Assembly (NCBI GenBank): GCA_017478105.1
Contig: JAFVEF010000037.1
Coordinates: 5,945 to 69,944 of the forward strand
Length of the DNA: 64,000 nucleotides
Reading direction: 5' to 3'
Source of the DNA: Bacilli bacterium
GTDB lineage: Bacteria; Bacillota_I; Bacilli_A; RF39; UBA660
Shown here: positions 1 through 64,000 of the stretch, piece after piece
Layout of the letters: every line of letters begins with the position of its first letter
Position numbering within the stretch: position 1 is the first letter of the stretch
The notes under the pieces: generated by a model
Database searches by the model: none
Told to the model about the DNA's origin: nothing
Seen by the model: the letters and a program-made list of their open reading frames with translations, nothing else
Made by a program: the position numbers and the translations under genes

Positions 1-1246
1 CGTGAGTATCTTTTAACTCTTTAATTATATCATTACATATATTTACAGGATCTTCACTTCTAGGATCTTCATAAGTAAATATTGCATATGTAGCGTTATC
101 AACTACACAATTACCAACTTGTGGTCTTTTATAAGGATCTCTTTCTCCTGCTTGACCAATAACTACTATACTTCTATTAATATCTAATGTATGAACAAAA
201 TTTAATAACTTAGAAATACCATTTGGAGTATGAGCATAATCAACCATTACATAATATGGTGTTTGTGTATTTAATAAATCAAGTCTTCCACTAATATTAA
301 TATTAGGAATCTTTTTAATAATAGATTCCATTGAGAATCCTAAAGAAAGTACACATAAAAGAGCACATGCTAGATTATATACATTAAAATCTCCCATTAA
401 AGGACTAGTTATATTATATTCTGTGTCATGATACTTATAAACAATATCACTATGATCTGGATATAATTTATAACTAACTATTTGTAAATCACATGAAGAA
501 TCTTTACCATAAGTTAAAACATTACAACTACAAGCTTCACGACATTTTTCATAGTATTGATCATCCTTATTCAATACCGCAAAACCCTCTTTTTTAGTTT
601 GTTTAAATAATTGTAGTTTACATTCTAAATAATTCTCAAAAGAACCATGAATATTTAAGTGTTCTGATGTAATATTAGTAATGGCTGAAACATCAAATTC
701 CATTGCTTGTAGTCTTCCTCTAAAGAAAGCCTCACTACTTGTCTCAAGTGCTGCATATTTACAACCTGCTCCTACAAACTCATTTAAAAATGGATACATA
801 TTTTGCGCATCAGGTGTAGTATTAGGACTATCACCACTAAATTTAGCACAACTTCTTCCATTAGTACCAATATATCCACATAAATCATTACCAATTAATG
901 TTTGAATAATAGTCGTAGTACTTGTCTTTCCATCTGTTCCAGTAACACCTATCATTTTCATTTTCTTATCAGGATAATCATAAAATTTTTGACATAAAAA
1001 AGGTAATTCACGATTAGTATCAGGTACCTTAATAGCAGGAACACTAAGAGTTCCTACATCACGACTAACTACAACACAACTTGCCCCATTCTTAATAGCC
1101 TCAGGAATAAAATCATGTCTATCTGCAGAAACACCCATTGTACATACAAACATATCCCCTGGATTAACTTCTTTTGAATTAATTTTAATATCTTTAATAT
1201 TTACATCTACTCCACAATCAGGATATAGATCAATTAGTTTTTTCAT
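1..1246 (-). CDS. murE: UDP-N-acetylmuramoyl-L-alanyl-D-glutamate ligase MurE (C-terminus runs off the left window edge)
   Basis: Minus-strand frame is open from ATG at 1246 to the edge. N-terminus reads MKKLIDLYPDCGVDVNIKDIKINSKEVNPGDMFVC. Carries the Mur-ligase P-loop GVTGTDGKTST and the DYAHTP motif. Confidence 0.8.
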   Translation of the reverse strand, partial: MKKLIDLYPDCGVDVNIKDIKINSKEVNPGDMFVCTMGVSADRHDFIPEAIKNGASCVVVSRDVGTLSVPAIKVPDTNRELPFLCQKFYDYPDKKMKMIGVTGTDGKTSTTTIIQTLIGNDLCGYIGTNGRSCAKFSGDSPNTTPDAQNMYPFLNEFVGAGCKYAALETSSEAFFRGRLQAMEFDVSAITNITSEHLNIHGSFENYLECKLQLFKQTKKEGFAVLNKDDQYYEKCREACSCNVLTYGKDSSCDLQIVSYKLYPDHSDIVYKYHDTEYNITSPLMGDFNVYNLACALLCVLSLGFSMESIIKKIPNINISGRLDLLNTQTPYYVMVDYAHTPNGISKLLNFVHTLDINRSIVVIGQAGERDPYKRPQVGNCVVDNATYAIFTYEDPRSEDPVNICNDIIKELKDTH

Positions 1247-1343
1247 AATACCACCTAAAACAATTATACAGTAAATAAAAAAACAATAAAAGTATTTTCT
1301 TGATATAAACAATTATTTACGTTAAAATAATAATGGTGATAAT

Positions 1344-2249
1344 ATGCAAACAATAGTAATAGGAGCTGAAACAGATCTAGGAGTTCATATTGATGGAGCT
1401 AACCTAGGTCCAATACAATTATTAAATGATTTAAAGGCTTTTTATAAAGGAGAAATACTAACTCTTCAAAAAGATCAAAGTATAATAAAAAGTAGAAATC
1501 TATCAGACAGAAGAAAAAATGAATATGCCGTTGATGAGTTTAATTCAAAATTATATAAACTTGTAAGTGAAAAATTAAAAGAAGATTATTTTCCAATAGT
1601 AATAGGAGGAGATCATTCAATTTCAATTGGCTCTGCTCTAGCATGTGCTAAAGAAAATATTGATGTTGGCCTAATATGGATAGATGCCCATGCTAATTAT
1701 AATACTTTTGAAACAACTGTAACTGGTAATATGAATGGACTACCTCTCGCAACAATAAATGGTTATAAAAATCCAGAGTTAAGACACTTTCATGAAGGAA
1801 AAATTATCCAACCAGCCAAAACAGTTATTATAGGTGCTAGAAATATAGATGATGGTGAAAAAGATAATATTAGATATTCTGGAGTAACAGTCTATACAAC
1901 AAAAGACATAAAAGAAAAAGGTATTGAACAAATAATGGAAGAAGCCTTTCAAATAGCTGGTTTTAAAACAAAAGGAATATATGTTAGTTTTGATTTAGAT
2001 ATTATTGACCCAGATGTATCTCCTGGAGTATCAGTACCAGAATTTGATGGTTTATCTGAAGAAGAAACAATGAAAATTAATGAATTATTAATTAAAAATA
2101 TGAAACAAATTTTAGCATACGAATTAGTAGAATTTAACCCATTAAGAGATATAAATAGAAAAACAGAACAAATAGCTCTTAACCTACTAGCACAAATTAT
2201 AAAAGCAGCAGAAGCCAAAAAGAAATGGGAACAAACAACTTATTATTAA
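1344..2249 (+). CDS. Arginase/ureohydrolase-family protein with atypical active-site residues
   Basis: 301 aa. Motifs GGDHSIS, WIDAHANYNT and SFDLDIIDP align with Bacillus arginase. The DAHxD motif reads DAHAN, and GNIHG reads GNMNG. Confidence 0.75.
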   Translation: MQTIVIGAETDLGVHIDGANLGPIQLLNDLKAFYKGEILTLQKDQSIIKSRNLSDRRKNEYAVDEFNSKLYKLVSEKLKEDYFPIVIGGDHSISIGSALACAKENIDVGLIWIDAHANYNTFETTVTGNMNGLPLATINGYKNPELRHFHEGKIIQPAKTVIIGARNIDDGEKDNIRYSGVTVYTTKDIKEKGIEQIMEEAFQIAGFKTKGIYVSFDLDIIDPDVSPGVSVPEFDGLSEEETMKINELLIKNMKQILAYELVEFNPLRDINRKTEQIALNLLAQIIKAAEAKKKWEQTTYY

Positions 2250-2281
2250 AAAAAGAAAATGTATCAATCGATACATTTTTA

Positions 2282-3565
2282 TTATCCTATTCTAAAAGCC
2301 GGTGAGACACCGAGAGGATTACTAGCACTGACATAACTCCAAAAGCCATTGTTGTCAACACTGTAGAAAGCGTAAGCATAATAAGAATAAGCCGAGCGCA
2401 GCCACCACCAATAATTAGAACCATTTCTTTGCTTAATAGCCCCTGAATAGTTTGATGTTGTGACATTTAAACCTGCATAATAATCTAATTGTCTTGTATT
2501 ATTATATGCTGTATCTCGATAGTCTATTCCATCATATTTTTTTCCATCTACATCTTCCCATACTTCATGTGTTGATAAAAAATATAGTTTATTAGTTGAG
2601 GTAAAGTTAGTCTCTCCTGTACTTGCTGCATGTCCTGATACTACTGTTGTATCTATTATTCCATTTTTTAATTCTGTTGGTAGTGCATTATAAATATCTG
2701 TATTTACATATAATCTCATGGAACTTGATGGCCAGCCACCTACATTTGTACTTGTTGAATTCATATTATGAATTGATATAATATCTGCAAACTCTAACAC
2801 AAATCCGCACGCTGTCTGAGAAAAGCCAGTAATAGAACACTCACTTGGAGTTGATCTGTTTGCGATCCTTAAAGTATGTGTTTCAAACGTTCCCATATCT
2901 ACTTCTTTAGTACTTCCTACTGTATAATAACTTGGTATTGTATTGTTTTTAACATTATTTACAATAGTTTCCCATGAATCATTTTTAAATGATGATCTTA
3001 TTACCGCATTACTATCACTTTGGACATATGTTACTGAAAATGATAGATTTAGTGTTTGAGCACCTTCTGGTATATCTGATACACTAATATCTTTCTTATA
3101 ACCTACATGTACTTTATATTTTTCAGATGTGTTTGCTGCTAGTAAATGATTAGGTGCTATATCTATTCCATCTTCATATGATACTTTGTATTCTAAATAA
3201 TTAGGAAGGGTTGTTATTTCTGTACCATTTAATTTATTTGATATTACTGATACCATTCCATCTATTGTTCCGGCATTAACTGCATCTACTGTAAATTCAT
3301 AGTATTCACCTGGAATAGTTAATGTTACTGAATAGTTTACTGTAGTTTTAATTGTATCAATAGTTGGAGTAGTTGCTGATACACTTCCTGATTTAACACT
3401 TACATTCTCCCAATGTATATCCCAAGTAGGTGCACTTATTTCTGATGATCCTAATATATTTAGATTACTACTTAATATAGCATATCCTATTGATACTACT
3501 AATAACATTATAATTAGAATCATATAATTTAATTTTCTTTTATTTTTATTATAACTATATCTCAT
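2282..3565 (-). CDS. Surface protein: shared N-terminal module plus C-terminal DUF6273-like domain
   Basis: The ORF track starts at GTG 3580. ATG 3565 (MRYSYNKNKRK...) sits behind AAAGGGGTGA. Hydrophobic anchor followed by SIGYAILSSNLNILG. C-terminus has WWWLRS...GVSPAFRIG. Paralog of 11283-12530. Confidence 0.7.
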   Translation of the reverse strand: MRYSYNKNKRKLNYMILIIMLLVVSIGYAILSSNLNILGSSEISAPTWDIHWENVSVKSGSVSATTPTIDTIKTTVNYSVTLTIPGEYYEFTVDAVNAGTIDGMVSVISNKLNGTEITTLPNYLEYKVSYEDGIDIAPNHLLAANTSEKYKVHVGYKKDISVSDIPEGAQTLNLSFSVTYVQSDSNAVIRSSFKNDSWETIVNNVKNNTIPSYYTVGSTKEVDMGTFETHTLRIANRSTPSECSITGFSQTACGFVLEFADIISIHNMNSTSTNVGGWPSSSMRLYVNTDIYNALPTELKNGIIDTTVVSGHAASTGETNFTSTNKLYFLSTHEVWEDVDGKKYDGIDYRDTAYNNTRQLDYYAGLNVTTSNYSGAIKQRNGSNYWWWLRSAYSYYAYAFYSVDNNGFWSYVSASNPLGVSPAFRIG

Positions 3566-3584
3566 ATAAAATAAATTCACCCCT

Positions 3585-5900
3585 TTAACTAATTAGACTT
3601 CCTTTAACTACATTTCCAACAGTATATCCCTGGTAAATCGTATTTACAATATCATTAATATTTGTTACTTCACTAGTATAGTTAACTGTTACCTTACAAC
3701 CGGATTTTACTGACGTAGTATGAAAACAATTAGTAAACTCAGATGGCTTTTTGTAAATATTAACTGTAGCTTTTGCACCTTGTGCATAATAAAACATTGC
3801 ATCAATATTATCTGCATAAACTTTAAAAGTTCCGATACTTCTCCAGTCATTAGACTCACGACCAGCACAATAAAACATTAATCCCATATTTGTAACTTTG
3901 GATGTATCCCAATTTGATAAATTACCTATATTCCATGTTGTTGCATAATATCCTGCATTTGCAAACATACAATACATATCAGTAACATTAGAAACATTCC
4001 AATTTGATAAGTCCCCAATAGACCATGAAGAAGTATTTTCACCAGCGCAACTAAATAATGAATTCATTGTAGTTACTTTTGATGTATTCCATCCTGACAA
4101 ATCGCCAACATACCACGTATTAGCATATCTACCAGCTGAACTAAACGTACATTTCAAAGTAGTTACATTAGAAACATCCCAATTTGCTAAATTACCCAAA
4201 TTAAATGAGGTTTTAGCATTACACCCAGCAGAACAAAACATATAAGACATATTAGTAACTTTTGAAGTACTCCAACTTGACAAATCACCCAAATTAAATG
4301 AGGTTCTAGCATTATACCCAGCATATGCAAACATATAAGACATATTAGTAACTTTTGTAGTACTCCAGTTTGACAAATCCCCCAAACTAAAAGTTTCAGT
4401 CACACTATATCCAGATTTTTGAAACATCGCAGACATATTTGTCGCTTTAGAAGTATCCCAATTAGATAAATCACCAATATTCCATGTTGTAGCAGTATAA
4501 CCAAGCCCCTGAAATGTCATTAAAAAATTACTAACTTTACCAACATTTCAATTATTAAGTGTTCCAATACTAAATGAAGTTGCCTGATAAGCAGCATTAT
4601 AAAACATTCTTCTCATATTTGTAACGCTTGAAACATTCCAGCTTGATAAATCACCTATGCTCCAAGTTGTGGCATTTTTACCAATACAATTAAATGTATC
4701 AAACATGTTAGTTACATTTCCTGTATTCCAACTGGTTACATTAATTTGAAACGACGTAGTATTATACCCTAAATCCTCAAATAAATCTTGCATGTTTGTA
4801 ACTTTTGATACATTCCAATTTTGAAATGTCCCACCTGTCCAACTACTTGCACTATAGCATGCATCTAAAAACATAGCAGACATATTAGTAACATTTGAAA
4901 CATTCCAATTCTCAAAACTTCCTGCATTCCAACTGGTCGCATCATGTCCAGCATTAGAAAACAAATTTGACATATTAGTAATTCCTGATGTGTCCCAACT
5001 TGAAATATTACTAACCGTATAACTACCAACAGAATATCCAGAATAACTAAACATATAAGCTAAACTATTTACATTACTTATATTTAAATTAGCCGCATTA
5101 AAATTTTCTAATTGTTTTAAATAATACGTATAATATGTTAAGTCTGATGCGAGTACTGCTCCCTCTGAAGATCCAATTACTATTTCATATTTACTATCAC
5201 TATCACTATCAAAATACCAGGCCTTTATAGAACCATTTTGTTTTACTGATACATCCCATGAACCGATTGCATTATTTGGAACAGTATTAGTAGTAGTAAA
5301 AGATATTGTTTCAATATTTAAACTATTAATTGGTCCACCTAACCAATTATATCCTGCATCAGCATCAGATTTTCCAGTGTTTCCAATCATCATATTTAAA
5401 ATATAATTATTAAAATTAAAAGTTAATTCATAGTTTAATGTCTTAGTAGAAGGAACTGTTGTAACTGAACTTTTATATTTAAAAGTTATTGTAAAAGTAG
5501 TTGTGGCATTACCAAGTATCTTATCTCCTAAACTATAACCACTTATTGTATATTCAATATTTGAATTAGAAAAAGTAGTATTTGTTATAGAACTAATCTC
5601 TTTATCTAAAGCTACATAATTCTTTGTATTAACTGTAATAGTAACTGTAGAATTCAAATTAGGTAAACTAATTCCACCACTTATACTTGTATAATCAAAA
5701 GAAACTGGAGTTGTCTGAGCTCCACTATTAGTTACACCATTTAGACTAGCAGAAGTAACACGAATATCTGCAGCCTTCATAAACGCCACATCTCCACTTA
5801 TCTTTAAATTAGTAGAAATTGCCGAATATCCAATAGACATGAAAGTAGTTAATACTAATATCACAAAAGCAAATAAATTGTAGTAATGATATTTTCTCAT
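3585..5900 (-). pseudogene. DUF285/BspA-family repeat surface protein split by one in-frame TGA
   Basis: ORFs 4548-5900 and 3585-4520 share one frame (5900 and 4520 are both 2 mod 3). The only stop between them is TGA at 4548-4550. Repeats of the type SxWDTSxVTNMSxMF continue on both sides. Confidence 0.75.
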
Positions 5901-5982
5901 AGTATGTACTCTCCTATTATATTAATAGTATCGTCTATATTTTTTTTGTCAATAATATCAATTACTTTAGATATTTAATTTA

Positions 5983-6014
5983 CAAAAAAAATAACTTTCT
6001 AATTTGAAAGTTAT
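5983..6014 (-). terminator. Rho-independent terminator after ftsZ
   Basis: On the minus strand: ATAACTTTC-AAATTA-GAAAGTTAT followed by T8, starting 14 nt after the ftsZ TAA. Confidence 0.7.
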
Positions 6015-6027
6015 TTTATTATTTATT

Positions 6028-7149
6028 TTAAAAATTACGATCTCTTAACCAAGATGGAACACTTAAGTCTTGATGATTATTTACAACAGGTTCTGCTGGT
6101 TTATCATCTAAAACTTCTGGTTGATATGAATAATCTTCTCTAGGTTGTCTTCTCACTGTATTTGTAGGATAACTCTCCTCTTCTTTTTCCTTTTTATTAG
6201 CCTTATCAAAACCAGTAGCAATTACTGTAACAATAACTTCATCACTTAAATTTTCATTGATAACAGAACCAAATATTGTATTAATATCAGTATTAGCAGC
6301 ACTTCTAACAACTTCAGCAGCTTGTTCTGCTTCAAATAAAGTTAAGTTAACTCCACCAGTAATATTAATAATAGCATCAGTAGCACCTTCAATAGATGTT
6401 TCAAGAAGTGGAGATGAAACAGCTTGTTTAGCAGCTTCTAAAGCTCTATCTTCTCCCATACCAATACCAATACCAATAATAGCACGTCCACTCTTCTCCA
6501 TTACAGCTTTAACATCAGCAAAGTCTAAGTTAACAAGTCCAACAACAGCAATTAAATCAGAAATAGATTGTACACCTCTACGTAATACATTATCAACTTC
6601 TTTAAATGCTTCAAGCATTGGAGTAGATTTATCAATTATTTCTCTTAATCTATCATTTGGAATAACAATTAATGTATCGACATGTTTCTTTAATTCTTCA
6701 ATACCTGCTAAAGCATTTTCCATTCTTCTTTTTCCTTCGAATGAAAATGGTTTAGTAACTATAGCAACTGTTAAAGCTCCAAGACCTTGTGCAATTTCAG
6801 CAACTATAGGAGCAGCACCAGTACCAGTACCTCCACCCATTCCACAAGTAATGAAAACCATATCAGCACCAGCCAAAGCTTCTTCAATTTCCTTTTTAGA
6901 TTCAACTGCTGATTCTTTACCTACTTCAGGTTTTCCTCCAGCACCTAATCCATCAGTTAAAGTTGCTCCAATTTGAATTTTAACATCAGCCTTACTCGTA
7001 TTTAATACTTGCAAATCAGTATTAGCAGCAATAAATTCTACGCCTTTAACTCCAGATTCAACCATTCTATTGACAGCGTTTCCACCACCGCCACCTAAAC
7101 CAATGACCTTTATTTTGGCCAATTGATCCATTTCTAATCCGCCTATCAT
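6028..7149 (-). CDS. ftsZ: Cell division protein FtsZ
   Basis: [10 protein letters not shown] and [10 protein letters not shown] tubulin signature. C-terminal tail is [20 protein letters not shown] lies 7 nt before the ATG. Confidence 0.97.
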
Positions 7150-7161
7150 ACTTTTTCCTCC

Positions 7162-8397
7162 TTAATGTTCGAAAAAGTGTCCAAACACTTTACTTAGCAT
7201 ATTTTCATTTGTAACACTAGAATCAACTGAAACAATCGCATCAATCTCATCCTTACTAAACATATTATAATGTTTACCACGTAATTTTAATTTATCATCA
7301 AAATATTTAATAGTACCATATGAACTACTAAATTTATTATGTCTTACTCCCATAGTAGTTATATTACATACTTTTGCAACAAAACCAAATTCCTGTTCAA
7401 CAACATTACTAAAACCAGCCAATTCAGTTAAGCCACCTGTTACAATTATATAACGTATTTCTCTATTTGTTAAGTTTTTTATTTCATTTTTTGTTAGTTT
7501 AAGTATTTCTCTAATACGAGCCTCTACTACTTTAGATACTCCTAATTGATTTAACTCTTTAACAGTACCATCTTCCATATTAGCTTTATACAACTCATTA
7601 CTATCAGCATAACTAGCTAAAGCCATACTAAACTTTTCTTTAATATTATTAGCTTCTTCTAAAGAAGTTTTAAATACATAAGATATATCTTTAGAAACAT
7701 TACTACTACCTACTGGTAATAAACTATTCTTAATTTGAATACCTTTATTAAATACACTTACATTAGTAGATTCTTCTCCAATATTTATAATAGCCCCTAC
7801 TAAATCATCATATTTTCTATCTTTAATAGCAAAATAATCTCCAACAGAAGAAAAACAAACATCTACTGTTTCTAAACCAGCTAATTTTAATACTTCTAAT
7901 ATTCTATATAAAGGTTCTTTAGGAGTAGTACTAACAACAACTCTTGTATCTAAAGTACTTCCTTTCATACCTTTAGGATCACTAACACTCTTATTATCAT
8001 CTATTGTAAAATGAATAGGCATACAAGAAACTAATTCATCACTTGAAAAATCCATTCCTTTAATTGCATCTAATAAACAATTACTTACATCACTACCAGT
8101 TATTTCATTATAATCTATAACACTACAACTACCAACTACAATATCCATTTTACATTGACTTGATGGAATACAAGCAACTACTTTAGATACTCTTACTCCA
8201 AGCATATCATCTATTTTCTTTAAAGCTACTTTAATACTATTAACACTAGCTTTGCTATCTATAATAAAACCATCTTTAATTCCCTTAGAAGGACTACTAA
8301 CAGATGCTAAAACATTAAAATTATCATTAACTTTTTCACATACAACTATTTTAATAGAATTAGTTCCTAAATCAATACAAGAATATACATCTCTCAT
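7162..8397 (-). CDS. ftsA: Cell division protein FtsA
   Basis: 411 aa, actin-like (IDLGTNSIK...). Sits immediately upstream of ftsZ. AGGAGG RBS. Confidence 0.93.
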   Translation of the reverse strand: MRDVYSCIDLGTNSIKIVVCEKVNDNFNVLASVSSPSKGIKDGFIIDSKASVNSIKVALKKIDDMLGVRVSKVVACIPSSQCKMDIVVGSCSVIDYNEITGSDVSNCLLDAIKGMDFSSDELVSCMPIHFTIDDNKSVSDPKGMKGSTLDTRVVVSTTPKEPLYRILEVLKLAGLETVDVCFSSVGDYFAIKDRKYDDLVGAIINIGEESTNVSVFNKGIQIKNSLLPVGSSNVSKDISYVFKTSLEEANNIKEKFSMALASYADSNELYKANMEDGTVKELNQLGVSKVVEARIREILKLTKNEIKNLTNREIRYIIVTGGLTELAGFSNVVEQEFGFVAKVCNITTMGVRHNKFSSSYGTIKYFDDKLKLRGKHYNMFSKDEIDAIVSVDSSVTNENMLSKVFGHFFEH

Positions 8398-8457
8398 AAC
8401 TTCCTCCTATCATAAATATCATTATACAATATTTTTTTAAAATTAAAAAGATATTTA

Positions 8458-9159
8458 TTACTGTTTTATTTGGAAATGATTACCATTATCTAAATAAAGA
8501 ATACCTTTATGATTATCTAATTGTTTTAATACATCATTATAATGATTAATCATTTTAAATTTAGTTAAAGTAAGATAAACCATATTAGAATCATCCATAT
8601 ATAATAAAAATCTATCTTTATCATAATCATTAGGTTGATATTCAATATCACTTATTTTAGATAAAACATCTTCTTTTATTCTACCCATTCCTTTTAAATA
8701 TTTTTTATATTTATTATCTGGTACATAATTAAGAAGTCTTGGTACTCTAAAATTATGACTTATTTCTTCATCTCCAACACTTTCCCCATTTTCAAAGATA
8801 TATTTTTCAGATGTAACATCATAATATAAAGGTTTATTTTCTGTAATATTTAAAACTAAAGTAAAAGGAAATCTTCTACTTAATTTAGCTTTCTTTATAT
8901 ATACATTTTTTTCTAATTCTTTAGATACTTTTAAATTAGTAGTTAAAAAAAACTTAGGATAATCAATTACTCCTGCTTTTTCTAAAACATAATCATCACT
9001 TAAATAATTAGTATTTAATACAATTAAATTAGTTGTTTTAATATTAAATATTAAATAAAAGCCAAAAAATAGTCCTACTAAACATAATAGCACTAATAAT
9101 AAACTAACTAGTTTAATTTTTCTTTTTTTGACTATTTTTTTGGCCATAATTACTCCCAA
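8458..9159 (-). CDS. divIB: Cell division protein DivIB/FtsQ
   Basis: N-terminal basic stretch plus TM (LVSLLLVLLCLVGLFFGFYLIF) and a POTRA-like body. Lies between murB and ftsA. The likely true start is ATG 9147 (MAKKIVKK), behind GGGAG. Confidence 0.8.
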   Translation of the reverse strand: MGVIMAKKIVKKRKIKLVSLLLVLLCLVGLFFGFYLIFNIKTTNLIVLNTNYLSDDYVLEKAGVIDYPKFFLTTNLKVSKELEKNVYIKKAKLSRRFPFTLVLNITENKPLYYDVTSEKYIFENGESVGDEEISHNFRVPRLLNYVPDNKYKKYLKGMGRIKEDVLSKISDIEYQPNDYDKDRFLLYMDDSNMVYLTLTKFKMINHYNDVLKQLDNHKGILYLDNGNHFQIKQ

Positions 9160-10058
9160 TTAACAAATTCTTGCTCTATCTTCATATCTATTCCATTTTC
9201 TTTTAAAACTGTATCATGACATAAATCTATTAAATATTTAATATCACTACTTTTAGCATTTTTATAATTAACTATGAAATTAGCATGTTTATTACTAACC
9301 ATAGCTCCTCCTTTTTTAAATCCTTTAAGGCCACAATCTTCTATTAATTTACCTGCAAAATTATCTGGAGGATTTCTAAATACACTTCCACAAGAAGGAT
9401 ATTCTAAAGGTTGTGAAGCAAGTCTTCTTTCTCTTCTTTCACTAACTACTTCTTCTATAGCTTCCTTTTTTCCTTTTTGTAATTTAAATACAACTTCTAA
9501 ACAAATATAATCACGATGTTTTTGTAAGAAAGAACTTCTATAATGAAAATCCATTTCTTTATTTTCTAAATTAATAACTTCATATTTAGGAGTTAATACT
9601 TTAACAGTTTCTACAACATAACCCATATCTGATTTATAAGCGCCAGCATTCATAAAAACACTTCCACCTACACTACCAGGTATACCTGTTGCAAACTCTA
9701 ATCCTGTAAGCCCTTTCTTACAAGCCATTAAACTAAGTTTAATTAAAGAAACTCCTGCCCCTACACGTATTTTATTTCTTCCAAAGAATTCTATATCATC
9801 AAATTCATTTAGTTTAATTAAAACCCCTTCATAAGTCTTATCACTAAACAAGATATTAGAACCATATCCTATTACTTTAAAAGGTATTTCACTACTTTTT
9901 AAATATTTAAGAAGTTTAATTAATTTAGTAGTATTACGTGGATATATTACCATTCTAGCTATACCACCAGCTTTATAAGTACTATATTCTTTCAAAGAAA
10001 CATTTTCTTCTACTCTTCCAATACCCATTTCTTTAATTTTATTTATTTTTTCTTTCAT
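9150..10058 (-). CDS. murB: UDP-N-acetylenolpyruvoylglucosamine reductase MurB
   Basis: 302 aa, FAD-binding type (YSTYKAGG, GSNILFSD, GIPGSVGG, SCGSVFRNP). Confidence 0.93.
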   Translation of the reverse strand: MKEKINKIKEMGIGRVEENVSLKEYSTYKAGGIARMVIYPRNTTKLIKLLKYLKSSEIPFKVIGYGSNILFSDKTYEGVLIKLNEFDDIEFFGRNKIRVGAGVSLIKLSLMACKKGLTGLEFATGIPGSVGGSVFMNAGAYKSDMGYVVETVKVLTPKYEVINLENKEMDFHYRSSFLQKHRDYICLEVVFKLQKGKKEAIEEVVSERRERRLASQPLEYPSCGSVFRNPPDNFAGKLIEDCGLKGFKKGGAMVSNKHANFIVNYKNAKSSDIKYLIDLCHDTVLKENGIDMKIEQEFVNWE

Positions 10059-10062
10059 AAAA

Positions 10063-11142
10063 TCACCTAATTATGTTTTTTATTTCATTATATATTCTAG
10101 TAGCAGAATCACTAATACCTAAACTCTTACTATTATTAACCATATTTTCATATAAATCTTTATTATCAAATAACTTATCTATTTCGAGTATTATTTTATC
10201 TTTAGAAAAATCATCTTCACTAACAATAATACAAGCCCCTTTATCTTCTAATTCTTTTGCATTCTTATATTGATGATTATTAGTAACATAAGGAGAAGGA
10301 ACAAGTATAGCAGGAAGCCCTATAGCTGTAATTTCCGCAATAGTAGAAGCACCTGCTCTAGATACTATTAAATCACTATCTTTAAGTAAACATATTAAAT
10401 CATCCATAAAAGGAACTATTTTAACATTATCACTAATATTAATATCTTTATAATCATTATAATACTTTTTTCCAGTAATTATAAGTACTTGATAATTTTT
10501 ATCTTTAAAAGCTGGTATTAATTCTTTTATTTTTTGAGTCATAGTAGTACTTCCTAAAGATCCCATAACTACCACAACAAGTTTCTTATTTTCATCAAAT
10601 CCTAAAGTCTTTTTAGATTTTTTCTTAACATTCATAATCTCTTCACTACGAGGATTACCAGTATAAACAACTTTATTCTTAGGAAATAAATTTAAACTAT
10701 TAGGAAGTGAAACACATATTTTATCTGCAAAGTTACTAATAAATTTATTACTAACTCCAGGAATTGAATTTTGTTCATGAATCAAAACCGGTACTTTCAA
10801 TTTATGTGCAGCATATAAAACAGGAGCAGTAATATATCCTCCAGCACCAACTACTACGTCTGGCTTAAATTCACTAATTACTTTCATAGCTTTTTTAACT
10901 GCAGCATTATATTTTTTTAAAACACTAATGTTTGAAAAAATATTCTTTCTATTTAAACCACTCATTTCAATCCCAACAAACTTAATACCAAGTTTTGGAA
11001 TAATGTCTTTCTCCATTCTATCAGTAGTTCCTATATACAAAAATTCAGAAGATTTTTCCATCTCTTTTATCTTATTCATAATCGCAATAGCGGGATAAAT
11101 ATGCCCACCGGTACCACCAGCAACAATAACTACTCTCATCAA
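10063..11142 (-). CDS. murG: Undecaprenyldiphospho-muramoylpentapeptide beta-N-acetylglucosaminyltransferase MurG
   Basis: 359 aa. N-terminus VIVAGGTGGHIYPAIA. C-terminal half RAGASTIAEITAIGLPAILVPSP. Confidence 0.93.
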   Translation of the reverse strand: MMRVVIVAGGTGGHIYPAIAIMNKIKEMEKSSEFLYIGTTDRMEKDIIPKLGIKFVGIEMSGLNRKNIFSNISVLKKYNAAVKKAMKVISEFKPDVVVGAGGYITAPVLYAAHKLKVPVLIHEQNSIPGVSNKFISNFADKICVSLPNSLNLFPKNKVVYTGNPRSEEIMNVKKKSKKTLGFDENKKLVVVVMGSLGSTTMTQKIKELIPAFKDKNYQVLIITGKKYYNDYKDINISDNVKIVPFMDDLICLLKDSDLIVSRAGASTIAEITAIGLPAILVPSPYVTNNHQYKNAKELEDKGACIIVSEDDFSKDKIILEIDKLFDNKDLYENMVNNSKSLGISDSATRIYNEIKNIIR

Positions 11143-11249
11143 ATCCCTCCATTTAACTAAATTATATCATATTTTTAAACCAGTAATTAAAAATATAATT
11201 AAATATCAACCACTTTACATTATATTCTATGAATTAATAACAATTATAA

Positions 11250-11280
11250 AACAAAAGAAAAAGGAAATATAACATTTCCT
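11250..11280 (-). terminator. Rho-independent terminator after the 11283-12530 surface-protein gene
   Basis: On the minus strand: AGGAAAT-GTTAT-ATTTCCT followed by TTTTTCTTTTGTTTT. Confidence 0.65.
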
Positions 11281-11282
11281 AA

Positions 11283-12530
11283 TTAACCTAATCGGAAAGC
11301 GGGCGAAACACCAGTAACATCATAAGCATAAGTAAAGCTAAAACTACCACTGCCATTCACATAGGTAAAACCATTATTTGAAATAGCTGTGCGCAACCAC
11401 CAACTAGAACTTACCCCATTTTTCTGTTTAATAACAGATGAGTAGTTTGAGGGTGTTACGTTTAAATCAGCATAATAATCTAATTGTCTTGTTTGTCCCT
11501 GGGCTGTATCAGATTCTCCAGTATAATCCCATACTTCTCTTCTTGATAATAAATATAGTTTATCAGTTGATGTGAAGTTTGTTTCACCTGTAGTTGATCC
11601 ATGTCCTGATAGTACTGTTGTATCTATTATTCCATTCTTTAATTCTGTAGGTAGAGCATTATATATATCAGTATTTACATATGTTCTCATTTCACTTACT
11701 GGCCAGCCTCCTGCATTTGTACTTGTAGAATTCATATTATGAGTTGTGATTACATCGGCAAACTCTAATACAAAGCCACAAGCAGTTTGTGAAAACCCTT
11801 CTGTAGAACACTCTACTGGAGTTGAGGTGTTTGCTATTCTCAAAGTATGTGCTCCAAACTCACCCATATCTACCGTCTTAGTATCTCCGACATTATAAAC
11901 ACTTGTATTTCCTGATTTAACTGCACTAATAATTGTACTCCATGAATCAGTTGAAAAAGATTCTGGATGCCCTGGTTTTACGGCATTTTCATCTGCTTGA
12001 ACATAAGTTACTGAGAATGTTAGATTAAGTGTTTGCTCTGTACTTGGTAAATCATCTTTAGTTATGTCTTTTTTATAACCTACTCTTACTTTGTAGGTTT
12101 CTGTTTTACCTGCTTCTAATAAATGATTATTTTGAATGGCTATTCCATCACTATAAGTAACACTATATTCTAAGTAATTTGGAAGTGTTGTGATTTCAGT
12201 ACCATTTAGTTTACTGGATACTGCAAATATCATTCCATCAATAGTTCCGGCATTTTTCGCATCAACTGTGAACTCGAAATAATCTCCTGGTAAGTTTAAT
12301 GTAACACTGTATGATACTGTTGTTTTATTAGTATCAATCGCAGGAGTTGAGGCTGTTACACTACCAGTTCTTACTTGAACATTATCAAAATAAATATCCC
12401 ATTTATTATCTTTTACAACTGTTGTTCCTACTATATTTAAGTTTGTTGTAAGTAGTGCATAACCTAAACTTATGCTTAATAATAAAATAACTAATACTGT
12501 AAATAAATATCTTCTTTGCATATCCTTCAC
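11283..12530 (-). CDS. Surface protein: shared N-terminal module plus C-terminal DUF6273-like domain (paralog of 2282-3565)
   Basis: 415 aa. Anchor followed by SLGYALLTTNLNIVG. Blocks such as GFSQTACGFVLEFAD and PTELKNGIIDTTV are identical to the paralog. C-terminus is WWLRTA...GVSPAFRLG. Confidence 0.7.
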   Translation of the reverse strand: MKDMQRRYLFTVLVILLLSISLGYALLTTNLNIVGTTVVKDNKWDIYFDNVQVRTGSVTASTPAIDTNKTTVSYSVTLNLPGDYFEFTVDAKNAGTIDGMIFAVSSKLNGTEITTLPNYLEYSVTYSDGIAIQNNHLLEAGKTETYKVRVGYKKDITKDDLPSTEQTLNLTFSVTYVQADENAVKPGHPESFSTDSWSTIISAVKSGNTSVYNVGDTKTVDMGEFGAHTLRIANTSTPVECSTEGFSQTACGFVLEFADVITTHNMNSTSTNAGGWPVSEMRTYVNTDIYNALPTELKNGIIDTTVLSGHGSTTGETNFTSTDKLYLLSRREVWDYTGESDTAQGQTRQLDYYADLNVTPSNYSSVIKQKNGVSSSWWLRTAISNNGFTYVNGSGSFSFTYAYDVTGVSPAFRLG

Positions 12531-12619
12531 CTATTATAATAATACAATTTTTAATACTCTTAGTCAATTGTTTAAAATATCTAAATATGATAAAATGTAT
12601 AAGAAGAAAGAGGGATACT

Positions 12620-13762
12620 ATGAAAGCTATTGGTATTATTTGTGAATATAATCCTTTTCATAATGGACATTTATATCATCTAAATAAAATAAAAGAAAAA
12701 TATAAAGATTATATTGTTATAGCTGTTATGAATGGTAATTATACTGAACGTGGTGAAGTAACTATAATTGATAAATGGAAAAGAAAAGATATTGCCCTAG
12801 AAGAAGGAGTAGATTTAGTAATAGAATTACCTTTTCCCTTCTCTACTCAATCTGCAGATTTCTATGCTTATGGTGCCATCACAATACTTGAAAAATTAAA
12901 GTGTGAAAAAGTAATCTTTGGAAGTGAATCTAATAACATAGAAGATTTAAAACTAATTGCCAAAACCCAAATAGATAATGAAGACTTTGATAAACTAGTT
13001 AAAATATATTGTAAATTAGGTTATAACTATCCAACAGCTTTATCTAAATCAATAGAAGATCTAACAAGTAAAAAAATAGATACTCCTAATGATTTATTAG
13101 GAATAAGTTATATAAAAACAATATTAAAATATAATTATAATATTATCCCAGAAACTATAAAAAGAACTAATTCCTACCACCACAAGGAACTAAGTAATTA
13201 CATATCTAGTGCTACGGCAATTAGACAAGCTCTTCTAAATAATGAAAATGTAAAAGAATTTGTTCCAGAAAGTACATTTGTAAGACTAAATAATCTTCAT
13301 ATAATGAATGATTATTTTCCTCTATTAAAATATAAAATTATTACTGAAGATAATCTAGAAATATATCAAACAGTTGATATTGGTTTTAATAAACTCTTAA
13401 AAGAAAAAATAAATCAATGTAATAACTATGATGATTTAATAAAACTATGTAAAAGTAAAAAATATACTTATAATAAAATTAGTAGAATGTTACTACATAT
13501 CTTATGTAATTACACAAAAGAAAAAAATAACCTTTTCAAAGATATTAGTTATATTAGACCATTAGGTTTCAATGATAATGGAAAAGTATATTTTAATAAA
13601 ATTAAAAAAGAAATAGATATTCCCATTATTAGTAAGATTAAAAGAGAAAAAGATCCAATGTTAGAGTATGAAATAGAAACAACTAAGATATATGATTTAC
13701 CATATAATGAGAATTTATTAGAAAAAGAATTTAATAATCATTTATTGAAGGAGAAATTATGA
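12620..13762 (+). CDS. tmcAL: tRNA(Met) cytidine acetate ligase (YlbM/UPF0348 nucleotidyltransferase)
   Basis: MKAIGIICEYNPFHNGHLYHL... (HxGH nucleotidyltransferase motif). The start at 12620 follows AAGAGGGA; the ORF-track start at 12587 is probably too early. Confidence 0.8.
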   Translation: MKAIGIICEYNPFHNGHLYHLNKIKEKYKDYIVIAVMNGNYTERGEVTIIDKWKRKDIALEEGVDLVIELPFPFSTQSADFYAYGAITILEKLKCEKVIFGSESNNIEDLKLIAKTQIDNEDFDKLVKIYCKLGYNYPTALSKSIEDLTSKKIDTPNDLLGISYIKTILKYNYNIIPETIKRTNSYHHKELSNYISSATAIRQALLNNENVKEFVPESTFVRLNNLHIMNDYFPLLKYKIITEDNLEIYQTVDIGFNKLLKEKINQCNNYDDLIKLCKSKKYTYNKISRMLLHILCNYTKEKNNLFKDISYIRPLGFNDNGKVYFNKIKKEIDIPIISKIKREKDPMLEYEIETTKIYDLPYNENLLEKEFNNHLLKEKL

Positions 13763-14436
13763 TAAAACAAAAAAGACACGGTCAATTAATAGTAATCTCA
13801 GGTCCCTCTGGTGCTGGTAAAGATACAATTATAAATAAAGTGGTTGAAGATGAAAAAAATATTTGGATATCAGTATCCGCAACATCCCGTCAAATTAGAC
13901 CAGGTGAAAAAGAAGGCGTTAACTACTTTTACTTTTCTAAAGAAGAATTTGAAGAAAAAATTAAAAATAATTATTTTTTAGAATATGCTAAATACGCTGA
14001 AAACTATTATGGTACTCCTAAAGAAAAAATAATAGAGAAATTAGAAAAAGGAATAGATGTTGTATTGGTAATAGAAATCCAAGGAGCTATGAAAATAAAA
14101 GAATTAGTACCTGAAGCAATATTTATTTTTATCATGCCACCTAGTGAAAAAGAATTATTAAAAAGATTAAAAAATAGAAAAACTGAAGATAAAAATAAAA
14201 TAATAGAAAGATTTAATATTGCCTATAAAGCGATAAATGAAGTTACAAAATATAACTATGTTGTTGTAAACGATAAATTAGATGAAGCTGTTGAAAAAGT
14301 AAAAGCTATTATAAAAGCTGAAAAATGCCGAGTAGATAGAATTGAAGAAATGTTAGTCGCAAATAAAGAAGAATTAATTCATGAATTCTTAATGGAAGAA
14401 GAATTTGATAATTCTACTATTGGAGAAAAAATATGA
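13759..14436 (+). CDS. gmk: Guanylate kinase
   Basis: P-loop ISGPSGAGKDT, then SATSRQIRPGE and YYGTP. ATGA overlap with tmcAL. Confidence 0.92.
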   Translation: MIKQKRHGQLIVISGPSGAGKDTIINKVVEDEKNIWISVSATSRQIRPGEKEGVNYFYFSKEEFEEKIKNNYFLEYAKYAENYYGTPKEKIIEKLEKGIDVVLVIEIQGAMKIKELVPEAIFIFIMPPSEKELLKRLKNRKTEDKNKIIERFNIAYKAINEVTKYNYVVVNDKLDEAVEKVKAIIKAEKCRVDRIEEMLVANKEELIHEFLMEEEFDNSTIGEKI

Positions 14437-14602
14437 AAAAAGCATAAAAATATTCTTATTATTCTTCATACTAAGTTCTGCCCTATTTTATTTTCATACA
14501 ATAGATTTAGATGAAATATAGACATATAGTTTTACTTATAATATTTTAAGAGGACTAATTCCATATAAAGATAGATTATATAGGAATTATTAAAAAAATA
14601 AA

Positions 14603-14641
14603 AACAAGAACATCTTTATAAATAAAGTTCTTGTTTTTTTA
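14603..14641 (+). terminator. Rho-independent (bidirectional-looking) terminator
   Basis: AACAAGAAC-15 nt loop-GTTCTTGTT, followed by T-run 14634-14641 and preceded by an A-run. Confidence 0.6.
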
Positions 14642-14778
14642 TTGATTATTTATTGTATATCAAACAGTTGTTTGATATACTAATTTTAGTAAGTTATCTA
14701 CATAAAGGAGGAAAGATAAAAAAATCTATTTATTAAATAATAATTATATTTATAAGAATCGAAAGGAGAAGTAATAAT

Positions 14779-15648
14779 ATGAATGATAAAATCACAGCTA
14801 TCATGAATGTAAATGAAAATGAAATAAGGGTCATGAGAGTAAATGATGAAGATTATATTTCCTTAACTGACTTAGCACGATATAAAAATTCAGATAATCC
14901 AGGGGATGTTATTATTAAATGGATGAGTAACAAAAGCTCATTTGATTATTATTCTTTATGGGAAGAATTATTTAATGAAAATTTTAAACTGGCGGAATCC
15001 CGCGAGTTTAAAAATGACTCAGCAACCCAATCATTCACAATGAGCCCATCCAGATGGATAAATATAACGAATGCAATAGGTTTTATTAGTAAAAGAGGAA
15101 AGTATGATGGTGGTACATTTGCACATCCGGATATTGCATTAGAGTTTGCTTCTTGGATAGACCCCGCTTTTAAATTATATTTGATCAAAGAATTTGAAAG
15201 GTTAAAATACAATGAAAGTTATCAAAATGAAATAGAATGGTCAGTTAAAAGAATGCTTACTAAAACAAATTATAAAATACATACAGAGAGTATTAAGGAG
15301 AACATTGTTCCAAAGTTAACAGATAAGCAAAAACAATATATATACGCAGATGAAGCTGATGTGATAAATGTTGCATTATTTGGACAAACCGCAAAAGAAT
15401 GGAGAGATAATAATCCAAATTCAAAAGGTAATATAAGAGATTATACTGATACATTGCATTTAATAGTTTTAAGTAATTTAGAAGTCTTAAATGCTAACAT
15501 GATTGAAGATAATATAAAACAAAGCGAACGATTAATTAAACTCAATAATGTTGCAAAAAAAGAACTCAAAATATTAATTAACAACAAAAATATAATAGGA
15601 ATTAATAATTTAGACAATAAAAAGAATGTTTTAATTGAAAAAAAATAG
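14779..15648 (+). CDS. KilA-N domain-containing protein
   Basis: 289 aa. N-terminus (ISLTDLARYKNSDNPGDVIIKWMSNKSSFDYYSLWEELFN) is typical of KilA-N DNA-binding proteins. Isolated accessory gene between gmk and pyk. Confidence 0.6.
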   Translation: MNDKITAIMNVNENEIRVMRVNDEDYISLTDLARYKNSDNPGDVIIKWMSNKSSFDYYSLWEELFNENFKLAESREFKNDSATQSFTMSPSRWINITNAIGFISKRGKYDGGTFAHPDIALEFASWIDPAFKLYLIKEFERLKYNESYQNEIEWSVKRMLTKTNYKIHTESIKENIVPKLTDKQKQYIYADEADVINVALFGQTAKEWRDNNPNSKGNIRDYTDTLHLIVLSNLEVLNANMIEDNIKQSERLIKLNNVAKKELKILINNKNIIGINNLDNKKNVLIEKK

Positions 15649-15652
15649 CGAC

Positions 15653-15680
15653 AAAAAAAGGAATCATATGATTCCTTTTT
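15653..15680. terminator. Bidirectional terminator shared by the KilA-N gene and pyk
   Basis: Perfect palindrome AAAAAGGAATCA/TGATTCCTTTTT flanked by A-runs and T-runs, between convergent genes. Confidence 0.7.
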
Positions 15681-15681
15681 C

Positions 15682-17085
15682 TTATACTTCAACTATTTTA
15701 ATAAAATTAGTGTTATGAGATTTTCCAAGAGGAAGACCTCCTGTTAATACAATTAAATCTCCTCCTTTTAAATTCAATAATTCTTTTGTTTTTATAACAC
15801 AATCATTTATCATTTTATCATTATCTTCATATATTGGAATTACTTGAGATAAAACTCCAAAATTTAAAGTAACTTTTTCAGCAATATGATTAGATGGACA
15901 ATATGCAACAATTGGACAATTTGGTCTAAAGTTAGATATCTTTCTTGCGGTATATCCAGTCATTGTCGTTGTAACAACAGCCTTTATATCATCATATAAA
16001 CAGGCATCTACTACTAATTTCGCAATTGTATCAGAAATAGATATTTTTCTTAAATATTTAGTCTGTTTAGAATAATCAATACTTTCTTCTACACTAACAC
16101 AGATTCTACTCATAAAGTCTACTGCCTCTATTGGATGTTTTCCAACAGTAGTTTCTCCAGATAACATTACACAATCTGTTCCATCTAAAACAGCATTATA
16201 AACATCAGATACTTCTGCCCTTGTAGGTCTAGGGTTTTCATACATAGAAGCAAGCATCTCAGTAGCAACAATAGCAAACTTCCCATTTTCACGACATTTT
16301 CTAATAATTTCTTTTTGAATAAATGGTAATTTTTCAATAGGAACTTCTACTCCTAAATCTCCACGAGCAACCATTATTCCATCTGATTCTTCTATTATAG
16401 AATCAATATTATCTATACCCATTTGACTCTCTATTTTAGAAATTATTCTAGCATCTCCACCATTTTCTTCAATTATCTTTCTAGCTTCAATAACATCATC
16501 TCTGCAATTTACAAAAGATAAAGCTAAATAATCACAAGAATGAGTTGCTGCAAAAGAAATATCTTTATAATCTGCTTCACTAATAAATGGTAAATTAAGA
16601 TTTACACCTGGTACATTTATACTTTTATGATTTCCAATAAAACCACTATTTATTGCTTTTAATAATACTCCTTCTAATAATACATCAATTACTTCTAAAT
16701 CAAGTAATGCATTATCAATAAGGACATGATTTCCTACTTTTAAATTTTTAATTACCTCAGGATGATTTACACTAAATCTTTCTTTATTACCCAATACATT
16801 CGAAGATACCATCATAATAGTTTCCCCTTCTAAAATATTAATGCCACTATCTTCAAATTCCATAGTTCTAAATTCAGGTCCTTTAGTATCATACATAATC
16901 GCAACATGAGCACCAGTTCTATTTCTAACCTCTCTAACAACATCAATCACTTTTAAAGATTCTTCTTCTGTAGAATGACTTAAATTTATTCTTGCACAAT
17001 TCATTCCTTTTAAAACCATTTCACTCATTACATCTACATTATCACAAGCTGGTCCCACACTACATATTATTTTAGTCTTCTTCAT
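15682..17085 (-). CDS. pyk: Pyruvate kinase
   Basis: 467 aa. MKKTKIICSVGPA, ARINLSHS, MVARGDLGVEVP. Confidence 0.95.
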   Translation of the reverse strand: MKKTKIICSVGPACDNVDVMSEMVLKGMNCARINLSHSTEEESLKVIDVVREVRNRTGAHVAIMYDTKGPEFRTMEFEDSGINILEGETIMMVSSNVLGNKERFSVNHPEVIKNLKVGNHVLIDNALLDLEVIDVLLEGVLLKAINSGFIGNHKSINVPGVNLNLPFISEADYKDISFAATHSCDYLALSFVNCRDDVIEARKIIEENGGDARIISKIESQMGIDNIDSIIEESDGIMVARGDLGVEVPIEKLPFIQKEIIRKCRENGKFAIVATEMLASMYENPRPTRAEVSDVYNAVLDGTDCVMLSGETTVGKHPIEAVDFMSRICVSVEESIDYSKQTKYLRKISISDTIAKLVVDACLYDDIKAVVTTTMTGYTARKISNFRPNCPIVAYCPSNHIAEKVTLNFGVLSQVIPIYEDNDKMINDCVIKTKELLNLKGGDLIVLTGGLPLGKSHNTNFIKIVEV

Positions 17086-17164
17086 AAAAACCTCCCAAGA
17101 TCATATCATATATAAATTATATAACAGATAAAATAAAAAAGAATAGTTAATTTACAATTCTTTT

Positions 17165-17986
17165 TCATTTTTGACACTTACTACAATAATAAGTACCTCT
17201 TCCACCAACTTTTATTTTAATAATCTTTTCACCACAATTTAAGCAAGCTTCTCCATTTTTACCATGACATTTTAAAGAATGTTGAAAAAGTCCATGAACT
17301 CCCTCTGAAGAAGTAAAACTTCTAATAGTGGTTCCCCCTGCCTTTATAGCTTCTTTTAATACTATTCTAGCATTCTTAATAATAGAATCACATTCTGCTA
17401 GTGTAACATCACATGCTTTTCTAAGTGGACTAATATTACTCATAAATAAAATCTCATCATCATATATATTTCCAATACCAGTAATAATACTTTGATCAAG
17501 TAATACTGTTTTTATAGGTAATTTTTTATTATGAATTTTATCATATAAATATTCTTTCGTAAGAGATTTATCATCAAACTCTAGTCCTAATTCAGATAGA
17601 GGTTTTACATCATTTACTTTATCTTTTTCAATTAAATACATTTTCCCAAACTTACGTACATCATGATATCTAAATGATTCACCATTATCTAAATTAAATT
17701 CTACATGTTCATGCTTAGTAACTTCATCAAGTTCATTTCTAAACATAAACTTTCCTTCCATTCTTAGATGAACAAGTAAATAATAATCATCTAATTCTAT
17801 CATAATAAACTTACCACGAGTCTTAATATTATTAATCTTTTGATAAACTATCTTTTCTCTAAATTCATCAGTTGTAGGATAAGCAATTATATTATCCCAA
17901 TAAATATTACAATTAACTATCTCTCTACCTATTAATCTATTTTTTAAATAATTTGCAACGGTAATTACCTCTGGTTTTTCAGGCAT
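17165..17986 (-). CDS. mutM: Formamidopyrimidine-DNA glycosylase
   Basis: MPEKPEV N-terminus, H2TH region, and C-terminal zinc finger CLNCGEKI...YYCSKCQK. Ends in TGA. Confidence 0.92.
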   Translation of the reverse strand: MPEKPEVITVANYLKNRLIGREIVNCNIYWDNIIAYPTTDEFREKIVYQKINNIKTRGKFIMIELDDYYLLVHLRMEGKFMFRNELDEVTKHEHVEFNLDNGESFRYHDVRKFGKMYLIEKDKVNDVKPLSELGLEFDDKSLTKEYLYDKIHNKKLPIKTVLLDQSIITGIGNIYDDEILFMSNISPLRKACDVTLAECDSIIKNARIVLKEAIKAGGTTIRSFTSSEGVHGLFQHSLKCHGKNGEACLNCGEKIIKIKVGGRGTYYCSKCQK

Positions 17987-17998
17987 AAATACACCCCC

Positions 17999-20608
17999 CT
18001 ATTTTGCTTCATACCAATTTTTTCCATATTCAATATCTACTTTTAATGGTACTTTTAATTTAAATGTATTTTCCATAATATCACGTACTATTTCTTTAAC
18101 AGTTTCTAATTCATCATTTAAAACATTAAATACTAATTCATCATGAACTTGTATTAACATTTTACTCTTTAATCCACGTTTATTAAATTCATTATATATT
18201 TCAACCATTGCTTTTTTTAATATATCAGCAGCAGTTCCTTGAATAGGAGTATTTAAAGCCATTCTTTCTCCACTACTTCTAATCATAAAATTACGATTAT
18301 TTAACTCTTCTATTACTCTTTTTCTATTCATTAAAGTTCTAACATAACCATTTTTATAAGCATCTTCTTTAGCTTTTTCCATATATTCTGATATTCCAGG
18401 AAATGTATCTAAATAATCATCAATAAACTTTTTAGCCGTCTTTAAATCAATTCCTAAATCTTCTGATAATCCAAAACTACTAATTCCATATAAAATACCA
18501 AAATTAACAGCTTTAGCTGTTCTTCTCATATTCTTAGTAACTTTTTCTATTGGAACATGATAAATATCTGCAGCAGTTTTAGCATGAATATCTTTATCAT
18601 CAATAAAAGCTTGAATCATATTAGTAGCATTTGCTATATGAGCAAATACTCTAAGTTCTACTTGAGAATAATCACTAGATAATAATAAACTATTTTCTTC
18701 AGGAATAAAAGCCTGTCTAATTAATTTAGAATATTCACTTCTCGCTGGAATATTCTGAAGATTAGGACTAATACTAGAAAGTCTTCCAGTTCTAGTTAAA
18801 GTTTGTGTAAATATAGTATGAATTTTACCATCTTCTCTAACTTCTTCAAGTAATCCAACTACATAATTAGAATATAATTTTGTTAAAGTACGATATTCCA
18901 ATACTTTTAAAACTATTGGATGTTCATCAACTATTTTATCTAATATATCTTTACTAGTAGAATATTTATTATCTTTAACCCTCTTAGGATATTTTATTTC
19001 TAACTTATTAAATAATACATCACTTAATTGAGCTGGACTCATTATATTAAATTGAACTCCAGAAAGATCATATATTTCTTTTTCAACAGAAACCATCTTA
19101 TCTTCTAATTCTTTTCCAACTCTTTTTAAATACTCTTTATCTATTCTAATACCTGTAAGTTCCATATCTGCTAAAACTACAGTTAAAGGCATTTCAATAT
19201 TATTAAATAATTCATCTTCTTTTTCTTCTTTTAATTTATTAATTATTTCATCTTTAGTATCATATATAAATTTAGCTTTCTTAACACATATTTCTTTTAA
19301 AGTATCTAAAGAAACTTCTTTAGGTCTTTTTAAAGTACCAAAAACTTCATCATAACTAGGAATTTCTACATCAAAACTTCTCGCTACAAAACTAATATCA
19401 TCTTTCACAACATAATCAAGTAAATAACAAGCAATCATACTATCATAATTACAATTACTAATATTTACATTAAAATTATTCAAAACAACAATATTCTTCT
19501 TTAAATCATATGTATATTTATCTAACTTATTATTAAATAAATCTTTATATTTAGAAATATCTTCTACATTTAAAAAGTATCCATTTTCTCCATCATAAAT
19601 TCCAATTCCTAAAATCTCACTTTTACTATATACCTCTCCTCTAGTTTCTATATAAAAGGAAAAATTCTTATTACTAAATTCTTTAATATCTTTAATAGAA
19701 ATATTATTATCTTCTTTTTTACTAACATTATTATTCTCTAATGATGGAAAATCTATTTTTTTAAGTAATGAATAAAACTCTAAATCTTCTAATTGCTTTT
19801 TAAAATCTTCAACTTTATATCCATTATATTTACAATCTTCTAAATCGAATCCTAAATCAACATCTTTATATATAGTTGCGATATCATAACTCATATAAGC
19901 ATTTTCTTTATCATTAATTAGTTTTTCTCTAGTTTTTAAAGATATATCATCTAAGTTATTATAAACTCCATCTAAACTTCCATATTTTGAAATTAAACTA
20001 ATTGCAGTCTTCTCCCCAATACCTTTAACACCAGGAATATGATCAGATGGATCACCCATTAAAGCTTTTAAATCAATCATCTTTATTGGCTCAGTTTTAT
20101 AAGTATTATAAAATTCTTTTTTATCCATCATAATATAACCAGACTGTTTTAATAATTTAACAGTTACTTCATCACTAATTAGTTGAAGTAAATCTTTATC
20201 ACTACTTATAATAGTTCCTATAAATTCATCTTCATTATCAATCATTTTTGATAAAGTACCTATTATATCATCTGCTTCATAATTATAAATTTCAAAATGC
20301 TTAATCCCCATTGAATCCAATAATTCTTTAGCCTTAGGAAACTGTAATATTAACTCATCAGGCATAGCAGCTCTTCCTGCTTTATAACTTTCATATTTAT
20401 CATGTCTAAAGGTTTTCCCTTTATCAAATGCTACCATTATATAACTAGGATTTTCTTCTTTAATAATCTTATTCATCATATTAATAAATCCATATAAAGC
20501 ATTAGTAGGAAAACCTTTAGAATTTTTCATAATAACACCTTGATATGCAGTAGCATAAAAACTTCTGAATAATAAATTATTCCCGTCTACTAAAACAATC
20601 TTTTTCAT
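17999..20608 (-). CDS. polA: DNA polymerase I
   Basis: 5'-nuclease N-terminus (KIVLVDGNNLLFRSFYA) and pol domain (QVHDELVF, RRTAKAVNFGILYG). Probable start is ATG 20608, behind AGGTGAT; the ORF track begins at 20623. Confidence 0.95.
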   Translation of the reverse strand: MKKIVLVDGNNLLFRSFYATAYQGVIMKNSKGFPTNALYGFINMMNKIIKEENPSYIMVAFDKGKTFRHDKYESYKAGRAAMPDELILQFPKAKELLDSMGIKHFEIYNYEADDIIGTLSKMIDNEDEFIGTIISSDKDLLQLISDEVTVKLLKQSGYIMMDKKEFYNTYKTEPIKMIDLKALMGDPSDHIPGVKGIGEKTAISLISKYGSLDGVYNNLDDISLKTREKLINDKENAYMSYDIATIYKDVDLGFDLEDCKYNGYKVEDFKKQLEDLEFYSLLKKIDFPSLENNNVSKKEDNNISIKDIKEFSNKNFSFYIETRGEVYSKSEILGIGIYDGENGYFLNVEDISKYKDLFNNKLDKYTYDLKKNIVVLNNFNVNISNCNYDSMIACYLLDYVVKDDISFVARSFDVEIPSYDEVFGTLKRPKEVSLDTLKEICVKKAKFIYDTKDEIINKLKEEKEDELFNNIEMPLTVVLADMELTGIRIDKEYLKRVGKELEDKMVSVEKEIYDLSGVQFNIMSPAQLSDVLFNKLEIKYPKRVKDNKYSTSKDILDKIVDEHPIVLKVLEYRTLTKLYSNYVVGLLEEVREDGKIHTIFTQTLTRTGRLSSISPNLQNIPARSEYSKLIRQAFIPEENSLLLSSDYSQVELRVFAHIANATNMIQAFIDDKDIHAKTAADIYHVPIEKVTKNMRRTAKAVNFGILYGISSFGLSEDLGIDLKTAKKFIDDYLDTFPGISEYMEKAKEDAYKNGYVRTLMNRKRVIEELNNRNFMIRSSGERMALNTPIQGTAADILKKAMVEIYNEFNKRGLKSKMLIQVHDELVFNVLNDELETVKEIVRDIMENTFKLKVPLKVDIEYGKNWYEAK

Positions 20609-20642
20609 TTTTATCACCTGCATTTAGTATAACATAAATTTC

Positions 20643-20792
20643 TTAATCATTATAGTTTAATCTAACATTAACATAAGTATTATTATCTTCATTATTTAAC
20701 CTTTCTACTCTATTTCCAACAAGTACTAAATAAAGACCAAATAATAAATAAATACTTAGTATAATAAATCCTCTCATAATAATTTTTTTCAT
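20643..20792 (-). CDS. 49-aa membrane protein divergent from lexA; candidate SOS-induced division inhibitor (YneA/SosA analogue)
   Basis: Absent from the ORF track (<60 aa). Sequence: MKKIIMRGFIILSIYLLFGLYLVLVGNRVERLNNEDNNTYVNVRLNYND. GAGAGGAGTG RBS 6 nt upstream. Consensus promoter with a LexA box in its spacer. Confidence 0.65.
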   Translation of the reverse strand: MKKIIMRGFIILSIYLLFGLYLVLVGNRVERLNNEDNNTYVNVRLNYND

Positions 20793-20819
20793 ATCAATCA
20801 CTCCTCTCTTATTATCTAA

Positions 20820-20848
20820 ATTATATATCGAATAATTGTTCGTGTCAA
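20820..20848 (-). promoter_or_regulatory. Sigma-A type promoter of the small ORF with an embedded LexA box
   Basis: On the minus strand: TTGACA (20848-20843), 17 nt, TATAAT (20825-20820). The 17-nt spacer contains CGAACAATTATTCG. Confidence 0.7.
20829..20842. promoter_or_regulatory. LexA (Cheo/SOS) box 1
   Basis: CGAATAATTGTTCG (minus strand CGAACAATTATTCG) against the Firmicute consensus CGAAC-N4-GTTCG; one mismatch. Confidence 0.7.
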
Positions 20849-20856
20849 TATAAATT

Positions 20857-20870
20857 GAAACATTTGTTTG
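20857..20870. promoter_or_regulatory. LexA box 2 (weaker), overlapping the lexA -35
   Basis: GAAACATTTGTTTG keeps the AAC-N4-GTT core. It overlaps TTGACA at 20868-20873, which is spaced 17 nt from TAACAT at 20891-20896. Confidence 0.4.
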
Positions 20871-20918
20871 ACATTTTTACTACCATATGTTAACATATAT
20901 ATAGAAGGAGTTTTTTAT

Positions 20919-21536
20919 ATGGAAAAATTAACAAATAAACAAAGTGTTATTTTACAAGTATTAAAAAAATTAATTGCGAAAAACGGATATCCACCTACTG
21001 TTAGAGAAATTGGTGAAGAAGCACATTTATCTTCTCCTGCAACTATTCACTTTCACCTAACTAAACTAGAAGAAAAAGGATATATTAAAAAGAATGATAA
21101 TAAAAATAGAACTATAGAAATATTAGTACCAAATGAATATTTAGAAAAGGATGAAAATGTTGTTGAAGTTCCACTTCTTGGAAAAGTAACAGCTGGTTCT
21201 CCAATAGAAGCAATCGAAACACCAGATGAATATTTTGCTCTTCCTGCTAACTTAATAACTACTAAAAATGATGTTTTTACTTTAACTGTAAGTGGTGAAT
21301 CAATGATAAAAGTTGGAATCTATGATGGAGATATACTAATAGTCGAAAGAAGAAATACTGCTAAAAACGGTGAAACAGTAGTTGCTATGAATAACGACAA
21401 TGAAGTAACTGTTAAAACTTTTTATAAAGAAGATGGTTATTTTAGACTGCAACCAGAAAATGATACAATGAATCCAATCATTTTAAAAGAAGTAACTATT
21501 CTCGGAAAAGTTATTGGATTATATAGAAAATTATAA
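20919..21536 (+). CDS. lexA: LexA repressor
   Basis: MEKLTNKQSVILQVLKK... winged-helix N-terminus. VTAG/SP cleavage site. S24 peptidase SGESM plus Lys (VTVKTF). GAAGGAG RBS. The ORF-track start at 20868 is too early. Confidence 0.93.
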   Translation: MEKLTNKQSVILQVLKKLIAKNGYPPTVREIGEEAHLSSPATIHFHLTKLEEKGYIKKNDNKNRTIEILVPNEYLEKDENVVEVPLLGKVTAGSPIEAIETPDEYFALPANLITTKNDVFTLTVSGESMIKVGIYDGDILIVERRNTAKNGETVVAMNNDNEVTVKTFYKEDGYFRLQPENDTMNPIILKEVTILGKVIGLYRKL

Positions 21537-21625
21537 TAAAAAAGAGACTAACGTTGAACTGCACCCTTTAGAGTAGACACTAATAAAAAAATAGGTTCAG
21601 TGATATAATACACTTCCGAAAGGAG

Positions 21626-21931
21626 GTGTATTTTTTTATGGCTTCTAAAGGACAAAAATATAATAAATACACAAAAGAATTTAAAAATATGGTTATTAGT
21701 GAAAAGACTCAAGGAATATCATATAGTTATTTGTCCAAAAAATATAATATATCAGTTGGTACTTTAATGACTTGGTATCATAAATATAATCGACCTGATT
21801 TATATCCAAATCAAGGTCAAAAGAAAGGCCCAAAAAATGATAAAAATCTAACCAAAGAAGACTGGAAAGAAAGATATGAAATACTAAAAAAATACCAGGC
21901 CTTCCTCAAGGCACAACGAGAGAGAAAGTAA
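21626..21931 (+). CDS. IS3-family transposase OrfA (HTH)
   Basis: 101 aa (KYNISVGTLMTWYHKY). Contains A AAA AAA at 21886-21892 in the zero frame. Confidence 0.85.
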   Translation: MYFFMASKGQKYNKYTKEFKNMVISEKTQGISYSYLSKKYNISVGTLMTWYHKYNRPDLYPNQGQKKGPKNDKNLTKEDWKERYEILKKYQAFLKAQRERK

Positions 21932-22764
21932 CATTTATAAATTTATATAGAAATAATTATAAACTTACTAACATGTGTGCCGTACTTAATATAAGTCCTA
22001 AAACTTATTATAAATATAGAAGTAAGGAAGATCCTGATTATTATGATTATTTAATAATTAAAGAAGTATTTGATAATTCTAAAGGTACATATGGTTATCG
22101 TAGAATTGTGGAAGGCCTAAAAATCAAATATGGGGTTGTGATGAACGGAAAGAAGGTATTAAGAATAATGAAAAAATACAATTTAATGGCAGAATATATA
22201 AGAAAAGCCAAGATTAAACATAAAAACATTAGAATTGAAGATAACGTTAAACCAAATTTATTAAATAGAAATTTTAATACTAATAAGCTAAATCAAGTAT
22301 GGGATACAGATGTAACATATTTGATAATTAAAGGTTCAAGAGCTTATTTATCCACAATAATAGATTTGTATGATAGACATGTGGTTTCATATAAAATATC
22401 TAAACATAATGATAATAAACTAGTGATGGATACTTTGAATGATGCCTTAACAAAAGAAAAAGATGTACATGGACTAATCATTCATAGTGATCAAGGTTTC
22501 CAATATACATCTTATGAGTACAAAGCTATATGTGGATCAAATGGAATACAAATTTCTATGAGTAGAAAAGGTACTCCTATAGATGATTCACCAATAGAAA
22601 GCTGGCACGCTCTTCTAAAGAAAGAAACTTTGTACAATAATAATATTACATCTTTACAAGAATATATTCAACTTGTAGAAGAATGGATATTATTTTACAA
22701 TACAACTAGGTTAAAGTCAAAAGTTAAAAAAAAGAGAAAAACTTATACAAAAAGAGAAAAATAA
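21892..22764 (+). CDS. IS3-family transposase OrfB (DDE integrase domain), expressed as OrfAB by a -1 frameshift
   Basis: The -1 frame is open from the A7 site (..ILKK/IPGLPQGTTREKVTF..) into ORF-track 21973-22764. DDE region: WDTDVTYL, IHSDQGFQYTS, ESWHALLKKE. Confidence 0.85.
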   Translation: MPGLPQGTTREKVTFINLYRNNYKLTNMCAVLNISPKTYYKYRSKEDPDYYDYLIIKEVFDNSKGTYGYRRIVEGLKIKYGVVMNGKKVLRIMKKYNLMAEYIRKAKIKHKNIRIEDNVKPNLLNRNFNTNKLNQVWDTDVTYLIIKGSRAYLSTIIDLYDRHVVSYKISKHNDNKLVMDTLNDALTKEKDVHGLIIHSDQGFQYTSYEYKAICGSNGIQISMSRKGTPIDDSPIESWHALLKKETLYNNNITSLQEYIQLVEEWILFYNTTRLKSKVKKKRKTYTKREK

Positions 22765-22831
22765 TTTTCTCTTTTTAATATACCTATTTTTTTATTAGTG
22801 TCTCCAAAATAGGGTTCACATCACGTCTCTT

Positions 22832-23515
22832 TTATTTTTTTAAAAAATCTCTTACAACATAACTAGCTATTAAAAGTCCAGCACTTCCAGGAACAAAACT
22901 AGAAGATCCTGGAGTTCTATCTTTAATCTTAATAGGTAATTCCAAAGAAGATAAAACCATTACTTTTTTATTTGTTTTCATATCATTAACGTATTTTCTA
23001 ATAATTTTAGCTAATGGATCATTAATAGTTTTTCTTATATCAACTATTTCTAATTTACTAGGATCTAATTTATTACCAGTACCCATACAACTAATAAATT
23101 TAATATCTAATTCCAAACATTTACTAATTACACTCTTTTTAGTACTAACAGTATCACAACAATCTATAAAATAATCAAATTTATAATTAAATAACTCTTT
23201 AATATTATCATTATCAATAAAACTATCAATACAAATAACTTCACAAGAACTATTAATATCTTTAACTCGCTCTTTTAAAACATCTACTTTTTTCATCCCA
23301 ATTGTTGAGTCTAAGGCAATTATTTGTCTATTAATATTACTTTCATCAACTATATCATAATCAACTAAAATAAGTGTTCCAATACCACTTCGAGCTAGAG
23401 CTTCACAAACATAACCACCTACTCCACCTACACCAAGTATTAAAACACTTTTCTTACTTAATAATTCAACAGAATCTTTCCCAACAATCTTCTCAAACCT
23501 AGAAAATTTATTCAT
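22832..23515 (-). CDS. tcdA: tRNA threonylcarbamoyladenosine dehydratase (ThiF/MoeB-family, YrvM-like)
   Basis: ILGVGGVGGYVCEALARSGIGTLILVDYDIVDESNINRQ. Likely start is ATG 23515 (MNKFSRFE), overlapping the upstream stop. Confidence 0.85.
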   Translation of the reverse strand: MNKFSRFEKIVGKDSVELLSKKSVLILGVGGVGGYVCEALARSGIGTLILVDYDIVDESNINRQIIALDSTIGMKKVDVLKERVKDINSSCEVICIDSFIDNDNIKELFNYKFDYFIDCCDTVSTKKSVISKCLELDIKFISCMGTGNKLDPSKLEIVDIRKTINDPLAKIIRKYVNDMKTNKKVMVLSSLELPIKIKDRTPGSSSFVPGSAGLLIASYVVRDFLKK

Positions 23516-24332
23516 CAAGTGTTTTCTCCACTTCATCTACTCTTTTATATAATTGTTTTGGTTTTTGATTAGATTGAACAATAACTAAAGGTTTTCCATA
23601 TACTAATTTATGAACATAAGATAATCTAGTAAATATTTCTGTATTATTAATTGCCATTTTATAATAATTATTTAAATTCTTATATTCCCTAGTATTAATA
23701 TTACCAAATACTTTTAAAGTATCTAAGAAGTTATCTTCAGGAATAGTAGTTTCTGACAAAATAACACAATCAAATTCACGAATAAAATCAATAGTATCTT
23801 TAACATCCATTATTCCTGCTTCTTCAAATAATAAAGGCCATTCAGACTGATCTCTATGGTCTTTTATAATTCTTTGTAATAAAGCTATCTTTTCACTAGT
23901 TAATGTTTTATCAATTCCAAGTTTCTTTAAAGAAACATATTTTCCTCTATTTCCAACTTTAGGAATCTTTTTTCTAATATCAGTAAGTAATCTACTATAT
24001 AGTTTATCTAAATTATCATTAACTTTCTTAGGTATATTAGATACTTCATATACATCATAGACATCTGAATCTCTTTCAACTTTTGTAGTTATTAAAAAAC
24101 TATTATTTTTATTTAATAAAGATTTACTACGTACAAAATCAACTTCCGCAGAAATATCATTAGCTACATTAAATGATGATTCTGAAAATTTATTACTATT
24201 TATAATAATATCACTTTCTAATGCATCATCATATTTAACACCACTACGTACTTTTTCTACATTTTTAAGTCGAATCTCAACGTTTAAAATATGATTTTTA
24301 TGTACTATAGGAAGAATAACCATATTCCTCAC
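23508..24332 (-). CDS. Hypothetical protein (274 aa), overlapping the tcdA start
   Basis: Long ORF with no motif I recognise. Its stop overlaps the tcdA start (cttgATGAATAA). Confidence 0.5.
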   Translation of the reverse strand: MRNMVILPIVHKNHILNVEIRLKNVEKVRSGVKYDDALESDIIINSNKFSESSFNVANDISAEVDFVRSKSLLNKNNSFLITTKVERDSDVYDVYEVSNIPKKVNDNLDKLYSRLLTDIRKKIPKVGNRGKYVSLKKLGIDKTLTSEKIALLQRIIKDHRDQSEWPLLFEEAGIMDVKDTIDFIREFDCVILSETTIPEDNFLDTLKVFGNINTREYKNLNNYYKMAINNTEIFTRLSYVHKLVYGKPLVIVQSNQKPKQLYKRVDEVEKTLDE

Positions 24333-24406
24333 CTCACTCGGCTATTTTACCATAAAACAACAATTATTTCAAGAAAAAAAGCTAGAATCTAGCTTTTTAT
24401 ATTATT

Positions 24407-26293
24407 TTAATTCCAAGGTTGACTCTTATATACTGTATTAGTTGGAGTATCTTTAGTAATAGCAGTAATCCCTACACTGTCTCCTTGTGCATACATTCTA
24501 TTTTTAAGTGGGATAGTGTTAGTTCCAATTCTCAAGTCTTTAGGTGTTACTAATTCAATAAGATCATAATAGCTAATATTGATAGCTAAAGAACCTGAAT
24601 TTTCAAAATTACTTAAATCTAATCCACTTAAATTTAATTTTTCTAAAGAAGCAACACTATCAAACACTCCATAAAATTTTGTAATTTCTACATTTGTAAT
24701 ATCAAAACTACTTAAATCTATTTCTTTTAATTTTGGAACATATTTAAACATATAATTCATATTGGTTACTTTACTTGTATCAAAGCTGCTTAGGTCTAAT
24801 TCTTCAATTTCATTATTTAATCCAAAATAAAACATATAACTCATATCTGTAACATCAGATGTATCAACATTTTTTAAGTTAATTTTTTTAAGGTTTGGAA
24901 CTGCATTAAACAAATTGGAACAATCACTGGGTAATTTAGCATTTTCTAAGCTTAGATACTTTACTGTTTCATTTGGCACTCTATCAAACATATTATATAA
25001 CAATTGACTCTTTTCATAATTTGAAAAATCAAGATTATCTAATATTAAAGTTTCTAAAGATGTCATGTCTTCAAAAATAGAATCGAAAGAACTTGAGCTT
25101 ACTTTAGAAACATTAAAATTGCTTAAATCCAATTCTTTCAAATTAATTAAATACGTAAACATATGACTCATATCAGTGACATTGCTTGTATCAAAGCTAC
25201 TTAAATCTAGCTCAGTTATTTCACTAGCACCATTAAACATATTACTCATATTGGTAACATTTTTAGTATTATAATTTTTTAAATTTATATCTGTCAACAT
25301 TATATTCCCTTGAAACATTGACCTCATATTAGTAACATTTGATGTATCAAAATTGCTTAAATCTAAAGAAGATACTTTACTATAAGTAAACATAGATCCC
25401 ATATCTGTAACTTTAGAGGTATCAAAGGATGAGAAATCTAAACTAGTTACATTTGAATTTGCAAACATACCACTCATATCAACAACATTTTCTGTATTAA
25501 AACTACTTAAATCAATACTTGTCGCATTACTAGATGCAAAAGTACCTGACATACTAACTATCGGTTGACCATTTATTGATGTACATAACTTAGTAGTTAC
25601 TGGATCAGTTGAACTTCTGTCTTTTAATCCAACCTGCCAACCATTTAAACTACTGTTATATGAATATCCATATTGACCATTTTCATAACTAGTTGCACTT
25701 TCTGAAGTACAAGGATTAACTATACCATCAGACTGAACATAGCCTAACGTTACATTTATATTAAATGATTTATCTTCACCTGGATAATTACTTGTATCAG
25801 CATTTTCTAAATATTTAAACGATACTTTTATTGTTCGGGTTCTACCTGCAAGTAAAACATCATCTACTTTTACTGGAAAGCCGCTATCATAATTTAATTC
25901 ATAATTAAAATACTTGGCATCATCTTCAGATAATTCTGGTTGCATAACAATACTACCAATTTGTGCATCTATTGTTCCAAAGTTTACTACATCAATATAA
26001 AACTCATACTTATCTCCTGGATTTTCCAATTGAGCAGAAAAACTAACTGTAGTTAATTCTGATATTGCAGGAGCTGTAGTAGGAGTAACACTTCCTTCTA
26101 CTGGTTGAATATTATCAAAGTGAACATTCCATTCATTATCTTTTAACTTAGTAACTCCAACAATTGATAAATCTGTCCTTAAATATGCATATCCTAAACC
26201 TAGAGCTACACATACTAAAACAAATAAAGGTAATAAGAATCTTGTTTTATAATTATATTTAAACTTTTTAACAAATCTTCTTTTAAACTTCAT
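24407..26293 (-). CDS. BspA/DUF285-type leucine-rich-repeat surface protein with the shared N-terminal module
   Basis: 628 aa. Anchor followed by GLGYAYLRTDLSIVG, then NEWNVHFDNIQPVEGSVTPT...GTIDAQI. About 12 repeats of the type DLSSFDTSNVTDMSHMF. Confidence 0.8.
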   Translation of the reverse strand: MKFKRRFVKKFKYNYKTRFLLPLFVLVCVALGLGYAYLRTDLSIVGVTKLKDNEWNVHFDNIQPVEGSVTPTTAPAISELTTVSFSAQLENPGDKYEFYIDVVNFGTIDAQIGSIVMQPELSEDDAKYFNYELNYDSGFPVKVDDVLLAGRTRTIKVSFKYLENADTSNYPGEDKSFNINVTLGYVQSDGIVNPCTSESATSYENGQYGYSYNSSLNGWQVGLKDRSSTDPVTTKLCTSINGQPIVSMSGTFASSNATSIDLSSFNTENVVDMSGMFANSNVTSLDFSSFDTSKVTDMGSMFTYSKVSSLDLSNFDTSNVTNMRSMFQGNIMLTDINLKNYNTKNVTNMSNMFNGASEITELDLSSFDTSNVTDMSHMFTYLINLKELDLSNFNVSKVSSSSFDSIFEDMTSLETLILDNLDFSNYEKSQLLYNMFDRVPNETVKYLSLENAKLPSDCSNLFNAVPNLKKINLKNVDTSDVTDMSYMFYFGLNNEIEELDLSSFDTSKVTNMNYMFKYVPKLKEIDLSSFDITNVEITKFYGVFDSVASLEKLNLSGLDLSNFENSGSLAINISYYDLIELVTPKDLRIGTNTIPLKNRMYAQGDSVGITAITKDTPTNTVYKSQPWN

Positions 26294-26346
26294 AGTATTC
26301 TCCTATTGTCTATTTAATTATAATATAAAATTATTTTTTAGACAAT

Positions 26347-26528
26347 AAAAAAAAGTCAAGATAGATCGTCGTCGGCCAACGATAAAACCTAATCTTCTGA
26401 TCAGGTGGGTGTTCATACGCTATCATTAGGATCCTTAAACTAGTAAGTATTCAACACCGATAGCTGTTCCGAACTCCCGTATCGTTATTTTAGTCGGTTT
26501 TATATGTGCCTGTTCGAATCTATCTGAC
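26347..26528 (-). ncRNA. ssrS: Candidate 6S RNA (ssrS/bsrA-like), about 182 nt
   Basis: GC-enriched island. Promoter TTGTCG (26564-26559), 18 nt, TATAAT (26540-26535). Predicted rod: closing stem GUCAGAUAGAU.../...AUCUAUCUUGAC plus AUAAAACC/GGUUUUAU; roughly 17+17-nt central bubble; inner helices GGGAGUUC/GAACACCC and GCUAUC/GAUAGC. Ends in U8. Lies in the aspS-tcdA interval, where B. subtilis 6S-1 maps. Confidence 0.6.
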
Positions 26529-26615
26529 AACTTTATTATACTATACTATAAATATTTTCGACAAGTCCTTTAACACTATTTTACAACTAATCATACAATA
26601 CTCTAGGTGATTACT

Positions 26616-27392
26616 ATGTATTATAAACATAAAAACATGACGATTAATTATGAAAAATATGGTAATTGTAAAAAAACTATCATTATTCTACCAGGTTGGG
26701 GAAATACTAGAAATACTTTTAATTATATTATTAATCATTTTAAAGATAAATATACTATCTATATATTTGATTATCCTAGTTTTGGAAAAAGCCCCTTACC
26801 AAATAAAACTCTAACTATTTATGATTACGCAGATACCATATATGATTTCCTAAAAAAAGAAAAAATAATTAAACCAATTATAATAGCTCATTCTTTTGGA
26901 GGAAGAATTACTTCAATTTTACTTGGAAAACTAAATTATAAAACAAATAAAATTATACTTATAGATGTCGCAGGAATAAAAGAAACTAAAAATATCAAAG
27001 TATCTATTAAAACTATTATTTATAAATTACTTATAAAATTAACTATCTTTATCCCCAAAAGAAAAAGATCTAACATAAAAACTAAACTATTTAACACCTT
27101 CTCAAGTAGCGATTATAAAGAATTACCTAAGATAATGAGACAAACTTTTCAAAATATTGTTAAGGAAAACTTGCTTAAATACTATAAGAATATTGATTGT
27201 GAAACTCTAATAATATGGGGAGAAAAAGATAAAGATACATCAATTAAATCTGCCTATATTATTAATAAAGTCATAAAAGATTCAGGACTAATAATAATTA
27301 AAGATGGAAATCATTTTAGTTATTTAAAAAATCCTTATACATTTAATATTATAATTGAAGAATATATAAGTAAAAAAGAGTTACACATGTAA
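26616..27392 (+). CDS. Alpha/beta-fold hydrolase
   Basis: Nucleophile elbow IIAHSFGG, then GEKD and GNHF near the C-terminus. ATG 26616 lies behind AGGTGA. Confidence 0.7.
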   Translation: MYYKHKNMTINYEKYGNCKKTIIILPGWGNTRNTFNYIINHFKDKYTIYIFDYPSFGKSPLPNKTLTIYDYADTIYDFLKKEKIIKPIIIAHSFGGRITSILLGKLNYKTNKIILIDVAGIKETKNIKVSIKTIIYKLLIKLTIFIPKRKRSNIKTKLFNTFSSSDYKELPKIMRQTFQNIVKENLLKYYKNIDCETLIIWGEKDKDTSIKSAYIINKVIKDSGLIIIKDGNHFSYLKNPYTFNIIIEEYISKKELHM

Positions 27393-27397
27393 CTCTT

Positions 27398-28717
27398 TTA
27401 AGGTTCTATTCTATTAGGTCCTCTAAATAGGAATTGGCTCTCTTTAACGCTTGGTATTCCAAGTAATAACATAGTTAAACGATCTACTCCTATTGCAAAT
27501 CCACCATGTGGAGGACATCCATGTTTAAAGAAATCTAAATAGAATTCAACATCTTTTCCTAATCCTTTTTCTTTAGCGTTTTTAACAATCTCTTCATATC
27601 GATGTTCTCTTTGAGCACCAGTTGTAATTTCAACACCTCTCCAAATTAAATCATAACCTTGTAATTTTCCATTTTCATCTCTCATATGATAGAATGCTCT
27701 CTTTTGAGCTGGGAAATCAACTACAAATAAGAATTCAGAATTAAATTTATCCATTGCTAGTTTGTAGCAAAGTCTTTCAGCTTCAGTAGTTAAATCATTC
27801 TTTAATTCATCTTCTACTTTATAATTATATTTTTCTTCTAATTCTTTATAAATCTCAGATAAAGTCATTTTAGGAAATGGTGTCTTTGGAACTACAACAT
27901 CTAAATCATATACTTCTTTAATTTTTTCTCCATACTCAGCTTTAACTTTTTCTAAAGCATAAGCAAGCATTTCAGCTTCTAAATTCATAACATCATTATA
28001 ATCATTAATATAAGCAAACTCTACATCAAATGAAGTAAATTCAGTTGCATGTCTAGAAGTATTAGAATTTTCGGCTCTAAAACAAGGTGCCACTTCGAAA
28101 ACTCTTCCAAATCCAGAGGCTAAAGCCATCTGTTTATAAAATTGTGGACTTTGCGCTAAATAAGCTTTTCTATCAAAATATTTTACTTCAAAAACTTCAC
28201 TTCCAGATTCACTAGCAGCTCCAATTATTTTAGGTGTATGAATTTCTGTAAATCTATTATTATATAAATACTCTCTCATATATCTTACAATAGCACTTTG
28301 TACTTGAAATAATAATATATTTTTTTCACTTCTAAGATCGATATATCTATAATCCAGTCTAGTATCCAAATTAACTGTAGAAATATCTTTATAATTAAAA
28401 GGTAATTCTTCTAAGTTCTTACTAGTAACTTCAATAGTCTTAGGTATAATTTCCATACCTCCCATTTTTACTTTAGGAGCTTCCATCAAAGTACCACTTA
28501 CTTTAATAGTAGATTCAACAGGTAATTCATTAACTATCTCAACTAATTCTTTCATTGCCTCATCACTTTTTTCAATAGTTATTTGAACCTTACCAGTTTC
28601 ATCTCTAAGTACAATAAACTGAACCCATTGAAGATTTCTAACATTATCAACAAACCCACTTACTGTAACTTCTTGTCCATAATATTTTTTTAAATCTCCG
28701 ATAAATAATCTTTCCAT
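27398..28717 (-). CDS. aspS: Aspartate--tRNA ligase, short (archaeal/type-2-like) class IIb form
   Basis: 439 aa, with an OB-fold N-terminus. Class II motifs FRAENSNTSRHATEF and GGFAIGVDRLTMLLLG. Second gene of a hisS-aspS operon behind a T-box with a GAC specifier. AsnRS cannot be excluded from motifs alone. Confidence 0.7.
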   Translation of the reverse strand: MERLFIGDLKKYYGQEVTVSGFVDNVRNLQWVQFIVLRDETGKVQITIEKSDEAMKELVEIVNELPVESTIKVSGTLMEAPKVKMGGMEIIPKTIEVTSKNLEELPFNYKDISTVNLDTRLDYRYIDLRSEKNILLFQVQSAIVRYMREYLYNNRFTEIHTPKIIGAASESGSEVFEVKYFDRKAYLAQSPQFYKQMALASGFGRVFEVAPCFRAENSNTSRHATEFTSFDVEFAYINDYNDVMNLEAEMLAYALEKVKAEYGEKIKEVYDLDVVVPKTPFPKMTLSEIYKELEEKYNYKVEDELKNDLTTEAERLCYKLAMDKFNSEFLFVVDFPAQKRAFYHMRDENGKLQGYDLIWRGVEITTGAQREHRYEEIVKNAKEKGLGKDVEFYLDFFKHGCPPHGGFAIGVDRLTMLLLGIPSVKESQFLFRGPNRIEP

Positions 28718-28719
28718 AA

Positions 28720-30096
28720 TTACTCCTCCTCATGGTGACAACTGCATTTTTCACCATCATGACAATCACATTCACACCCATCTTCACAGCAACAATCATC
28801 ACCACAATCATCATTCATATCTGAATCTGTTCCTAATTGTTCATCCAAATAATAAAGTAATACATCTAAACTTATAATATCCTCTTCTTTAGTTTTATTA
28901 TTTTTTATTTTTACTTCATTATTATTTAAATCTTCACTATTTAAAACACATGTAAATTTAGCTTTTAATCTATCAGCTTGTTTAAATTGAGCTTTTAGAC
29001 TTCTTCCAGTATATTCTGTTTCGACAATAAATCCAGCCATTCTCAACTCTTGAGCCAAATAAAGAGCATATTTCTTTTCTTCTTCATTAACATACATTAA
29101 GAATAAATCTACAGAATCTATAATAGGAAGTTTTACTTTTTCAAGTTCAAGTGCTTTAACAAGTCTTCCAATACCAGAAGCAAATCCCACACAAGGTGTT
29201 TCAGGCCCACCAAGTTGTGAAACAAGTCCATTATAACGTCCTCCACCACCTAATACATTATTTGCTCCAAAACCTTCAACTTTTGCTTCTATTTCAAAAA
29301 CTGTATGATTATAATAATCAAGACCTCTTACGATATTAGGATTAACTTCATAATTAATTTGTAAAATATCTAAATATTCTTGTACTTTTTTAAATCTTGC
29401 CATACTATCTTCATTTAAGTAATCTAAAACTTTAGGAGCATTTTTTAATAATTTATTATCTTGATCTACTTTACAATCTAATATTCTTAATGGATTCTTC
29501 TCTAATCTTTCTTTACAATCTTCACATAAATCATTTATATGTGGCTTAAAATATTTAACTAAAGCTTCTCTATAAGCTTTTCTAGATTCATTATCACCTA
29601 AACTATTTATATTAACTTTAATTTCTTTTAAACCTAACATTTTATATAGATTAAAAGCTAAAGAAATAACCTCTACATCACATAATGGATCATCACTACC
29701 TAATACTTCCATACCAAATTGAGTTAATTCTCTATCTCTACCACTTTGAGGTCTTTCATATCTATACATAGTTCCATTATAATAAACCTTTACTGGTTGA
29801 TTAGGATCACCATACATTTTATTTTCAATAAAACTACGTACAACCCCAGCAGTTCCCTCAGGACGTAGGGTAATATTTCTTCCACCTTTATCTACAAAAT
29901 CATAACTTTCCTTAGTGACAATATCTGTAGTTTCTCCAACACCCCTATGAAACAATTCACTAGCTTCAAATATTGGAGTACGAATGTAATTATAATTATA
30001 CTTTTCCATTAAAGCATCAATTACTTGATCTACATACTTCCAAACTTTAGCTTCCATTCCATAAATGTCGTTGCAACCTTTTTGTCTTTGTATCAT
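28720..30096 (-). CDS. hisS: Histidine--tRNA ligase with a C-terminal Cys/His/acidic-rich extension
   Basis: The start MIQRQKGCNDIYG at 30096 follows AGGAGGAA; the ORF-track start at 30156 lies inside the T-box leader. Motifs LRPEGTAGVVR, RYERPQSGRDREL and GGGRYNGL. Tail: ...CGDDCCCEDGCECDCHDGEKCSCHHEEE. Confidence 0.93.
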   Translation of the reverse strand: MIQRQKGCNDIYGMEAKVWKYVDQVIDALMEKYNYNYIRTPIFEASELFHRGVGETTDIVTKESYDFVDKGGRNITLRPEGTAGVVRSFIENKMYGDPNQPVKVYYNGTMYRYERPQSGRDRELTQFGMEVLGSDDPLCDVEVISLAFNLYKMLGLKEIKVNINSLGDNESRKAYREALVKYFKPHINDLCEDCKERLEKNPLRILDCKVDQDNKLLKNAPKVLDYLNEDSMARFKKVQEYLDILQINYEVNPNIVRGLDYYNHTVFEIEAKVEGFGANNVLGGGGRYNGLVSQLGGPETPCVGFASGIGRLVKALELEKVKLPIIDSVDLFLMYVNEEEKKYALYLAQELRMAGFIVETEYTGRSLKAQFKQADRLKAKFTCVLNSEDLNNNEVKIKNNKTKEEDIISLDVLLYYLDEQLGTDSDMNDDCGDDCCCEDGCECDCHDGEKCSCHHEEE

Positions 30097-30293
30097 ATTA
30101 TTCCTCCTAAAAATAAAAAGGTAACACTCCAAAGGACGATTAACTCGCGGTGCCACCTTATTTTTACTCTCTTAACTTTTAACGAAGTTACTCGCTTCCA
30201 TTTATCGAGATGTCTTCATTCTATTCTCATAAGTATTTTCACCAACCATACTCTCTCTAAAAATCAAATATAATTACTCTTTCCCAAGAAGAT
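30097..30293 (-). promoter_or_regulatory. T-box riboswitch leader of hisS-aspS (specifier GAC, Asp)
   Basis: On the minus strand: promoter TTGATT (30328-30323), 17 nt, TATAAT (30305-30300). AGAGAGAG box and distal loop GGUUGGUGAAA. Specifier loop AGUA.../GAA-GAC-A (GAC = 30214-30212). T-box AAGGUGGCACCGCG (30159-30146). Terminator AAGGUGGCAC / GUGUUACCUU plus U-run. Confidence 0.85.
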
Positions 30294-30328
30294 ATCTATA
30301 TTATAAATCATTTTATTAAAACAATCAA

Positions 30329-31489
30329 TTATTTCTTTAAAAGTTTTACCTCATCATTATAATAATCTTGAAACACCTTTTCAGTGTAACCTATCTTATC
30401 AAAATAATTAGTATCAAACATATTACCTCTCATATTAAAATAGTAATTCATCTCATCACTAGATAAACCTTCTTTTAAAACAACATTTTTTAAATATAAA
30501 GAAATAATATCTCCATAAGCATAATTATTATCTTCAAATAAATCAAAAACGATACTTTTATCAAATATATAATCTTTAATAACTTCTTTTTCATTAAAAA
30601 AATCTTTTATTTGATCATAAAGTATTTCTCTACTAACACCATTAATACTATCTAAATAAACATCATCAAATAATGTATAAATATAACTTTGAAATAAAAA
30701 GTCATAATTTGTGAATAAAAAAGAAAAAAACTCTTCTTTAGTATCATTTACTAATATATTATTTTTCATTAAATAATCTAAACTTAGTCTTTCAAATAAT
30801 CTAGATATTACCTCTTGATAAAACGATTGATAAAAGTATTTATTATACTCACCTGCACCCCCTAAAAAGTTATCCAAATCATATACATGCCCAAATTCAT
30901 GTGCTAATGTAACAAAAGTTTTTATATCATAATTAAAATCAGTTATAAAAACATCACTATCTTTATTTATAGGATTATAAACAGTAAATCCAAAACAATT
31001 ATCCCCTCTATTATGAGTAGAAAAAATCTTTTTATTAGAACAATACTTATTAAATAATTCTTCTAATTTTAAACTTTGCATAAATTCATAAAAAACAGAA
31101 TAAAATTCACTTTCAGAAAGAGTTTTTCTCGTATTGTTTTCAACCTCAACATAATCATCAACAAACAACAACTCTTCGACATTATCCATTGCACTCTCAA
31201 GAATAGATCTATGGTAATTCTTATTTAATATATAATTATCTAACATTTTATTTGAATATAAATCAAAATTTTTAATTAAAATCTTTCTATTTTTATGATC
31301 TTTAAATAGTTTTCTTTTTTCAAAATCAACTGGATAATTTGAAACCGCTCCGATACTTTCATATAAATTATTCATATAGTTTAAAAGAGCCATTCTCTCA
31401 TCTTTATTCTTAGCCTTATCATATAACTTAGAAGCCACTTCTACTCTATTATATAAATATCTAATATTATCTGTTACTACCATAAACAT
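30329..31489 (-). CDS. Putative zinc metallopeptidase (HExxH; M3/PepF-like core)
   Basis: 386 aa. TLAHEFGHVYD, with Glu residues about 25 aa downstream (YQEVISRLFE). Confidence 0.5.
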   Translation of the reverse strand: MFMVVTDNIRYLYNRVEVASKLYDKAKNKDERMALLNYMNNLYESIGAVSNYPVDFEKRKLFKDHKNRKILIKNFDLYSNKMLDNYILNKNYHRSILESAMDNVEELLFVDDYVEVENNTRKTLSESEFYSVFYEFMQSLKLEELFNKYCSNKKIFSTHNRGDNCFGFTVYNPINKDSDVFITDFNYDIKTFVTLAHEFGHVYDLDNFLGGAGEYNKYFYQSFYQEVISRLFERLSLDYLMKNNILVNDTKEEFFSFLFTNYDFLFQSYIYTLFDDVYLDSINGVSREILYDQIKDFFNEKEVIKDYIFDKSIVFDLFEDNNYAYGDIISLYLKNVVLKEGLSSDEMNYYFNMRGNMFDTNYFDKIGYTEKVFQDYYNDEVKLLKK

Positions 31490-31527
31490 TCCTCACAATT
31501 AAATTATTATAGCATAAAAAAAAGAAA

Positions 31528-32586
31528 CTAAATAGTTTCTTTTACAATATCCATACCTTTTTTCAAATCTTTTCTAAAGAATAAGAATGTAGTTCTAAGT
31601 AATAAATATATTGGTAAAGCTAAAATAATTCCCCATACTCCCGCAACAGTACCACCTATTGATACAGCCATAATAGTAATTAGTGGATTAACATTATTAG
31701 TTTTTCCATATACTTTAGGACTAATTATATAACCATCTACTTGAGGGAATATCAAACATATAACTGTTGTCGCAATAACCAAAGGTAGAGAAACAACACT
31801 TGCTAAAATAATCGCAATTATATTAGTTATTAATCCACCAAAATATGGAATAACCGTTGTAACACATGCCAGTAAACCAAGAACTAACCAGTTTGGATGA
31901 CCAATTATTAAAAATAACAAACTGTATTCAATAAACTGAATAACCATAAATATTTCTAAACCCTCTAAATAATTAGTTATTTCTATATCCATAAGTTTTA
32001 TATAATCAAATAATCTTTTATTATAAGCAACTAATAATTCCTTTACCCCACTACGTATTTTTTTCATATCTAATAAGAAATAAATAAATCCAACAAAACC
32101 AATAATAAACTTACCTATAAAACTAAAAGATTTATTTAAAATATCAACAGTAGTAGAAGATGTAAAATTACCTATTTCTTTTATAGCTCCATTTAAATAA
32201 TCCTTAATTTGAATTTCAAAAGATCCAATATTCAAATGAAATTTATTACTAACATTATTTAATACTTCAACAATCATTTTTAATAATAATGATAATTGAT
32301 CATATAACATTGGTAAAGTAATCGCTAAAAGTCCAATCAATAGTAAAACAACTCCAATAATAACTATTAAACAAGACATTCCTCTACTCAATCCCTTATC
32401 CTGTAATAATCTAACTAGCGGTGTAAAAGCATAAGCAAAAGCAAATCCCACAAGAAATGGCGATATTACTACAATAGACTTAGTTAAAAATCCCCAACAA
32501 AGTCCAATATTTTTAATACCTAAAAATATCAATAACATTAAAAATGCTGAATTAATAACTCCATAATTAAATTTTTTAGAAAACAT
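31528..32586 (-). CDS. AI-2E family transporter (PerM-like permease)
   Basis: 352 aa, about 8 TM segments. C-terminal IPYFGG...ISPKVYG...NPL motif region is typical of the family. Confidence 0.75.
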   Translation of the reverse strand: MFSKKFNYGVINSAFLMLLIFLGIKNIGLCWGFLTKSIVVISPFLVGFAFAYAFTPLVRLLQDKGLSRGMSCLIVIIGVVLLLIGLLAITLPMLYDQLSLLLKMIVEVLNNVSNKFHLNIGSFEIQIKDYLNGAIKEIGNFTSSTTVDILNKSFSFIGKFIIGFVGFIYFLLDMKKIRSGVKELLVAYNKRLFDYIKLMDIEITNYLEGLEIFMVIQFIEYSLLFLIIGHPNWLVLGLLACVTTVIPYFGGLITNIIAIILASVVSLPLVIATTVICLIFPQVDGYIISPKVYGKTNNVNPLITIMAVSIGGTVAGVWGIILALPIYLLLRTTFLFFRKDLKKGMDIVKETI

Positions 32587-32590
32587 AAAA

Positions 32591-33025
32591 TTACCTCTCT
32601 AACATAATAGTAGTTGGACCAATATTAGTAATAGAAACAATCATATCAGCTCCAAATACTCCTTTTTCAACTTTAACATATTTTTCAAGTTCACAATTAA
32701 ATGAATCATATAATATACTTGCTTCATTTCCATTTAATGCCTCAACATAACTCGGCCTATTTCCCTTTTTAGTATCAGCATATAAAGTAAACTGTGAAAT
32801 AGAAAGAATGCTTCCACCATAATCTAAAATACTCTTGTTCATAACACCTGCTTCATCTGGAAATATTCTTAGATTAACTATTTTTTTTGCTAAATAAGAA
32901 ATTTTACTCATATCATCACCTTCAGTAAAACCTACTAAAACTACTAAACCTTCATCAATTTTACCAACTGTTTTAGAATCAACAACTACTGATGATTTAC
33001 CACTTCTTTGCACCAAAACTCTCAT
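32591..33025 (-). CDS. dtd: D-aminoacyl-tRNA deacylase
   Basis: 144 aa. MRVLVQR..., SQFTLYADTKKGNRPS. ATGA overlap with relA. Confidence 0.93.
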   Translation of the reverse strand: MRVLVQRSGKSSVVVDSKTVGKIDEGLVVLVGFTEGDDMSKISYLAKKIVNLRIFPDEAGVMNKSILDYGGSILSISQFTLYADTKKGNRPSYVEALNGNEASILYDSFNCELEKYVKVEKGVFGADMIVSITNIGPTTIMLER

Positions 33026-35172
33026 TTAATAGCCCTCTCTACTTTCTCAATATATTTATTTTTATTCAAAGCAACCATTAATTTATTTAAATGATCAACA
33101 CTAGTAACATAACAATTCAATTCATAAATAGCCTTATCTTCACGATTTATTGTTTTAATCTCATCAACTCCAACATTTATAATTGAAGCACTTTGAACAA
33201 TATCTAACATATGATTTTCATTATCAGTTGCATATACTAATAAACATGTTAAATATCTTTTATTAGTGTTAGAATTCCATGCAACTTCTAATGTTCTATC
33301 ACCAATAGTTTCTAGATTATGACAATTTAGTCTATGAACACTAATACCATTTCCTTTAGTAATATAACCAATAATAGGATCACCATATACTGGATTACAA
33401 CAATTAGCTAAATTTACTTTAACTTTATCAATACCACTAACCACAATATCAGCATCAACATATTTCTTAGGTACTTTAACAACTTTAGGTGCAGGTAATT
33501 CATCATCTTTATAAATAGTATTTATAACATTTCCAACAGTAGCTTTACCATTACCTATACTTAAATATATTTCATCTAAATCATCAACTTTAATAGATTC
33601 ACATATTTTTTTAACATTTTCATCATTTATAAAATCTGAAAAACTATACTTTCTTTTTCTAAGTTCCTTTTCTAAAGCATATTTACCACGCTCTATATAT
33701 ATTTCTCTATCATTTTTAGTAAAGAAACTCTTAATCTTATTTCTAGCTGCAGTACTTTTAACCATATTAATCCACTCTTTTGATGGAGTAGAATTTTTAT
33801 TAGTATTAATTTTTACTATATCATTATTTTTTAATTCATAATTAAGTGGAACAATATTATTATTAACAATAGCTCCAACTGTTGTTTCACCAACTTTTGT
33901 ATGAATATGATAAGCAAAATCAAGTGGTGTAGAACCTTTAGGTAATTCCATTACATCACCTTTAGGTGTAAACACATAAATATTATTATTTAAAACTTCA
34001 TCTTTAACACTATTAACAAAATCTTCACTACTCATTTTATCATGACTTAAATCAATTATAGATTTAAAAAATTGTAGTTTTTGTTCAGTAGTATTTTGAA
34101 GATTTGCTTGTGAATTACTTCCACCATTTTCTTTATAAGCCCAATGTGAAGCAATACCATTTTCCGCAACTTCATCCATATCATAAGTTCTAATTTGTAT
34201 TTCAAATAACATTCCATCAATACCAAATACAGTAGTATGTAGAGATTGATACATATTAGGTTTAGGCATTGCGATATAATCTTTAAATCTTTTTGGAAGA
34301 GGTCTAAATTTAGAATGAATTAAACCAAGTGCTAAATAACATTCTTGTTCGGTATTTACTAATATTCTTAAAGCAAGTAAATCAAAAATATCACTAAATT
34401 TCTTTCCCTTATCCATTTTATTATAAATACTATAAATACTTTTACTTCTTCCTTTTATTTCATGAGGTATATGATGTTCACTTAATAAATCACTAACCTC
34501 AGTTTGCATATCATAAACCGTTTTATCTCTTTCAAGCTTTGTTTTATTAAGTTTTTCTGCAATATCATAAAAAACATCTGGTTTTAAATAACGTAGAGAT
34601 AAATCTTCTAATTCACTTTTAATCTTATGAATACCTAAATGATGAGCAATAGGAGCGAGTATATCTAAAGCTTCATGAGATTTTACTTTTTGTCTATCCT
34701 CAGGAATAGCCCACAAAGTTCTCATATTATGAAGTCTATCAGCTAACTTTACAATAATAACTCTAACATCTTCACTCATCCCAACAATAATTTTTTTATA
34801 GTAATCTATCAAATACTCATTTTCAGTAGAAAAATGTATCTTTGATAATTTGGTAACCCCTTGAACCAACTTCGTTATAACAGGGCCAAATTCCTCTTGC
34901 ATCTCTTCCACTGTACAATCACAATCCTCTAAAACATCATGTAAAAGTCCAGCCGAAATAGTTTCATAATCAGCATATATACTTATAAGAATTAAGGCAA
35001 CATTCATCGGATGATAAATGTATGCCTCTCCACTCTTTCTATATTGCCCATCATGCTTCTCCAATGCAAATAAATAGGCTTTTTTAATAATAGCAAGTTG
35101 TTCTTCATCTTCAATATATGATTTTGCCTTTTCAAGTATCTCTTCAATAGAAATCTTCTCTATCTTTGACAA
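33022..35172 (-). CDS. relA: Bifunctional (p)ppGpp synthetase/hydrolase Rel
   Basis: 716 aa. HD domain (HPMNVA, LHDVLED), synthetase domain (YQSLHTTV), TGS and ACT regions. Ends in TGA. Confidence 0.95.
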   Translation of the reverse strand: MSKIEKISIEEILEKAKSYIEDEEQLAIIKKAYLFALEKHDGQYRKSGEAYIYHPMNVALILISIYADYETISAGLLHDVLEDCDCTVEEMQEEFGPVITKLVQGVTKLSKIHFSTENEYLIDYYKKIIVGMSEDVRVIIVKLADRLHNMRTLWAIPEDRQKVKSHEALDILAPIAHHLGIHKIKSELEDLSLRYLKPDVFYDIAEKLNKTKLERDKTVYDMQTEVSDLLSEHHIPHEIKGRSKSIYSIYNKMDKGKKFSDIFDLLALRILVNTEQECYLALGLIHSKFRPLPKRFKDYIAMPKPNMYQSLHTTVFGIDGMLFEIQIRTYDMDEVAENGIASHWAYKENGGSNSQANLQNTTEQKLQFFKSIIDLSHDKMSSEDFVNSVKDEVLNNNIYVFTPKGDVMELPKGSTPLDFAYHIHTKVGETTVGAIVNNNIVPLNYELKNNDIVKINTNKNSTPSKEWINMVKSTAARNKIKSFFTKNDREIYIERGKYALEKELRKRKYSFSDFINDENVKKICESIKVDDLDEIYLSIGNGKATVGNVINTIYKDDELPAPKVVKVPKKYVDADIVVSGIDKVKVNLANCCNPVYGDPIIGYITKGNGISVHRLNCHNLETIGDRTLEVAWNSNTNKRYLTCLLVYATDNENHMLDIVQSASIINVGVDEIKTINREDKAIYELNCYVTSVDHLNKLMVALNKNKYIEKVERAIK

Positions 35173-35190
35173 AGAACATCCCTCCCCTCA

Positions 35191-37470
35191 TTAACAATTT
35201 ATTCCTTTTATCTTTTTCTCCTCTAAATCATCTTTATAAACTTTTTTCTTTTTTTCTTCTTTTCCAAGATTTTTCTTTTCTAATAAAATAAATATTAATG
35301 TAGCAATAAATATAGACGAATACGTACCAGCAATAAGTCCAAATAACATTGCCATATTAAATGTAAATATACCACTAGATCCAAGTAATAATAATACAAC
35401 AACAGGAAGTAGCGTTGTAACAGTAGTATAAATTGTACGAGTAAATGTCTCTTGAATACTTCTATTACATATATCTACAAACTTATCATAAGAAAGCTTC
35501 TTTTCTTCCTTACTTAAATTTTCACGAATTCTATCGAAGGATACAATTGTATCATTTATTGAATAACCTATAATTGCAAGTACTGCAGCGATAAACATTG
35601 AATTAACTTCTAATCGACATATTAAGAATAAACTAAACATTATTAACACGTCATGTATTAAAGCAACAACTCCACCTACAGCATAACTAAATTTAAATCT
35701 AATTGATACATATATGATAATACCAAGTAAAGCAATTAAAACAGAAAGAACAGCATTTTTAACTAGTTCACGTTGAACCATATTAGTAACAACACCAACA
35801 TTTACTTTAGCATCATATTTTTCTTCAAAATAATTATTAACTTCTTTTACTTTTTCTCCATCTAAAGATTTATTAAGTCTAATACTTACTTCTTTAGAAG
35901 AAATATCTATATCACTTGCTTTGTATCCTAAAGTTTTTAAATCATTAGTTATATCAGATTTTTTAATTTTTTCATCAGTAACAATTTCAATAGATGTACC
36001 ACTCATATAATCTATTCCAAGAACAAATCCCTTAGTAAATAGAAGAACACATCCAGCTAAAATTATTAAGCATGAAATACCAAGGCATATATATTTAGGT
36101 TTAAAGAAATTAACTTTATGGAAACGATTAGGTTTCTTTTCTTCATTTTTACTTACATCAGGAATATCTTCCTTTTTAATATTTATAAATAATTTAGTTT
36201 TATCATTAAAGTAATTAGTCTTAACAAATAATGATAATAAGAATCTAGTTAAATATACCATTGTTACCATAGTAACTAATACAGTAATAATCAACATTGT
36301 TGCAAATCCTTTAATACTAGATTCACCAAACATAAACATTATAATTGCAACTATTAAAGTAGTAATATTAGAATCTAATATTGCACTAAAACTCTCTTTT
36401 GATCCTTCTTTAAAAGCATTAGGTAAACTCTTACCGCTAAGTAATTCTTCTCTAATTCTTGCATAAGTAATAACATTTGAATCTACTGCCATACCTATTC
36501 CTAATACTAAAGCAGCAATTCCAGGAAGAGTTAACACTCCACCTACTACCCAAAAGACAAAGAATACTAAGAATGTATATAACATCATAGATACTGCCGA
36601 AATAAATCCAACAAAATGATAAATAAACATCAAAATAATCATAATTGCTGCAATAGCAATAATACCAGCAACTAAAGTAGTTTGTAATGTTTTTGTTCCA
36701 AAACTTGCTCCAACTGTATTAGAAGATACTTCAGTTAATTTAGATGGAAGTGATCCACTATTTATTAAATCAACTAAATTACTTACTTCTTCTTGAGTAA
36801 ATTTACCTTGAATAATTACATCACTTGCAAATCCTTGTGATACAGTAGCTGCAGATAAACAATTAGATTCACTAGTACCACATAAACTTCCTTCTTTAGC
36901 ATAACTATCTGTTAAATCATTATAATCTAACCAAATAACAATTAAATTTTTACCTTCTCCACGTCCACTAACATCTTTAGTAACTTCATAAAATTTATCT
37001 TTATCTTTTACAGATAAAGCAACTGCCGGAGAACCTGTAGAATCTTGTCCAACTTTTGCTCCACCAGCTTTTAAAACATCACTAGTCATTAATAAATTAT
37101 TATCAACATCACGGAATGATAAAGTAGCAACAGTTGATAATTGACTACGTGCTTCATCTGGATTTTTAACTCCAGCTAATTTAACCCTAATTTTGTCATT
37201 TCCCTCAACAATAATTTCAGGTTCACTAACCCCTAAACTATCAATTCTTTTACTAAGTGTTTTATAAGTTGCTGTTAACTTTTCATTTGTCATTTTAGAT
37301 CCATCAATAGATTCAGCTTTATATAATATTTCAAACCCACCTTGTAAATCTAATCCAAATTTTAAATTATTAAAAAGTGGTACAAATAAAAAACCAACAC
37401 CTACAACAACAAGCATTAAAAAAACACTAGTTTTTATAACCTTCTTTAATCCTTTTTCATTTTTTTTCAT
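35191..37470 (-). CDS. secDF: Fused protein-export membrane protein SecDF
   Basis: 759 aa with two 6-TM halves. LDLQGG near the N-terminus; IGMAVDSNVITYARIREE and GYSINDTIVSFDRIRE. Confidence 0.93.
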   Translation of the reverse strand: MKKNEKGLKKVIKTSVFLMLVVVGVGFLFVPLFNNLKFGLDLQGGFEILYKAESIDGSKMTNEKLTATYKTLSKRIDSLGVSEPEIIVEGNDKIRVKLAGVKNPDEARSQLSTVATLSFRDVDNNLLMTSDVLKAGGAKVGQDSTGSPAVALSVKDKDKFYEVTKDVSGRGEGKNLIVIWLDYNDLTDSYAKEGSLCGTSESNCLSAATVSQGFASDVIIQGKFTQEEVSNLVDLINSGSLPSKLTEVSSNTVGASFGTKTLQTTLVAGIIAIAAIMIILMFIYHFVGFISAVSMMLYTFLVFFVFWVVGGVLTLPGIAALVLGIGMAVDSNVITYARIREELLSGKSLPNAFKEGSKESFSAILDSNITTLIVAIIMFMFGESSIKGFATMLIITVLVTMVTMVYLTRFLLSLFVKTNYFNDKTKLFINIKKEDIPDVSKNEEKKPNRFHKVNFFKPKYICLGISCLIILAGCVLLFTKGFVLGIDYMSGTSIEIVTDEKIKKSDITNDLKTLGYKASDIDISSKEVSIRLNKSLDGEKVKEVNNYFEEKYDAKVNVGVVTNMVQRELVKNAVLSVLIALLGIIIYVSIRFKFSYAVGGVVALIHDVLIMFSLFLICRLEVNSMFIAAVLAIIGYSINDTIVSFDRIRENLSKEEKKLSYDKFVDICNRSIQETFTRTIYTTVTTLLPVVVLLLLGSSGIFTFNMAMLFGLIAGTYSSIFIATLIFILLEKKNLGKEEKKKKVYKDDLEEKKIKGINC

Positions 37471-37494
37471 GTCCTCACCTCATATATTATTTCA

Positions 37495-37752
37495 TCAAAA
37501 AGTATTCTTCTTATTTTCTAAATAAGATATAATATCATTTTCATTTATATTCATAATATCATCAACTATATCACATAAGTATAAATTATGACTATTTATC
37601 CACTTATTTTCAATTAAACAATTCCAAATATCATTACTACTAACAGTAATACCTTTCTTTTTAAAATCATTTTCTCTTATGAACAAACAATACTTTACTC
37701 TCTGATATAGTTCCTCTTTATTAGAAAACATATCATTCATAAAAGAATACAC
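37495..37752 (-). CDS. Small conserved protein, possibly ComN/YrzD-like post-transcriptional regulator
   Basis: 85 aa, directly upstream of secDF as yrzD is in B. subtilis. Assignment rests on position and size only. Confidence 0.3.
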   Translation of the reverse strand: MYSFMNDMFSNKEELYQRVKYCLFIRENDFKKKGITVSSNDIWNCLIENKWINSHNLYLCDIVDDIMNINENDIISYLENKKNTF

Positions 37753-37826
37753 CTTCCCTGAATCAATACTATTATAACGAATAAAGAAAAAAAATTAAAG
37801 TATTATTCTTTAATTTTTCATATATT

Positions 37827-38723
37827 TTAGAGTTTTGCTCTAGGAAAAGTATGATAATATACTTCTTTTAATCTATCTGTTGTAACGTGAGTATAAATTT
37901 GAGTTGCTTTTATACTCTCATGTCCCAATAATTTTTGAACTGTAATCAAGTCACACCCTTGGTTTAATAAATGAGTCGCAAAACTATGTCTAATCATATG
38001 TGGAGATATTTTTTTATTTATACAAGTCTTTTTTATTAACTGATCAAGTACATATCTTACTCCTCTTTCAGTTATTTCATAACCATTACTATTTAAAAAT
38101 AATGAATCTATATTATTACAATTTAATCTTTCTCTTCCATCACTTAAATATAAGTTTAAGGCCTCTAAACAATACTGTCCAAAACAAACAACTCTTTCTT
38201 TATTACCCTTACCAAGTATAATAATAGTCTTATTATTAAAATCAATATCAGAGACTTTAATATGAACTAATTCCCCAACACGAACTCCAGTAGCATAAAG
38301 CATTTCTAAAATAAGCAAATCTCTTTGTCCCAAAGGAGTTCTCTTATCAGGTACTAAAAACAACTCTTCCAATTCATTATATTCAAAATATCTTGGTAAC
38401 TTTTTACTTTTTTTAGGACCATTTACTAGAGAAAAAACATTACTCTTAATAAATCCCTCATTACAAAGATATTTATAAAAACCTCTAAGTGAACTAAGTT
38501 TTCTATTTATAGTTGAATTATTATCTTTTTTTTCATCCTTTAAATACATTAAATAAAATCTAATATCACTATATTCAACATCTAAGAAAGATAACTCTTC
38601 TCTTTTTAGAAAATCAAAATATTCTAATATATCATCTTTATAATTTAAAACAGTATAAGAAGAATAATTCTTCTGATATTTTAAATAATCTAAATAACTA
38701 TTCAATTCTTTCAAAAATATCAC
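37827..38723 (-). CDS. xerC: Tyrosine recombinase XerC/CodV-type
   Basis: 298 aa. N-terminal SAM-like core-binding domain. Catalytic ATGVRVGEL, HMIRHSFATHLL, LLGHESIKATQIYTHV. Downstream of topA as in Bacillus. Confidence 0.7.
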   Translation of the reverse strand: MIFLKELNSYLDYLKYQKNYSSYTVLNYKDDILEYFDFLKREELSFLDVEYSDIRFYLMYLKDEKKDNNSTINRKLSSLRGFYKYLCNEGFIKSNVFSLVNGPKKSKKLPRYFEYNELEELFLVPDKRTPLGQRDLLILEMLYATGVRVGELVHIKVSDIDFNNKTIIILGKGNKERVVCFGQYCLEALNLYLSDGRERLNCNNIDSLFLNSNGYEITERGVRYVLDQLIKKTCINKKISPHMIRHSFATHLLNQGCDLITVQKLLGHESIKATQIYTHVTTDRLKEVYYHTFPRAKL

Positions 38724-38724
38724 C

Positions 38725-39063
38725 TTATTTATTTACTTCATAATTACAATTAGTTATAGAATTAACTAAAAAATCATCTAAATCAACCTCATAGCAAATA
38801 TCAGTATTTTTCTCTCTAAATAAGAATTTATTATTATCTTTTTTCAATAAAACATAATCATCACCAGTTTTATGAGTCTGCCCCAATACTAAATATAAAG
38901 CTTTATTTTCTTCACCTTTTATATTATCAATTGAAACATTTTCAGAATATTCATCTACATTATCAATATACTCATTTTTATCTTTACTAGTGTTAGATTC
39001 ATTAAATAATATAAACAAAACAATACCAACAATTATTATTATAAAAGCAATAACAATCATCAT
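38725..39063 (-). CDS. Small single-pass membrane protein (hypothetical)
   Basis: The ORF-track N-terminus overlaps the pilin-like gene. The start used here is ATG 39063 (MMIVIAFIIIIVGIVLFILF...) but is uncertain. The stop lies 1 nt before the xerC ATG. Confidence 0.45.
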   Translation of the reverse strand: MMIVIAFIIIIVGIVLFILFNESNTSKDKNEYIDNVDEYSENVSIDNIKGEENKALYLVLGQTHKTGDDYVLLKKDNNKFLFREKNTDICYEVDLDDFLVNSITNCNYEVNK

Positions 39064-39082
39064 TAAACTAATTTTTTTTATT

Positions 39083-42000
39083 TTACCATTCACTTTCACA
39101 TCCACGCCCCTTTTCGCAAATACCAGAACCTTTAAACTTGAATTTTTCGTCTTCAGAAGAGTGGTCATTTTTCTTATAAATATAATATGTTCCACTATAA
39201 ATCATAGATCCATCTGGATACCAACGATTATATTCCAGATTTTTAGGATCAGTAAGATCTAAAGCAGAATTTTTAAAATAGAACCATTTTCCTCTATAAG
39301 TGTCATAATTACCACTACTATCAGGTAAATTTGCACACCAACCTGTTGCCATAAAGTACTTTTTACCATAACACCTAGTTTTACCTGCAGTCTCATTACC
39401 AGTATAGAAATAATACCAGTGATAGTCACCTTTACTAGATACATCTGTTATTGAATTAAACCAGTATAATTTTTTCCAATTTGTAAGGAAAGAACCTTGA
39501 TAATAATATCGCCAATCACCTCTAAAACTATTAAGATCAACTGGTCTACCATCCTTAAATTCAGAATAGATTCCTTCATATACATTTTCACTTGAATGAG
39601 GTGATAATACCCAACCATTACCTAACTTAAAACTAACAGGATATGATAGAGTTTTTCCATCACTAGCAGTTCCCATTGCTGTACAATTGACATCCACAAC
39701 ATATAAGTCAGTGGTATCCAACTTACTAGTAAATCTATATCCAATAACTGAAGAACCATTTTTAATTTCTGATTTAGTATATTTATTTTGTCCAAAACTT
39801 GTGTCATTATCTATGATTCCAGCACCTTTAGATAAATTACAAGTAATAGTAACATTAGTGCAATTAGTAGCATTATATTTTACTTCTGCTGGCCCCACAT
39901 AAACTCCTGGGATCTCCTCCCCAAAACCTGAAGAATTCTTAATAAATGAAGAACCTGTAGTTCCAGAAACAGAAACACTAAGACTAGAATTACCTACCCA
40001 ATTGGCATACAACGTTATTTCACAATTACCATTACTTGAATCACATAAATCAGTTCCTTTATATACCTTTGTTTGACTATAAGTACCTCCGCCCCCATCA
40101 TTCCAAGCTTTTTCAAGATTAATCGTAAATCCGCTTCTTGAAATATTAATTAACGAATGATTATCTACATTATATAAACCATTTTGATCATAATAAGTTC
40201 CATATGGTATTTTATCCAAATAAATATCACCATTTCTTCTAAAAAAGCCATCACTACCAACAGTAATACTACTACCATGAGGATCTATTAATACTCCACC
40301 ATTTATATGATATTTTACTAATGACAAATTAACAGTCCACATTGCATATAAAGTAACAGAACAACTTTTCGAAGAAGCATCACAAAAATCACTAGCTGAA
40401 TAAACTGATGACTGATTAAATGTTTTACCAGTTCCATCTGCTTTTGTATTCCATACATTATCACCATCTATATGGTAATGACTCTTAACAATATTAATTG
40501 CATCCTTATTATTATAATTATACAATCCATCATTACTTAAAGTTTCACCATAAGGGACTTTATGAAAATCATCTTTTCCGTTATAAGTAATATTACCAGA
40601 AGAATCAACACTTACTCCAGGACCAACTTGATTAGCCAAATTACCACCATTTAAATTATATTTAATAGTTACAGAATTTGCTTTTCTCCATTCTGCTCTA
40701 ACCTTTATATTGGATTTTGCAACTGTGTTTTCATCTACTATATCACCAGATGAAGTTTTCCAATTAACAAAAGCATAATTTGTACGTGTAGGAACACATA
40801 AACTTCCCCAGTAAGCAGTCTTGCCTTCATCAAAATGAACTTTTTTAGTCTTGCTACTACATCCACTTCCACCATTATCATCATAAGATAATTTATATTC
40901 ACTAGCAACTTTATAATCAAAATCTTTTGTCTTATAGTTACCAGCTAAATCAGAAACAGTAACATAAACTTTATGAATATTATTATCATAACTATCACTT
41001 ATTTTTAAATCTTCATCTAAATAATTAATCTCTTTATCTCGTAAATCTATATAATTACTATAAGTTAAATAACTATTATTTTTTTTAGCACATTTATCTT
41101 CATCAATTGAAAAACACATTTTAATTTGTGATGAATTTGACTTGTCATCAACAACATCAAGTACAAATTTAGGTACTAAATTATTATATAATTTATTTTT
41201 TTCAGATGTTATTAATGTAGATGATTCACTAAAATCAGGAGCAACATTATCAACACTAAATGGTCCAGAAGAAATATAATTAATATCTGAATTAACAGCA
41301 TTTACCCATGGATTCATAAAAATATCATTTAATCGATCAATTCTAACAAATAAATAATACTGACCAGTAACCCCTGCTGGTGTAGTAATATCATCTGAAT
41401 TAACAATAATATTACCTTCCTTCATATCATTTTTTTGTTTTTCAATTGTTGGAACAGACTTAAAATTAACATGTTTCCAACTATCACTACTTATTGAATT
41501 GTAATCATTATTTAAACTCCAAGCATATGACAAACCTATATCTGGATTGATACCAAAAGAACTGCTTAATTTTATATTAGCCGTACGCTTCTTTTTATTA
41601 AATAATTCTGAAGTAGTACCAACAATTTTAACATCAATTGAACTTTTATCATTACCAGTACAAGATACATCACTTGAAGGATATTTATAACTAATTTCCC
41701 CGTTTTTATCTTCTAATATTTTATTCTTATCTGCACCGCAACCCAATACACCAGTATAATAATATTGACCATCAAGTTTTAAAATTCTAACTTTAGAATA
41801 ATCACTATTACAAGAAATATTACTAATCTTAATGTCTTTTAATAGCTTAGCCTCGTTTAATGTTTGAAAAGATACTCTTGCACAACCATTTTCATTTTTA
41901 CCAAATAAATCTTCTGAGTACGAATCATTATACAATTTAGCACTAGCAATCATAGAATCCATATATGTTTTATATTGTCTTTCATTACGACTATTACTTA

Positions 42001-42094
42001 ATGTTCTAAGTAAAGGAATAGATAATCCAGAAATAATTCCTAATATTACAATAGCAACTAATAATTCAACTAATGTAAAACCTTTTTTATTCAT
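39083..42094 (-). CDS. Giant modular type IV pilin-like protein (prepilin N-terminus, Listeria/Bacteroides-repeat domains, aromatic CWB-like C-terminal repeats)
   Basis: ATG 42094 behind GAAGGTGAT. MNKKG/FTLVELLVAIVILGIISG is a class III signal (G-1, F+1, E+5). Then a Cys-paired pilin head. Three domains of the type ..GW/NW...G....V.L.A.W. C-terminus has GDWRYYY, YHWYYFYTG, ATGW and GKWFYF. Confidence 0.8.
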   Translation of the reverse strand: MNKKGFTLVELLVAIVILGIISGLSIPLLRTLSNSRNERQYKTYMDSMIASAKLYNDSYSEDLFGKNENGCARVSFQTLNEAKLLKDIKISNISCNSDYSKVRILKLDGQYYYTGVLGCGADKNKILEDKNGEISYKYPSSDVSCTGNDKSSIDVKIVGTTSELFNKKKRTANIKLSSSFGINPDIGLSYAWSLNNDYNSISSDSWKHVNFKSVPTIEKQKNDMKEGNIIVNSDDITTPAGVTGQYYLFVRIDRLNDIFMNPWVNAVNSDINYISSGPFSVDNVAPDFSESSTLITSEKNKLYNNLVPKFVLDVVDDKSNSSQIKMCFSIDEDKCAKKNNSYLTYSNYIDLRDKEINYLDEDLKISDSYDNNIHKVYVTVSDLAGNYKTKDFDYKVASEYKLSYDDNGGSGCSSKTKKVHFDEGKTAYWGSLCVPTRTNYAFVNWKTSSGDIVDENTVAKSNIKVRAEWRKANSVTIKYNLNGGNLANQVGPGVSVDSSGNITYNGKDDFHKVPYGETLSNDGLYNYNNKDAINIVKSHYHIDGDNVWNTKADGTGKTFNQSSVYSASDFCDASSKSCSVTLYAMWTVNLSLVKYHINGGVLIDPHGSSITVGSDGFFRRNGDIYLDKIPYGTYYDQNGLYNVDNHSLINISRSGFTINLEKAWNDGGGGTYSQTKVYKGTDLCDSSNGNCEITLYANWVGNSSLSVSVSGTTGSSFIKNSSGFGEEIPGVYVGPAEVKYNATNCTNVTITCNLSKGAGIIDNDTSFGQNKYTKSEIKNGSSVIGYRFTSKLDTTDLYVVDVNCTAMGTASDGKTLSYPVSFKLGNGWVLSPHSSENVYEGIYSEFKDGRPVDLNSFRGDWRYYYQGSFLTNWKKLYWFNSITDVSSKGDYHWYYFYTGNETAGKTRCYGKKYFMATGWCANLPDSSGNYDTYRGKWFYFKNSALDLTDPKNLEYNRWYPDGSMIYSGTYYIYKKNDHSSEDEKFKFKGSGICEKGRGCESEW

Positions 42095-42142
42095 ATTATC
42101 ACCTTCTATTATTATTTTAAAAGAAGTAATAAAATAAGTCAA
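42095..42142 (-). promoter_or_regulatory. Promoter of the pilin-like gene
   Basis: On the minus strand: TTGACT (42142-42137), 17 nt, TAAAAT. The -35 abuts the T11 run of the upstream terminator. Confidence 0.5.
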
Positions 42143-42170
42143 AAAAAAAAAGAAAGAAATGTTATTTCTT
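42141..42170 (-). terminator. Terminator of the 241-aa ORF gene (overlaps its stop codon)
   Basis: On the minus strand: AAAGAAAT-AAC-ATTTCTTT followed by T11. Confidence 0.65.
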
Positions 42171-42842
42171 TACATTAGTTTTATCCATATCAAATAAATT
42201 ACTAGAATATAATTTATAATTATCATCACATTTTTCAATTATCTCAGATGAACATTTTCCTCTCTCATCAATTATTGAAAGATAAGAAGTATAATTATTC
42301 AAATACTTATCAAATATATCATAACTAGATAATATATTTCTTAAAACATGATAACTATCTCTAGCCCATCCACCATCTGCATATTTTATATTATTAATAT
42401 ATTTAAATCTTCCTTCAATAAAATAATTAACAAATTTATCATATAAATTAGTTTTTTTATACATAACTAGTGAATAAAAAGCAGAATCACTTTTCATTCT
42501 AACACAAAAATTATCAATAATAGAATCATTAATTACATAATCTGCTTTTTTATCAAGAGATAATTCTGCTACATCTCTAATTTTTTCTCTATTCTTAAAC
42601 AACGGTTCTTGAAAATACAATCCCTTTTTAGATTCATTACAAATAAAAACATCATAATCAATATCATCAATATAATTATCTAGATATAATTTTTTTAATA
42701 ACTCTTCACTAGATTCAAAATTAGTTGTATATAAATCTATATTTTCTAATCTTGACTTTATCCCCTTTATAAAAGATATATTAACTATCTCATTTTTTTT
42801 ATTATTTCTTCCAATTAAATAGTATTTATTTCTAAAACTCAT
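42162..42842 (-). CDS. Hypothetical protein (226 aa)
   Basis: ATG 42842 (MSFRNKYYLIG) lies behind AAGGGGGA. No recognisable motif. Sits between topA and the pilin-like gene. Confidence 0.5.
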   Translation of the reverse strand: MSFRNKYYLIGRNNKKNEIVNISFIKGIKSRLENIDLYTTNFESSEELLKKLYLDNYIDDIDYDVFICNESKKGLYFQEPLFKNREKIRDVAELSLDKKADYVINDSIIDNFCVRMKSDSAFYSLVMYKKTNLYDKFVNYFIEGRFKYINNIKYADGGWARDSYHVLRNILSSYDIFDKYLNNYTSYLSIIDERGKCSSEIIEKCDDNYKLYSSNLFDMDKTNVKK

Positions 42843-42905
42843 ATATATCCCCCTTAACAAGTCCATATTATACCACAAAAAAAGCAAATTTAAAAGTATT
42901 TGCTT

Positions 42906-44927
42906 TTATTTAGTATAATCACATGAAGAACATTTAATACTATTATTCTTTTCTACAAGCATTTCTCCGCATTCTGGACATTTTGACCCAGTTGGTTTAT
43001 CCCAATAGGCAGTCTTACATTTAGGGTAATTATTACATCCATAGAAAACTTTACCTTTTCTACTTTTCTTTTCAATTATTTTTCCAGAACAATTAGGACA
43101 ATCACAAATTTCTATTATCTCTACTTTTTCTTTCTTTATATATTTACACTCTGGATAATTACTACAAGCTACAAATTCACCAAAACGTCCTTTTCTAACA
43201 ACAAGAGAATTTCCACACTCTGGACATTTTTCTCCTGTTTCCTCAGGCCCATTCTTTTCCATATCAGAAAAAGCATTTTTTACACGAGGTTCAAATAAAT
43301 CATAAAATTTTTGTAAAACACTATTCCAAACAAGTTTCCCGTCAGCAACACTATCTAAATCTTCTTCCATACCACGAGTATAATCAGTATTTATAATATC
43401 ACTAAAAAACTCTTGCAATTTATCAGTAGTCTCAATACCAATTTTTGTTGGTTTAAACTTCTTATCTTCTAAAACAACATAATCACGAGATTTTATAGTA
43501 TCAATAATAGTTGCATAAGTAGAAGGTCTTCCTATACCCAACTCCTCTAACTCTTTAATAAGTCGCGCTTCACTATATCTACTAGGTGGTTGAGTAAAAT
43601 GTTGACTACATTCAACATTAGTAGTACTACAAACATCTTTATCTCCTATCTCTGGTAAAATAGTATTTTCATTAGATTCATAATCTTTATAAACTTTTAA
43701 ATATCCATCAAAAATCATGATACTACCAGTAGTTTTAAACTTATAATCATTATTATCAAAAATGATTACTGTTTGATTAACAACTGCATCTGCCATTAAA
43801 GACGCAAGTGTTCTTTTATATATTAAACTATATAATTTAAATTCATCATTACTTAAAAACTTCTTAACAGTAATAGGATCTCTTAATACACTAGTAGGTC
43901 TAATAGCTTCATGAGCATCTTGAACATTCTCATTTTTCTTAGCTTTTTTTACATAACCAACATATTTTTTACCATAATTCTCTTCTATATATTTTAAAGC
44001 AGGTCTAACAAAATCATCACTTAAACGAACAGAATCAGTTCTCATATATGTAATTAAACCGACAGTTTCATTTTCAAGATCAATTCCTTCATATAGCTTT
44101 TGTGCAATACTCATTGTCTTTCTAGCTGAAAAACCGAGCTTAGTAGATGCTTCTTGTTGAAGAGTTGAAGTGATAAAAGGAAATTTACTCTTTCTTTTCT
44201 TTTCTTTCTTCTCAATAGATTCAACTATATAATCAGTTGAAAGTGCATTTAATACAGTATTAGCTTCTTCTTCATTATGAAGTTCTATTGTATCATTTTT
44301 ATACTTAAATAATTCCGCTTCAAATTCATCAAAAATAGCAACAATTTTCCAATATTCTTCTGGATTAAATGCCTCTATCTCTCTTTCCCTATCAACAATA
44401 AGTTTCAAAGCAACACTCTGTACTCTACCAGCTGACTTGGCTCCTATTTTACTTTGAAGTAATTTACTTAATCTAAATCCAATAATTCTATCTAATATTC
44501 TTCTAGTTTCTTGACTCTTCACTAAATTATCATCTATAACAGTAGGATTATTAATTGCCTCAATTACTTTATCATGAGTAATTTCATTAAAAAGAACTCT
44601 TTTATAATTATTATCTTTTATACCCAATGCATCTTTTAAATGCCAAGCAATTGCTTCTCCCTCACGATCAGGGTCGCTCGCAAGATATACAATACTGCTA
44701 TCTTTAACATCTTTTTTTAATTCTTTAATAACACTATTTTTTCCCTTAATAGGAATATAACTAGGTTTAAAACCATTATCTAAATCAACCCCAAGTCCAT
44801 ACTTACCTGTAGTTGCTAAATCTCTAATATGTCCCTTTGAAGAAACTACTTTATAATCTTTTCCCAAATATTTCTCAATAGTTTTACTCTTACTAGGACT
44901 TTCTACTATCACTAATTTTTTTTGCAT
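42906..44927 (-). CDS. topA: DNA topoisomerase I
   Basis: 673 aa. Toprim domain (LVIVESPSKSKTI, DPDREGEAI), active-site region YMRTDS, three C-terminal Cys4 zinc ribbons. Confidence 0.96.
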   Translation of the reverse strand: MQKKLVIVESPSKSKTIEKYLGKDYKVVSSKGHIRDLATTGKYGLGVDLDNGFKPSYIPIKGKNSVIKELKKDVKDSSIVYLASDPDREGEAIAWHLKDALGIKDNNYKRVLFNEITHDKVIEAINNPTVIDDNLVKSQETRRILDRIIGFRLSKLLQSKIGAKSAGRVQSVALKLIVDREREIEAFNPEEYWKIVAIFDEFEAELFKYKNDTIELHNEEEANTVLNALSTDYIVESIEKKEKKRKSKFPFITSTLQQEASTKLGFSARKTMSIAQKLYEGIDLENETVGLITYMRTDSVRLSDDFVRPALKYIEENYGKKYVGYVKKAKKNENVQDAHEAIRPTSVLRDPITVKKFLSNDEFKLYSLIYKRTLASLMADAVVNQTVIIFDNNDYKFKTTGSIMIFDGYLKVYKDYESNENTILPEIGDKDVCSTTNVECSQHFTQPPSRYSEARLIKELEELGIGRPSTYATIIDTIKSRDYVVLEDKKFKPTKIGIETTDKLQEFFSDIINTDYTRGMEEDLDSVADGKLVWNSVLQKFYDLFEPRVKNAFSDMEKNGPEETGEKCPECGNSLVVRKGRFGEFVACSNYPECKYIKKEKVEIIEICDCPNCSGKIIEKKSRKGKVFYGCNNYPKCKTAYWDKPTGSKCPECGEMLVEKNNSIKCSSCDYTK

Positions 44928-44983
44928 ATCGTCAACTCCTCAAATACTTATACTAACAAAAATATATTTTGTCAATCACTATT

Positions 44984-45994
44984 TTATTCTTTAATACTAT
45001 TCTCTAAATAATTCTTAACTGGAGCATAACTCTTACGATGCTCATTAATTATACCATATTTTTCTATTGCTTCTAAATGCTTTTTTGTAGGATATCCAAC
45101 ATTATTCTTAAAATCATACATTGGATATTCTTTATCTAATTCAAACATCATTCTATCTCTTGTAACCTTTGCTAATACAGATGCAGCACTAATACTAATA
45201 CTTTTTAAATCTCCTTTAATAATTGGAGTAAAAGGAATATCAATATCTAATTTCATCGCATCTGTTAATACATAATCAGGTTTTATTTTACAATTATTAA
45301 TAGCCATAATCATAGCTTCTTTTGTTGCTTCATAAATATTAATTTCATCAATTCGCTCACAAGATACAATTCCTATTCCATAAGAAATAGCTTGTTTTTT
45401 AATTTCTTCAAAAAAATAATCTCTTTTCTTTTCACTTAATTTTTTACTATCCGTTAATCCATCTAAATGAAACACCTCAGGAAGAATACAACAAGCCGCA
45501 ACAACCGGTCCTACTAAAGGACCCCTACCAACTTCATCTACTCCTCCAATTAATTTATAACCAGCCTTATGTAACTCTCTTTCATTTTTATATGTATCAC
45601 GACAATCAATTATTAATTGAATCTTTTTAATAATATTTTTATTAAGAGGATCATTTTCTAATACCTTAATTCTTAATAAATCTTCCAATCTCATAAAATG
45701 AAAATCATTAACTAGAGTATATTCCTTATTATAATCATCAATATTCATTACAAAACAATCATAACCCTTACTATTATTATTCGAAATCCAATCTAATTTT
45801 TCATATATTTTTTTTGAACAAACAAGATTAATTACATCAGTATTTTTAATTACACCTAAACATACTAAAGCAGCATCACCTACTACTAAGTATTCTTCTT
45901 TATCTAAATTTAATTCATTTAATTTCAAAAAAATCTCTTTTTTAGTCACAAAACCACCTACATTCATTTTGACAAGAAATAACAAAATATGCAA
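44984..45994 (-). CDS. rnhB: Ribonuclease HII with an N-terminal extension of about 130 aa
   Basis: C-terminal 200 aa: [34 protein letters not shown]. The start is uncertain; GTG 45949 behind AGGTGG is plausible. Confidence 0.85.
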
Positions 45995-46057
45995 GAAAAA
46001 TAATAAATATTATTATCAAGCAAAAAAATGATATAATATTATCAGGAGATAATAAAT

Positions 46058-47038
46058 ATGAAAAGAAAAGTAATATTAACCGTTGCAAATGAAGAACAAA
46101 AACAAATTGCCAAGGAATATATAAAAAAGCAAAATAACAGCTTATTTCATAAATACACCTTTTATATATTAATAAGTGCTAATGGTACTGGAACTGCCCT
46201 ATTAGATGTAGTCAGATGGAAAGAAAAAAACAACACCAAAGAACCAATATTAGTAATAAACTCTGGAGGAAAATCTACAAGAACTCCATTATTTTCTAAA
46301 AGAGGTAAAATAATGATTCCTCTTCCCTCTACCAATAACAAAAACAAAATGATTTTAGATGAATTATTAGAATTATATTCCAAAATAGAAAATAAAATAA
46401 AAATACCTGGCGTACTTATAATGACTGCTGATTCAATATGTGAAAATGTCAACATAACAGAAGATATAACAGAATCATGTGCAATATCTATTATGGCCGA
46501 TAAAGAATATGGTCCAGACCATGGTGTTTTCATAAAAGAAGGTAATTATGTAAAAGGTTTTCTTCATAAGAAAAGCTTAGATATTTTAGAAAAAGAAAAT
46601 GCAATAATCAATAATAATATAATGATTGATACTGGAATTTATTTTATTAAAGAGGAACATTTAGACTTATTATATAACAACTACAGAAAAGATTATCAAA
46701 ACGACCTATTTTTAGATTTTTATACTCAAATGGTTCAATATATAATAGATAAAGATAAAATGCTATTGCTTCTATTAAAAGATGCAATCTTCTATCATTT
46801 AGGAAATTATAAAAACTATTTTGATTACCTTCAAAAAAATAATATAAAATTTATAGATTCGATATATCCACCTAAATATAATGATAAAAAAGTCTTTTTC
46901 TATCACTCAAAGATTTCTGAAAACGCCACCATAGAAGATAATGTTGCTATCTTTAATTGTGATATTAATGAAGGAACAATTAAAGAAAACACTATTGTAT
47001 ACAAAGACAAAGATGAAATCATATATGACAAATTCTAA
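46058..47038 (+). CDS. Putative sugar-nucleotidyltransferase (fucokinase/Fkp N-terminal-like)
   Basis: 326 aa. LVINSGGKSTRTPLFSKRGKIMIPLP resembles the SGGxSxRxP...GK..PLP signature. Weak, motif-level only. Confidence 0.35.
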   Translation: MKRKVILTVANEEQKQIAKEYIKKQNNSLFHKYTFYILISANGTGTALLDVVRWKEKNNTKEPILVINSGGKSTRTPLFSKRGKIMIPLPSTNNKNKMILDELLELYSKIENKIKIPGVLIMTADSICENVNITEDITESCAISIMADKEYGPDHGVFIKEGNYVKGFLHKKSLDILEKENAIINNNIMIDTGIYFIKEEHLDLLYNNYRKDYQNDLFLDFYTQMVQYIIDKDKMLLLLLKDAIFYHLGNYKNYFDYLQKNNIKFIDSIYPPKYNDKKVFFYHSKISENATIEDNVAIFNCDINEGTIKENTIVYKDKDEIIYDKF

Positions 47039-47062
47039 TAATCACACAAACAAAGAAAATTA

Positions 47063-47815
47063 TTATCTAATAATTTTCTTTATTGTTTTACATTTTTCTT
47101 TTTGAAATTCATCAACTCTTCTAATATCTCTTTTTAAAACATTTAATCCTCTAGATCTTAAACTAGACTCTAATACAGAAACTAAATCAATATCTAAATA
47201 ATTCTCTAAATATTCAAAAAACTCTGGATAAAAATAACCCAGTATTTTAAAATCATCAATACTATAAAAATTATATATATCATTTTTATAAAAAAATTCT
47301 TTATTTATATGATTTAAATTTAATGAATATTCAAAATCATATAAAGGACTTAAATGAATACCTTTATTAGAGTATTCAAGCATAATATTATCACTATATC
47401 TATCTATCTGTCCCATGTAAAAGTCTAGTGCAAATAACTTTAATAATTCTCTTTCCAAATCTTTTTTATTATTATCATCCTTTGTCATATTTAAAAGACC
47501 ATAAAAATTATTTTTATATTCTGAAAAATCAAGTTCATTAATTTTATAATAATCACAATTATCTTTTCTAAAATCATATGATCCAATTTCATAATAATAA
47601 TTATATTTTTTTAAATCCTTATATAAACATTTATTTTCATTTGCATAATCATCTTTTGTTAATACAAAATAATGAGCTGAAGGAATATTATTCATTTTAC
47701 ATAATTCTTCACCAACAAATTCAGAAATATTAAAAAATTTTGTAAAGACTTTATCTTCATCAAAATTTACAATTCTAATCTCTGTAGAATCATTTAAATA
47801 ATCTGTAGCTTTCAT
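47063..47815 (-). CDS. HipA-C-like putative kinase-fold protein
   Basis: 250 aa. FALDFYMGQIDRYSDNIML....LSPLYDFEYSL resembles the HipA_C catalytic and activation region (D..x.N ... aP.YD). Start/stop overlap with rbgA. Confidence 0.35.
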   Translation of the reverse strand: MKATDYLNDSTEIRIVNFDEDKVFTKFFNISEFVGEELCKMNNIPSAHYFVLTKDDYANENKCLYKDLKKYNYYYEIGSYDFRKDNCDYYKINELDFSEYKNNFYGLLNMTKDDNNKKDLERELLKLFALDFYMGQIDRYSDNIMLEYSNKGIHLSPLYDFEYSLNLNHINKEFFYKNDIYNFYSIDDFKILGYFYPEFFEYLENYLDIDLVSVLESSLRSRGLNVLKRDIRRVDEFQKEKCKTIKKIIR

Positions 47816-48666
47816 TATAATCTATCAAAAGTAATATTCTTAAAATAACCACTCTTAACATCATTTATTATGATGTCAGAGACTCTATCATAATCAACAA
47901 TACCACCCTTTGATAATGCACCTCTCCTCTTTCCAATTGTCTCATATGCTTCAATAAAATCATCTTCAATACTACTAATACCATATCTTTCATATAATTT
48001 ATCTGGATACAATGTATATAGTTTTTTCAATATAAAACATGCAATTTGATCTTTATTTAAAATATCTTCTTTTATAGATGAAAATGAAGCTAATATGTGG
48101 GCATTTTCTTGATTCTCTAATTTTGGCCATAATATACCAGGAGAATCTAATAATTCTAGATCTTTATTGATTCTAATCCAAGATAAAGATTTAGTAAATC
48201 CAGGAGTATTCCCAACACCAACAGCTTTTTTACCGACTAGTTTATTTATCAAAGTACTTTTACCAACATTAGGTGCACCCACAATTAAACATCTACATGA
48301 TCTAGTCTTTAATCCTTGCCTTAGACGCCTAGAATTAATGCTATCCATAATCTTATTAGTTTCTTCAAATAATTTATTTGTATTACCATTAATCAAATCA
48401 ATTGGAACAACTTTATATCCTTCTTCTCTATACTTATCTAAGATCTTATTAGTTTCAACAACATCACATAAATCCATCTTTGTAACTATCAAAATTTTAG
48501 GTTTATCTTTTATCAAATCATCTATATCAATTATTTTAGAAGAAATTGGCATTCTCCCATCAATTACTTCATAAACAATATCAATAAGATTTAATTTTTC
48601 ACTAATCTCTCTCTTAGTTTTTGCCATATGTCCAGGAAACCAGTTTATATTAGTTTTATTATCCAT
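47815..48666 (-). CDS. rbgA: Ribosome biogenesis GTPase A (YlqF)
   Basis: MDNKTNINWFPGHMAKTKREI..., circularly permuted GTPase (TKMDL, GAPNVGKST, DSPG). ATG 48666 lies behind GGAGTG. Confidence 0.93.
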   Translation of the reverse strand: MDNKTNINWFPGHMAKTKREISEKLNLIDIVYEVIDGRMPISSKIIDIDDLIKDKPKILIVTKMDLCDVVETNKILDKYREEGYKVVPIDLINGNTNKLFEETNKIMDSINSRRLRQGLKTRSCRCLIVGAPNVGKSTLINKLVGKKAVGVGNTPGFTKSLSWIRINKDLELLDSPGILWPKLENQENAHILASFSSIKEDILNKDQIACFILKKLYTLYPDKLYERYGISSIEDDFIEAYETIGKRRGALSKGGIVDYDRVSDIIINDVKSGYFKNITFDRL

Positions 48667-48805
48667 AGGAATCACTCCATTTCTAATCAATTATAGCATA
48701 AAAAAGACGAAATTTATTATAGTTTCGTCCATTTTTAAGTCATTTTTATGTTCTTAGATTTTACGTAATCAAAACTTTATTGGTTTTTACTTGGACATAT
48801 GGAAA

Positions 48806-49552
48806 CTATAATTTCTTACAACTAGTAATCTCTTTATTATAACCATTTTCACATGCTAATGATATTTGTCCATTTGAAATTAAGTATGTTTCGCCATAAA
48901 TACTAACGTTACCATCATTATCAATCAAAATATGACTGCCATTGCATTGTCCGTATATTATTCTATTATTTGATTCTGATAATATTGCATTTCTTTGGTA
49001 TTTTTCAGATTCATCAAAATTAGAATCATCTAATATAAAATGAGGTTCAATATTAATATTGGTTAATCCTAAACCTTGGAAAAATTCTGGTTCTGATTTT
49101 TCCATTTCTTCAGGACTATTAAATACATCATCTGCCATATTAATTGCTCCAGCACTTTGTCCAATAATTAATCCATTAAAGTTTTCTAGTTTTTCTCTTA
49201 AATGAATTTTTTTAAAAAATTCATTTTGAATATATGTATCTCCTCCACTTAAGAAAATCATATTTGCTTTATCTATGTATTCTTGAGCATTGTCTACTGT
49301 TGAACTATCTAATACTAAGTATTCATTAAAAGAAATACCAGATAATTTAAGTCCTTCAAATAATAATTTAGTATATAATTCTATCTTTTCTTTATCATCA
49401 GGAGAAGATGCAATAAATAATATTGCGTTATTACCATTCAAACTATTTTTTATTTGATTGACAATTCCATTAGAATTATCTAATTCATTAGTTACTTTTT
49501 CTCCATTTACTTTATGATAATGTTTAAAATCACTCATTAATATTTTTATCAT
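48806..49552 (-). CDS. Peptidase S51 / type-1 glutamine-amidotransferase-like protein (dipeptidase E family)
   Basis: 248 aa. FLSGGDT and nucleophile elbow IIGQSAGAI. Confidence 0.6.
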   Translation of the reverse strand: MIKILMSDFKHYHKVNGEKVTNELDNSNGIVNQIKNSLNGNNAILFIASSPDDKEKIELYTKLLFEGLKLSGISFNEYLVLDSSTVDNAQEYIDKANMIFLSGGDTYIQNEFFKKIHLREKLENFNGLIIGQSAGAINMADDVFNSPEEMEKSEPEFFQGLGLTNINIEPHFILDDSNFDESEKYQRNAILSESNNRIIYGQCNGSHILIDNDGNVSIYGETYLISNGQISLACENGYNKEITSCKKL

Positions 49553-49590
49553 AATTTACCTTCTTTCACGTGTTTATAAAATTATTTCAA

Positions 49591-49703
49591 TTTTTTATTA
49601 TTAGGTTGCATAATCACCATATTAATTCCTCAACTATTTTGAATTAAAAATAGTCATTTTTTACTAATTTTTGGCTATGTTAACATATTTTTATATAAAA
49701 CAG
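49591..49703 (-). repeat. Conserved promoter/leader module, copy 3 (upstream of the S51 gene)
   Basis: Shares blocks with 54005-54121: AAAAATATGTTAA(C/A)AT, AGTAAAAAATGACTATTTTT, AGGAATTA, GGTGATTA(T/C)GC(A/C)ACCTAATAATAAAAAA. Confidence 0.6.
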
Positions 49704-49721
49704 GAACTATCCGTGGAATTT

Positions 49722-50570
49722 TTATTTTTCTATTAATTTATCTTCATCTATATATCGGTAGTTTAAAGAATTGTCTTTAGAAATTGCATTTAATCCTGTA
49801 ACTTCTTCATAAAACTCTTTTGTTTTCTTCGCAACACTACCACCCTTTTTAGCAACTTTTCTATTTTCAGAAAGGCCAATTGGTTTTTCTCTTTGAGCGA
49901 TATGTCTTGTCGTTAGTTCTCCCAAATCTGTCAATGCAACTTCAATATCAGTCATATTGTCTCTTAAATTTTCCTTATGAATACCTTTATATGATTTATA
50001 CTCTTGGGCATTCATTCCTGACCATTCTTTATAGATCTCATTTGTTAAAATACCATATTCAAAGTCTTTTGTAATTCCTCCATCTTTCCAAATATCAGTT
50101 AATTTATTTCTATCTAGTGTTGCTTTTATTCTAGCTTCAATCCATTTATCATCATATCCTTTTTTTCTATAATAGTCTATCGCTCTCTTAATAGCTTTTT
50201 CAGGATCAAATACTTCATCTATTCTTTCGCTACCTAACTGAGCTAACCATAATTTAAATGGTTCAGCTTTGGGAGAAGGAACTGATTCAATCAATCTTAG
50301 AATACCTTTCGTATCAAGTGTATCTGTTTCTCTCATTTTTCCATCTTTAGCTTTTAATTTCAACTGCACGATTTTTTCGTGCACTTCACTCCCTTCATCA
50401 ATTAACTTTCTTTTTAAGTCACTCCAGTAGTTTCTTGGAATATTAGCATCAGTTAATGCAGCTATTACATCTACGACACTAAAGTAATAATCTTCTTTTT
50501 CAGAATCCCAGATGCTTCTAATTTCTTTTCCTTCAAATAGATTTGTAATTGTAGATAATTTATTATTCAT
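49722..50570 (-). CDS. BRO-N domain-containing protein
   Basis: 282 aa. N-terminus FEGKEIRSIWDSEKEDYYFSVVDVIAALTD...LDTKGILRLIESVPSPKAEPFKLWLA is typical of the Bro-N fold. Confidence 0.65.
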   Translation of the reverse strand: MNNKLSTITNLFEGKEIRSIWDSEKEDYYFSVVDVIAALTDANIPRNYWSDLKRKLIDEGSEVHEKIVQLKLKAKDGKMRETDTLDTKGILRLIESVPSPKAEPFKLWLAQLGSERIDEVFDPEKAIKRAIDYYRKKGYDDKWIEARIKATLDRNKLTDIWKDGGITKDFEYGILTNEIYKEWSGMNAQEYKSYKGIHKENLRDNMTDIEVALTDLGELTTRHIAQREKPIGLSENRKVAKKGGSVAKKTKEFYEEVTGLNAISKDNSLNYRYIDEDKLIEK

Positions 50571-50856
50571 TTAATTCCCCCTAACAATAATTTTTCATCT
50601 AATAATATTATACTATATTATTTATAATATCAAACGTTTTTTCGGTATAAAAATATATAATATAAAAAATTAAAATAAGGGGAGGTTCACAGTACAATCT
50701 CACTACTCAACTTCTACCAAAAAATGCATATTTTTTTATTAGTAAACCATAAAAAAAACACTTTTTAGTGAATTTTTTGCAAAAAAAGTGTAAGATCTAA
50801 ATATTAAAAATTTCGTTGAAAAATAAAGAAATCATATAAGGGGTCCACAAAAACAA

Positions 50857-50904
50857 TTACAACCAATTGATTGCGGTATTATTAAGACTTTTTTCGTTTT
50901 TCAT
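50857..50904 (-). repeat. Diverged decoy of the rbgA 5' end (MKNEKSLNNTAINWL*)
   Basis: 15-codon ORF whose N..NT.INW mirrors rbgA MDNKTNINW. Begins 1 nt after the stop of the VOC pseudogene. Confidence 0.45.
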
Positions 50905-50905
50905 T

Positions 50906-51255
50906 CTAATCACTTCCTTTAGCTTTAGTTGTTAATTCTATATGATTTCCTTCACTATCAATAAATTCAACTACATAATTATTATCTATTTTTGTTAAAG
51001 GAAAACAAATCTCTAGCTTTTCTATTTTTCTTTTTAGTGTTTCTATACTATCTACTTCTATACTTGGCAAACAATTACTTCCAAAGGTATGATGCTCATT
51101 CATTTTTTGATATGCAAATCAAATCTAAAACCATCAACATCAAATACAGAATAAATAGAATCATTTTTTATAGGACTTTTTTCAAAAAAACTTGTATAAA
51201 AATTGATAGCTCTTTCCATATCATTAACACAAATATACAATGACTTTATTTTCAC
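50906..51255 (-). pseudogene. VOC (glyoxalase/bleomycin-resistance) family gene, frameshifted
   Basis: GTG 51255 gives VKIKSLYICVNDMERAINFYTSFFEK...GFRFDLHIKK*. The sequence continues in another frame as MNEHHTFGSN... The break is at an A6 run (about 51104-51109 on the plus-strand T-run); A7 would restore the frame. Confidence 0.65.
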
Positions 51256-51272
51256 TAACGTATCATCTCCAA

Positions 51273-52274
51273 TTAATTATTATTCTCTTCTAAATATTTA
51301 TTGTAAAACTCATCCATTGAAGAAATATATTTTTGATCTTGTATTACTCTATATTTCTCATATTCATTTTCTGCTTTTTCAATCGCTTCTTTATGTGAAA
51401 CATTGCCAGAATTATCTAGCAATTTTTTTCTTCTAAATTTTAATAAATCATCGGTTGCATTTATCCAATCCTGCATAGTCATAACATGTCTTTCTTTGGC
51501 CTCGTCTTCTGCAAATACTAAAAATATATTTGTTAAATCATTTAGCTTAGAAAGTTCTTCTTCATTCAAATAATTTTTAGCAACACTTACATCATATTTA
51601 TATATTAATCCATCAGGAGAATTTTTCCAATTAGTTAAGCCCATATGTTCTTTTTTTGAATCAGCTCTACTATATATTAATTCTGCTGCAGTATGTCCAC
51701 TAATTGCATAATGAAGCTTATTTTGTACTATTTTAAAGAATGTATATGCTTCTTCTGACTTCGAATTGTAGTCAGTTGAAGTTACAATAAATAAATCTGT
51801 TATCTTTTGATAAGACATTCTTTCACTTACACGAATTGTCTTAATTCTTTCAAGTAGTTCATCAAAGTATTTTGTATCATACTTATTTCCTCTAATGAAT
51901 CTTTCATCATTTAAAGCAAAGCCTTTTTGAATATATTCTTTTAATACTTTGGTAGCCCATATTCTAAAATCAGTAGCTTTTTTTGAATTAACTCTATATC
52001 CAACAGCGATAATAGCATCTAAGTTATATATTTTTGTTTTATAGTTTTTACCATCAGAAGCAGTTACCGAGGAATCCTCGGTAACTGAAGTTTCATCAAG
52101 TTCTTTGTCTTTAAAAATGTTTTTTAGATGTAAAGAAATATTATCAGTACTACAATCAAAAACTTTTGACATTCCTTTTTGTGTAAGCCATAAAGTTTCA
52201 TCTTTGTATATTGCATCAACAATAATATCACCATCACTATTTTTATATATCAATAAATTATTAGATTCATTCAT
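51273..52274 (-). CDS. RhuM-family protein
   Basis: 333 aa. LIYKNSDGDIIVDAIYKDETLWLTQKGMSKVFD..., IIAVGYRVNSKKATDFRIWATKVLKEYIQKGF, then a Fic/DOC-adjacent style C-terminus. Confidence 0.7.
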   Translation of the reverse strand: MNESNNLLIYKNSDGDIIVDAIYKDETLWLTQKGMSKVFDCSTDNISLHLKNIFKDKELDETSVTEDSSVTASDGKNYKTKIYNLDAIIAVGYRVNSKKATDFRIWATKVLKEYIQKGFALNDERFIRGNKYDTKYFDELLERIKTIRVSERMSYQKITDLFIVTSTDYNSKSEEAYTFFKIVQNKLHYAISGHTAAELIYSRADSKKEHMGLTNWKNSPDGLIYKYDVSVAKNYLNEEELSKLNDLTNIFLVFAEDEAKERHVMTMQDWINATDDLLKFRRKKLLDNSGNVSHKEAIEKAENEYEKYRVIQDQKYISSMDEFYNKYLEENNN

Positions 52275-52312
52275 ATTACACCATCCTTTCTATTGGTCTT
52301 GACTAGCTGTTC

Positions 52313-52410
52313 TCACCATATCAATTCCTAAGCAATTTTTACTTATAATTACCATATTACCACTATTTTTCATCAATTTTAGTAAATTATATTCTAAAAC
52401 ATGCAATATC
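52313..52410 (-). repeat. Conserved promoter/leader module, copy 2 (upstream of RhuM; more diverged)
   Basis: On the minus strand: ATTGCATGTTTTAGA...TAAAAT...GGAATTGATATGGTGA. Shares its ends with the modules at 54005-54121 and 49591-49703. Confidence 0.45.
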
Positions 52411-52457
52411 TATTTTAACTTTTCCTTTTTATTACAAGGATTTGGGAGTAGTCTTGA

Positions 52458-52505
52458 CTAAATTGTTATTAACCAGTTTATATTAGTTTTATTTTCACTA
52501 TTCAT
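52458..52505 (-). repeat. Decoy of the rbgA 5' end (MNSENKTNINWLITI*)
   Basis: Contains the 23-nt core aaccagtttatattagttttatt (52471-52493), identical to rbgA 48638-48660. Confidence 0.75.
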
Positions 52506-53491
52506 TTGGATCAACTCCTTTATCAGGCAATGATTTCATTAATAAATCAAAATCGCTTTGTAGTTCTTTCATTTCTCTTTCTCTATATATTTGAAATTCT
52601 TTTTCGGCTTTTTTTATTGTTTCTTCATGAGATACTTTACCATTACCTTCAAGTATTTTTCTTCTATTTAATAATATTTGATTATCAAGTTCTGCAACCC
52701 AATCATTCATTTTCATTGTTCTTTGTTCCAAAGCTTGTAATTCTGCAAAGTCCAAGAATTGAGATACTAATAAATTTAATCTTTGAAGTTCAATTTCTGA
52801 TAAATAATTTTTTGCTATTTTAACATCATCTATTGTTACATAATTACCTTTAAAATTAGTCATTCCAATATATGGTTTTTCGTTATCTACTCTGTTATAT
52901 ATTAATTCTGCTGCGGTTTGTTCGTGTACTGCATAATGTAATTTATTTTGAACAGTAGCAAAGAATTTTTTTGTTATTTCACTTCTAGGGTCATAATCTA
53001 CTTGTTGCATAAATATCAGTTACTTGTTGATAAAAATTCCTTTCACTAGAACGAATATCTCTTATTCTTTGAAGTAATTCCTTAAAATATCTATTACCAC
53101 CAAGACTCAATCTATTATCGTCCATAGTAAAACCTTTTTGTATATATTCATGTAATCTTTGTGTAGCCCAAATTCTAAATCTTACAGCTATATCAGATTG
53201 AACTCTATATCCTAAGGCAATTATCATATCCAAATTGTAATGGTCTATACTTCTTTTAACTTCCCTGTTACCTTCTTTTTGAACTTGCAAGAATTTCTTG
53301 CAAGTTGATTTAGGTAGTTCATTATCGTTATAAATATTATTAATATGTTGTTCTATATTCTGCCTTGTAGTTTTATAAATATCAGCAAGTTGATATTTTG
53401 TTAACCAAACATCCTCATCAATAAATTTAACATCTACGCAAGTTTTGCCATCTTTATCTTCATATATTAATACTTCATTTTTATTATCCAT
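52498..53491 (-). pseudogene. Second RhuM-family gene, frameshifted
   Basis: ORFs 52991-53491 and 52498-53010 are the N-terminal and C-terminal halves of a RhuM homologue in different frames. The break is at ...DIYATS/VDYDPRS, around 52995-53005. Confidence 0.75.
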
Positions 53492-53508
53492 AATTGCCTC
53501 CTTTACTA

Positions 53509-53958
53509 TTATTCAATATCATTTCTTCTTACAAAATCATTATATACCCAATCAGGTGCGTAATCTAAAACATATGATAATTCATCAATTAATTCTTTTT
53601 TAGTCATTGAACTAATATACTTTCGTGTTTTATTATATAACTTTTCTTGATAATCTTCATATTCTTCTTGCAATCTTTCTTGTTCTTCTTCAAAGTTTTT
53701 TGCTTCTTTTGGAAATGCAGTAAAGAATGTTGCTACTATATGCTTACATATTATTCTTTTTCCATTTGCTAATGGACAAGTACAAGTGGATTTTCTAGGG
53801 TGTGATACATCTAAATAAACGTTATAATTATTAGTACCAATTACTGTACTTGTATATTCATAATCATTTATTTTTTTCAAATTTATTATTTTATTTTTTT
53901 TATAATAATCTAATCCTCGCCAACATGAAGCACCACTAGCTGATGAAATTACACTCAT
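53509..53958 (-). CDS. SWIM zinc-finger domain protein
   Basis: 149 aa. CTCPLANGKRIICKHIVA matches CxC-Xn-CxH. Confidence 0.65.
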   Translation of the reverse strand: MSVISSASGASCWRGLDYYKKNKIINLKKINDYEYTSTVIGTNNYNVYLDVSHPRKSTCTCPLANGKRIICKHIVATFFTAFPKEAKNFEEEQERLQEEYEDYQEKLYNKTRKYISSMTKKELIDELSYVLDYAPDWVYNDFVRRNDIE

Positions 53959-54004
53959 TTTAACACCTCCATTACCACGAACTACTTTACCGTAATCATA
54001 GTAC

Positions 54005-54121
54005 TTTTTTATTATTAGGTGGCGTAATCACCTCAATAATTCCTATCACTTTTTGCATAAAAAATAGTCATTTTTTACTGATTTATATCTATTTTAACAT
54101 ATTTTTGTATTAAACATGCAA
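54005..54121 (-). repeat. Conserved promoter/leader module, copy 1 (upstream of the SWIM gene)
   Basis: On the minus strand: TTGCAT, 18 nt, TGTTAAAAT (extended -10), then a leader with AGTAAAAAATGACTATTTTTT...GGAATTATTGAGGTGATTACGCCACCTAATAATAAAAAA. Confidence 0.6.
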
Positions 54122-54160
54122 GATGTTATATCTCTCAATTCCTTATTTTATTGAAGTTTT

Positions 54161-54217
54161 CTTATGTTCTTGTATAAATCGTAATCAACCAGTTTATATT
54201 AGTTTTATTTTCATTCA
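54161..54217 (-). repeat. Decoy of the rbgA 5' end with promoter (MNENKTNINWLITIYTRT*)
   Basis: The 23-nt core at 54186-54208 is identical to rbgA. Upstream, 54218-54270 mirrors the rbgA RBS, TGnTATAAT and terminator-hairpin layout at 48667-48720. Confidence 0.75.
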
Positions 54218-54353
54218 TAGAAATCACTTTCTAATGACCAAATTATAACATAAAAGAGTAGATTCCTCTACTCTATCTCCTTGAAATACTATTAGTTTAT
54301 TTCAAAACAATTATTTGGACATCTGACAATCATTTTTCACTTAGTAATGATAT

Positions 54354-54755
54354 TTATACGTTTTCATCAAACACTGCTGTTAATTCAGTAGCCCCACTTA
54401 CAGTTATTTCTAATTCGGAATCAGTTGAATAATCCTTATTATCTTTAGTCCATTTTACAAATTTATAACCAGCATCAGCCTTACAATTAATTTTAACATT
54501 CTCTGCCTTATCAAGTTTTACATAAACTTGTTGATTTGGCCTTTCATCATTAAAATCTATTTTTCTCGCATCATCAATGTAGTATGAAACTTGTCCTAAC
54601 CCTTCAGTTTCTAATAATAAATAAATATCCCCTTTACTATCAATTACCTCTTCACTCTTATTATCTTGTTTATTATTTCTACAACCAGCCAAAACAAATA
54701 AAGAAACAAATAGCACTAAAACAACAAATAGATTAGATATTTTTTTCATATACAA
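54354..54755 (-). CDS. Lipoprotein (hypothetical)
   Basis: 133 aa. Signal peptide with lipobox LFVLAG/C. Confidence 0.7.
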   Translation of the reverse strand: MYMKKISNLFVVLVLFVSLFVLAGCRNNKQDNKSEEVIDSKGDIYLLLETEGLGQVSYYIDDARKIDFNDERPNQQVYVKLDKAENVKINCKADAGYKFVKWTKDNKDYSTDSELEITVSGATELTAVFDENV

Positions 54756-54801
54756 CTCACCTTTTAACTAGATTATATCATACTTCTAATTCTACTATTT
54801 A

Positions 54802-55623
54802 TTAAATATAACTATTTTTTTTCATAGCAATTAAATTATCAACAATCATACTAACAGTCATTGGACCTACTCCTCCTGGAACAGGAGTAATAAATAAAGC
54901 TTTGTCTTTAACACTTTCATAATCAAAATCACCACATAAAGAATTATTTATTCTGTTAATTCCAACATCAACACAAATAACACCATTCTTAACATAATCA
55001 CCAGTAATTAATTTAGGAATACCAACAGCACTAATAACAATATCAGCATTCTTTGTATATAAATGCAAATCTTTTGTTTTAGAATGACAAAGAGTTACCG
55101 TTGCATCTCTATTCTCTAAAGCTAAAGCTAATGGCTTCCCAACAATATTACTTCTTCCTATAATACAAACATTTGCCCCTTTTAAACTGATTTTATAATG
55201 TTCTAACAATTTAATGATACCTTTAACAGTACAAGGTATTATTGTTTCATTATTTATATATAAGTTATAAATATTATTCTTAGTAAGCCCATCAACATCT
55301 TTAGATGAATCAATTAATTCTACCATCTTATTAAAATCAATACCTGGAATAGGACTTTGTAAAATGATACCAGTTACTTTGGAATCATTATTAAGATTAT
55401 TTATCAATTCTTTAAGACTTTTCTCATCACCATTATCTATATGATAAAGATTAACTTTTACTCCAACAGACTCACAATATTTAATTTTATTTCGAATATA
55501 AATATCACTAGAGATATTATTACCAACTTGAATAATTGAAAGTAAAATATCTAAATCAGATACAATTTTTTTATATTCAGAAACTAACTCATCACTGTAT
55601 TTTTTTCCATCAAGCAATTGCAT
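54802..55623 (-). CDS. folD: Bifunctional methylenetetrahydrofolate dehydrogenase/cyclohydrolase
   Basis: 273 aa. VQVGNNISSDIYIRNK, GIILQSP, CIIGRSNIVGKPLA, PVPGGVGPMT. Confidence 0.93.
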   Translation of the reverse strand: MQLLDGKKYSDELVSEYKKIVSDLDILLSIIQVGNNISSDIYIRNKIKYCESVGVKVNLYHIDNGDEKSLKELINNLNNDSKVTGIILQSPIPGIDFNKMVELIDSSKDVDGLTKNNIYNLYINNETIIPCTVKGIIKLLEHYKISLKGANVCIIGRSNIVGKPLALALENRDATVTLCHSKTKDLHLYTKNADIVISAVGIPKLITGDYVKNGVICVDVGINRINNSLCGDFDYESVKDKALFITPVPGGVGPMTVSMIVDNLIAMKKNSYI

Positions 55624-55721
55624 CTTTTCACTCCTCCACTTAAAAATTATATCAGAAAAGAGTAGATCATTCTACTCTTTCTTAATTAGTGATAATCATT
55701 TACATAAATTTATTTTAACCA

Positions 55722-57530
55722 TTACTCAATACATTTTTTTCTATATGCCAAATAAATACCACCGATAACTATGCCAACAATAGTCAATACAAATACAATA
55801 CCACTAATTGTTTCAGGATTAACTATACTCAGTTTTAAAGTACTGTAATTGGATATACGATTATTAAAAGAAGTAGTATAAACCTTGTTTCCATCATGAA
55901 TATATTCAGCATTTTTTCCAAGTATAAAATTAGTTGAATCAGCATCCACAACAATTATTTTTAAAGCATCATTATTTTTATTAATAAAACCATTATCAAT
56001 AACAGTTATTTCACCTAAAGAAGCGATTGATGGTACATCTGTTATTGACTCAGAAACAAATTCTGAATTTTTTATTAAAAACTTGCCAAGAGAAATAACC
56101 GGTGAATAACTAGATAATTCTAAAGTAGTATTTTTATTTGAAGCATAAAACTTAGAATCAATAATATCTAATCCATTAGTAACAATTCCAGATGATAAAG
56201 AAACTGTAGTATTATTGAATGTAGTTTTTCCATGAATAGTAGCTTTTTCATCTATTTTTAAACTACCTCCACTTACTTCTAAATCACCATTAAATACTTG
56301 TACATAACCACGATTTGAATTCTTACCAACCACAATAATCTCAGAGTTGATATAATTAGTATTTTTATCAGACACAATTCCTTCATCAACTTCAATATGA
56401 GATTTATCAATTATCATTTTCCCATCATGAGCTTCTAAATAGCCTTTTTTTGAATTATTTCCAGTAATAATGACACTAGAATTTTTAACAGTCAAATCAT
56501 TCAAAGCATAAACATCTTTATCGGCATTCACTGAAGAATTTAATATAGAAAGATTGCCATTTCCAGATTGAAGATACCCATTATTACTATAACTACCACT
56601 TAAAGTTACCGTAGAATCCTCTACCATCATATCAGCACCACTTGTAATACTATTAATAACATTAACAATAGAATTTTTAATTGTCATAGCCCCACTTGAT
56701 GATTGTATCCATCCCTGATTATGATCATTAAATTGTTTAGCATATATACTTTCTTTATTAAGTGCATTTATAGTAGAATCAATTATTTCTATATTTTCTC
56801 CACCCTGAATACCAAACAAAAATGATACTTCAGAATTACTAAACTTAATATCATTAGGAGCTTCCATATAACCCCATTCATCATCTAAAACCACTTTAGA
56901 ATCACTAATTGTTATTGAACCTTCTTCAGTATATATTCGTCCTTCAGCATAAATATCTGAATTATTTTTTATAAATATATCCCCATAATAAGAATGTATA
57001 TTACCAGTTGCTGTATTATTTGTAGATTCAACAAATCCATAAGTATTTTCACATGTTATTATACTATTATCAATAATAATATCATCTTCTGAATTGATGG
57101 AACCTTCTGAATAATAATCATGCCCCTCAAGATAAATTGCAGAATTTTTAATTTCTAACTCACCATTAGCAGTAATTGAATATCCATGTGCCTTTAAATT
57201 TTCAATTAACAAATCACCATCATTCCAAATAACAATACCAATTAAATCAGCAGTATCTTGTTTAACTTCTAATCCATATAAAGAACTACTAATTTCATAA
57301 TTTGCTTTTTTTAAAATAGTAAGTTCATCATCTTCAAATATAAAAAAATCATCAAAATTAGTTATTTCTTCACCTGTATAATAATTCCATCCTTGAACCG
57401 AAGATAATTCATCATAATCATCAATAGAAATTCTAATATTATCATAAATATCATCTTCAACTGCATACACATTAGGAATAAATAAAATCGTAAAAACTAA
57501 TAATAAAACTAAAAATATTTTTCTAAACAT
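55722..57530 (-). CDS. Secreted repeat (beta-helix-like) surface protein with a C-terminal anchor
   Basis: Signal peptide ...IPNVYA/VEDD. Roughly 37-aa degenerate repeats (..GxNSxxGYxxxxxGxLxIxxSxV..). C-terminus is NPETISG, a hydrophobic stretch, then RKKCIE. Confidence 0.6.
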   Translation of the reverse strand: MFRKIFLVLLLVFTILFIPNVYAVEDDIYDNIRISIDDYDELSSVQGWNYYTGEEITNFDDFFIFEDDELTILKKANYEISSSLYGLEVKQDTADLIGIVIWNDGDLLIENLKAHGYSITANGELEIKNSAIYLEGHDYYSEGSINSEDDIIIDNSIITCENTYGFVESTNNTATGNIHSYYGDIFIKNNSDIYAEGRIYTEEGSITISDSKVVLDDEWGYMEAPNDIKFSNSEVSFLFGIQGGENIEIIDSTINALNKESIYAKQFNDHNQGWIQSSSGAMTIKNSIVNVINSITSGADMMVEDSTVTLSGSYSNNGYLQSGNGNLSILNSSVNADKDVYALNDLTVKNSSVIITGNNSKKGYLEAHDGKMIIDKSHIEVDEGIVSDKNTNYINSEIIVVGKNSNRGYVQVFNGDLEVSGGSLKIDEKATIHGKTTFNNTTVSLSSGIVTNGLDIIDSKFYASNKNTTLELSSYSPVISLGKFLIKNSEFVSESITDVPSIASLGEITVIDNGFINKNNDALKIIVVDADSTNFILGKNAEYIHDGNKVYTTSFNNRISNYSTLKLSIVNPETISGIVFVLTIVGIVIGGIYLAYRKKCIE

Positions 57531-57685
57531 AACTACTCTCCTATACTACTAAAGTATACATAAAAAAATAAAATCACTCAAGGTTAATTATTTATCACTA
57601 TACACTTATTTACTTATTTTTTATAAAAAAATTCAATAAATTCTTATTTTATAAAAAGCATAATAAAAGAATACCAAGGGTATTC

Positions 57686-58813
57686 TTATTTTAATAAACT
57701 AATTATTACAAGTAGTGCACCTGCTATAAATAAACTAATTATACCTAAAAACATTCCTTCAACTGCTCCACTATATCTATTATCATCTAATGTTTTTACA
57801 TATTGTTTAGCTTTTTCATTCTCTTTAGACATTTCATTGTTCTTATTATAAACATCAATATAATTATTCCATTTTTTGCGATCTTCTTCATCTAAATTTT
57901 CAAGTAATTCAGGATATTCAATAAAAGTCTCAATTTTACTGATAGTATCTTCATCTAATTCATTAAAATCAACACTTTCTTTTTCTAAAGAATTATCTTC
58001 AAAATCATTTGCCAATGCTTCCTTTTGATCCACTTCATTATAAGATGTATTAACTGTTTCAGAAGTATTTATATCATTTACATTAGTTTCTAAAGAATTA
58101 GGTTCTTGATCAATAAAAACATCTTTTTCTTTGTCATAAACAATTTCTCTTATATTATCATCTTGATCTAAATAAAATAAATTTTCAATATTAATTTTTT
58201 GAACGCCTAACTCAGTAGCATGATTAACTAAATAATCTAACTTTTTCTTTTTTTCATCACTCATAGAACTTATTAAATGACTATATTTATCTATCTCATC
58301 TACATAAATCATTTTTAATTCAATATCATTATTTAATCTCTCTTGTTCCAACATTTCATTAGTATTATTCTTATCATCATTAGTTTGAAACTCTTTGTTG
58401 AATGTTTGTTTTTCTTTTAATTGTTCTGTTAAAGACATATCTTTTCTATTTTCTAAAATAACTATTCGTTCTAACTTAGGTGAATAAAACTTAAATATCT
58501 CGATTCCACTATCTAATTTCTTATTTTCAATTTTAGATATATCAAATCCATATGCTTCCTGTATAGCCTTAGTATCTTCATCAACACCTAAACTCTTTTC
58601 TTGTTCCTTTTGATATGCTTCAACATATTTAATTCTTTCTTCTAAAGGCATATCAACAATTCTTTTTAACTCTGCATCATTTTGAACCAATTCATTAATG
58701 GTCGCAATCAATTTTAACTGTTCATCAGTAAAATTAAATTCCTCATTTTTTGCCTGTTTTTCCTGAAATTCATTCAACATCTTCAAATAAAAAATAAAAT
58801 TATCTTTATCCAT
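57686..58813 (-). CDS. Acidic hypothetical protein with a C-terminal TM anchor
   Basis: 375 aa, rich in D, E and N. The last 25 aa are hydrophobic (MFLGIISLFIAGALLVIISLL). Confidence 0.5.
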   Translation of the reverse strand: MDKDNFIFYLKMLNEFQEKQAKNEEFNFTDEQLKLIATINELVQNDAELKRIVDMPLEERIKYVEAYQKEQEKSLGVDEDTKAIQEAYGFDISKIENKKLDSGIEIFKFYSPKLERIVILENRKDMSLTEQLKEKQTFNKEFQTNDDKNNTNEMLEQERLNNDIELKMIYVDEIDKYSHLISSMSDEKKKKLDYLVNHATELGVQKINIENLFYLDQDDNIREIVYDKEKDVFIDQEPNSLETNVNDINTSETVNTSYNEVDQKEALANDFEDNSLEKESVDFNELDEDTISKIETFIEYPELLENLDEEDRKKWNNYIDVYNKNNEMSKENEKAKQYVKTLDDNRYSGAVEGMFLGIISLFIAGALLVIISLLK

Positions 58814-58854
58814 AATATCACCATCCTAATCATATTTATTAACTTTTTTTAGAT

Positions 58855-61170
58855 TCAAGATACATGAACCTTTTTCTTTTTCTTAGAAAAAACTAAATCC
58901 ATAAAATAAGAAAGATTTCTAATAACAGTCATTTCAGCAATTGCAAAAACCAAACATAAAGCTACTGCTTTAATAGAAATATCATCAATATCAAATATAT
59001 TATATAAATAATTAGCACTAATAATAAATCCAAATATACAAATAGCAAAAACCATAATATGATATTTATTTATTGGTCTAGTTATATTCCATAATATATA
59101 AAAACCGACTACAGATATTAAATAAACACTTGCTGTTGCAACTTCAAATGCTTCAATATCAAATAATTCAGCAAAGTAAATCATTCCAACTACAGAGAAA
59201 AATGAAGTTAACGCCGCCGGAATTGCCTTAATTAAAACTTGATAAATAAATCTACCCTCTTGCTTTTTTGAATTTGGTTCAAATGCCAATAAAAATGCTG
59301 GAATACCTATATTAAAAACAGATATTATTGAAACCTGGGTAGGTTTTAATGGATAATTAAAAGCTGCTATTATCGAAAATAATGCTAATAATAAAGAAAA
59401 TAAATTTTTATACAAAAATAATGTTGCCGAACGAGTAATATTATTAATATTTCTTCTTCCTTCATAAATAATATCTTTCATATGAGAAAAATCATTATCT
59501 AACAAAACAATTTGAGAAGCCTCTCTAGCTGCATCACTACCACTTCCCATACTAATAGAACAATCAGCTTCCTTCATGGCTAAAATATCATTTACTCCAT
59601 CACCAGTCATCGCAACTTTTAAACCTTTTTCTTTAAAAGCTTCTATAATCATCTTTTTATCTTCTGGTTTTACTCTACCAAAAACAGTATATTTTAAAAC
59701 AGCATCTCTAATTTTATCATATGAATTCAGCTTACTCATAACAATATATTTATCACTATCTTTTATTTTAACCTTATCCGCAATATTAGATACAGTTATA
59801 GGATTATCACCAGAAATAACTTTTATTACTACACCTTGTTTTTGTAAATAATTAAAAGTCTCTAAAGCATTTTTTCTAATACCATTTTCTAAAACTATAA
59901 ATAAGACCACTTCTTGTTCTTTATTCTTTTCTTTAACCAAAACCAATACTCTTTTACCAGTACTAATATACTCATTTATCTTTTCAAAACAATTATCATA
60001 AATATCTCTATTTAATATCGATTCAGGAGCACCTAATCTATATAATAATTCCCCAACTTCTATCATTGAACATTTTGCCTTAGAACTAAAAGAAACCATT
60101 GAATTATACTTAAATTTTTCCCCTTTTTTAAAATAATCCCTAATAGCATTCATAGTAATATTATTATCCGTAATTGTTTTTGCATAATCTGCAACTATTT
60201 TTTTCCTTTTATCGAGCTCTTTATCATTTAAATTACAATCAGAAAAAACATCAATTACTTTCATTTCATTTGAAGTAATAGTACCTGTCTTATCAACACA
60301 TAAAATATCTACCCTCGCTAAAGATTCAATACTTTTCATATCATGTAAAAGTACCTTTTTCTTAGCCAATCTAGCAGCACTCAAAACTAACGCAACTGTA
60401 ACTAACAAATATAATCCCTCTGGAATCATTCCAATAATTGCTGCAACCATAGAAACACAAGCACTTTTAAAATCAACTCCATTAACATAAACTCCTTGAT
60501 ACAAAAGCGCTAATCCAACAGGTAATACTAAAACACCAGCGATTTTAATAATTAGCTCAATATCATTAATCATCTCTGATTTTTTTTCTTTAATTTCTTT
60601 TGCTTGAGTAGTTAATTTAGAAGCATATGAAGAAGAACCAACTTTAGTTAATTTTACATATACTTTTCCAGATATTATAAAACTACCTGATCTTACTTCA
60701 CTACCATCAACCTTTAAAACCTCATCTGCTTCTCCAGTAAGTAGTGCTTCATTTACCAATCCTTCTCCATCAACAACAACACCATCGGCAGGAATCTGTT
60801 TCCCGCTATCTAAAACAACTAAATCACCTAAAACTAAATCATTAGATGAAACAACCTCTTCCTTACCATCTCTAATAACAGTATAATCACAGACATCTAA
60901 TAAAGCCAAATCATCAAGAATTTTTTTGGCTTTTAATTGTTGGAAAATTCCTATCAAAACATTAGTAACTATTACAGGTAAAAATGTTAAATTTTTAATT
61001 GCGCCAATAAATATAAGTAATAAACTAATAATTAAAAATATTCCATTAAAATAAGTAAATATGTTAAAAAAGACTATTTCAAAAGTACTTTTATTTGTTT
61101 TATTTTTAATATAATTTGTTTTTCCCTCTTCGGTAAGAGACATTACCTCTTCCTTAGTTAATCCATTCAC
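58855..61170 (-). CDS. Cation-transporting P-type ATPase (HAD-IC)
   Basis: 771 aa. TGEA, CVDKTGTITSNEM, MTGDGVNDILAMKEAD. About 8-10 TM segments. Confidence 0.88.
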   Translation of the reverse strand: MNGLTKEEVMSLTEEGKTNYIKNKTNKSTFEIVFFNIFTYFNGIFLIISLLLIFIGAIKNLTFLPVIVTNVLIGIFQQLKAKKILDDLALLDVCDYTVIRDGKEEVVSSNDLVLGDLVVLDSGKQIPADGVVVDGEGLVNEALLTGEADEVLKVDGSEVRSGSFIISGKVYVKLTKVGSSSYASKLTTQAKEIKEKKSEMINDIELIIKIAGVLVLPVGLALLYQGVYVNGVDFKSACVSMVAAIIGMIPEGLYLLVTVALVLSAARLAKKKVLLHDMKSIESLARVDILCVDKTGTITSNEMKVIDVFSDCNLNDKELDKRKKIVADYAKTITDNNITMNAIRDYFKKGEKFKYNSMVSFSSKAKCSMIEVGELLYRLGAPESILNRDIYDNCFEKINEYISTGKRVLVLVKEKNKEQEVVLFIVLENGIRKNALETFNYLQKQGVVIKVISGDNPITVSNIADKVKIKDSDKYIVMSKLNSYDKIRDAVLKYTVFGRVKPEDKKMIIEAFKEKGLKVAMTGDGVNDILAMKEADCSISMGSGSDAAREASQIVLLDNDFSHMKDIIYEGRRNINNITRSATLFLYKNLFSLLLALFSIIAAFNYPLKPTQVSIISVFNIGIPAFLLAFEPNSKKQEGRFIYQVLIKAIPAALTSFFSVVGMIYFAELFDIEAFEVATASVYLISVVGFYILWNITRPINKYHIMVFAICIFGFIISANYLYNIFDIDDISIKAVALCLVFAIAEMTVIRNLSYFMDLVFSKKKKKVHVS

Positions 61171-61224
61171 AACAATCCTTACTCCTTATATAAAAATTAT
61201 AACAAAAAAAGAAAAAGACTACAA

Positions 61225-61473
61225 TCAGTCTTCTACAATCTCACCATGTATTTTAACTAAACAAGAATCAGGACAAAATACATCAAATTCTTTTTTCTTA
61301 GTATTACCACAATCTAAAACCCCATTATTTTTTAAGGCAAATATATATGGATAAGCATTATAAAACAATTCCATACACATATCAGGACATTTATCATCAA
61401 TATAATAAACATCTCCCACTTTATGATATCCACTCCTGCATTTACTTTCAATAACTGTTAATTTAACTCTCAT
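61225..61473 (-). CDS. Small Cys-containing conserved hypothetical (TIGR04076-like)
   Basis: 82 aa. VIESKCRSGYHKVGDVYYIDDKCPDMC. Family assignment is from memory of the pattern only. Confidence 0.35.
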   Translation of the reverse strand: MRVKLTVIESKCRSGYHKVGDVYYIDDKCPDMCMELFYNAYPYIFALKNNGVLDCGNTKKKEFDVFCPDSCLVKIHGEIVED

Positions 61474-61484
61474 ATAACCTCCTA

Positions 61485-62375
61485 TTATTTATTTTTCCTT
61501 TCATTTATCATATCTAAATCAGTTGGAACCATATCAATAAATTCATATAAATTAATTAAAAAATCTTCAGTCTTAGATTGAAAAGAACCAACAGTCGCAA
61601 AAGAATCCTCATTAACCTTTTCTACTCCAGGTAACTTATTAACCATAGAAACACTACATATTTTTGGAATAAAGTAATTAACTGACATAATATTATCTTC
61701 TTTTCTTATTTCTAAAGTAAGAGCATGTCCTCTATCACGAATCATCATAATTACTAAATTAGGAAATATAGAAACTATATCAGTTCGTCCAACGTCTAAA
61801 GAATTTGGAAAACTATTAAAAATTACTTCACCCAAATTATATTTACCACCAAATAATCTTATTTCTTCTAAAGAATCATTATTTTTAGAAGCCACTTTAT
61901 CACAAGACTGCAAAATATCATTATTATTCATAACATAAAAATGTATTAAATGTAAAAGTTCATTAACCGTAGTAGCTTTTTCAATTGAGTTTGTAGGATA
62001 ACGGAAAGTATAACCAACACATTCATCTTTTAAATCAGAAATAAAACTAGGATCAATATCAGTAACATAGTTTTTATAAATATTTCTCAGTTTTACAGTA
62101 TCATCACATCTTTTTAATTCATCAATAAAACTATTTTTCTTTTTATCTATTTTTTCAAGTAACTTAGAATCATTCAAAAAATCAGAACTAATCTTTATTA
62201 ATTCTTCATACATATAAATAACCGAATTATATAAACTATCACTAAATCTAATAAGTTCTTCATTCGTTAAAGTTAAATTCTTAGGAAGAGAATATCTTAT
62301 CATTTCATTTTTAATTCTATTATCCGCAACAAATAAATGTTGTAAATTATTTAAAGTATTATTCATAATTACCAC
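61485..62375 (-). CDS. Hypothetical protein (296 aa)
   Basis: Long ORF between nrdG and the 82-aa gene. No recognisable motif. Confidence 0.45.
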   Translation of the reverse strand: MVIMNNTLNNLQHLFVADNRIKNEMIRYSLPKNLTLTNEELIRFSDSLYNSVIYMYEELIKISSDFLNDSKLLEKIDKKKNSFIDELKRCDDTVKLRNIYKNYVTDIDPSFISDLKDECVGYTFRYPTNSIEKATTVNELLHLIHFYVMNNNDILQSCDKVASKNNDSLEEIRLFGGKYNLGEVIFNSFPNSLDVGRTDIVSIFPNLVIMMIRDRGHALTLEIRKEDNIMSVNYFIPKICSVSMVNKLPGVEKVNEDSFATVGSFQSKTEDFLINLYEFIDMVPTDLDMINERKNK

Positions 62376-62418
62376 CTATACTAAGTATAACAAAAAAAGT
62401 AGATTTTTCAATCTACTT

Positions 62419-62988
62419 TTACACATATATTTGCTTTTTCTTAAATGCAGACTTTTCAAAATATTCATCTTCATCTAATAATACAACTTCATTTTTTTCT
62501 AAAGTTTTTTTCACATCAATTAATCTTTGATTTCTTGATCCTCTAAAAAGTAAGCTAAGATCTCTTTCTTTTAATATAAATCTTCCATCTACTAATATAT
62601 CTATATAAGATAAAATCTCTTTGTAATTTGGATTATTTAATGACATTTTCATTAATTCTTCATAAGTAAATCCCGTATAAACCCAAATATTATAACCTTT
62701 TTCTTTACAATATTTAGCAAGTTCTAAACAAGCATCTACTTGAAACATTGGATCTCCTCCACTAAAAGTTATTCCATCTTGGTTTTCAAGCTCATCTATT
62801 GCTTCTTTTACCATTTCAATAGGAACTAACCCTCCTCCATTAAAATCCCATGTCTGAGGGTTTTGACATCCCTTACAGTGATGAGAACAACCCTGAGTCC
62901 AAATTACCGTTCTAAGACCTGGCCCATCTACAATACTATCACTTTGTAAATCGGCAGCTAATCTTATATATTTACTATTTTGTTCCAT
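62419..62988 (-). CDS. nrdG: Anaerobic ribonucleoside-triphosphate reductase activating protein (radical SAM)
   Basis: 189 aa. GCSHHCKGCQNP matches CxxxCxxC. Its start overlaps the end of the 50-aa glycyl-radical ORF. Confidence 0.9.
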   Translation of the reverse strand: MEQNSKYIRLAADLQSDSIVDGPGLRTVIWTQGCSHHCKGCQNPQTWDFNGGGLVPIEMVKEAIDELENQDGITFSGGDPMFQVDACLELAKYCKEKGYNIWVYTGFTYEELMKMSLNNPNYKEILSYIDILVDGRFILKERDLSLLFRGSRNQRLIDVKKTLEKNEVVLLDEDEYFEKSAFKKKQIYV

Positions 62989-63127
62989 GAGTTACGCGAT
63001 CATTAACTTCTTGTTTTTTAGCGTTATTAAATCTATCTAATGTTCCAACTAAATATCCAGTAATTCTTCTAATACGATCAAATTTAACACCTTCACCAAC
63101 AACTTTAGTTCTCTTTTCTTTTTCCAT
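62975..63127 (-). CDS. 50-aa ORF encoding the NrdD glycyl-radical C-terminal segment
   Basis: Absent from the ORF track. Sequence: MEKEKRTKVVGEGVKFDRIRRITGYLVGTLDRFNNAKKQEVNDRVTHGTK. RxxGY...N.gK..E...RV.H is the class III RNR glycyl-radical motif. AGAGAGGGA RBS. Same frame as nrdD, 7 codons after its TAA. Confidence 0.7.
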   Translation of the reverse strand: MEKEKRTKVVGEGVKFDRIRRITGYLVGTLDRFNNAKKQEVNDRVTHGTK

Positions 63128-63148
63128 TTTAATCCCTCTCTTTCTATA

Positions 63149-64000
63149 TTAACGGCCACAGCCTTCTATACAACTTATTTTTTCATAACTAACGCCTTCA
63201 CCTTCACGACGTCCACATCTAGGACAAACATCTTTAATAACTCCAACATATCCACAAACTGGATCACGATCAACTGGATGATTAATTGCTCCATAACCGA
63301 TATCACAATCATGCATTATACGAACAACTTTTTCAAATGCATCAACATTATTAACAGTATCACCATCTAACTCTACATAAGATATATGACCGGCATTAGT
63401 ATATTTATGATACTTTCCTTCAATTTCCATTTTATGTTTAACTGTAGTTTTATAATAAACTGGAACATGGAAAGAATTAGTATAATAATCTCTATCAGTA
63501 ACTCCCTTAATTTTTCCATAGATTGAACGATCAATAGCAACAAATCTTCCTGATAATCCTTCAGCAGGAGTTGCTAAACAAGTAAAGTTTAAATTATATT
63601 CTTTAGTATATTCATCACATTTTTCTCTCATATGTTTAATTATCTCTAATCCTAATTTTTGAGCTTTATCACTTTCACCATGATGTTCACCAATTAAAGC
63701 TTTTAATGTCTCTGCAAGTCCAATAAATCCAATAGATAATGTTCCATGTTTTAAAACAGTTCTAATCTTAGAATTATTATCTAATTTTTCACTATTTAAC
63801 CATACATGAGAACCAAGTAAGAATTTAAAATTATTTCTTGATTTAGAACATTGACATTCAAATCTTTGTAATAATTGCCCTTTAACTAAATCCATCAATT
63901 CATCCAATTCATTATAGAAACCTTTCATATCAGCTTTATCTCTTTCACCTAGACAAATTCCATACTTAATTCCTAAACGTGGAAGATTTATTGAAGTAAA
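63149..64000 (-). CDS. nrdD: Anaerobic ribonucleoside-triphosphate reductase NrdD (N-terminus off the right edge; ends at an in-frame TAA before the glycyl-radical motif)
   Basis: The frame is open to position 64000. Zn-ribbon CGYVG...CPRCG...CIEGCGR* at the end. Confidence 0.88.
   Translation of the reverse strand, partial: FTSINLPRLGIKYGICLGERDKADMKGFYNELDELMDLVKGQLLQRFECQCSKSRNNFKFLLGSHVWLNSEKLDNNSKIRTVLKHGTLSIGFIGLAETLKALIGEHHGESDKAQKLGLEIIKHMREKCDEYTKEYNLNFTCLATPAEGLSGRFVAIDRSIYGKIKGVTDRDYYTNSFHVPVYYKTTVKHKMEIEGKYHKYTNAGHISYVELDGDTVNNVDAFEKVVRIMHDCDIGYGAINHPVDRDPVCGYVGVIKDVCPRCGRREGEGVSYEKISCIEGCGR

Follow-up and report, generated by a model that had tools for sequence, protein, structure and literature searches.

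Modular pilins are currently held to explain how simple type IV filaments come to serve many functions. To our knowledge, experimental tests have been confined to two small examples, PilB and PilC of Streptococcus sanguinis. Diderm type IVb systems contain CofB (ETEC) and TcpB (Vibrio cholerae), proteins of ~420-520 aa. PilB (with a vWA module) and PilC (with a lectin module) start with a canonical class III signal, followed by a small pilin module and by effector domains grafted onto the C-terminal side; their host is a monoderm without a secretin and their predicted role is adhesion, in line with modular pilins acting as adhesins (PMC8179133; PMC10191384). CofB and TcpB, which are tip-located and mediate interactions, continue past the pilin module with beta-repeat and beta-sandwich domains missed by the usual domain-search tools (PMC8179133). 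The largest modular pilin mentioned in the survey of Raynaud et al. 2021 measures 860 aa, and Dataset S1 of that survey includes nine proteins with two repeats, IPR013378 occurring 20 times in the file (PMC8179133).

Here we consider a gene in a 64-kb stretch of DNA (hereafter, the window) whose 1,003-aa product has a type IV pilin-like N-terminal module and a long modular adhesin-like extension, a description supported by curated motif models, a profile comparison with the PDB, AlphaFold topology and the conservation of Gly or Ala at -1 together with Glu5. N_methyl, a TIGR02543 repeat and predicted Ig-like domains are all present, which makes the protein a modular pilin in the sense of Raynaud et al. 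2021. Unlike PilB and PilC, which are about half its size, bear one grafted module each, lie inside a pil locus with their machinery and have been shown in pili, the giant pilin has seven downstream domains, is unlinked from machinery, has several paralogues per genome and is known from sequence and models. CofB and TcpB differ in being encoded in a pilus operon, and they show no sequence similarity to the giant pilin beyond alpha1. The combination of domain types is the one catalogued in Dataset S1 as IPR012902 - IPR013378; the entries there are rows without characterisation, and neither the conserved 400-aa core of the giant pilins nor their C-terminal cassette carries a signature. The original prediction had considered the protein far larger than known modular pilins, and at 1,003 aa, in a family that extends to 1,653 aa, it is indeed large; however, the 860-aa example and the shared architecture in the survey narrow the gap. 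Judged by sequence and structure prediction, the giant pilin is an oversized example of an already catalogued architecture class and changes no principle.

The open reading frame is real and spans 39083-42142 on the minus strand. Translation most sensibly begins with the ATG at 42094. A ribosome-binding site, GAAGGTGA, is read from the sequence at 42099-42106 (minus strand), 4 nt 5' of the ATG; the coding sequence then runs over 39083-42094 (minus strand; stop codon at 39083-39085) and gives 1,003 aa, as the predicted length of about 1000 aa had implied. A promoter belonging to the gene itself had also been proposed. A sigma-70-like match, TTGACT-17-TAAAAT, does lie at 42114-42142 (minus strand), agreeing with the model at 10 of 12 positions and well placed some 20 nt 5' of the ribosome-binding site. 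However, this AT-rich region shows no excess of promoter-like matches over shuffled sequence (42 versus 36.4 +/- 6.1), and we regard its role as promoter of the pilin gene as plausible but unproven.

The ORFs confirm the gene order topA - unknown ORF - pilin - small membrane ORF - xerC-like gene. The ORF between topA and the pilin gene (42162-42887, minus strand; 226-241 aa) has no domain match and is conserved in contigs of the same species only. Downstream, a 122-aa single-pass membrane ORF (38725-39093, minus strand) overlaps the 3' end of the pilin gene by 11 nt and is probably co-transcribed with it; it is conserved with the closest relatives only. We considered both flanking ORFs as family-wide partners and rejected them, since each is limited to same-species or closest-relative contigs.

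At its N-terminus the protein carries a class III leader peptide, MNKKG (aa 1-5; 42080-42094, minus strand), with predicted cleavage after Gly5, followed in the mature protein by FTLVELLVAIVILGIISG (in short, MNKKG/FTLVE), so that Glu at +5 corresponds to E10 of the precursor. A short hydrophilic leader that ends in Gly or Ala, with a hydrophobic stretch of ~20 residues after it, here MNKKG/FTLVELLVAIVILGIISGLSIP, is what defines a class III signal, and the curated models agree: Pfam N_methyl (PF07963) scores 32.7 bits against a cut-off of 21.2 and TIGR02532 scores 29 bits against 16.3, bearing out the textbook prepilin signal originally described. All 25 family members tested also score above the TIGR02532 cut-off. 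More broadly, G/A(-1) and Glu5 are retained in ~115 of 120 homologues whose mutual identity is only 30-40%; a loss of the G/FTLxE motif among homologues would have spoken against a pilin, and the motif is kept.

The pilin module proper (aa 6-148; 41651-42079, minus strand) is delineated by the AlphaFold model, the family profile and cysteine conservation. Over most of its length it is modelled at a pLDDT of ~80-94, with a 57-residue alpha1 helix (aa 8-64) that packs against a four-stranded beta-sheet (strands 70-75, 101-107, 110-120 and 136-138), an arrangement that would suit the 'lollipop' fold of type IV pilins, in which a helix of ~50 aa packs on an antiparallel sheet. The paired cysteines noted earlier in the head number four (C71, C95, C119 and C145), each at least 90% conserved in the family. 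When the family profile was compared with the PDB, 21 chains matched, every one a type IV pilin or pseudopilin; the matches are restricted to alpha1 of the solved pilins and include the full alpha1 of S. sanguinis PilE1. A Foldseek search of the PDB with the whole model returned generic multi-Ig arrays only, as the Ig arrays dominate and the pilin head is not isolated.

The gene had been called an orphan, which it is not. It belongs to a large multi-copy family that is already deposited and auto-annotated: we find at least 231 homologues, 560-1,653 aa long (the longest being P0075), in MAGs of uncultured gut Bacilli, with several copies per genome. The exact 1,003-aa product occurs on five independent contigs and in NCBI as MBR1936835.1, auto-named "type II secretion system protein". 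A core of aa 1-286 is common to all homologues and the distal parts vary. The most telling comparison is with P0003, a paralogue from a sister strain, which is 96-97% identical over aa 1-288 and has an unrelated C-terminus. We also looked for a P0003-like paralogue of the same strain to the left of the window, where the contig stops ~7 kb left of the arginase gene. Literature searches on the family (RFN20/RF39 with pili; Listeria-Bacteroides repeat with pilin) returned nothing specific.

Beyond the pilin module, the protein is predicted to form a beads-on-a-string stalk of two family-specific beta-sandwiches, three Listeria-Bacteroides-type repeats and an Ig-like domain, and the AlphaFold model as a whole is a multi-Ig array resembling surface adhesins. 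The first bead, D2 (aa 149-288; 41231-41650, minus strand), lies in the core common to all homologues and is modelled as all-beta at a pLDDT of ~85-95; it has neither a Pfam match nor a PDB sequence match, and a profile of the core (aa 33-400) found zero matches among PDB sequences. Between the protein and P0003, 134 of its 140 residues are identical. Identity falls to 43 of 109 in the second, D3 (aa 289-397; 40904-41230, minus strand), a predicted Ig-like beta-sandwich with a weak Big_13 match (E=0.009), which ends in a conserved D-x-A-G-N motif whose residues D382, A384 and N386 are near-invariant.

The three Listeria/Bacteroides-type repeats of the original prediction are harder to assign. 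The domain at aa 398-472 (40679-40903, minus strand; pLDDT ~83-94) is of the InlB B-repeat/Flg_new kind but borderline: over aa 400-471 it passes TIGR02543 by 0.05 bits (21.0 versus 20.95) and falls 1.7 bits short of the gathering score of Pfam Flg_new (PF09479, 25.3 versus 27). The two long repeats of 114 aa each (aa 473-586 and 587-700, ending in TLYAMW and TLYANW; 39995-40678, minus strand) are true repeats of one another, sharing 46 of 114 residues, but are missed by the Flg_new model of Pfam (E=8.8), and we treat them as a divergent 114-aa variant of the Flg_new-type repeat. The same unit occurs many times over in the homologues P0005, P0007 and P0008, and most homologues have PF09479 above threshold. 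In Listeria InlB and other Firmicutes surface proteins with B-repeat/Flg_new domains, such small beta-domains likewise serve as spacers or stalks; those proteins have a Sec signal and an LPXTG, GW or lipoprotein anchor, in place of which the giant pilin has a pilin module. The stalk continues with an Ig-like beta-sandwich (aa 701-827; 39614-39994, minus strand), which a second AlphaFold model places at a pLDDT of 85 and a pTM of 0.84; its best fold matches are V-type Ig domains (E=5.8e-3), and its cysteine pair, C752 and C804, is invariant.

What might such a protein do? We read the gene product as a modular minor pilin that works as an adhesin and is displayed on a type IV filament whose assembly genes are unlinked to it, and put the probability of this reading at roughly 0.55. 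A prepilin peptidase from a distant gene of the same genome would cut after Gly5, whereupon the mature Phe1/Glu5 alpha1 helix would dock the pilin module into a pilus-like or Com-like filament built by the lineage's conserved, unlinked PilB/ComGA-type ATPase. The stalk would carry the C-terminal binding cassette, itself exchangeable, out from the cell, and the protein would act as an adhesin, its ligand probably being a glycan or cell-surface polymer. Given several paralogues per genome, with a shared assembly end and differing display ends, a single filament system may present a repertoire of adhesins. Related MAGs are labelled as uncultured Bacilli, from which we infer a monoderm envelope; because the organism would lack an outer membrane, no secretin would limit the size of a subunit. 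In the systems described so far, the subunit that caps the tip of a filament usually lacks Glu5 (PMC10191384). An appendage of ~850 aa on a subunit that retains Glu5 fits that usual arrangement poorly.

The whereabouts of the machinery bear directly on the modular minor pilin. The earlier observation that no prepilin peptidase, ATPase or platform gene lies within 20 kb can be extended to the whole window, where domain scans of all ORFs of at least 90 aa found no T2SSE, T2SSF or Peptidase_A24. Nor did motif and Pfam scans reveal an A24 peptidase or a T2SSF platform in the ~500 kb made up of the window and related loci, the zero matches of the A24 regular expression GxGDxK over that sequence being weak negative evidence. 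We counted this, along with the generic fold matches of the whole model, against a modular pilin. A scan with PilB motifs (PROSITE PS00662; Walker A GPTGSGKTT) likewise gave no match and was too strict, missing an ATPase at the related locus L024 that a looser rescan matched there only. That locus places a T2SSE ATPase (388 bits), together with two minor-pilin-like ORFs, at a distance of 5 kb from one of the family genes. Many MAGs of Bacilli and 'Mollicutes' encode this ATPase at 83-92% identity, and no NCBI accession for it was found near MBR1936835. On a second contig, NODE_48 (183,762 bp), a PilB/ComGA-type ATPase lies 49 kb from the giant pilin P0095, which has comEA and comEC beside it; elsewhere, two N_methyl pilins of ordinary size are encoded 8 kb away from P0005. 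Because relatives encode a conserved PilB/ComGA-type ATPase at distances of tens of kilobases from their giant pilins, the absence of machinery near the gene carries little weight.

A bolder version, which we offer as speculation and hold to be doubtful as a whole, is that gut Bacilli of reduced genome have, in this family, a display system particular to their lineage: giant pilins encoded across the genome would all be presented by one minimal and highly conserved type IV filament machine. Their assembly ends (aa 1-288) would stay near-identical, and their display ends would be exchanged by recombination, even with surface proteins anchored by a different, so far undescribed 'IGY-L…NL-I-G' N-terminus. 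Were this the case, giant pilins, at up to ~1,650 aa, would exceed in size all other pilin-type proteins described and would amount to a cassette-swapping adhesin system built on pilins in place of sortase substrates. The family would extend the modular-pilin concept to subunits two to three times larger, with several paralogues per genome, and separate a conserved assembly end cleanly from swappable display ends, in hosts that are abundant, uncultured Bacilli of gut and rumen with a little-known surface biology.

The alternative that survives best holds that the pilin signal is an anchor only. The protein would be processed by the peptidase and never polymerised, its alpha1N helix remaining in the cytoplasmic membrane while the ~850-aa stalk spans the wall and displays the cassette. 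We consider this possible without favouring it. A rigid multi-domain stalk of this size would be hard to pack into the body of a filament, and at the loci examined the family genes are always solitary among housekeeping genes. The cassette is also found on proteins with a different N-terminal membrane-anchor motif, suggesting that the anchor is interchangeable, and the other surface proteins of the window all have N-terminal anchors. Large non-filament proteins with a prepilin-type signal are known from archaea in the sugar-binding proteins of the Sulfolobus 'bindosome', which have class III signals and genes unlinked from the peptidase; these bind solutes and are not homologous to the giant pilin, which adds a full globular head. 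Against mere anchoring stands Glu5: the leader is cleaved after Gly or Ala, and Glu5 is required for docking of subunits in filaments, not for cleavage (PMC10191384). Mere anchoring would not need a residue that ~95% of homologues keep. Paralogues that are near-identical over aa 1-288, and a globular head of 150 aa with conserved, disulfide-forming cysteines, also point to a constrained protein-protein assembly interface.

A further alternative concerns the far end of the protein. The C-terminal cassette (aa 828-1003; 39086-39613, minus strand) is rich in conserved cysteines and aromatics (GNGW … DWRYYY … WYYFYTGNE … CYG … ATGWC … GSGICEKGRGC), with W, Y, G and C positions that are invariant in an alignment and the consensus W-YY--G---TGW … WYYFY-G … GWC-N-G---GW-YF. 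It is rare, with 11 cluster representatives in 1.84 billion, and sits behind both prepilin and non-prepilin N-termini; for the 'IGY-L…NL-I-G' type of the latter, an NCBIfam scan gives no family. The original prediction likened these motifs to choline- or cell-wall-binding repeats, and such a domain might fasten the distal end to the wall of the producing cell. We regard this as unlikely. The likeness is there, in that the consensus resembles CW_binding_1 hairpins, Choline_bind_1 matches one of 13 relatives (E=0.007) and hhalign aligns the cassette with the choline-binding domain of LytA at 92% probability, over 19 columns and one degenerate repeat unit. Choline sites, however, need several consecutive hairpins, as in LytA and CbpF, and about one unit aligns here; a tandem array of ~20-aa GW…WYY repeats detectable by the CW_binding_1 model (PF01473) is missing, and Pfam gives no choline- or cell-wall-binding match in the window protein even at E<=10. 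Searches with the C-terminal model against the PDB and a viral library found nothing significant beyond the Ig-like domains, leaving the cassette without a significant fold match, and no choline-binding structure is among the best 50 matches listed in either search. Moreover, a long stalk would lose its purpose if its tip were tethered to the wall. The aromatic GW…WYY hairpin-like motifs do recall LytA, CbpA and the CROPs of clostridial toxins; unlike these, the giant pilin has no tandem array, and its conserved cysteine pairs are missing from choline-binding domains. What stands of the earlier comparison is a single degenerate unit.

Less probable still is that the prepilin-like N-terminus is vestigial, the protein being an ordinary signal-anchored or secreted surface protein inserted by Sec without the action of a prepilin peptidase. 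We consider this very unlikely. These are reduced-genome organisms that may have lost the machinery, and a peptidase or platform gene is absent from all sequence examined. Were the motif vestigial, it should have drifted; instead, G(-1), F1, T2, L3 and E5 are near-invariant across homologues of ~30-40% overall identity, and the lineage still keeps minor-pilin-like genes and a T2SSE ATPase that is highly conserved.

A type II secretion pseudopilin, as the NCBI name has it, can safely be set aside, since the weak match to the GspG model is limited to the alpha1 region and the scores fall far short (GspG 23.4 bits versus 88.85, GspH 17.6 versus 80, GspI 14.3 versus 44.35), no T2SS or secretin gene occurs among the window ORFs scanned and the envelope is probably monoderm. 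We also rejected a pilin of the Com pilus, for which the scores were ComGE 26.7 versus 49, ComGF 22 versus 80, ComGC 18 versus 75 and ComGD 12.7 versus 70; the gene stands alone, not within a comG operon. The NCBI name is a generic one, inherited through the N-terminal motif that these proteins share, and as assigned by PGAP it is misleading for the giant-pilin family.

The open reading frame predicted at 39083-42142 on the minus strand does exist, but its TTG start adds 16 residues relative to an ATG at 42094. Reading the sequence, we take this ATG to be the biologically sensible start, giving a protein of 1,003 aa. It is preceded by GAAGGTGA (42099-42106, minus strand), and relatives are called from the same ATG. 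The prepilin signal, MNKKG|FTLVELLVAIVILGIISG, places Glu at position 5 of the mature protein and lies above curated thresholds for both Pfam N_methyl (32.7 bits against 21.2) and TIGR02532 (29 bits against 16.3). A match to the proposed TTGACT-17-TAAAAT promoter is likewise present, at 42142-42114, and a promoter role is plausible. However, the match is not evidence by itself, since such matches are no commoner in this region of 26% G+C (42) than in shuffled sequence (36.4 +/- 6.1). Five contigs, assembled independently of one another, encode the exact protein, and its neighbours are the same on all of them.

The original prediction also described the protein as an orphan, which it is not. 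It is already in NCBI as MBR1936835.1, named 'MAG: type II secretion system protein [Bacilli bacterium]', and it has at least 231 homologues at E<=1e-3 among 8,000 candidates scored from a large protein database. Most of these are 560-1,653 aa long and carry PF07963 and PF09479. Residues 1-286 are common to all homologues, and aa 1 to ~420, with the first repeat, to most; the modules that follow this shared part vary (further Flg_new units, glycine-rich domains, TSP1-like Cys repeats, ChW and others). Far from being consistently absent from homologues, the prepilin motif is kept as G|FTLxE in ~115 of 120, and another two carry Ala at -1, a residue that prepilin peptidases tolerate as well (PMC10191384). 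Scanning one genome per GTDB species with a core alignment that left out alpha1 and the repeats, we found 23 loci in ~14 gut MAGs (human, rumen, goat and sheep) whose labels are uncultured Bacilli, Bacillales, Erysipelotrichaceae or 'Mollicutes'. Some of the genomes are multi-copy (CAMZHD01 with at least four loci, UBA3789 with at least three, three others with at least two each), and all these counts are lower bounds because a single peptide pattern was used.

AlphaFold was run on the full-length protein with 111 homologues. The model, confident over aa 1-600, begins with a 57-residue helix (aa 8-64) followed by strands at 70-75, 101-107, 110-120 and 136-138, a predicted pilin topology, and the four cysteines of this head (C71, C95, C119, C145) are each at least 90% conserved. 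Beyond it the model places a beta-sandwich, D2 (~aa 149-288), an Ig-like domain, D3 (~aa 289-397), with a conserved D-x-A-G-N motif at its end, a Listeria-Bacteroides repeat (aa 398-472) and a longer repeat (~aa 474 to 597). Pfam recognises neither of the two 114-aa units (aa 473-586 and 587-700), although they share 40% identity. Newly found relatives of the C-terminal region enabled a second, confident model of aa 701-1003 (pLDDT 85, pTM 0.84), comprising an Ig-like sandwich (aa 701-827) and a hairpin-rich terminal module. When a family profile of aa 1-150 was compared with PDB sequences, all 21 matches were type IV pilins or pseudopilins, including S. sanguinis PilE1 (residues 1-51), and all were confined to alpha1; a separate profile of the core found no PDB sequence relatives beyond that helix. 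A fold search with the whole model returned solely generic strings of Ig/FN3-like domains (for example SpyCEP, complement C3, UafA, invasin, PitA).

Giant-pilin genes are single, sit amid housekeeping genes and occupy differing sites in differing genomes: topA to xerC in the window, ftsZ to arginase for the homologue P0083 and at the related loci L015 and L020, RNB/ThrRS to DnaG for P0095 and P0005, thyA to rnhB for P0100, and yqeH to mraZ for P0003. In the window the ftsZ-arginase slot (1344-7149) holds DUF285 (PARCEL-repeat) and DUF6273 surface proteins and no giant pilin. Comparison with L002, L015 and L020 places a giant pilin there in three related genomes, while L034 and L038 share with the window an arrangement of one DUF6273 and two DUF285 genes. 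The gaps between housekeeping operons thus appear to serve as interchangeable positions for genes of surface proteins.

P0003 is a mosaic paralogue. Its contig, L034, matches the window's left edge at 92% DNA identity (the arginase is 99% identical), and synteny would put P0003 ~6 kb past the window's left end. It matches the window protein at 143 of 148 residues in the pilin module and 134 of 140 in D2, at only 43 of 109 in D3, and its C-terminus is unrelated; the assembly end is thus conserved, and the display end attached to it is another. L038 (ena:ERZ27256838:k141_873438), one of the contigs with the exact window protein, stops ~7 kb to the left of its arginase gene and so just short of the position of P0003 in L034, a break that may have been caused by the near-identical 5' 860 nt common to the paralogues.

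The display end of the window protein is rare. By an exhaustive HMMER search, its last ~300 aa have 11 relatives among 1.84 billion cluster representatives, five with prepilin N-termini of other types and two with an 'IGY-L…NL-I-G' motif that also heads DUF285/DUF6273 proteins of the window. Invariant positions of the cassette are GNGW, WYYFY-G-E, C…GWC and SG-C…GC. Its proposed likeness to choline- or cell-wall-binding repeats is marginal: one repeat unit aligns with the LytA choline-binding domain in hhalign (92% probability) and one of 13 relatives matches Choline_bind_1 (E=0.007), but Pfam gives no choline-binding match in the window protein's C-terminus even at E<=10, and no choline-binding protein is among the top 50 matches listed in either fold search.

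The DUF6273/DUF285 proteins (2282-3580, 4548-5900, 11283-12530 and 24407-26293, all minus strand) share an N-terminal membrane segment followed by a conserved motif, approximately S(I/L)GYA(I/L)L(S/T)xNLxIxG, an N-terminus that also occurs on P0123 and P0131 and for which there is no Pfam or NCBIfam model. Because proteins with this N-terminus elsewhere bear the giant pilin's rare cassette, this segment may act as another, so far undescribed, signal for secretion or surface anchoring.

If the protein is a pilin, where is its machinery? The original prediction that none lies within 20 kb was conservative: across the whole 64 kb, Pfam detects no T2SSE, T2SSF or Peptidase_A24 domain in ORFs of 90 aa or more. 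Reading the ORFs of L024, a related locus, revealed a T2SSE ATPase (PF00437, 388 bits) 5 kb from a member of the giant-pilin family. Its best NCBIfam models are GspE and PilB (ComGA scores 270 against 300), and it is adjoined by two ORFs resembling minor pilins, one with G|FVLAE and one, weakly ComGE-like, with G|VTTIE. Between many Bacilli and 'Mollicutes' MAGs the lineage's ATPase varies little (83-92% identity). On NODE_48, a contig of 183,762 bp, the ATPase lies at ~66 kb and the giant pilin P0095 at ~115 kb; the comEA and comEC genes are 7-9 kb away from P0095. These two loci show that in relatives the machinery is present yet unlinked to giant-pilin genes; such scattering of pilus genes is normal in type IVa systems (PMC10191384). 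Neither a platform protein nor an A24 peptidase turned up in the window or the related loci scanned, nor does either gene adjoin the lineage's ATPase.

The unusually conserved ATPase (L024 2795-4864, minus strand; L028 10001-11722; P0133-P0252) lacks an N-terminal GSPII domain and has a long, variable Asn/Gln-rich C-terminal tail; its gene adjoins tmk and is divergent from the two minor-pilin-like genes. The lineage has a second kind of modular pilin too: the ComGE-like minor pilin of L024 (5603-6277; G|VTTIEVL…SAYNDRRIIE) is also met with as an 818-aa fusion to Flg_new repeats and Ig-like domains (P0118/P0119). In the window, a fused secDF has a Post_transc_reg gene (PF13797, ComN/YrzD-like; 37495-37752, minus strand) upstream of it, the arrangement known from Bacillus, which, together with comEA/comEC in the relative L030, hints that the lineage keeps competence functions.

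We give a probability of roughly 55% to the reading that the window protein is a modular minor pilin. A prepilin peptidase would cleave after Gly5, leaving the mature N-terminal peptide (Me)FTLVELLVAIVILGIISGLSIPLLR, the processed protein would dock into a type IV filament, pilus-like or Com-like, and the stalk would present an exchangeable binding cassette. The motif, the predicted fold, the family and the machinery in relatives are observed here, while cleavage, polymerisation and adhesion are inferred. This reading draws on the conservation of Gly(-1), Phe1 and Glu5 among proteins otherwise only 30-40% identical, on a full pilin head with conserved cysteines and near-identical aa 1-288 between paralogues, and on the presence in the lineage of a conserved assembly ATPase, of minor pilins and of genes for DNA uptake. 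The main rival is that the pilin end acts as a processed membrane anchor only, as in the archaeal bindosome. Although the protein's large size, the solitary genes and the presence of the cassette behind another anchor type all favour an anchor, the conserved Glu5 and globular head argue against it, and we consider it the less likely of the two. A vestigial prepilin signal is improbable, and a true T2SS pseudopilin scarcely credible.

The modular minor pilin finds its closest known counterparts, in function and architecture, in PilB and PilC of S. sanguinis (PMC8179133). It differs from known modular pilins in degree and in organisation. The protein has 1,003 aa and members of its family as many as 1,653 aa, whereas the largest modular pilin in that survey has 860 aa. 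Also new are the conserved 400-aa core, the rare C-terminal cassette and the several paralogues per genome with swapped display ends.

Elsewhere in the window, which has no tRNA genes, we find a 6S (SsrS) RNA gene (26350-26532, minus strand; Rfam RF00013, 48.9 bits, gathering score 46.4) and an IS3-family transposase pair (HTH_Tnp_1 ORF and rve integrase ORF; 21626-22764, plus strand), which follows closely downstream of lexA (20868-21536). Phage or mobile-element remnants at 49722-53958 and 14779-15648 include Bro-N, a SWIM zinc-finger ORF and a KilA-N ORF, along with an intact RhuM (51273-52274) and a second RhuM, probably a pseudogene with a frameshift, that is split between ORFs 52498-53010 and 52991-53491; at the related locus L001, two serine recombinases and a DUF6870 protein adjoin rbgA instead. 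A small predicted lipoprotein (54354-54755, minus strand; 133 aa, Cys after the signal sequence) carries one Flg_new_2 domain, indicating that the Flg_new-type repeat is used on other anchors in this genome.

Follow-up and report, generated by a model that had tools for sequence, protein, structure and literature searches.

The window analysed here, a 64-kb stretch of DNA, raises the question of how the start of rbgA, an essential ribosome-assembly gene, came to be repeated several times upstream of the functional gene, with accessory genes lying between the copies. A 23-nt core, AACCAGTTTATATTAGTTTTATT, is observed in three exact copies on the minus strand (Table 1), against 0.02 matches expected by chance, and three copies were reached in none of 100 shuffles. 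One diverged fourth copy is also present, and a fifth relic is probable (local score 29, equalled or bettered in 12 of 1776 sequence windows). A preliminary description of the locus had reported the triplicate core and the starts of rbgA and of three truncated decoys; these stand, except that the third core copy is not at 54186-54208 and the ATG of decoy 1 is not at 54217 (corrected positions in Table 1). Homology between rbgA and the decoys stops, as described, right after the Trp codon (TGGTT), beyond which the decoys have a common continuation of their own.

The same description spoke of four copies of the rbgA promoter. Ribosome-binding sites (RBS) and start codons do recur, but promoter and terminator are restricted to rbgA and decoy 1, the latter with the RBS, extended -10 promoter and upstream terminator hairpin already noted for it, while decoys 2 and 3 follow immediately on the preceding gene, with nothing more than an RBS and start codons. 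The cargo named earlier (SWIM, a RhuM gene split over two ORFs, an intact RhuM, a split VOC, BRO-N and Peptidase_S51) agrees with Pfam throughout. Its division into three intervals is likewise seen, but a further copy of the cassette leader, without a decoy, stands in front of the S51 gene, so the last interval is probably two units and the total four to five cassettes. The chromosomal left flank, consisting of the lipoprotein gene and folD (54802-55623), is not part of the array.

Table 1. Coordinates of the rbgA-associated array and its borders in the window
Feature	Position	Strand	Evidence or content
rbgA (ylqF) CDS	47815..48666	-	ORF; MMR_HSR1; TIGR03596 YlqF 308 bits, cutoff 208
rbgA start	ATG 48666	-	MDNKTNINW/FPGHM
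AACTGGT (Asn-Trp codons + T) at functional rbgA	48640..48646	-	inferred crossover segment, attR-like junction; core copy 48638-48660
Element-borne rbgA upstream piece X	48667..48729	-	terminator hairpin 48706-48729, extended -10 TGCTATAAT 48690-48698, RBS
Probable degenerate fifth site	48743..48790	-	core remnant + TTGATTACG...AAGAACATAA
S51-family peptidase (cargo)	48806..49552	-	Pfam PF03575, 2.7e-16
Cassette leader before S51 (promoter-like module + second Y arm), no decoy	49580..49710	-	80% to 53994-54116
BRO-N domain protein (cargo)	49722..50570	-	Pfam; PADLOC PDC-S13, 2.6e-111
Site 3: RBS, decoy 3 (TGG 50863-50865), diverged Y arm	50764..50920	-	profile E=0.008
Decoy 3 start	ATG 50904	-	MKNEKSLNNTAINW/L*; recognised by site profile, E=0.008
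VOC/glyoxalase (cargo), frameshifted, split	50906..51255	-	ORFs + Pfam
RhuM-family protein (cargo), intact	51273..52274	-	Pfam 6e-98; PDC-S05
Site 2 + 5' module	52275..52520	-	RBS aaaggagttgatccaa, decoy 2, core 52471-52493, AACTGGT 52472-52478, Y arm TTAATAACAATTTAG, promoter-like module; profile E=1.2e-23
Decoy 2 start	ATG 52505	-	MNSENKTNINW/LITI*
RhuM pseudogene (cargo), two overlapping ORFs	52498..53491	-	ORFs + Pfam
SWIM zinc-finger protein (cargo)	53509..53958	-	Pfam; weak PDC-S62
Cassette 1 5' module	53959..54188	-	Y arm TTGATTACGATTTAT, palindromic motif, promoter-like TTGCAT...TGTTAAAAT, second Y arm GGTGATTACGCC
Left boundary, attL-like	54189..54274	-	terminator hairpin 54255-54274, extended -10 TGTTATAAT 54242-54250, RBS, decoy 1; core 54187-54209; AACTGGT 54188-54194
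Decoy 1 start	ATG 54218	-	MNENKTNINW/LITIYTRT*
Lipoprotein gene	54354..54755	-	outside array

Taken with the comparative data below, this anatomy makes it likely, though not certain, that 48640-54274 is a tandem array of four to five small cassettes without a recombinase of their own, built up by site-specific recombination at the rbgA 5' end, most likely through a large serine recombinase (LSR) of a family dedicated to the rbgA site. Crossover would fall within AACTGGT, made up of the Asn-Trp codons that immediately precede the conserved FPGHM motif and one further T; we infer this segment because element boundaries in two pairs of related loci lie in the heptamer and because rbgA-decoy homology ends there. 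An incoming element would open, on its 5' side, with an arm, Y (TTG-N6-ATTTAT...), and then a conserved promoter-like module whose function is itself inferred; one or two cargo genes would come next, and the 3' end would supply an RBS, an ATG and 9-15 codons resembling those of rbgA, preceded in some cases by a terminator and extended -10 promoter. On integration the new 5' end would be joined to the rbgA body, thus keeping the essential gene intact, and the old 5' end, now joined to the Y arm, would be left behind as a short decoy ORF. The first nine codons of the present rbgA (48640-48666) accordingly belong to the last inserted unit. The proposal that units bring a replacement promoter as well as a 5' end survives in full for the 5' end only; a promoter comes with some units, and most supply just the RBS, ATG and N-terminal codons.

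Similar arrays, of as many as 10 sites, are common in RF39-like gut Bacilli (loci numbered L below), in every case upstream of rbgA. A Y-arm profile search of 1.13 Mb returned 41 co-oriented matches upstream of rbgA, against one downstream and one to three on the other strand, and among 120 metagenome loci all 225 sites were co-oriented, with rbgA downstream of them in each of the 34 loci that reached it; the exclusive position and orientation of the sites are thus a matter of observation. Units measure ~1 kb, are co-oriented and mostly hold a single gene, with a median site-to-site spacing of 963 bp; a stereotyped site at least ~135 nt long and the promoter-like module stand at the start of each, and RBS, ATG and rbgA N-terminal codons at its end. 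A hairpin in the sites is without covariation support. The units are therefore small by nature, each a cassette with a conserved 5' module, and not the decayed older elements first supposed, and with no decayed large elements present the label of cis-mobilizable element (CIME) applies by analogy only. The empty site that had been suggested as a check was not found among relatives, the lepB-rbgA gap being 3.0-7.4 kb in all nine loci showing both genes.

The breakpoints predicted at the core are observed there exactly. Two different species with unlike flanks and unlike rbgA genes (L132 and L136) have a 3.33-kb element in common (RhuM fragment-LSR-radical SAM-DUF5680, 99.07% identical), the identity starting at the AACTGGT/AAGTGGG junction, after host-specific decoys, and stopping at the end of GATTAACTGGT, before the host rbgA. 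Similarly, L127 and L131 have 3376 nt in common at 100% (BRO-N-LSR-S51) and part at TGGT: after AACTGGT, one continues into rbgA and the other into TGATTACGATTTAT, a promoter module and a ParA/ParB element. In keeping with horizontal spread, the N-termini of RbgA group into discrete classes without following RbgA identity, and the best matches of cargo genes are in distant species. Piece X is 91-95% identical at the nucleotide level to its counterparts in L052, L059, L078, L085 and L031, whose RbgA proteins are only 53-65% identical; intact RhuM reaches 82% with L084, where RbgA is 55% identical, BRO-N 83% with L083 and 78% with L059, SWIM 78% with L060, and the cassette 1 5' module 86% with L052 and 82% with L080. 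The VOC gene is intact (117 aa) in L122, S51 genes are also present in other arrays, and the terminator-promoter piece of the left boundary occurs inside the arrays of L058, L059 and L083. These data lend support to the earlier suggestion of repeated, tandem, site-specific integration with a replacement 5' end.

What catalyses this integration is less direct. No recombinase of any kind was found in the 64-kb window, as first reported, so the cassettes here would have been inserted, and would be movable, only in trans; their individual movement is inferred. In relatives, the rbgA-proximal unit often encodes a TnpX/TndX-like LSR of ~410 aa (Resolvase+Recombinase+Zn_ribbon_recom), or pairs or triplets of these; among the 34 species loci that have 3 kb or more of sequence upstream of rbgA, 11 have a same-strand LSR gene no more than 4 kb ahead of it. 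The expected integrase beside the same core thus has its counterpart in recombinase-bearing elements adjoining the same kind of site, but these are large serine recombinases and not a tyrosine integrase of the streptococcal type. Four homologues that were looked up (P0010, P0011, P0092, P0119) are 43-76% identical to the L030 LSR, and in all of their contigs that reach far enough, with the exception of L131, rbgA comes next, either at once or with one or two cargo genes in between. The LSR units of L030, L061, L116 and L127 are bordered on the left by a site like that of the cassettes lacking an LSR. The N-terminal domain matches TnpX (2mhc, 1.2e-27), and identity to an annotated TndX is 39%; assignment to CcrB was rejected (92 bits, cutoff 900). 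Co-location of LSR and site is observed, and a catalytic role is inferred from it alone.

All contigs of the strain, from ~10 samples, show one and the same array, which so offers no evidence of current mobility; two pseudogenes, mutated sites and this invariance suggest that it is now largely fixed, and, as the 64 kb contain no recombinase, it may be a fossil. An unlikely but not negligible alternative is that of a passive fossil hotspot: a few old integrations followed only by homologous recombination between 25-50-nt repeats, with no dedicated recombinase today. Besides the unchanging array and its pseudogenes, the mutation of TGGT at 9 of 37 internal sites of relatives would fit such a history, as would a duplication in L080 (2020/5421) with conserved site sequence at both borders, since site-bounded duplications and rearrangements of this kind could also arise by homologous recombination between 40-50-nt conserved site sequences. 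It leaves unexplained, however, the identical 3.3-kb element in two species whose flanks share only AACTGGT, and the strict cross-species conservation of a ~135-nt non-coding site. A passive history can hold for the window array while the system is active elsewhere, and so overlaps with site-specific capture by an LSR instead of excluding it.

That rbgA is a target of integrative and conjugative elements (ICEs) in streptococci, mentioned in the preliminary description, is correct: attB of Tn5253 lies at the gene's 5' end, where it takes in the first 20 nt of rbgA together with the 63 nt before them (PMC6079316, PMC4701971). In Tn5253/Tn5252 ICEs, as in the window, the att ends at the Trp codon before FPGHM (...TGGTT), the direct repeat spans the first codons and upstream sequence, and the element restores the N-terminus and can replace the promoter (PMC6079316, PMC4701971); streptococcal ICEs at this end of rbgA exchange the region upstream of the gene. 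A Tn5252/Tn5253-type tyrosine integrase might then have built the array, its cassettes being CIMEs of ICEs or related elements (IMEs) minus integrase and transfer genes; partial ICEs are known at rbgA in S. suis, and the heptamer common to L132 and L136 has a length that also suits a tyrosine-recombinase overlap. We nevertheless regard this as improbable. These ICEs are conjugative, 20-65 kb long and carry a tyrosine integrase and excisionase, whereas the present units are ~1-3 kb without transfer genes, and their uniform size and stereotyped 5' module are unlike decay. No Tn5252-type integrase was found, and no tyrosine recombinase lay in or beside any array of the 80 species loci (two phmmer queries only, which divergent ones could escape), the sole matches being a syntenic XerC/CodV 4-10 kb downstream and one fragment in L045. 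Scanned cassettes showed no conjugation or relaxase remnants, the only recombinase in elements shown to be inserted at the site is an LSR, and attL and attR of L030 and L061 have only TGGT in common, which is short for a tyrosine-recombinase overlap and enough for a serine recombinase.

That the housekeeping XerC/CodV-like recombinase encoded ~10 kb downstream acts on the sites, in the way of Xer-exploiting elements such as Acinetobacter plasmid dif modules, is scarcely credible: a XerC-like gene is kept near rbgA in more than 25 loci and TAATATAAACT in the core loosely resembles, by eye and with no tool result, the XerD arm of Firmicute dif, but the rbgA-topA-codV linkage is presumably ancestral Firmicute synteny, to judge from Bacillus subtilis gene order, no dif-like 11-6-11 dyad is visible by eye in the site, and dedicated LSR genes move along with inserted elements.

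Serine-recombinase-driven cassette capture at rbgA thus remains the preferred reading, and the array looks like integron-style gene capture, with small accessory cassettes placed upstream of an essential gene, each insertion replacing its first codons, on a large scale in relatives. We found no earlier description of rbgA cassette arrays in the searchable literature, and to our knowledge integrons are unknown in this group of Bacilli. Like integrons, the arrays consist of cassettes, up to 8-10 in one orientation and mostly with a single gene each, that are all separated by a recombination site, encode small accessory enzymes (GNAT, VOC, Nudix, methyltransferase) and defence candidates, and include duplicated cassettes; unlike integrons, they have no IntI tyrosine recombinase and no attC-type folded hairpins, most cassettes have their own conserved promoter-like module and do not depend on Pc, and the arrays end in an essential gene instead of starting at an integrase gene.

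Staphylococcal cassette chromosomes (SCC; SCCmec at rlmH/orfX, with CcrAB/CcrC) use large serine recombinases, sometimes paired, at one fixed site at the end of a conserved housekeeping gene, and form composite tandem islands with short direct-repeat borders in which many units have no recombinase of their own and are served in trans. The rbgA arrays match these features, with the role of the LSRs and their supply in trans being inferred, but their units are far smaller and carry the stereotyped promoter-like module, their LSRs are not Ccr, and, the target being the 5' end of rbgA, every element must carry an RBS and start codons. CIMEs and tandem accretions (for instance the ICESt1/ICESt3 family or S. 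suis rplL tandems) likewise consist of att-bounded units without recombination or transfer modules in tandem at one att; they are, however, deletion derivatives of ICEs, and here there is no sign of ICE ancestry but a dedicated architecture common to the units. The nearest named recombinases, TnpX and TndX, belong to small elements that excise as circles (Tn4451/Tn4453, Tn5397); those transposons have mobilisation genes and many target sites with a GA dinucleotide, in contrast to the one fixed rbgA target and the arrays described here.

The repeats described upstream of rbgA are real: a 23-nt core at the 5′ end of the gene recurs exactly at three positions (against 0.02 expected in the window), and three short open reading frames reproduce the start of rbgA as truncated decoys, the outermost of them beginning one base away from the coordinate first assigned to it (see table). 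As proposed, homology between rbgA and the decoys stops after TGGTT, beyond which the decoys have a common arm of their own, and a direct repeat covers the first rbgA codons, with insertion at the 5′ end of the gene. The promoter, which had been taken to recur at all four starts, stands only in part: a terminator hairpin and an extended -10 box precede only rbgA and decoy 1, while decoys 2 and 3 have an RBS alone, right behind the preceding gene.

Features of the rbgA locus in the window, with sites and genes in the contigs of relatives (L numbers)
Feature	Position	Strand	Remarks
rbgA	48666 to 47815	minus	YlqF equivalog; TIGR03596, 308 bits (cutoff 208)
Core AATAAAACTAATATAAACTGGTT, exact	48638-48660; 52471-52493; 54187-54209
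Decoy 1	ATG 54218	minus	MNENKTNINW, then LITIYTRT and stop
Decoy 2	ATG 52505	minus	MNSENKTNINW, then LITI and stop
Decoy 3, diverged	ATG 50904	minus	MKNEKSLNNTAINW, then L and stop
Fifth site, degenerate (probable)	about 48743-48790
Cassette-leader copy	49580-49710		ahead of S51; no decoy
Y1/Y2 cassette modules, examples	window 53994-54040, 52300-52340; L116 1520-1560; L085; L058
Sites with mutated TGGT	L080 6806, 2433; L053 1054; L032 1666; L039 7863; L086 8930
VOC gene, intact	L122 (SRR35925718) 1089-1442		117 aa
Serine recombinase region	L045 1-8000		circular 1.5-Mb MAG
XerC/CodV-like gene	~37827-38723	minus	tyrosine recombinase
250-aa ORF	47063-47815	minus	overlaps rbgA stop
Fucose-pyrophosphorylase-like gene	46058-47038		opposite strand to 250-aa ORF
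6S RNA	26350-26532	minus	RF00013, 48.9 bits

Pfam searches agreed with the cargo originally named, namely SWIM, a split RhuM, RhuM, a split VOC, BRO-N and an S51 peptidase. Two of these are pseudogenes, and the frameshifted VOC copy is recent, because an intact gene occupies the same place in L122. All contigs of the window strain, from about 10 samples, carry the same array, and exact-protein look-ups of RbgA, the lipoprotein, RhuM and BRO-N returned this arrangement only, with no strain-level variation. Given 64 kb without a large serine recombinase (LSR) gene, an identical array in about 10 samples and two pseudogenes, the window array may be fixed. We rejected a derivation of the last unit (BRO-N to S51) from the BRO-N-LSR-S51 unit of L127 by loss of the LSR: the window S51 is 54% identical to a different L127 S51 cassette, and the BRO-N proteins do not match.

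Searching one genome per species yielded 80 loci from relatives, which we take to be RF39-like and nearly all of which are MAGs labelled Bacilli, Tenericutes, Erysipelotrichaceae or Clostridium sp. CAG. One of them, L080, has ten decoy sites within 9 kb upstream of rbgA, and across 1.13 Mb a profile of the decoy arm gave 41 matches, all but one or two lying upstream of rbgA on the same strand. Metagenome contigs, scanned independently for a 21-nt pattern, yielded at least 120 loci; among the matches listed, all sites are co-oriented (225/225), rbgA lies downstream in every locus reaching that far (34/34), and successive sites are spaced 963 bp apart at the median (interquartile range 738-1447, n = 126). 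One of these loci, L203, has eight sites and nine ORFs from the first site to rbgA. Cargo ORFs run in the same orientation as rbgA, their stop codons usually abutting the next site. No empty rbgA site, for which comparison with relatives had been suggested, was seen, the gap between lepB and rbgA measuring 3.0-7.4 kb in each of the nine loci covering both. Contigs end less than 1 kb upstream of rbgA in 35 of the 80 MAGs, breaks that may reflect the site repeats, and the region is therefore under-represented in current assemblies.

Breakpoints between relatives fall in AACTGGT, the Asn-Trp codons plus one T just before the FPGHM codons of rbgA, which supports, with refinements, the preliminary description's reading of repeated site-specific integration at the rbgA 5′ end. 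L132 and L136, two loci with different flanks and different rbgA genes, share a 3.33-kb element at 99.07% identity, which encodes a RhuM fragment, an LSR, a radical-SAM protein and DUF5680. Identity starts with AACTGGT followed by AAGTGGG, after host-specific decoys, and ends with GATTAACTGGT, before the rbgA of each host; from these limits, the element supplied an RBS, an ATG and 15 codons and recombined within AACTGGT. Loci L127 and L131 have 3376 nt in common at 100% (BRO-N, LSR, S51), and past AACTGGT the former runs into rbgA and the latter into TGATTACGATTTAT, a promoter module and a ParA/ParB element, which makes the difference an insertion polymorphism at the predicted position. Identity between attL and attR is limited to TGGT in L030 and L061, and covers AACTGGT in L132 and L136; a 4-nt TGGT overlap is short for a tyrosine recombinase and enough for a serine recombinase. 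The system is demonstrably mobile in other loci, the movement of single cassettes without an LSR being inferred. A duplicated cassette bounded by sites in L080 could also have been obtained by homologous recombination.

No LSR gene is present in the 64-kb window. In 11 of the 34 loci from relatives whose upstream sequence extends 3 kb or more, LSRs with Resolvase, Recombinase and Zn_ribbon_recom domains stand immediately upstream of rbgA and in its orientation, either singly (~410 aa) or as pairs or triplets of 520-570 aa. The family counts 7383 proteins at E ≤ 1e-30, with TnpX and TndX as its closest named relatives. Four homologues that we looked up, 43-76% identical to the L030 protein, come from unrelated genomic backgrounds, and in homologue contigs extending far enough rbgA comes next or after one or two cargo genes, L131 being the exception. 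LSR units in L030, L061, L116 and L127 have as their left boundary the same kind of site as LSR-less cassettes, and the window arms TTGATTACGATTTAT and TTAATAACAATTTAG form one family with the arms adjoining LSR units in other loci. We infer from this arrangement, catalysis included, that the LSR carries out attP × attB recombination in these arrays.

The window does encode a possible rival recombinase, a XerC/CodV-like tyrosine recombinase about 10 kb downstream of rbgA, which is syntenic in more than 25 related loci and lies 4-10 kb downstream of rbgA in relatives. We consider it unlikely to act on these sites. Searches by phmmer with two tyrosine-recombinase queries found no tyrosine recombinase in or beside the arrays, returning only this syntenic gene and one fragment in L045. 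A phage origin receives no support from viral collections, in which the site pattern had 0 matches; the single close relative retrieved with LSR queries was partial (L098, 72% identity, 4.3-kb contig), the others reaching at most 35%.

Larger elements also occur at rbgA. Upstream of the gene in L045 lie a 557-aa serine recombinase and, directly after it, a RhuM 3′ fragment, together with ParA/ParB genes and a tyrosine-recombinase fragment; this element is a different and larger one, possibly inserted into a RhuM cassette. Seven further loci (L012, L015, L018, L041, L022, L029, L048) have elements integrated at rbgA that combine two or three tandem serine recombinase genes (566 + 522 aa, at times a third short one) with a Cro/CI-like repressor and an rbgA-type promoter of their own; the sequence retrieved does not reach the left ends of these elements.

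Aligned sites have about 135 nt in common: an RBS and ATG (side X) and the core ending in AAYTGG, then the arm TTG-N6-ATTTAT (side Y), a palindromic motif and a promoter-like TTGCAT...TGTTAAAAT. Alignment finds this promoter-like module conserved in most cassettes, its function being inferred; a promoter consensus scan (54 matches vs 48 expected) was uninformative in such AT-rich DNA. Rfam recognized no RNA family in the conserved leader (whole window at gathering threshold, region at E ≤ 1), RNAalifold found no consensus structure in the sites, the palindromic motif had no covariation support as a hairpin, and reading by eye gave no clear result on dyad symmetry. We also dropped a terminator or attC-like hairpin as a component of the site, the 8-bp helix named for it being 69% paired, no better than shuffles. 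The sole Rfam family at gathering threshold in the window is 6S RNA, and no tRNA genes were found in the 64 kb.

Most cassettes contain a second copy of their own arm (Y2) 100-250 nt downstream of the first (Y1), right before the cargo RBS and preceded by a conserved AGGAATT-N7 motif. A gapless test of this duplication was too insensitive, and local alignment, used in its place, showed that Y1 and Y2 co-vary (mean score 19.1 vs 14.9, permutation p < 0.0005). Cassettes lacking the promoter module look like deletion products between the two arms. TGGT itself is mutated (TGC-C, TGT-C, TGT-G and others) in 9 of 37 internal sites, with the neighbouring 24-nt core to its left nearly invariant, and these sites may represent locked cassettes.

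Both the rbgA start and the cargo appear in distant species. The RbgA segment N-terminal to the Trp of W[FY]PGHM sorts into discrete classes independent of RbgA phylogeny: 'RNGVIP-MDNKTNINW', together with the nucleotides upstream of it, is found again in species with an RbgA 53-65% identical to that of the window, the piece upstream of rbgA keeping 91-95% DNA identity across them. Window cargo genes likewise have better matches in distant species than core genes have, RhuM being 82% identical in DNA to that of L084, whose RbgA is 55% identical in protein, while the best DNA match of the window rbgA anywhere is 77%. By PADLOC assignment, several cargo genes are defence candidates or known defence families (RhuM, PDC-S05; BRO-N, PDC-S13; DUF1016, PDC-S02; an AbiP2-type reverse transcriptase), and the remainder are small enzymes. 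Pfam and PADLOC detected no relaxase, coupling protein or T4SS genes anywhere in the window cargo or in that of about 25 relatives.

Among known systems, SCC/ccr at rlmH is the closest working analogy, with tandem units between direct repeats, many without a recombinase; yet SCC lies at the 3′ end of rlmH (orfX) rather than the 5′ end of rbgA, and our LSRs fall far below the NCBIfam cutoffs for its recombinase families CcrA/CcrB/CcrC (CcrB 86-93 bits vs 900, CcrC 53 vs 900). LSR-driven elements resemble the arrays in their short att sites with few identical bases at the crossover; the LSR with Resolvase, Recombinase and zinc-ribbon domains that such elements encode at the end beside the att site has a counterpart in relatives, and the window has no such gene. 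Integrons offer the array form and compact, co-oriented cassettes, but have an IntI-type tyrosine recombinase beside attI, and no such gene lies in the 64-kb window or, across the 80 loci, within 10 kb of rbgA; their attC sites are imperfect palindromes folded as single strands, whereas the rbgA sites have no predicted structure. Integron cassettes are mostly promoterless; most of ours carry the promoter-like module, whose function is inferred. Streptococcal Tn5252/Tn5253-type ICEs integrate at the 5′ end of rbgA (PMC6079316, PMC4701971), matching our arrays in target gene, position and a direct repeat over the first codons. They differ in recombinase class and type of unit, having a tyrosine integrase (with Xis) at the element end, absent from the window array, and a conjugation/mobilisation module, of which the scanned cassettes hold no remnants. 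The ICE, SCC/ccr and integron comparisons thus each fail on at least one defining feature, and full-text searches of open-access papers turned up no account of cassette arrays or of serine-recombinase elements located at rbgA.

There is a substantial chance that the arrays represent an integron-like capture system driven by a serine recombinase. That they are a working gene-capture platform, in effect a serine-recombinase integron, is tentative, and for all its parts jointly we would put the chances clearly below even. On such a platform, a dedicated LSR would insert, excise and reshuffle individual ~1-kb cassettes at the start of an essential gene, most bringing a standard promoter-like module and a spare rbgA start that would keep the host alive. 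The Y1/Y2 duplicate would act as a second functional half-site through which promoter modules could be gained or lost, and the platform would occur widely among RF39-like bacteria and other gut Firmicutes of low GC content as a store of defence and detoxification genes. In the window, a cassette circle would carry the junction X2-core-Y1, AATAGTGAAAATAAAACTAATATAAACTGGTTGATTACG, and the matching deletion junction would be X1-core-Y2.

Integrons are, to our knowledge, regarded as absent from Firmicutes, and these uncultured gut Bacilli with small genomes may have an analogue, in arrays that match integrons in size, order and type of cargo. The arrays are apparently built by a different recombinase class and by a different logic: an essential gene terminates the array, and every cassette must therefore carry a spare gene start. 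If cassettes move individually, they would represent a convergent solution to gene capture, and would readily supply compact genes for defence and detoxification, including RhuM, BRO-N, KilA-N, DUF1016, AbiP2-type reverse transcriptase, S51 peptidases, GNAT and VOC. Genome engineering is a possible use for the serine recombinases, which are short (~410 aa) and have a defined natural target.

On the other side of rbgA, two extra genes (window 46058-47815) separate it from rnhB: the fucose-pyrophosphorylase-like gene and the 250-aa ORF, which is split in one sample (L003/L124). In several of the relatives examined, rnhB comes directly after rbgA.

Follow-up and report, generated by a model that had tools for sequence, protein, structure and literature searches.

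Glycyl radical enzymes are textbook examples of single chains that carry their own radical. To our knowledge, the one exception acting in trans is GrcA, which serves pyruvate formate-lyase (PFL). The locus described here raises the question of whether an anaerobic ribonucleotide reductase (RNR) may also keep its radical glycine on a separate protein. In the window, meaning the whole analysed stretch of 64,000 nucleotides from a Bacilli bacterium, nrdD stops at a TAA and is followed by a separate small open reading frame (ORF) with the glycyl-radical motif. This arrangement was pointed out in a preliminary description of the same DNA and is seen directly in the sequence. The gene could be broken, misassembled or recoded, or it could specify an enzyme in two pieces. 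The evidence set out below makes it very probable that this class III (anaerobic) RNR consists of two separately translated polypeptides, encoded together with their activase in one operon.

Layout of the nrdD-nrdG locus

The features of the locus are as follows.

63149..64000, minus strand: 3' part of the nrdD large-subunit gene, 283 codons plus TAA within the window
63215..63256, minus strand: Zn-ribbon segment (C723...C733-P-R-C736), which remains on the large subunit
63152..63208, minus strand: C-terminal tail of the large subunit, REGEGVSYEKISCIEGCGR, 19 codons, absent from one-piece NrdD
63149..63151, minus strand: stop codon TAA of the large subunit, the same stop in 10 independent assemblies
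63128..63148, minus strand: spacer of 21 nt with a Shine-Dalgarno (SD) site, AGAGAGGGA
62975..63127, minus strand: small-subunit gene, MEKEKRTKVVGEGVKFDRIRRITGYLVGTLDRFNNAKKQEVNDRVTHGTK, 50 codons plus TAG, with its ATG at 63127-63125
63056..63058, minus strand: predicted radical site Gly24, codon GGA for the glycine of RIRRITGY, from alignment to 8P23
62419..62988, minus strand: nrdG, radical-SAM activase (TIGR02491, E 5e-45)

The whole nrdD large gene has 757 codons, the remainder lying beyond the window end on G000:C55, and is composed of an ATP-cone (called on its product), a barrel, a Zn ribbon, and the 19-residue tail. Its product matches P. copri NrdD (8P23; E 1e-180, residues 10-738), and the part within the window corresponds to Pfam NRDD positions 282-531 of 562 (E 9e-85). 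The Zn-ribbon segment is aligned with the CPKC of 8P23, and in a 52-sequence alignment its C723, C733, and C736 are invariant, as are C192, C453, N135, and N137 of NrdD. The large ORF ends at about model position 531, and the RxxGY missing there is found on the 50-aa ORF. The latter contains the glycyl-radical loop, with the motif RIRRITGY, and the C-terminal helix. It matches the last 31 Pfam NRDD positions (532-562) with an E of 3.8e-8, above the cut-off, as well as NCBIfam NrdD models at their C-termini. Read jointly, the two pieces match PF13597 over model positions 1-562 with an E of 5e-192. By alignment, Gly24 of the small ORF corresponds to Gly711, the radical site of the P. copri enzyme (PMC11226230).

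The small ORF was described earlier as equipped with a ribosome-binding site seven in-frame codons after the TAA. This is borne out by the spacer (TAT AGA AAG AGA GGG ATT AAA), in which the SD core GAGGG at 63134-63138 lies 6 nt 5' of the start. The reported overlap with nrdG is likewise real, as the nrdG start falls 14 nt within the small ORF. The operon order is nrdD-large, nrdD-small, nrdG; an ORF with CxxxCxxC comes next after 67 of the 89 small ORFs, most commonly with the same 14-nt overlap. A further point of the preliminary description has to be corrected, namely that Zn ribbon and glycine are as far apart (about 31 aa) as in a contiguous NrdD. Between the last Zn-ribbon cysteine (C736 of CPRC) and the radical glycine, 53 residues would lie in a readthrough product, against 13-18 in one-piece enzymes (16 in the second NrdD of the same genome, 18 in L021, 17 in L100, and 13 in 8P23). 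The miscount arose because the tail cysteines (CIEGCGR), which belong to the 19-residue extension missing in one-piece enzymes, were taken as the Zn ribbon.

Projected onto 8P23, the cut falls after the Zn ribbon and before the glycine loop. An AF2 model of a fusion with the stop changed to Gln reached a pLDDT of 82 and a pTM of 0.78, with P. copri NrdD (8P23) as best fold match. In this model, strands flank Gly789, confidence around the glycine loop is 55-77, and the junction (754-770) stays below 50. The one-piece P. copri enzyme itself has a very mobile glycyl radical domain, which cannot be seen in some states (PMC11226230).

Conservation of the junction and competing readings

The same stop, SD site, and ATG are present in 10 independent assemblies from different samples, with 95.5-100% identity where an ungapped comparison holds; two of the rows fall to about 77%, presumably through a downstream indel. 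Strain SNPs within the large-subunit tail are synonymous. On each of the 10 contigs read, gene calling gives the small ORF as a 50-aa gene, and the exact product of this ORF occurs on at least 77 contigs. Moreover, it has 5474 short relatives at 90% clustering, and when representatives of 50%-identity clusters were searched, the best 150 matches were without exception short proteins (52-162 aa). The at least 77 contigs and 5474 short relatives indicate an occurrence more than chance would give. The comparison of close relatives proposed in the preliminary description found the split kept, with SD site and ATG, in 17 sister species of the genus, while the stop codon varies (TAA, TAG or TGA, often in tandem). 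Their spacers measure 19-36 nt, the frame offsets are 0, 1 or 2, and one locus (L005) has four in-frame stops. All relatives have GGAGG, AGAGG or GAGGT 6-10 nt 5' of the ATG, in spacers of variable length and sequence. Additionally, 55 further split loci were found in Clostridia, Desulfovibrionaceae, Succinivibrionaceae, Treponemataceae, and Peptococcaceae, with spacers from -44 to +298 nt. The carriers include the isolates Succinivibrio dextrinosolvens DSM 3072, Butyricicoccus porcorum BB10, and Agathobaculum hominis M2. Judged from these genomes, the split layout is common among anaerobes of the gut and rumen. Two Desulfovibrio MAGs have nrdG directly after nrdD-large, with the small ORFs located on other contigs.

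Selection on the two pieces was estimated at dS values of about 0.9-1.1. The dN/dS is 0.098 for the small ORF (at dS 0.88), 0.19 for the tail, and 0.024 for the Zn ribbon, which indicates that both nrdD pieces are under strong purifying selection. As regards a backup RNR, a point raised earlier, no class I or II RNR was found in the genome itself, which does hold an intact one-piece nrdD-nrdG (L002) on another contig. The split copy is thus not demonstrably essential in this organism. About half of the same-genus genomes are without the split type. Two genomes of the genus (G007 and G025) and 13 of 15 genomes of the family (at least 94% complete, 13 genera) yielded no RNR other than the split enzyme, as judged with Pfam models on MAGs of 90-98% completeness. 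Besides an RNR, deoxynucleoside salvage is also possible in small-genome bacteria.

These data bear on the other readings of the junction, several of which were offered in the preliminary description. A decaying pseudogene, with nrdD interrupted by a nonsense mutation and its function left to the intact paralogue, would fit the second, one-piece nrdD-nrdG of the genome and the patchy presence of the split type in the genus. It is very unlikely in view of the purifying selection on both pieces (dN/dS 0.10 for the small ORF and 0.19 for the tail), the same architecture in dozens of species of several phyla, the SD site and ATG kept throughout, and the genomes of G007, G025, and 13 others in which the split enzyme stands alone. 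The only ground for a sequencing or assembly error at 63149-63151 is that the source is a 61-contig MAG-like assembly; with the junction (TAA, SD site, and ATG) identical in 10 independent metagenome assemblies from different samples and the exact 50-aa product on at least 77 contigs, its probability is practically negligible. An alternative code with TAA as a sense codon was rejected, as 34 of the window's 45 long ORFs end in TAA and the corresponding stop in sister species can be TAG or TGA. Split inteins or protein ligation were discarded too, the extensions being just 13-25 residues and showing no intein features.

Recoding would save a single chain in either of two ways. Programmed readthrough, with the TAA decoded at some frequency to give one 815-residue chain, agrees with the shared frame of the two ORFs in this genome and eight sister species. 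It becomes highly improbable once the nine sister species and most distant relatives with offsets of 1 or 2 are considered, so that small ORFs lie in all three frames. The stops are varied and often tandem (four in L005), TAA predominates among the stop codons of the window, spacers extend to 298 nt, and small genes are unlinked in the two Desulfovibrio MAGs; furthermore, the chain would have about 35-40 residues more between Zn ribbon and glycine than any one-piece NrdD. With translational bypassing, ribosomes would hop in the manner of gene 60 from the upstream GGT-GAA-GGY-GTT to its counterpart 105 nt further on, which would give back a one-piece chain of ancestral length. The codons match at both sites, and the hop product, CGRREGEGV joined to KFDRIRRITGY, has the exact one-piece spacing. 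Such a hop is nevertheless hardly credible, since the would-be take-off site has no following stop codon, the 13 codons after it are under in-frame purifying selection, an SD site and ATG are conserved inside the supposed gap, the distance between the sites varies from about 90 to more than 400 nt, and small genes exist unlinked. Among the possibilities listed in the preliminary description, it is the genuine two-piece enzyme that is supported.

Origin of the split and a possible mode of action

The clue to the origin of the two-piece enzyme is a direct repeat (family D1 of the repeat search; 20 nt, 80% identity, spacing 105 nt), whose copies are given on the coding strand.

63078..63097: direct-repeat copy 1, GGTGAAGGTGTTAAATTTGA, encoding GEGVKFD of the small subunit
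63183..63202: direct-repeat copy 2, GGTGAAGGCGTTAGTTATGA, encoding GEGVSYE of the large-subunit tail

Across 56 pairs, the eight residues after GE.V in the tail and after GEGV in the small ORF score a BLOSUM62 mean of +8.3, against -7.0 when shuffled. The split thus probably arose when the 3' end of a one-piece nrdD underwent a partial tandem duplication, and the upstream duplicate would have decayed into the present tail, a degenerate relic of the strand preceding the radical glycine. Across split enzymes, the tail measures 13-50 residues and the N-terminal extension of the small piece 10-25 residues. Because the tail cysteines (CxxxC, CC or CxC), though kept in the genus, Mogibacterium, and Succinivibrionaceae, are missing in many Clostridia, a role for them as redox shuttle or second metal site is no general requirement. 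On a barrel-domain tree, the sampling of which is biased towards small-ORF relatives, split and one-piece forms are interleaved, with 8 changes by parsimony and at least 4 forced by well-supported branches. With these 4-8 changes, the tree fits one fission followed by several re-fusions as well as repeated fissions, and a single origin of the split could not be upheld on it.

As for the working enzyme, the 50-aa ORF is presumably translated and its product forms a complex with the large subunit, and the split enzyme is predicted to reduce NTPs via a glycyl radical. The 757-residue large subunit would provide the catalytic barrel with the thiyl-radical cysteine and without a radical glycine. 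The small subunit (50 residues, 5.8 kDa) would contribute the loop and helix that directly follow the Zn ribbon in one-piece NrdD. NrdG would abstract a hydrogen from Gly24 of the small protein, the loop of which would then insert non-covalently into the barrel beside Cys453, like the covalent domain in P. copri and T4 NrdD. Packing of the N-terminal VVGEGV segment on the Zn ribbon and tail probably assists this insertion.

Small genes are not always single or tied to nrdD. Single genomes combine one large gene with 2-6 small genes, and copies were found in a conjugative element (T4SS coupling protein, PrgI) and in prophages (portal, terminase, integrase), where small genes are carried alone. 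Other genomes, with a one-piece NrdD, hold extra GRD proteins of about 90 aa, which are GrcA-like extra copies; the gene of one sits directly after a desulfoferrodoxin gene. A supposed GRD-NrdG fusion, a 169-aa NrdG sharing a 90% cluster with the Agathobaculum small protein, was dismissed as a clustering artefact because the sequences are plain NrdG.

Two explanations for the persistence of the two-piece enzyme have to be weighed. Both concern the benefit of the split: a neutral fission rivals the adaptive proposal alone and not the two-piece enzyme itself. The adaptive proposal, which is tentative and somewhat short of an even chance, sees the small protein as a diffusible, disposable, and exchangeable "radical cartridge". 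It would be charged by NrdG, plug into the glycine-less barrel, and be replaced after cleavage by oxygen. Extra copies would tune or back up the supply, and prophages and conjugative elements would carry lineage-matched cartridges that boost host dNTP synthesis. More speculatively, and held with the same reserve, the split may be maintained since oxygen cleaves at the radical glycine, so that a 5.8-kDa piece is replaced and not an 87-kDa enzyme. Alternatively, and with nearly an even chance, the fission was neutral and became fixed, so that the chains assemble once and act like a one-piece NrdD with no benefit of exchange, repair or dosage. The interleaving on the barrel tree suggests that split and one-piece states change readily into each other, which near-neutrality would predict, and the catalytic residues and glycine-loop sequence are the same as in one-piece relatives. 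Neutrality is, however, at odds with the 2-6 small genes per large gene, the small genes carried alone by prophages and conjugative elements, those unlinked from nrdD, and the roughly 90-aa GRD proteins kept beside one-piece NrdD, one of them after desulfoferrodoxin. Such extra, mobile, and unlinked genes are hard to explain unless the small protein is limiting and acts in trans. Conservation cannot separate an adaptive split from a neutral one that turned obligatory.

Relation to known enzymes and wider meaning

The closest known systems are the one-piece NrdD enzymes with NrdG (P. copri, 8P23; phage T4, 1H7A; E. coli NrdD). They share with the split enzyme the ATP-cone, the barrel, the NxN flap, the thiyl-loop cysteine, and the Zn ribbon, as well as the RxxGY glycine loop, the C-terminal helix, and an adjacent nrdG. 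The differences are that the chain is cut here between the Zn ribbon and the glycine loop and that a distinct protein of 5.8 kDa, with its own SD site and ATG, carries the radical glycine.

A precedent for action in trans is found in GrcA/YfiD of E. coli and Y06I of phage T4, small autonomous glycyl-radical-loop proteins that are spare parts for PFL (PMC8683613, PMC13450708). The analogy with GrcA/YfiD drawn earlier is apt as far as a small glycyl-radical protein in trans is concerned, and activation by a cognate radical-SAM activase is presumed here as well; carriage by phages is also shared. It fails where it implies a spare, as the small protein is its partner's sole source of a radical glycine. 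GrcA backs up a complete PFL, whereas the large subunit here has no glycine of its own, which makes the small protein an obligatory subunit and not a backup. In 13 of the 15 related genomes, no other NrdD was found, hence no cognate enzyme with its own radical domain to be backed up; the roughly 90-aa GRD proteins of other genomes do accompany such an enzyme. GrcA (127 aa against 50 aa here) is homologous to the PFL C-terminus (Pfam Gly_radical, PF01228), whereas the small ORF matches NRDD only and gave no PF01228 match in the Pfam search.

Among other RNRs, the catalytic chain of the split class II enzyme NrdJa/NrdJb is likewise encoded by two genes and cut near the C-terminal Zn-finger region (PMC9669993). 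That enzyme differs in being B12-dependent and lacking a glycyl radical, and its separated piece consists of a redox tail with IscU-like and Zn-finger domains. Class I RNR (NrdA and NrdB) stores its radical on a separate subunit and passes it to the barrel cysteine. The parallel is no more than an analogy. NrdB, a ferritin-like metalloprotein, works by long-range transfer, whereas the subunit here is a 50-residue homologue of the NrdD C-terminus, presumed to insert directly into the barrel. A 2026 review names the formate lyases as the only class of glycyl radical enzymes with identified spare parts, and a description of a split NrdD was not found in the literature searched.

If the split RNR is real, annotation changes, as thousands of "truncated" nrdD genes and "hypothetical" proteins of 50-75 aa would be parts of one enzyme. 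Studies of how NrdG-type activases gain access to their glycine and activate it would also profit from the small protein as a minimal, separable substrate. Should the cartridge proposal hold, this would be the first glycyl radical enzyme with its cofactor-bearing residue on a separate subunit by design, and the first spare-part system beyond the formate lyases. The long-standing suggestion of spare parts for glycyl radical enzymes other than PFL would become directly testable. Furthermore, the finding would point to how strict anaerobes of the gut and rumen, together with their phages and conjugative elements, sustain DNA synthesis after brief exposure to oxygen.

Anatomy of the split nrdD locus

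The class III RNR locus comprises a large nrdD gene whose product lacks the radical glycine, a small ORF for a 50-aa glycyl-radical piece, and nrdG. The window corresponds to C55:5945-69944 of the source genome, where the full-length large ORF has 757 codons. The window coordinates are as follows.

64000 (entry into window) to TAA stop 63151-63149, minus strand: large NrdD frame, matching Pfam NRDD positions 282-531
Between TAA (63151-63149) and ATG 63127, minus strand: spacer of seven in-frame codons containing AGAGAGGGA
ATG 63127 to TAG 62977-62975, minus strand: small ORF, 50 codons, MEKEKRTKVVGEGVKFDRIRRITGYLVGTLDRFNNAKKQEVNDRVTHGTK
62419-62988, minus strand: nrdG, matching TIGR02491 and beginning 14 nt within the small ORF
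61485-62375, minus strand: 296-aa ORF directly downstream of nrdG, no Pfam match
61225-61473, minus strand: Cys-rich 82-aa ORF directly downstream of nrdG, no Pfam match
58855-61170, minus strand: 771-aa P-type (E1-E2) cation-transporting ATPase, ordinary-looking

The TAA, the SD-led ATG and the 50-aa ORF overlapping the nrdG start, all reported in the preliminary description, were found in place. The small product matches the last 31 model positions of Pfam NRDD with a score above the gathering score. TAA is the normal stop codon in the window, where it terminates 34 of the 45 long ORFs; the G+C content is 26.7%. The spacing from Zn ribbon to glycine had been taken to equal that of a contiguous NrdD; instead, a readthrough chain would have 53 residues from the last Zn-ribbon cysteine (C736) to the radical glycine, against 13-18 in one-piece relatives. 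The 296-aa gene stays behind nrdG in most strain-level assemblies (L117-L126), and another gene of 93 aa lies there in L118 and L121.

The closest solved relative is Prevotella copri NrdD (8P23, E 1e-180). Its chain positions 8-704 are matched by large-subunit residues 10-738 and its positions 707-738 by small-subunit residues F16-H47, which puts the cut precisely in the gap that separates the Zn ribbon from the buried glycine loop. Compared with one-piece 8P23, the in-frame fusion has 42 extra positions, namely a 19-residue C-terminal tail on the large subunit, the stop, 7 spacer codons and 15 residues of the small N-terminus. An AF2 model of this natural fusion, with TAA read as Gln and a 52-row alignment, had a pLDDT of 82 and a pTM of 0.78; local pLDDT was below 50 at the junction (754-770) and 77 for residues 771-780 (RTKVVGEGVK). 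In the model, Gly789 is flanked by strands 782-787 and 790-792, with a helix at 799-807, and Foldseek ranked P. copri NrdD chains at the top (TM 0.78-0.88 on target). In the one-piece P. copri enzyme, the glycyl radical domain is very mobile and cannot be seen when dATP is bound (PMC11226230), and this mobility makes a detachable radical domain plausible.

Conservation of the split and alternative readings

Four readings of the interrupted gene had been offered: sequencing error, nonsense mutation leaving a pseudogene, stop-codon readthrough, and a genuine two-piece enzyme. An error or strain-specific mutation at the TAA is contradicted by the junction, which is identical at stop, SD and ATG across ten independent assemblies. 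The exact 50-aa protein is recorded on at least 77 contigs. Ten independent metagenome assemblies that contain it each have the 757-aa gene, the identical TAA, SD spacer and ATG, and an nrdG that overlaps the small ORF. Identity to the window is 95.5-100% wherever ungapped comparison is valid, with two rows at about 77% that may reflect a downstream indel; the tail has few SNPs, all synonymous. Beyond the strain level, 17 congeneric species whose large subunits are 75-88% identical retain the split, all with a GGAGG-like SD 6-10 nt ahead of the ATG. Readthrough is contradicted by these species, in which the stop is TAA, TAG or TGA, frequently in tandem, the spacer measures 19-36 nt, and the small ORF sits at an offset of 0, +1 or +2 from the large frame. 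A pseudogene is likewise contradicted by this retention, by low pairwise dN/dS (0.098 for the small ORF at dS 0.88, 0.19 for the tail, 0.024 for the Zn ribbon), and by the split enzyme being the sole RNR detected in many relatives.

A check for a backup RNR had been suggested. No class I or class II RNR was found in the source genome; a second, one-piece nrdD-nrdG-dUTPase cluster is present on another contig.

G000 C1:42155-43984 region, outside the window: one-piece nrdD (L002), 736 aa, about 30% identical, ending ...ARRTCGYIGSNFW..., then nrdG (164 aa) and the dUTPase gene

This one-piece copy occurs in nearly all species of the genus, the split type in only about half. The split enzyme is the only RNR found in two genomes of the genus (G007 and G025), and the only RNR detected in 13 of 15 genomes at least 94% complete, covering 13 genera of the window's family. 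The pieces are two separately initiated, conserved and selected genes, often encoding the only RNR detected. The conserved split, purifying selection, sole-RNR status in relatives and unlinked small ORFs all argue for the fourth reading, a genuine and widespread two-piece class III RNR.

Distribution, origin and mobile small genes

A word-indexed search returned 5474 clusters (90% identity) of 27-87-aa relatives of the small protein. An exhaustive HMMER search of 1.84 billion 50%-identity representatives gave 1989 matches, the best 150 of which are all short proteins (52-162 aa). Among the best 80 genome loci, 55 are split with the small ORF adjoining a large nrdD, 16 hold a small ORF away from any nrdD and 6 encode the one-piece form; a motif scan did not find the glycine loop in the remaining 3. 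Spacers across split loci range from -44 to +298 nt. Carriers include the isolates Succinivibrio dextrinosolvens DSM 3072, Butyricicoccus porcorum BB10, Agathobaculum hominis M2 and Coprococcus intestinihominis, as well as MAGs of Oscillospiraceae, Lachnospiraceae, Anaerovoracaceae, Desulfovibrionaceae, Succinivibrionaceae, Treponemataceae and Peptococcaceae. Among 400 Bacilli genomes sampled in a balanced way, the split occurs in 20 of 28 positive genomes of the window's family, and other families are one-piece. Public annotation names the small products "hypothetical protein" or, via homology, "anaerobic ribonucleoside-triphosphate reductase". In family f12 (G143, G153, G222 and others), NrdD C-termini show up as frames some 170-177 aa long, open apart from a single internal TGA, a pattern that looks like TGA read as Trp (code 4) and not like a split.

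Two stretches of the locus, in the large tail (63183-63202) and the small ORF (63078-63097), form a 20-nt direct repeat, 80% identical and 105 nt apart, both copies encoding GEGV-x-Φ-[DE]. Behind GE.V, the tail continues with eight residues (e.g. SIERLRKL) similar to the stretch that follows GEGV in the small protein (KFERIRRV), and 56 distinct tail-to-small pairs score a mean BLOSUM62 of +8.3 against -7.0 with shuffled tails. One-piece relatives have one copy only (CGRKEEDGVPFERIRRITGY). The simplest history suggested by these repeats is a partial tandem duplication of the nrdD 3' end, after which the downstream copy would have gained a start and the upstream copy would have lost the glycine loop. 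In a barrel-domain tree, split and one-piece forms are interleaved (parsimony gives 8 changes, of which supported branches force 4 or more) and phyla are intermixed; therefore, transfer and repeated state changes have occurred.

The 16 small ORFs away from any nrdD are located in mobile DNA, a conjugative element and prophages being among the contexts.

L060, L070, L085, L104, near position 3000 of each: stand-alone small ORF inside a conjugative element or prophages

The conjugative element carries a T4SS coupling protein, PrgI and DUF5688, and the prophages carry portal, terminase, P4-type / Arm-type integrase and SocA/Panacea genes. By eye, the mobile small ORFs match their own genome's lineage-specific small subunit (L070 vs L061; L060 vs L110), and two MAGs have one copy in a chromosomal operon and another on a mobile element. 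Of 12 genomes with non-adjacent small ORFs, ten combine 2-6 small ORFs with a large nrdD that lacks the glycine, and the Desulfovibrio MAG G442 has six for one large gene. In two Desulfovibrio MAGs (L127, G438:C12; L128, G439:C169; L129, G438:C83), nrdG comes immediately after a glycine-less nrdD and precedes a cysteine-desulfurase-like gene, with 61-aa small ORFs on other contigs. The annotated 953-aa nrdD of Eggerthella phage EL753P1 (L113, OP172808.1, record 3741-7172) is also of split type, followed by a 102-aa ORF without Pfam match and then the small piece, which is frameshifted in the deposited sequence between ...FERIRRI and TGYLTG...; the break may be genuine or an error of sequencing. 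These arrangements indicate that the small protein acts in trans, with its gene functional from unlinked loci.

Proposed mechanism and significance

NrdG would activate Gly24 of the small protein, which would dock non-covalently in the barrel next to Cys453; as a core mechanism this is highly probable. The benefit is more speculative; a tentative suggestion, at somewhat less than even chances, is that a small protein cleaved by oxygen at its radical glycine can be replaced cheaply. It is prompted by the multi-copy and mobile-element-borne small genes and by GRD proteins of about 90 aa in genomes that have a one-piece NrdD, three of them in Bacilli.

L114 4861-5124, minus strand: stand-alone glycine-loop protein
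L115 4875-5147, plus strand: stand-alone glycine-loop protein
L116 269-556, minus strand: stand-alone glycine-loop protein

These 87-95-aa proteins combine an N-terminal domain of about 55 aa with a FERIRRITGYLVGT glycine loop and look like true GrcA-style extras. In L115 the gene lies only 2 nt behind one for desulfoferrodoxin (superoxide reductase) and adjoins a Crp/Fnr regulator. Of the 400 sampled Bacilli genomes, 14 were assigned a near-full-length NrdD frame plus an extra 92-114-aa loop-bearing open frame; 13 have both, and G148 has the short frame only.

No description of a split NrdD was found in full-text literature covering open-access papers and bioRxiv preprints. According to a 2026 review, formate lyases are the sole GRE class for which spare parts have been identified. 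Andorfer et al. 2021 (PMC8683613) speculated that spare parts may exist for other GREs, and a split class II RNR, NrdJa/NrdJb, is already known (PMC9669993). If borne out biochemically, the two-piece enzyme is of high interest for the RNR and glycyl-radical field.
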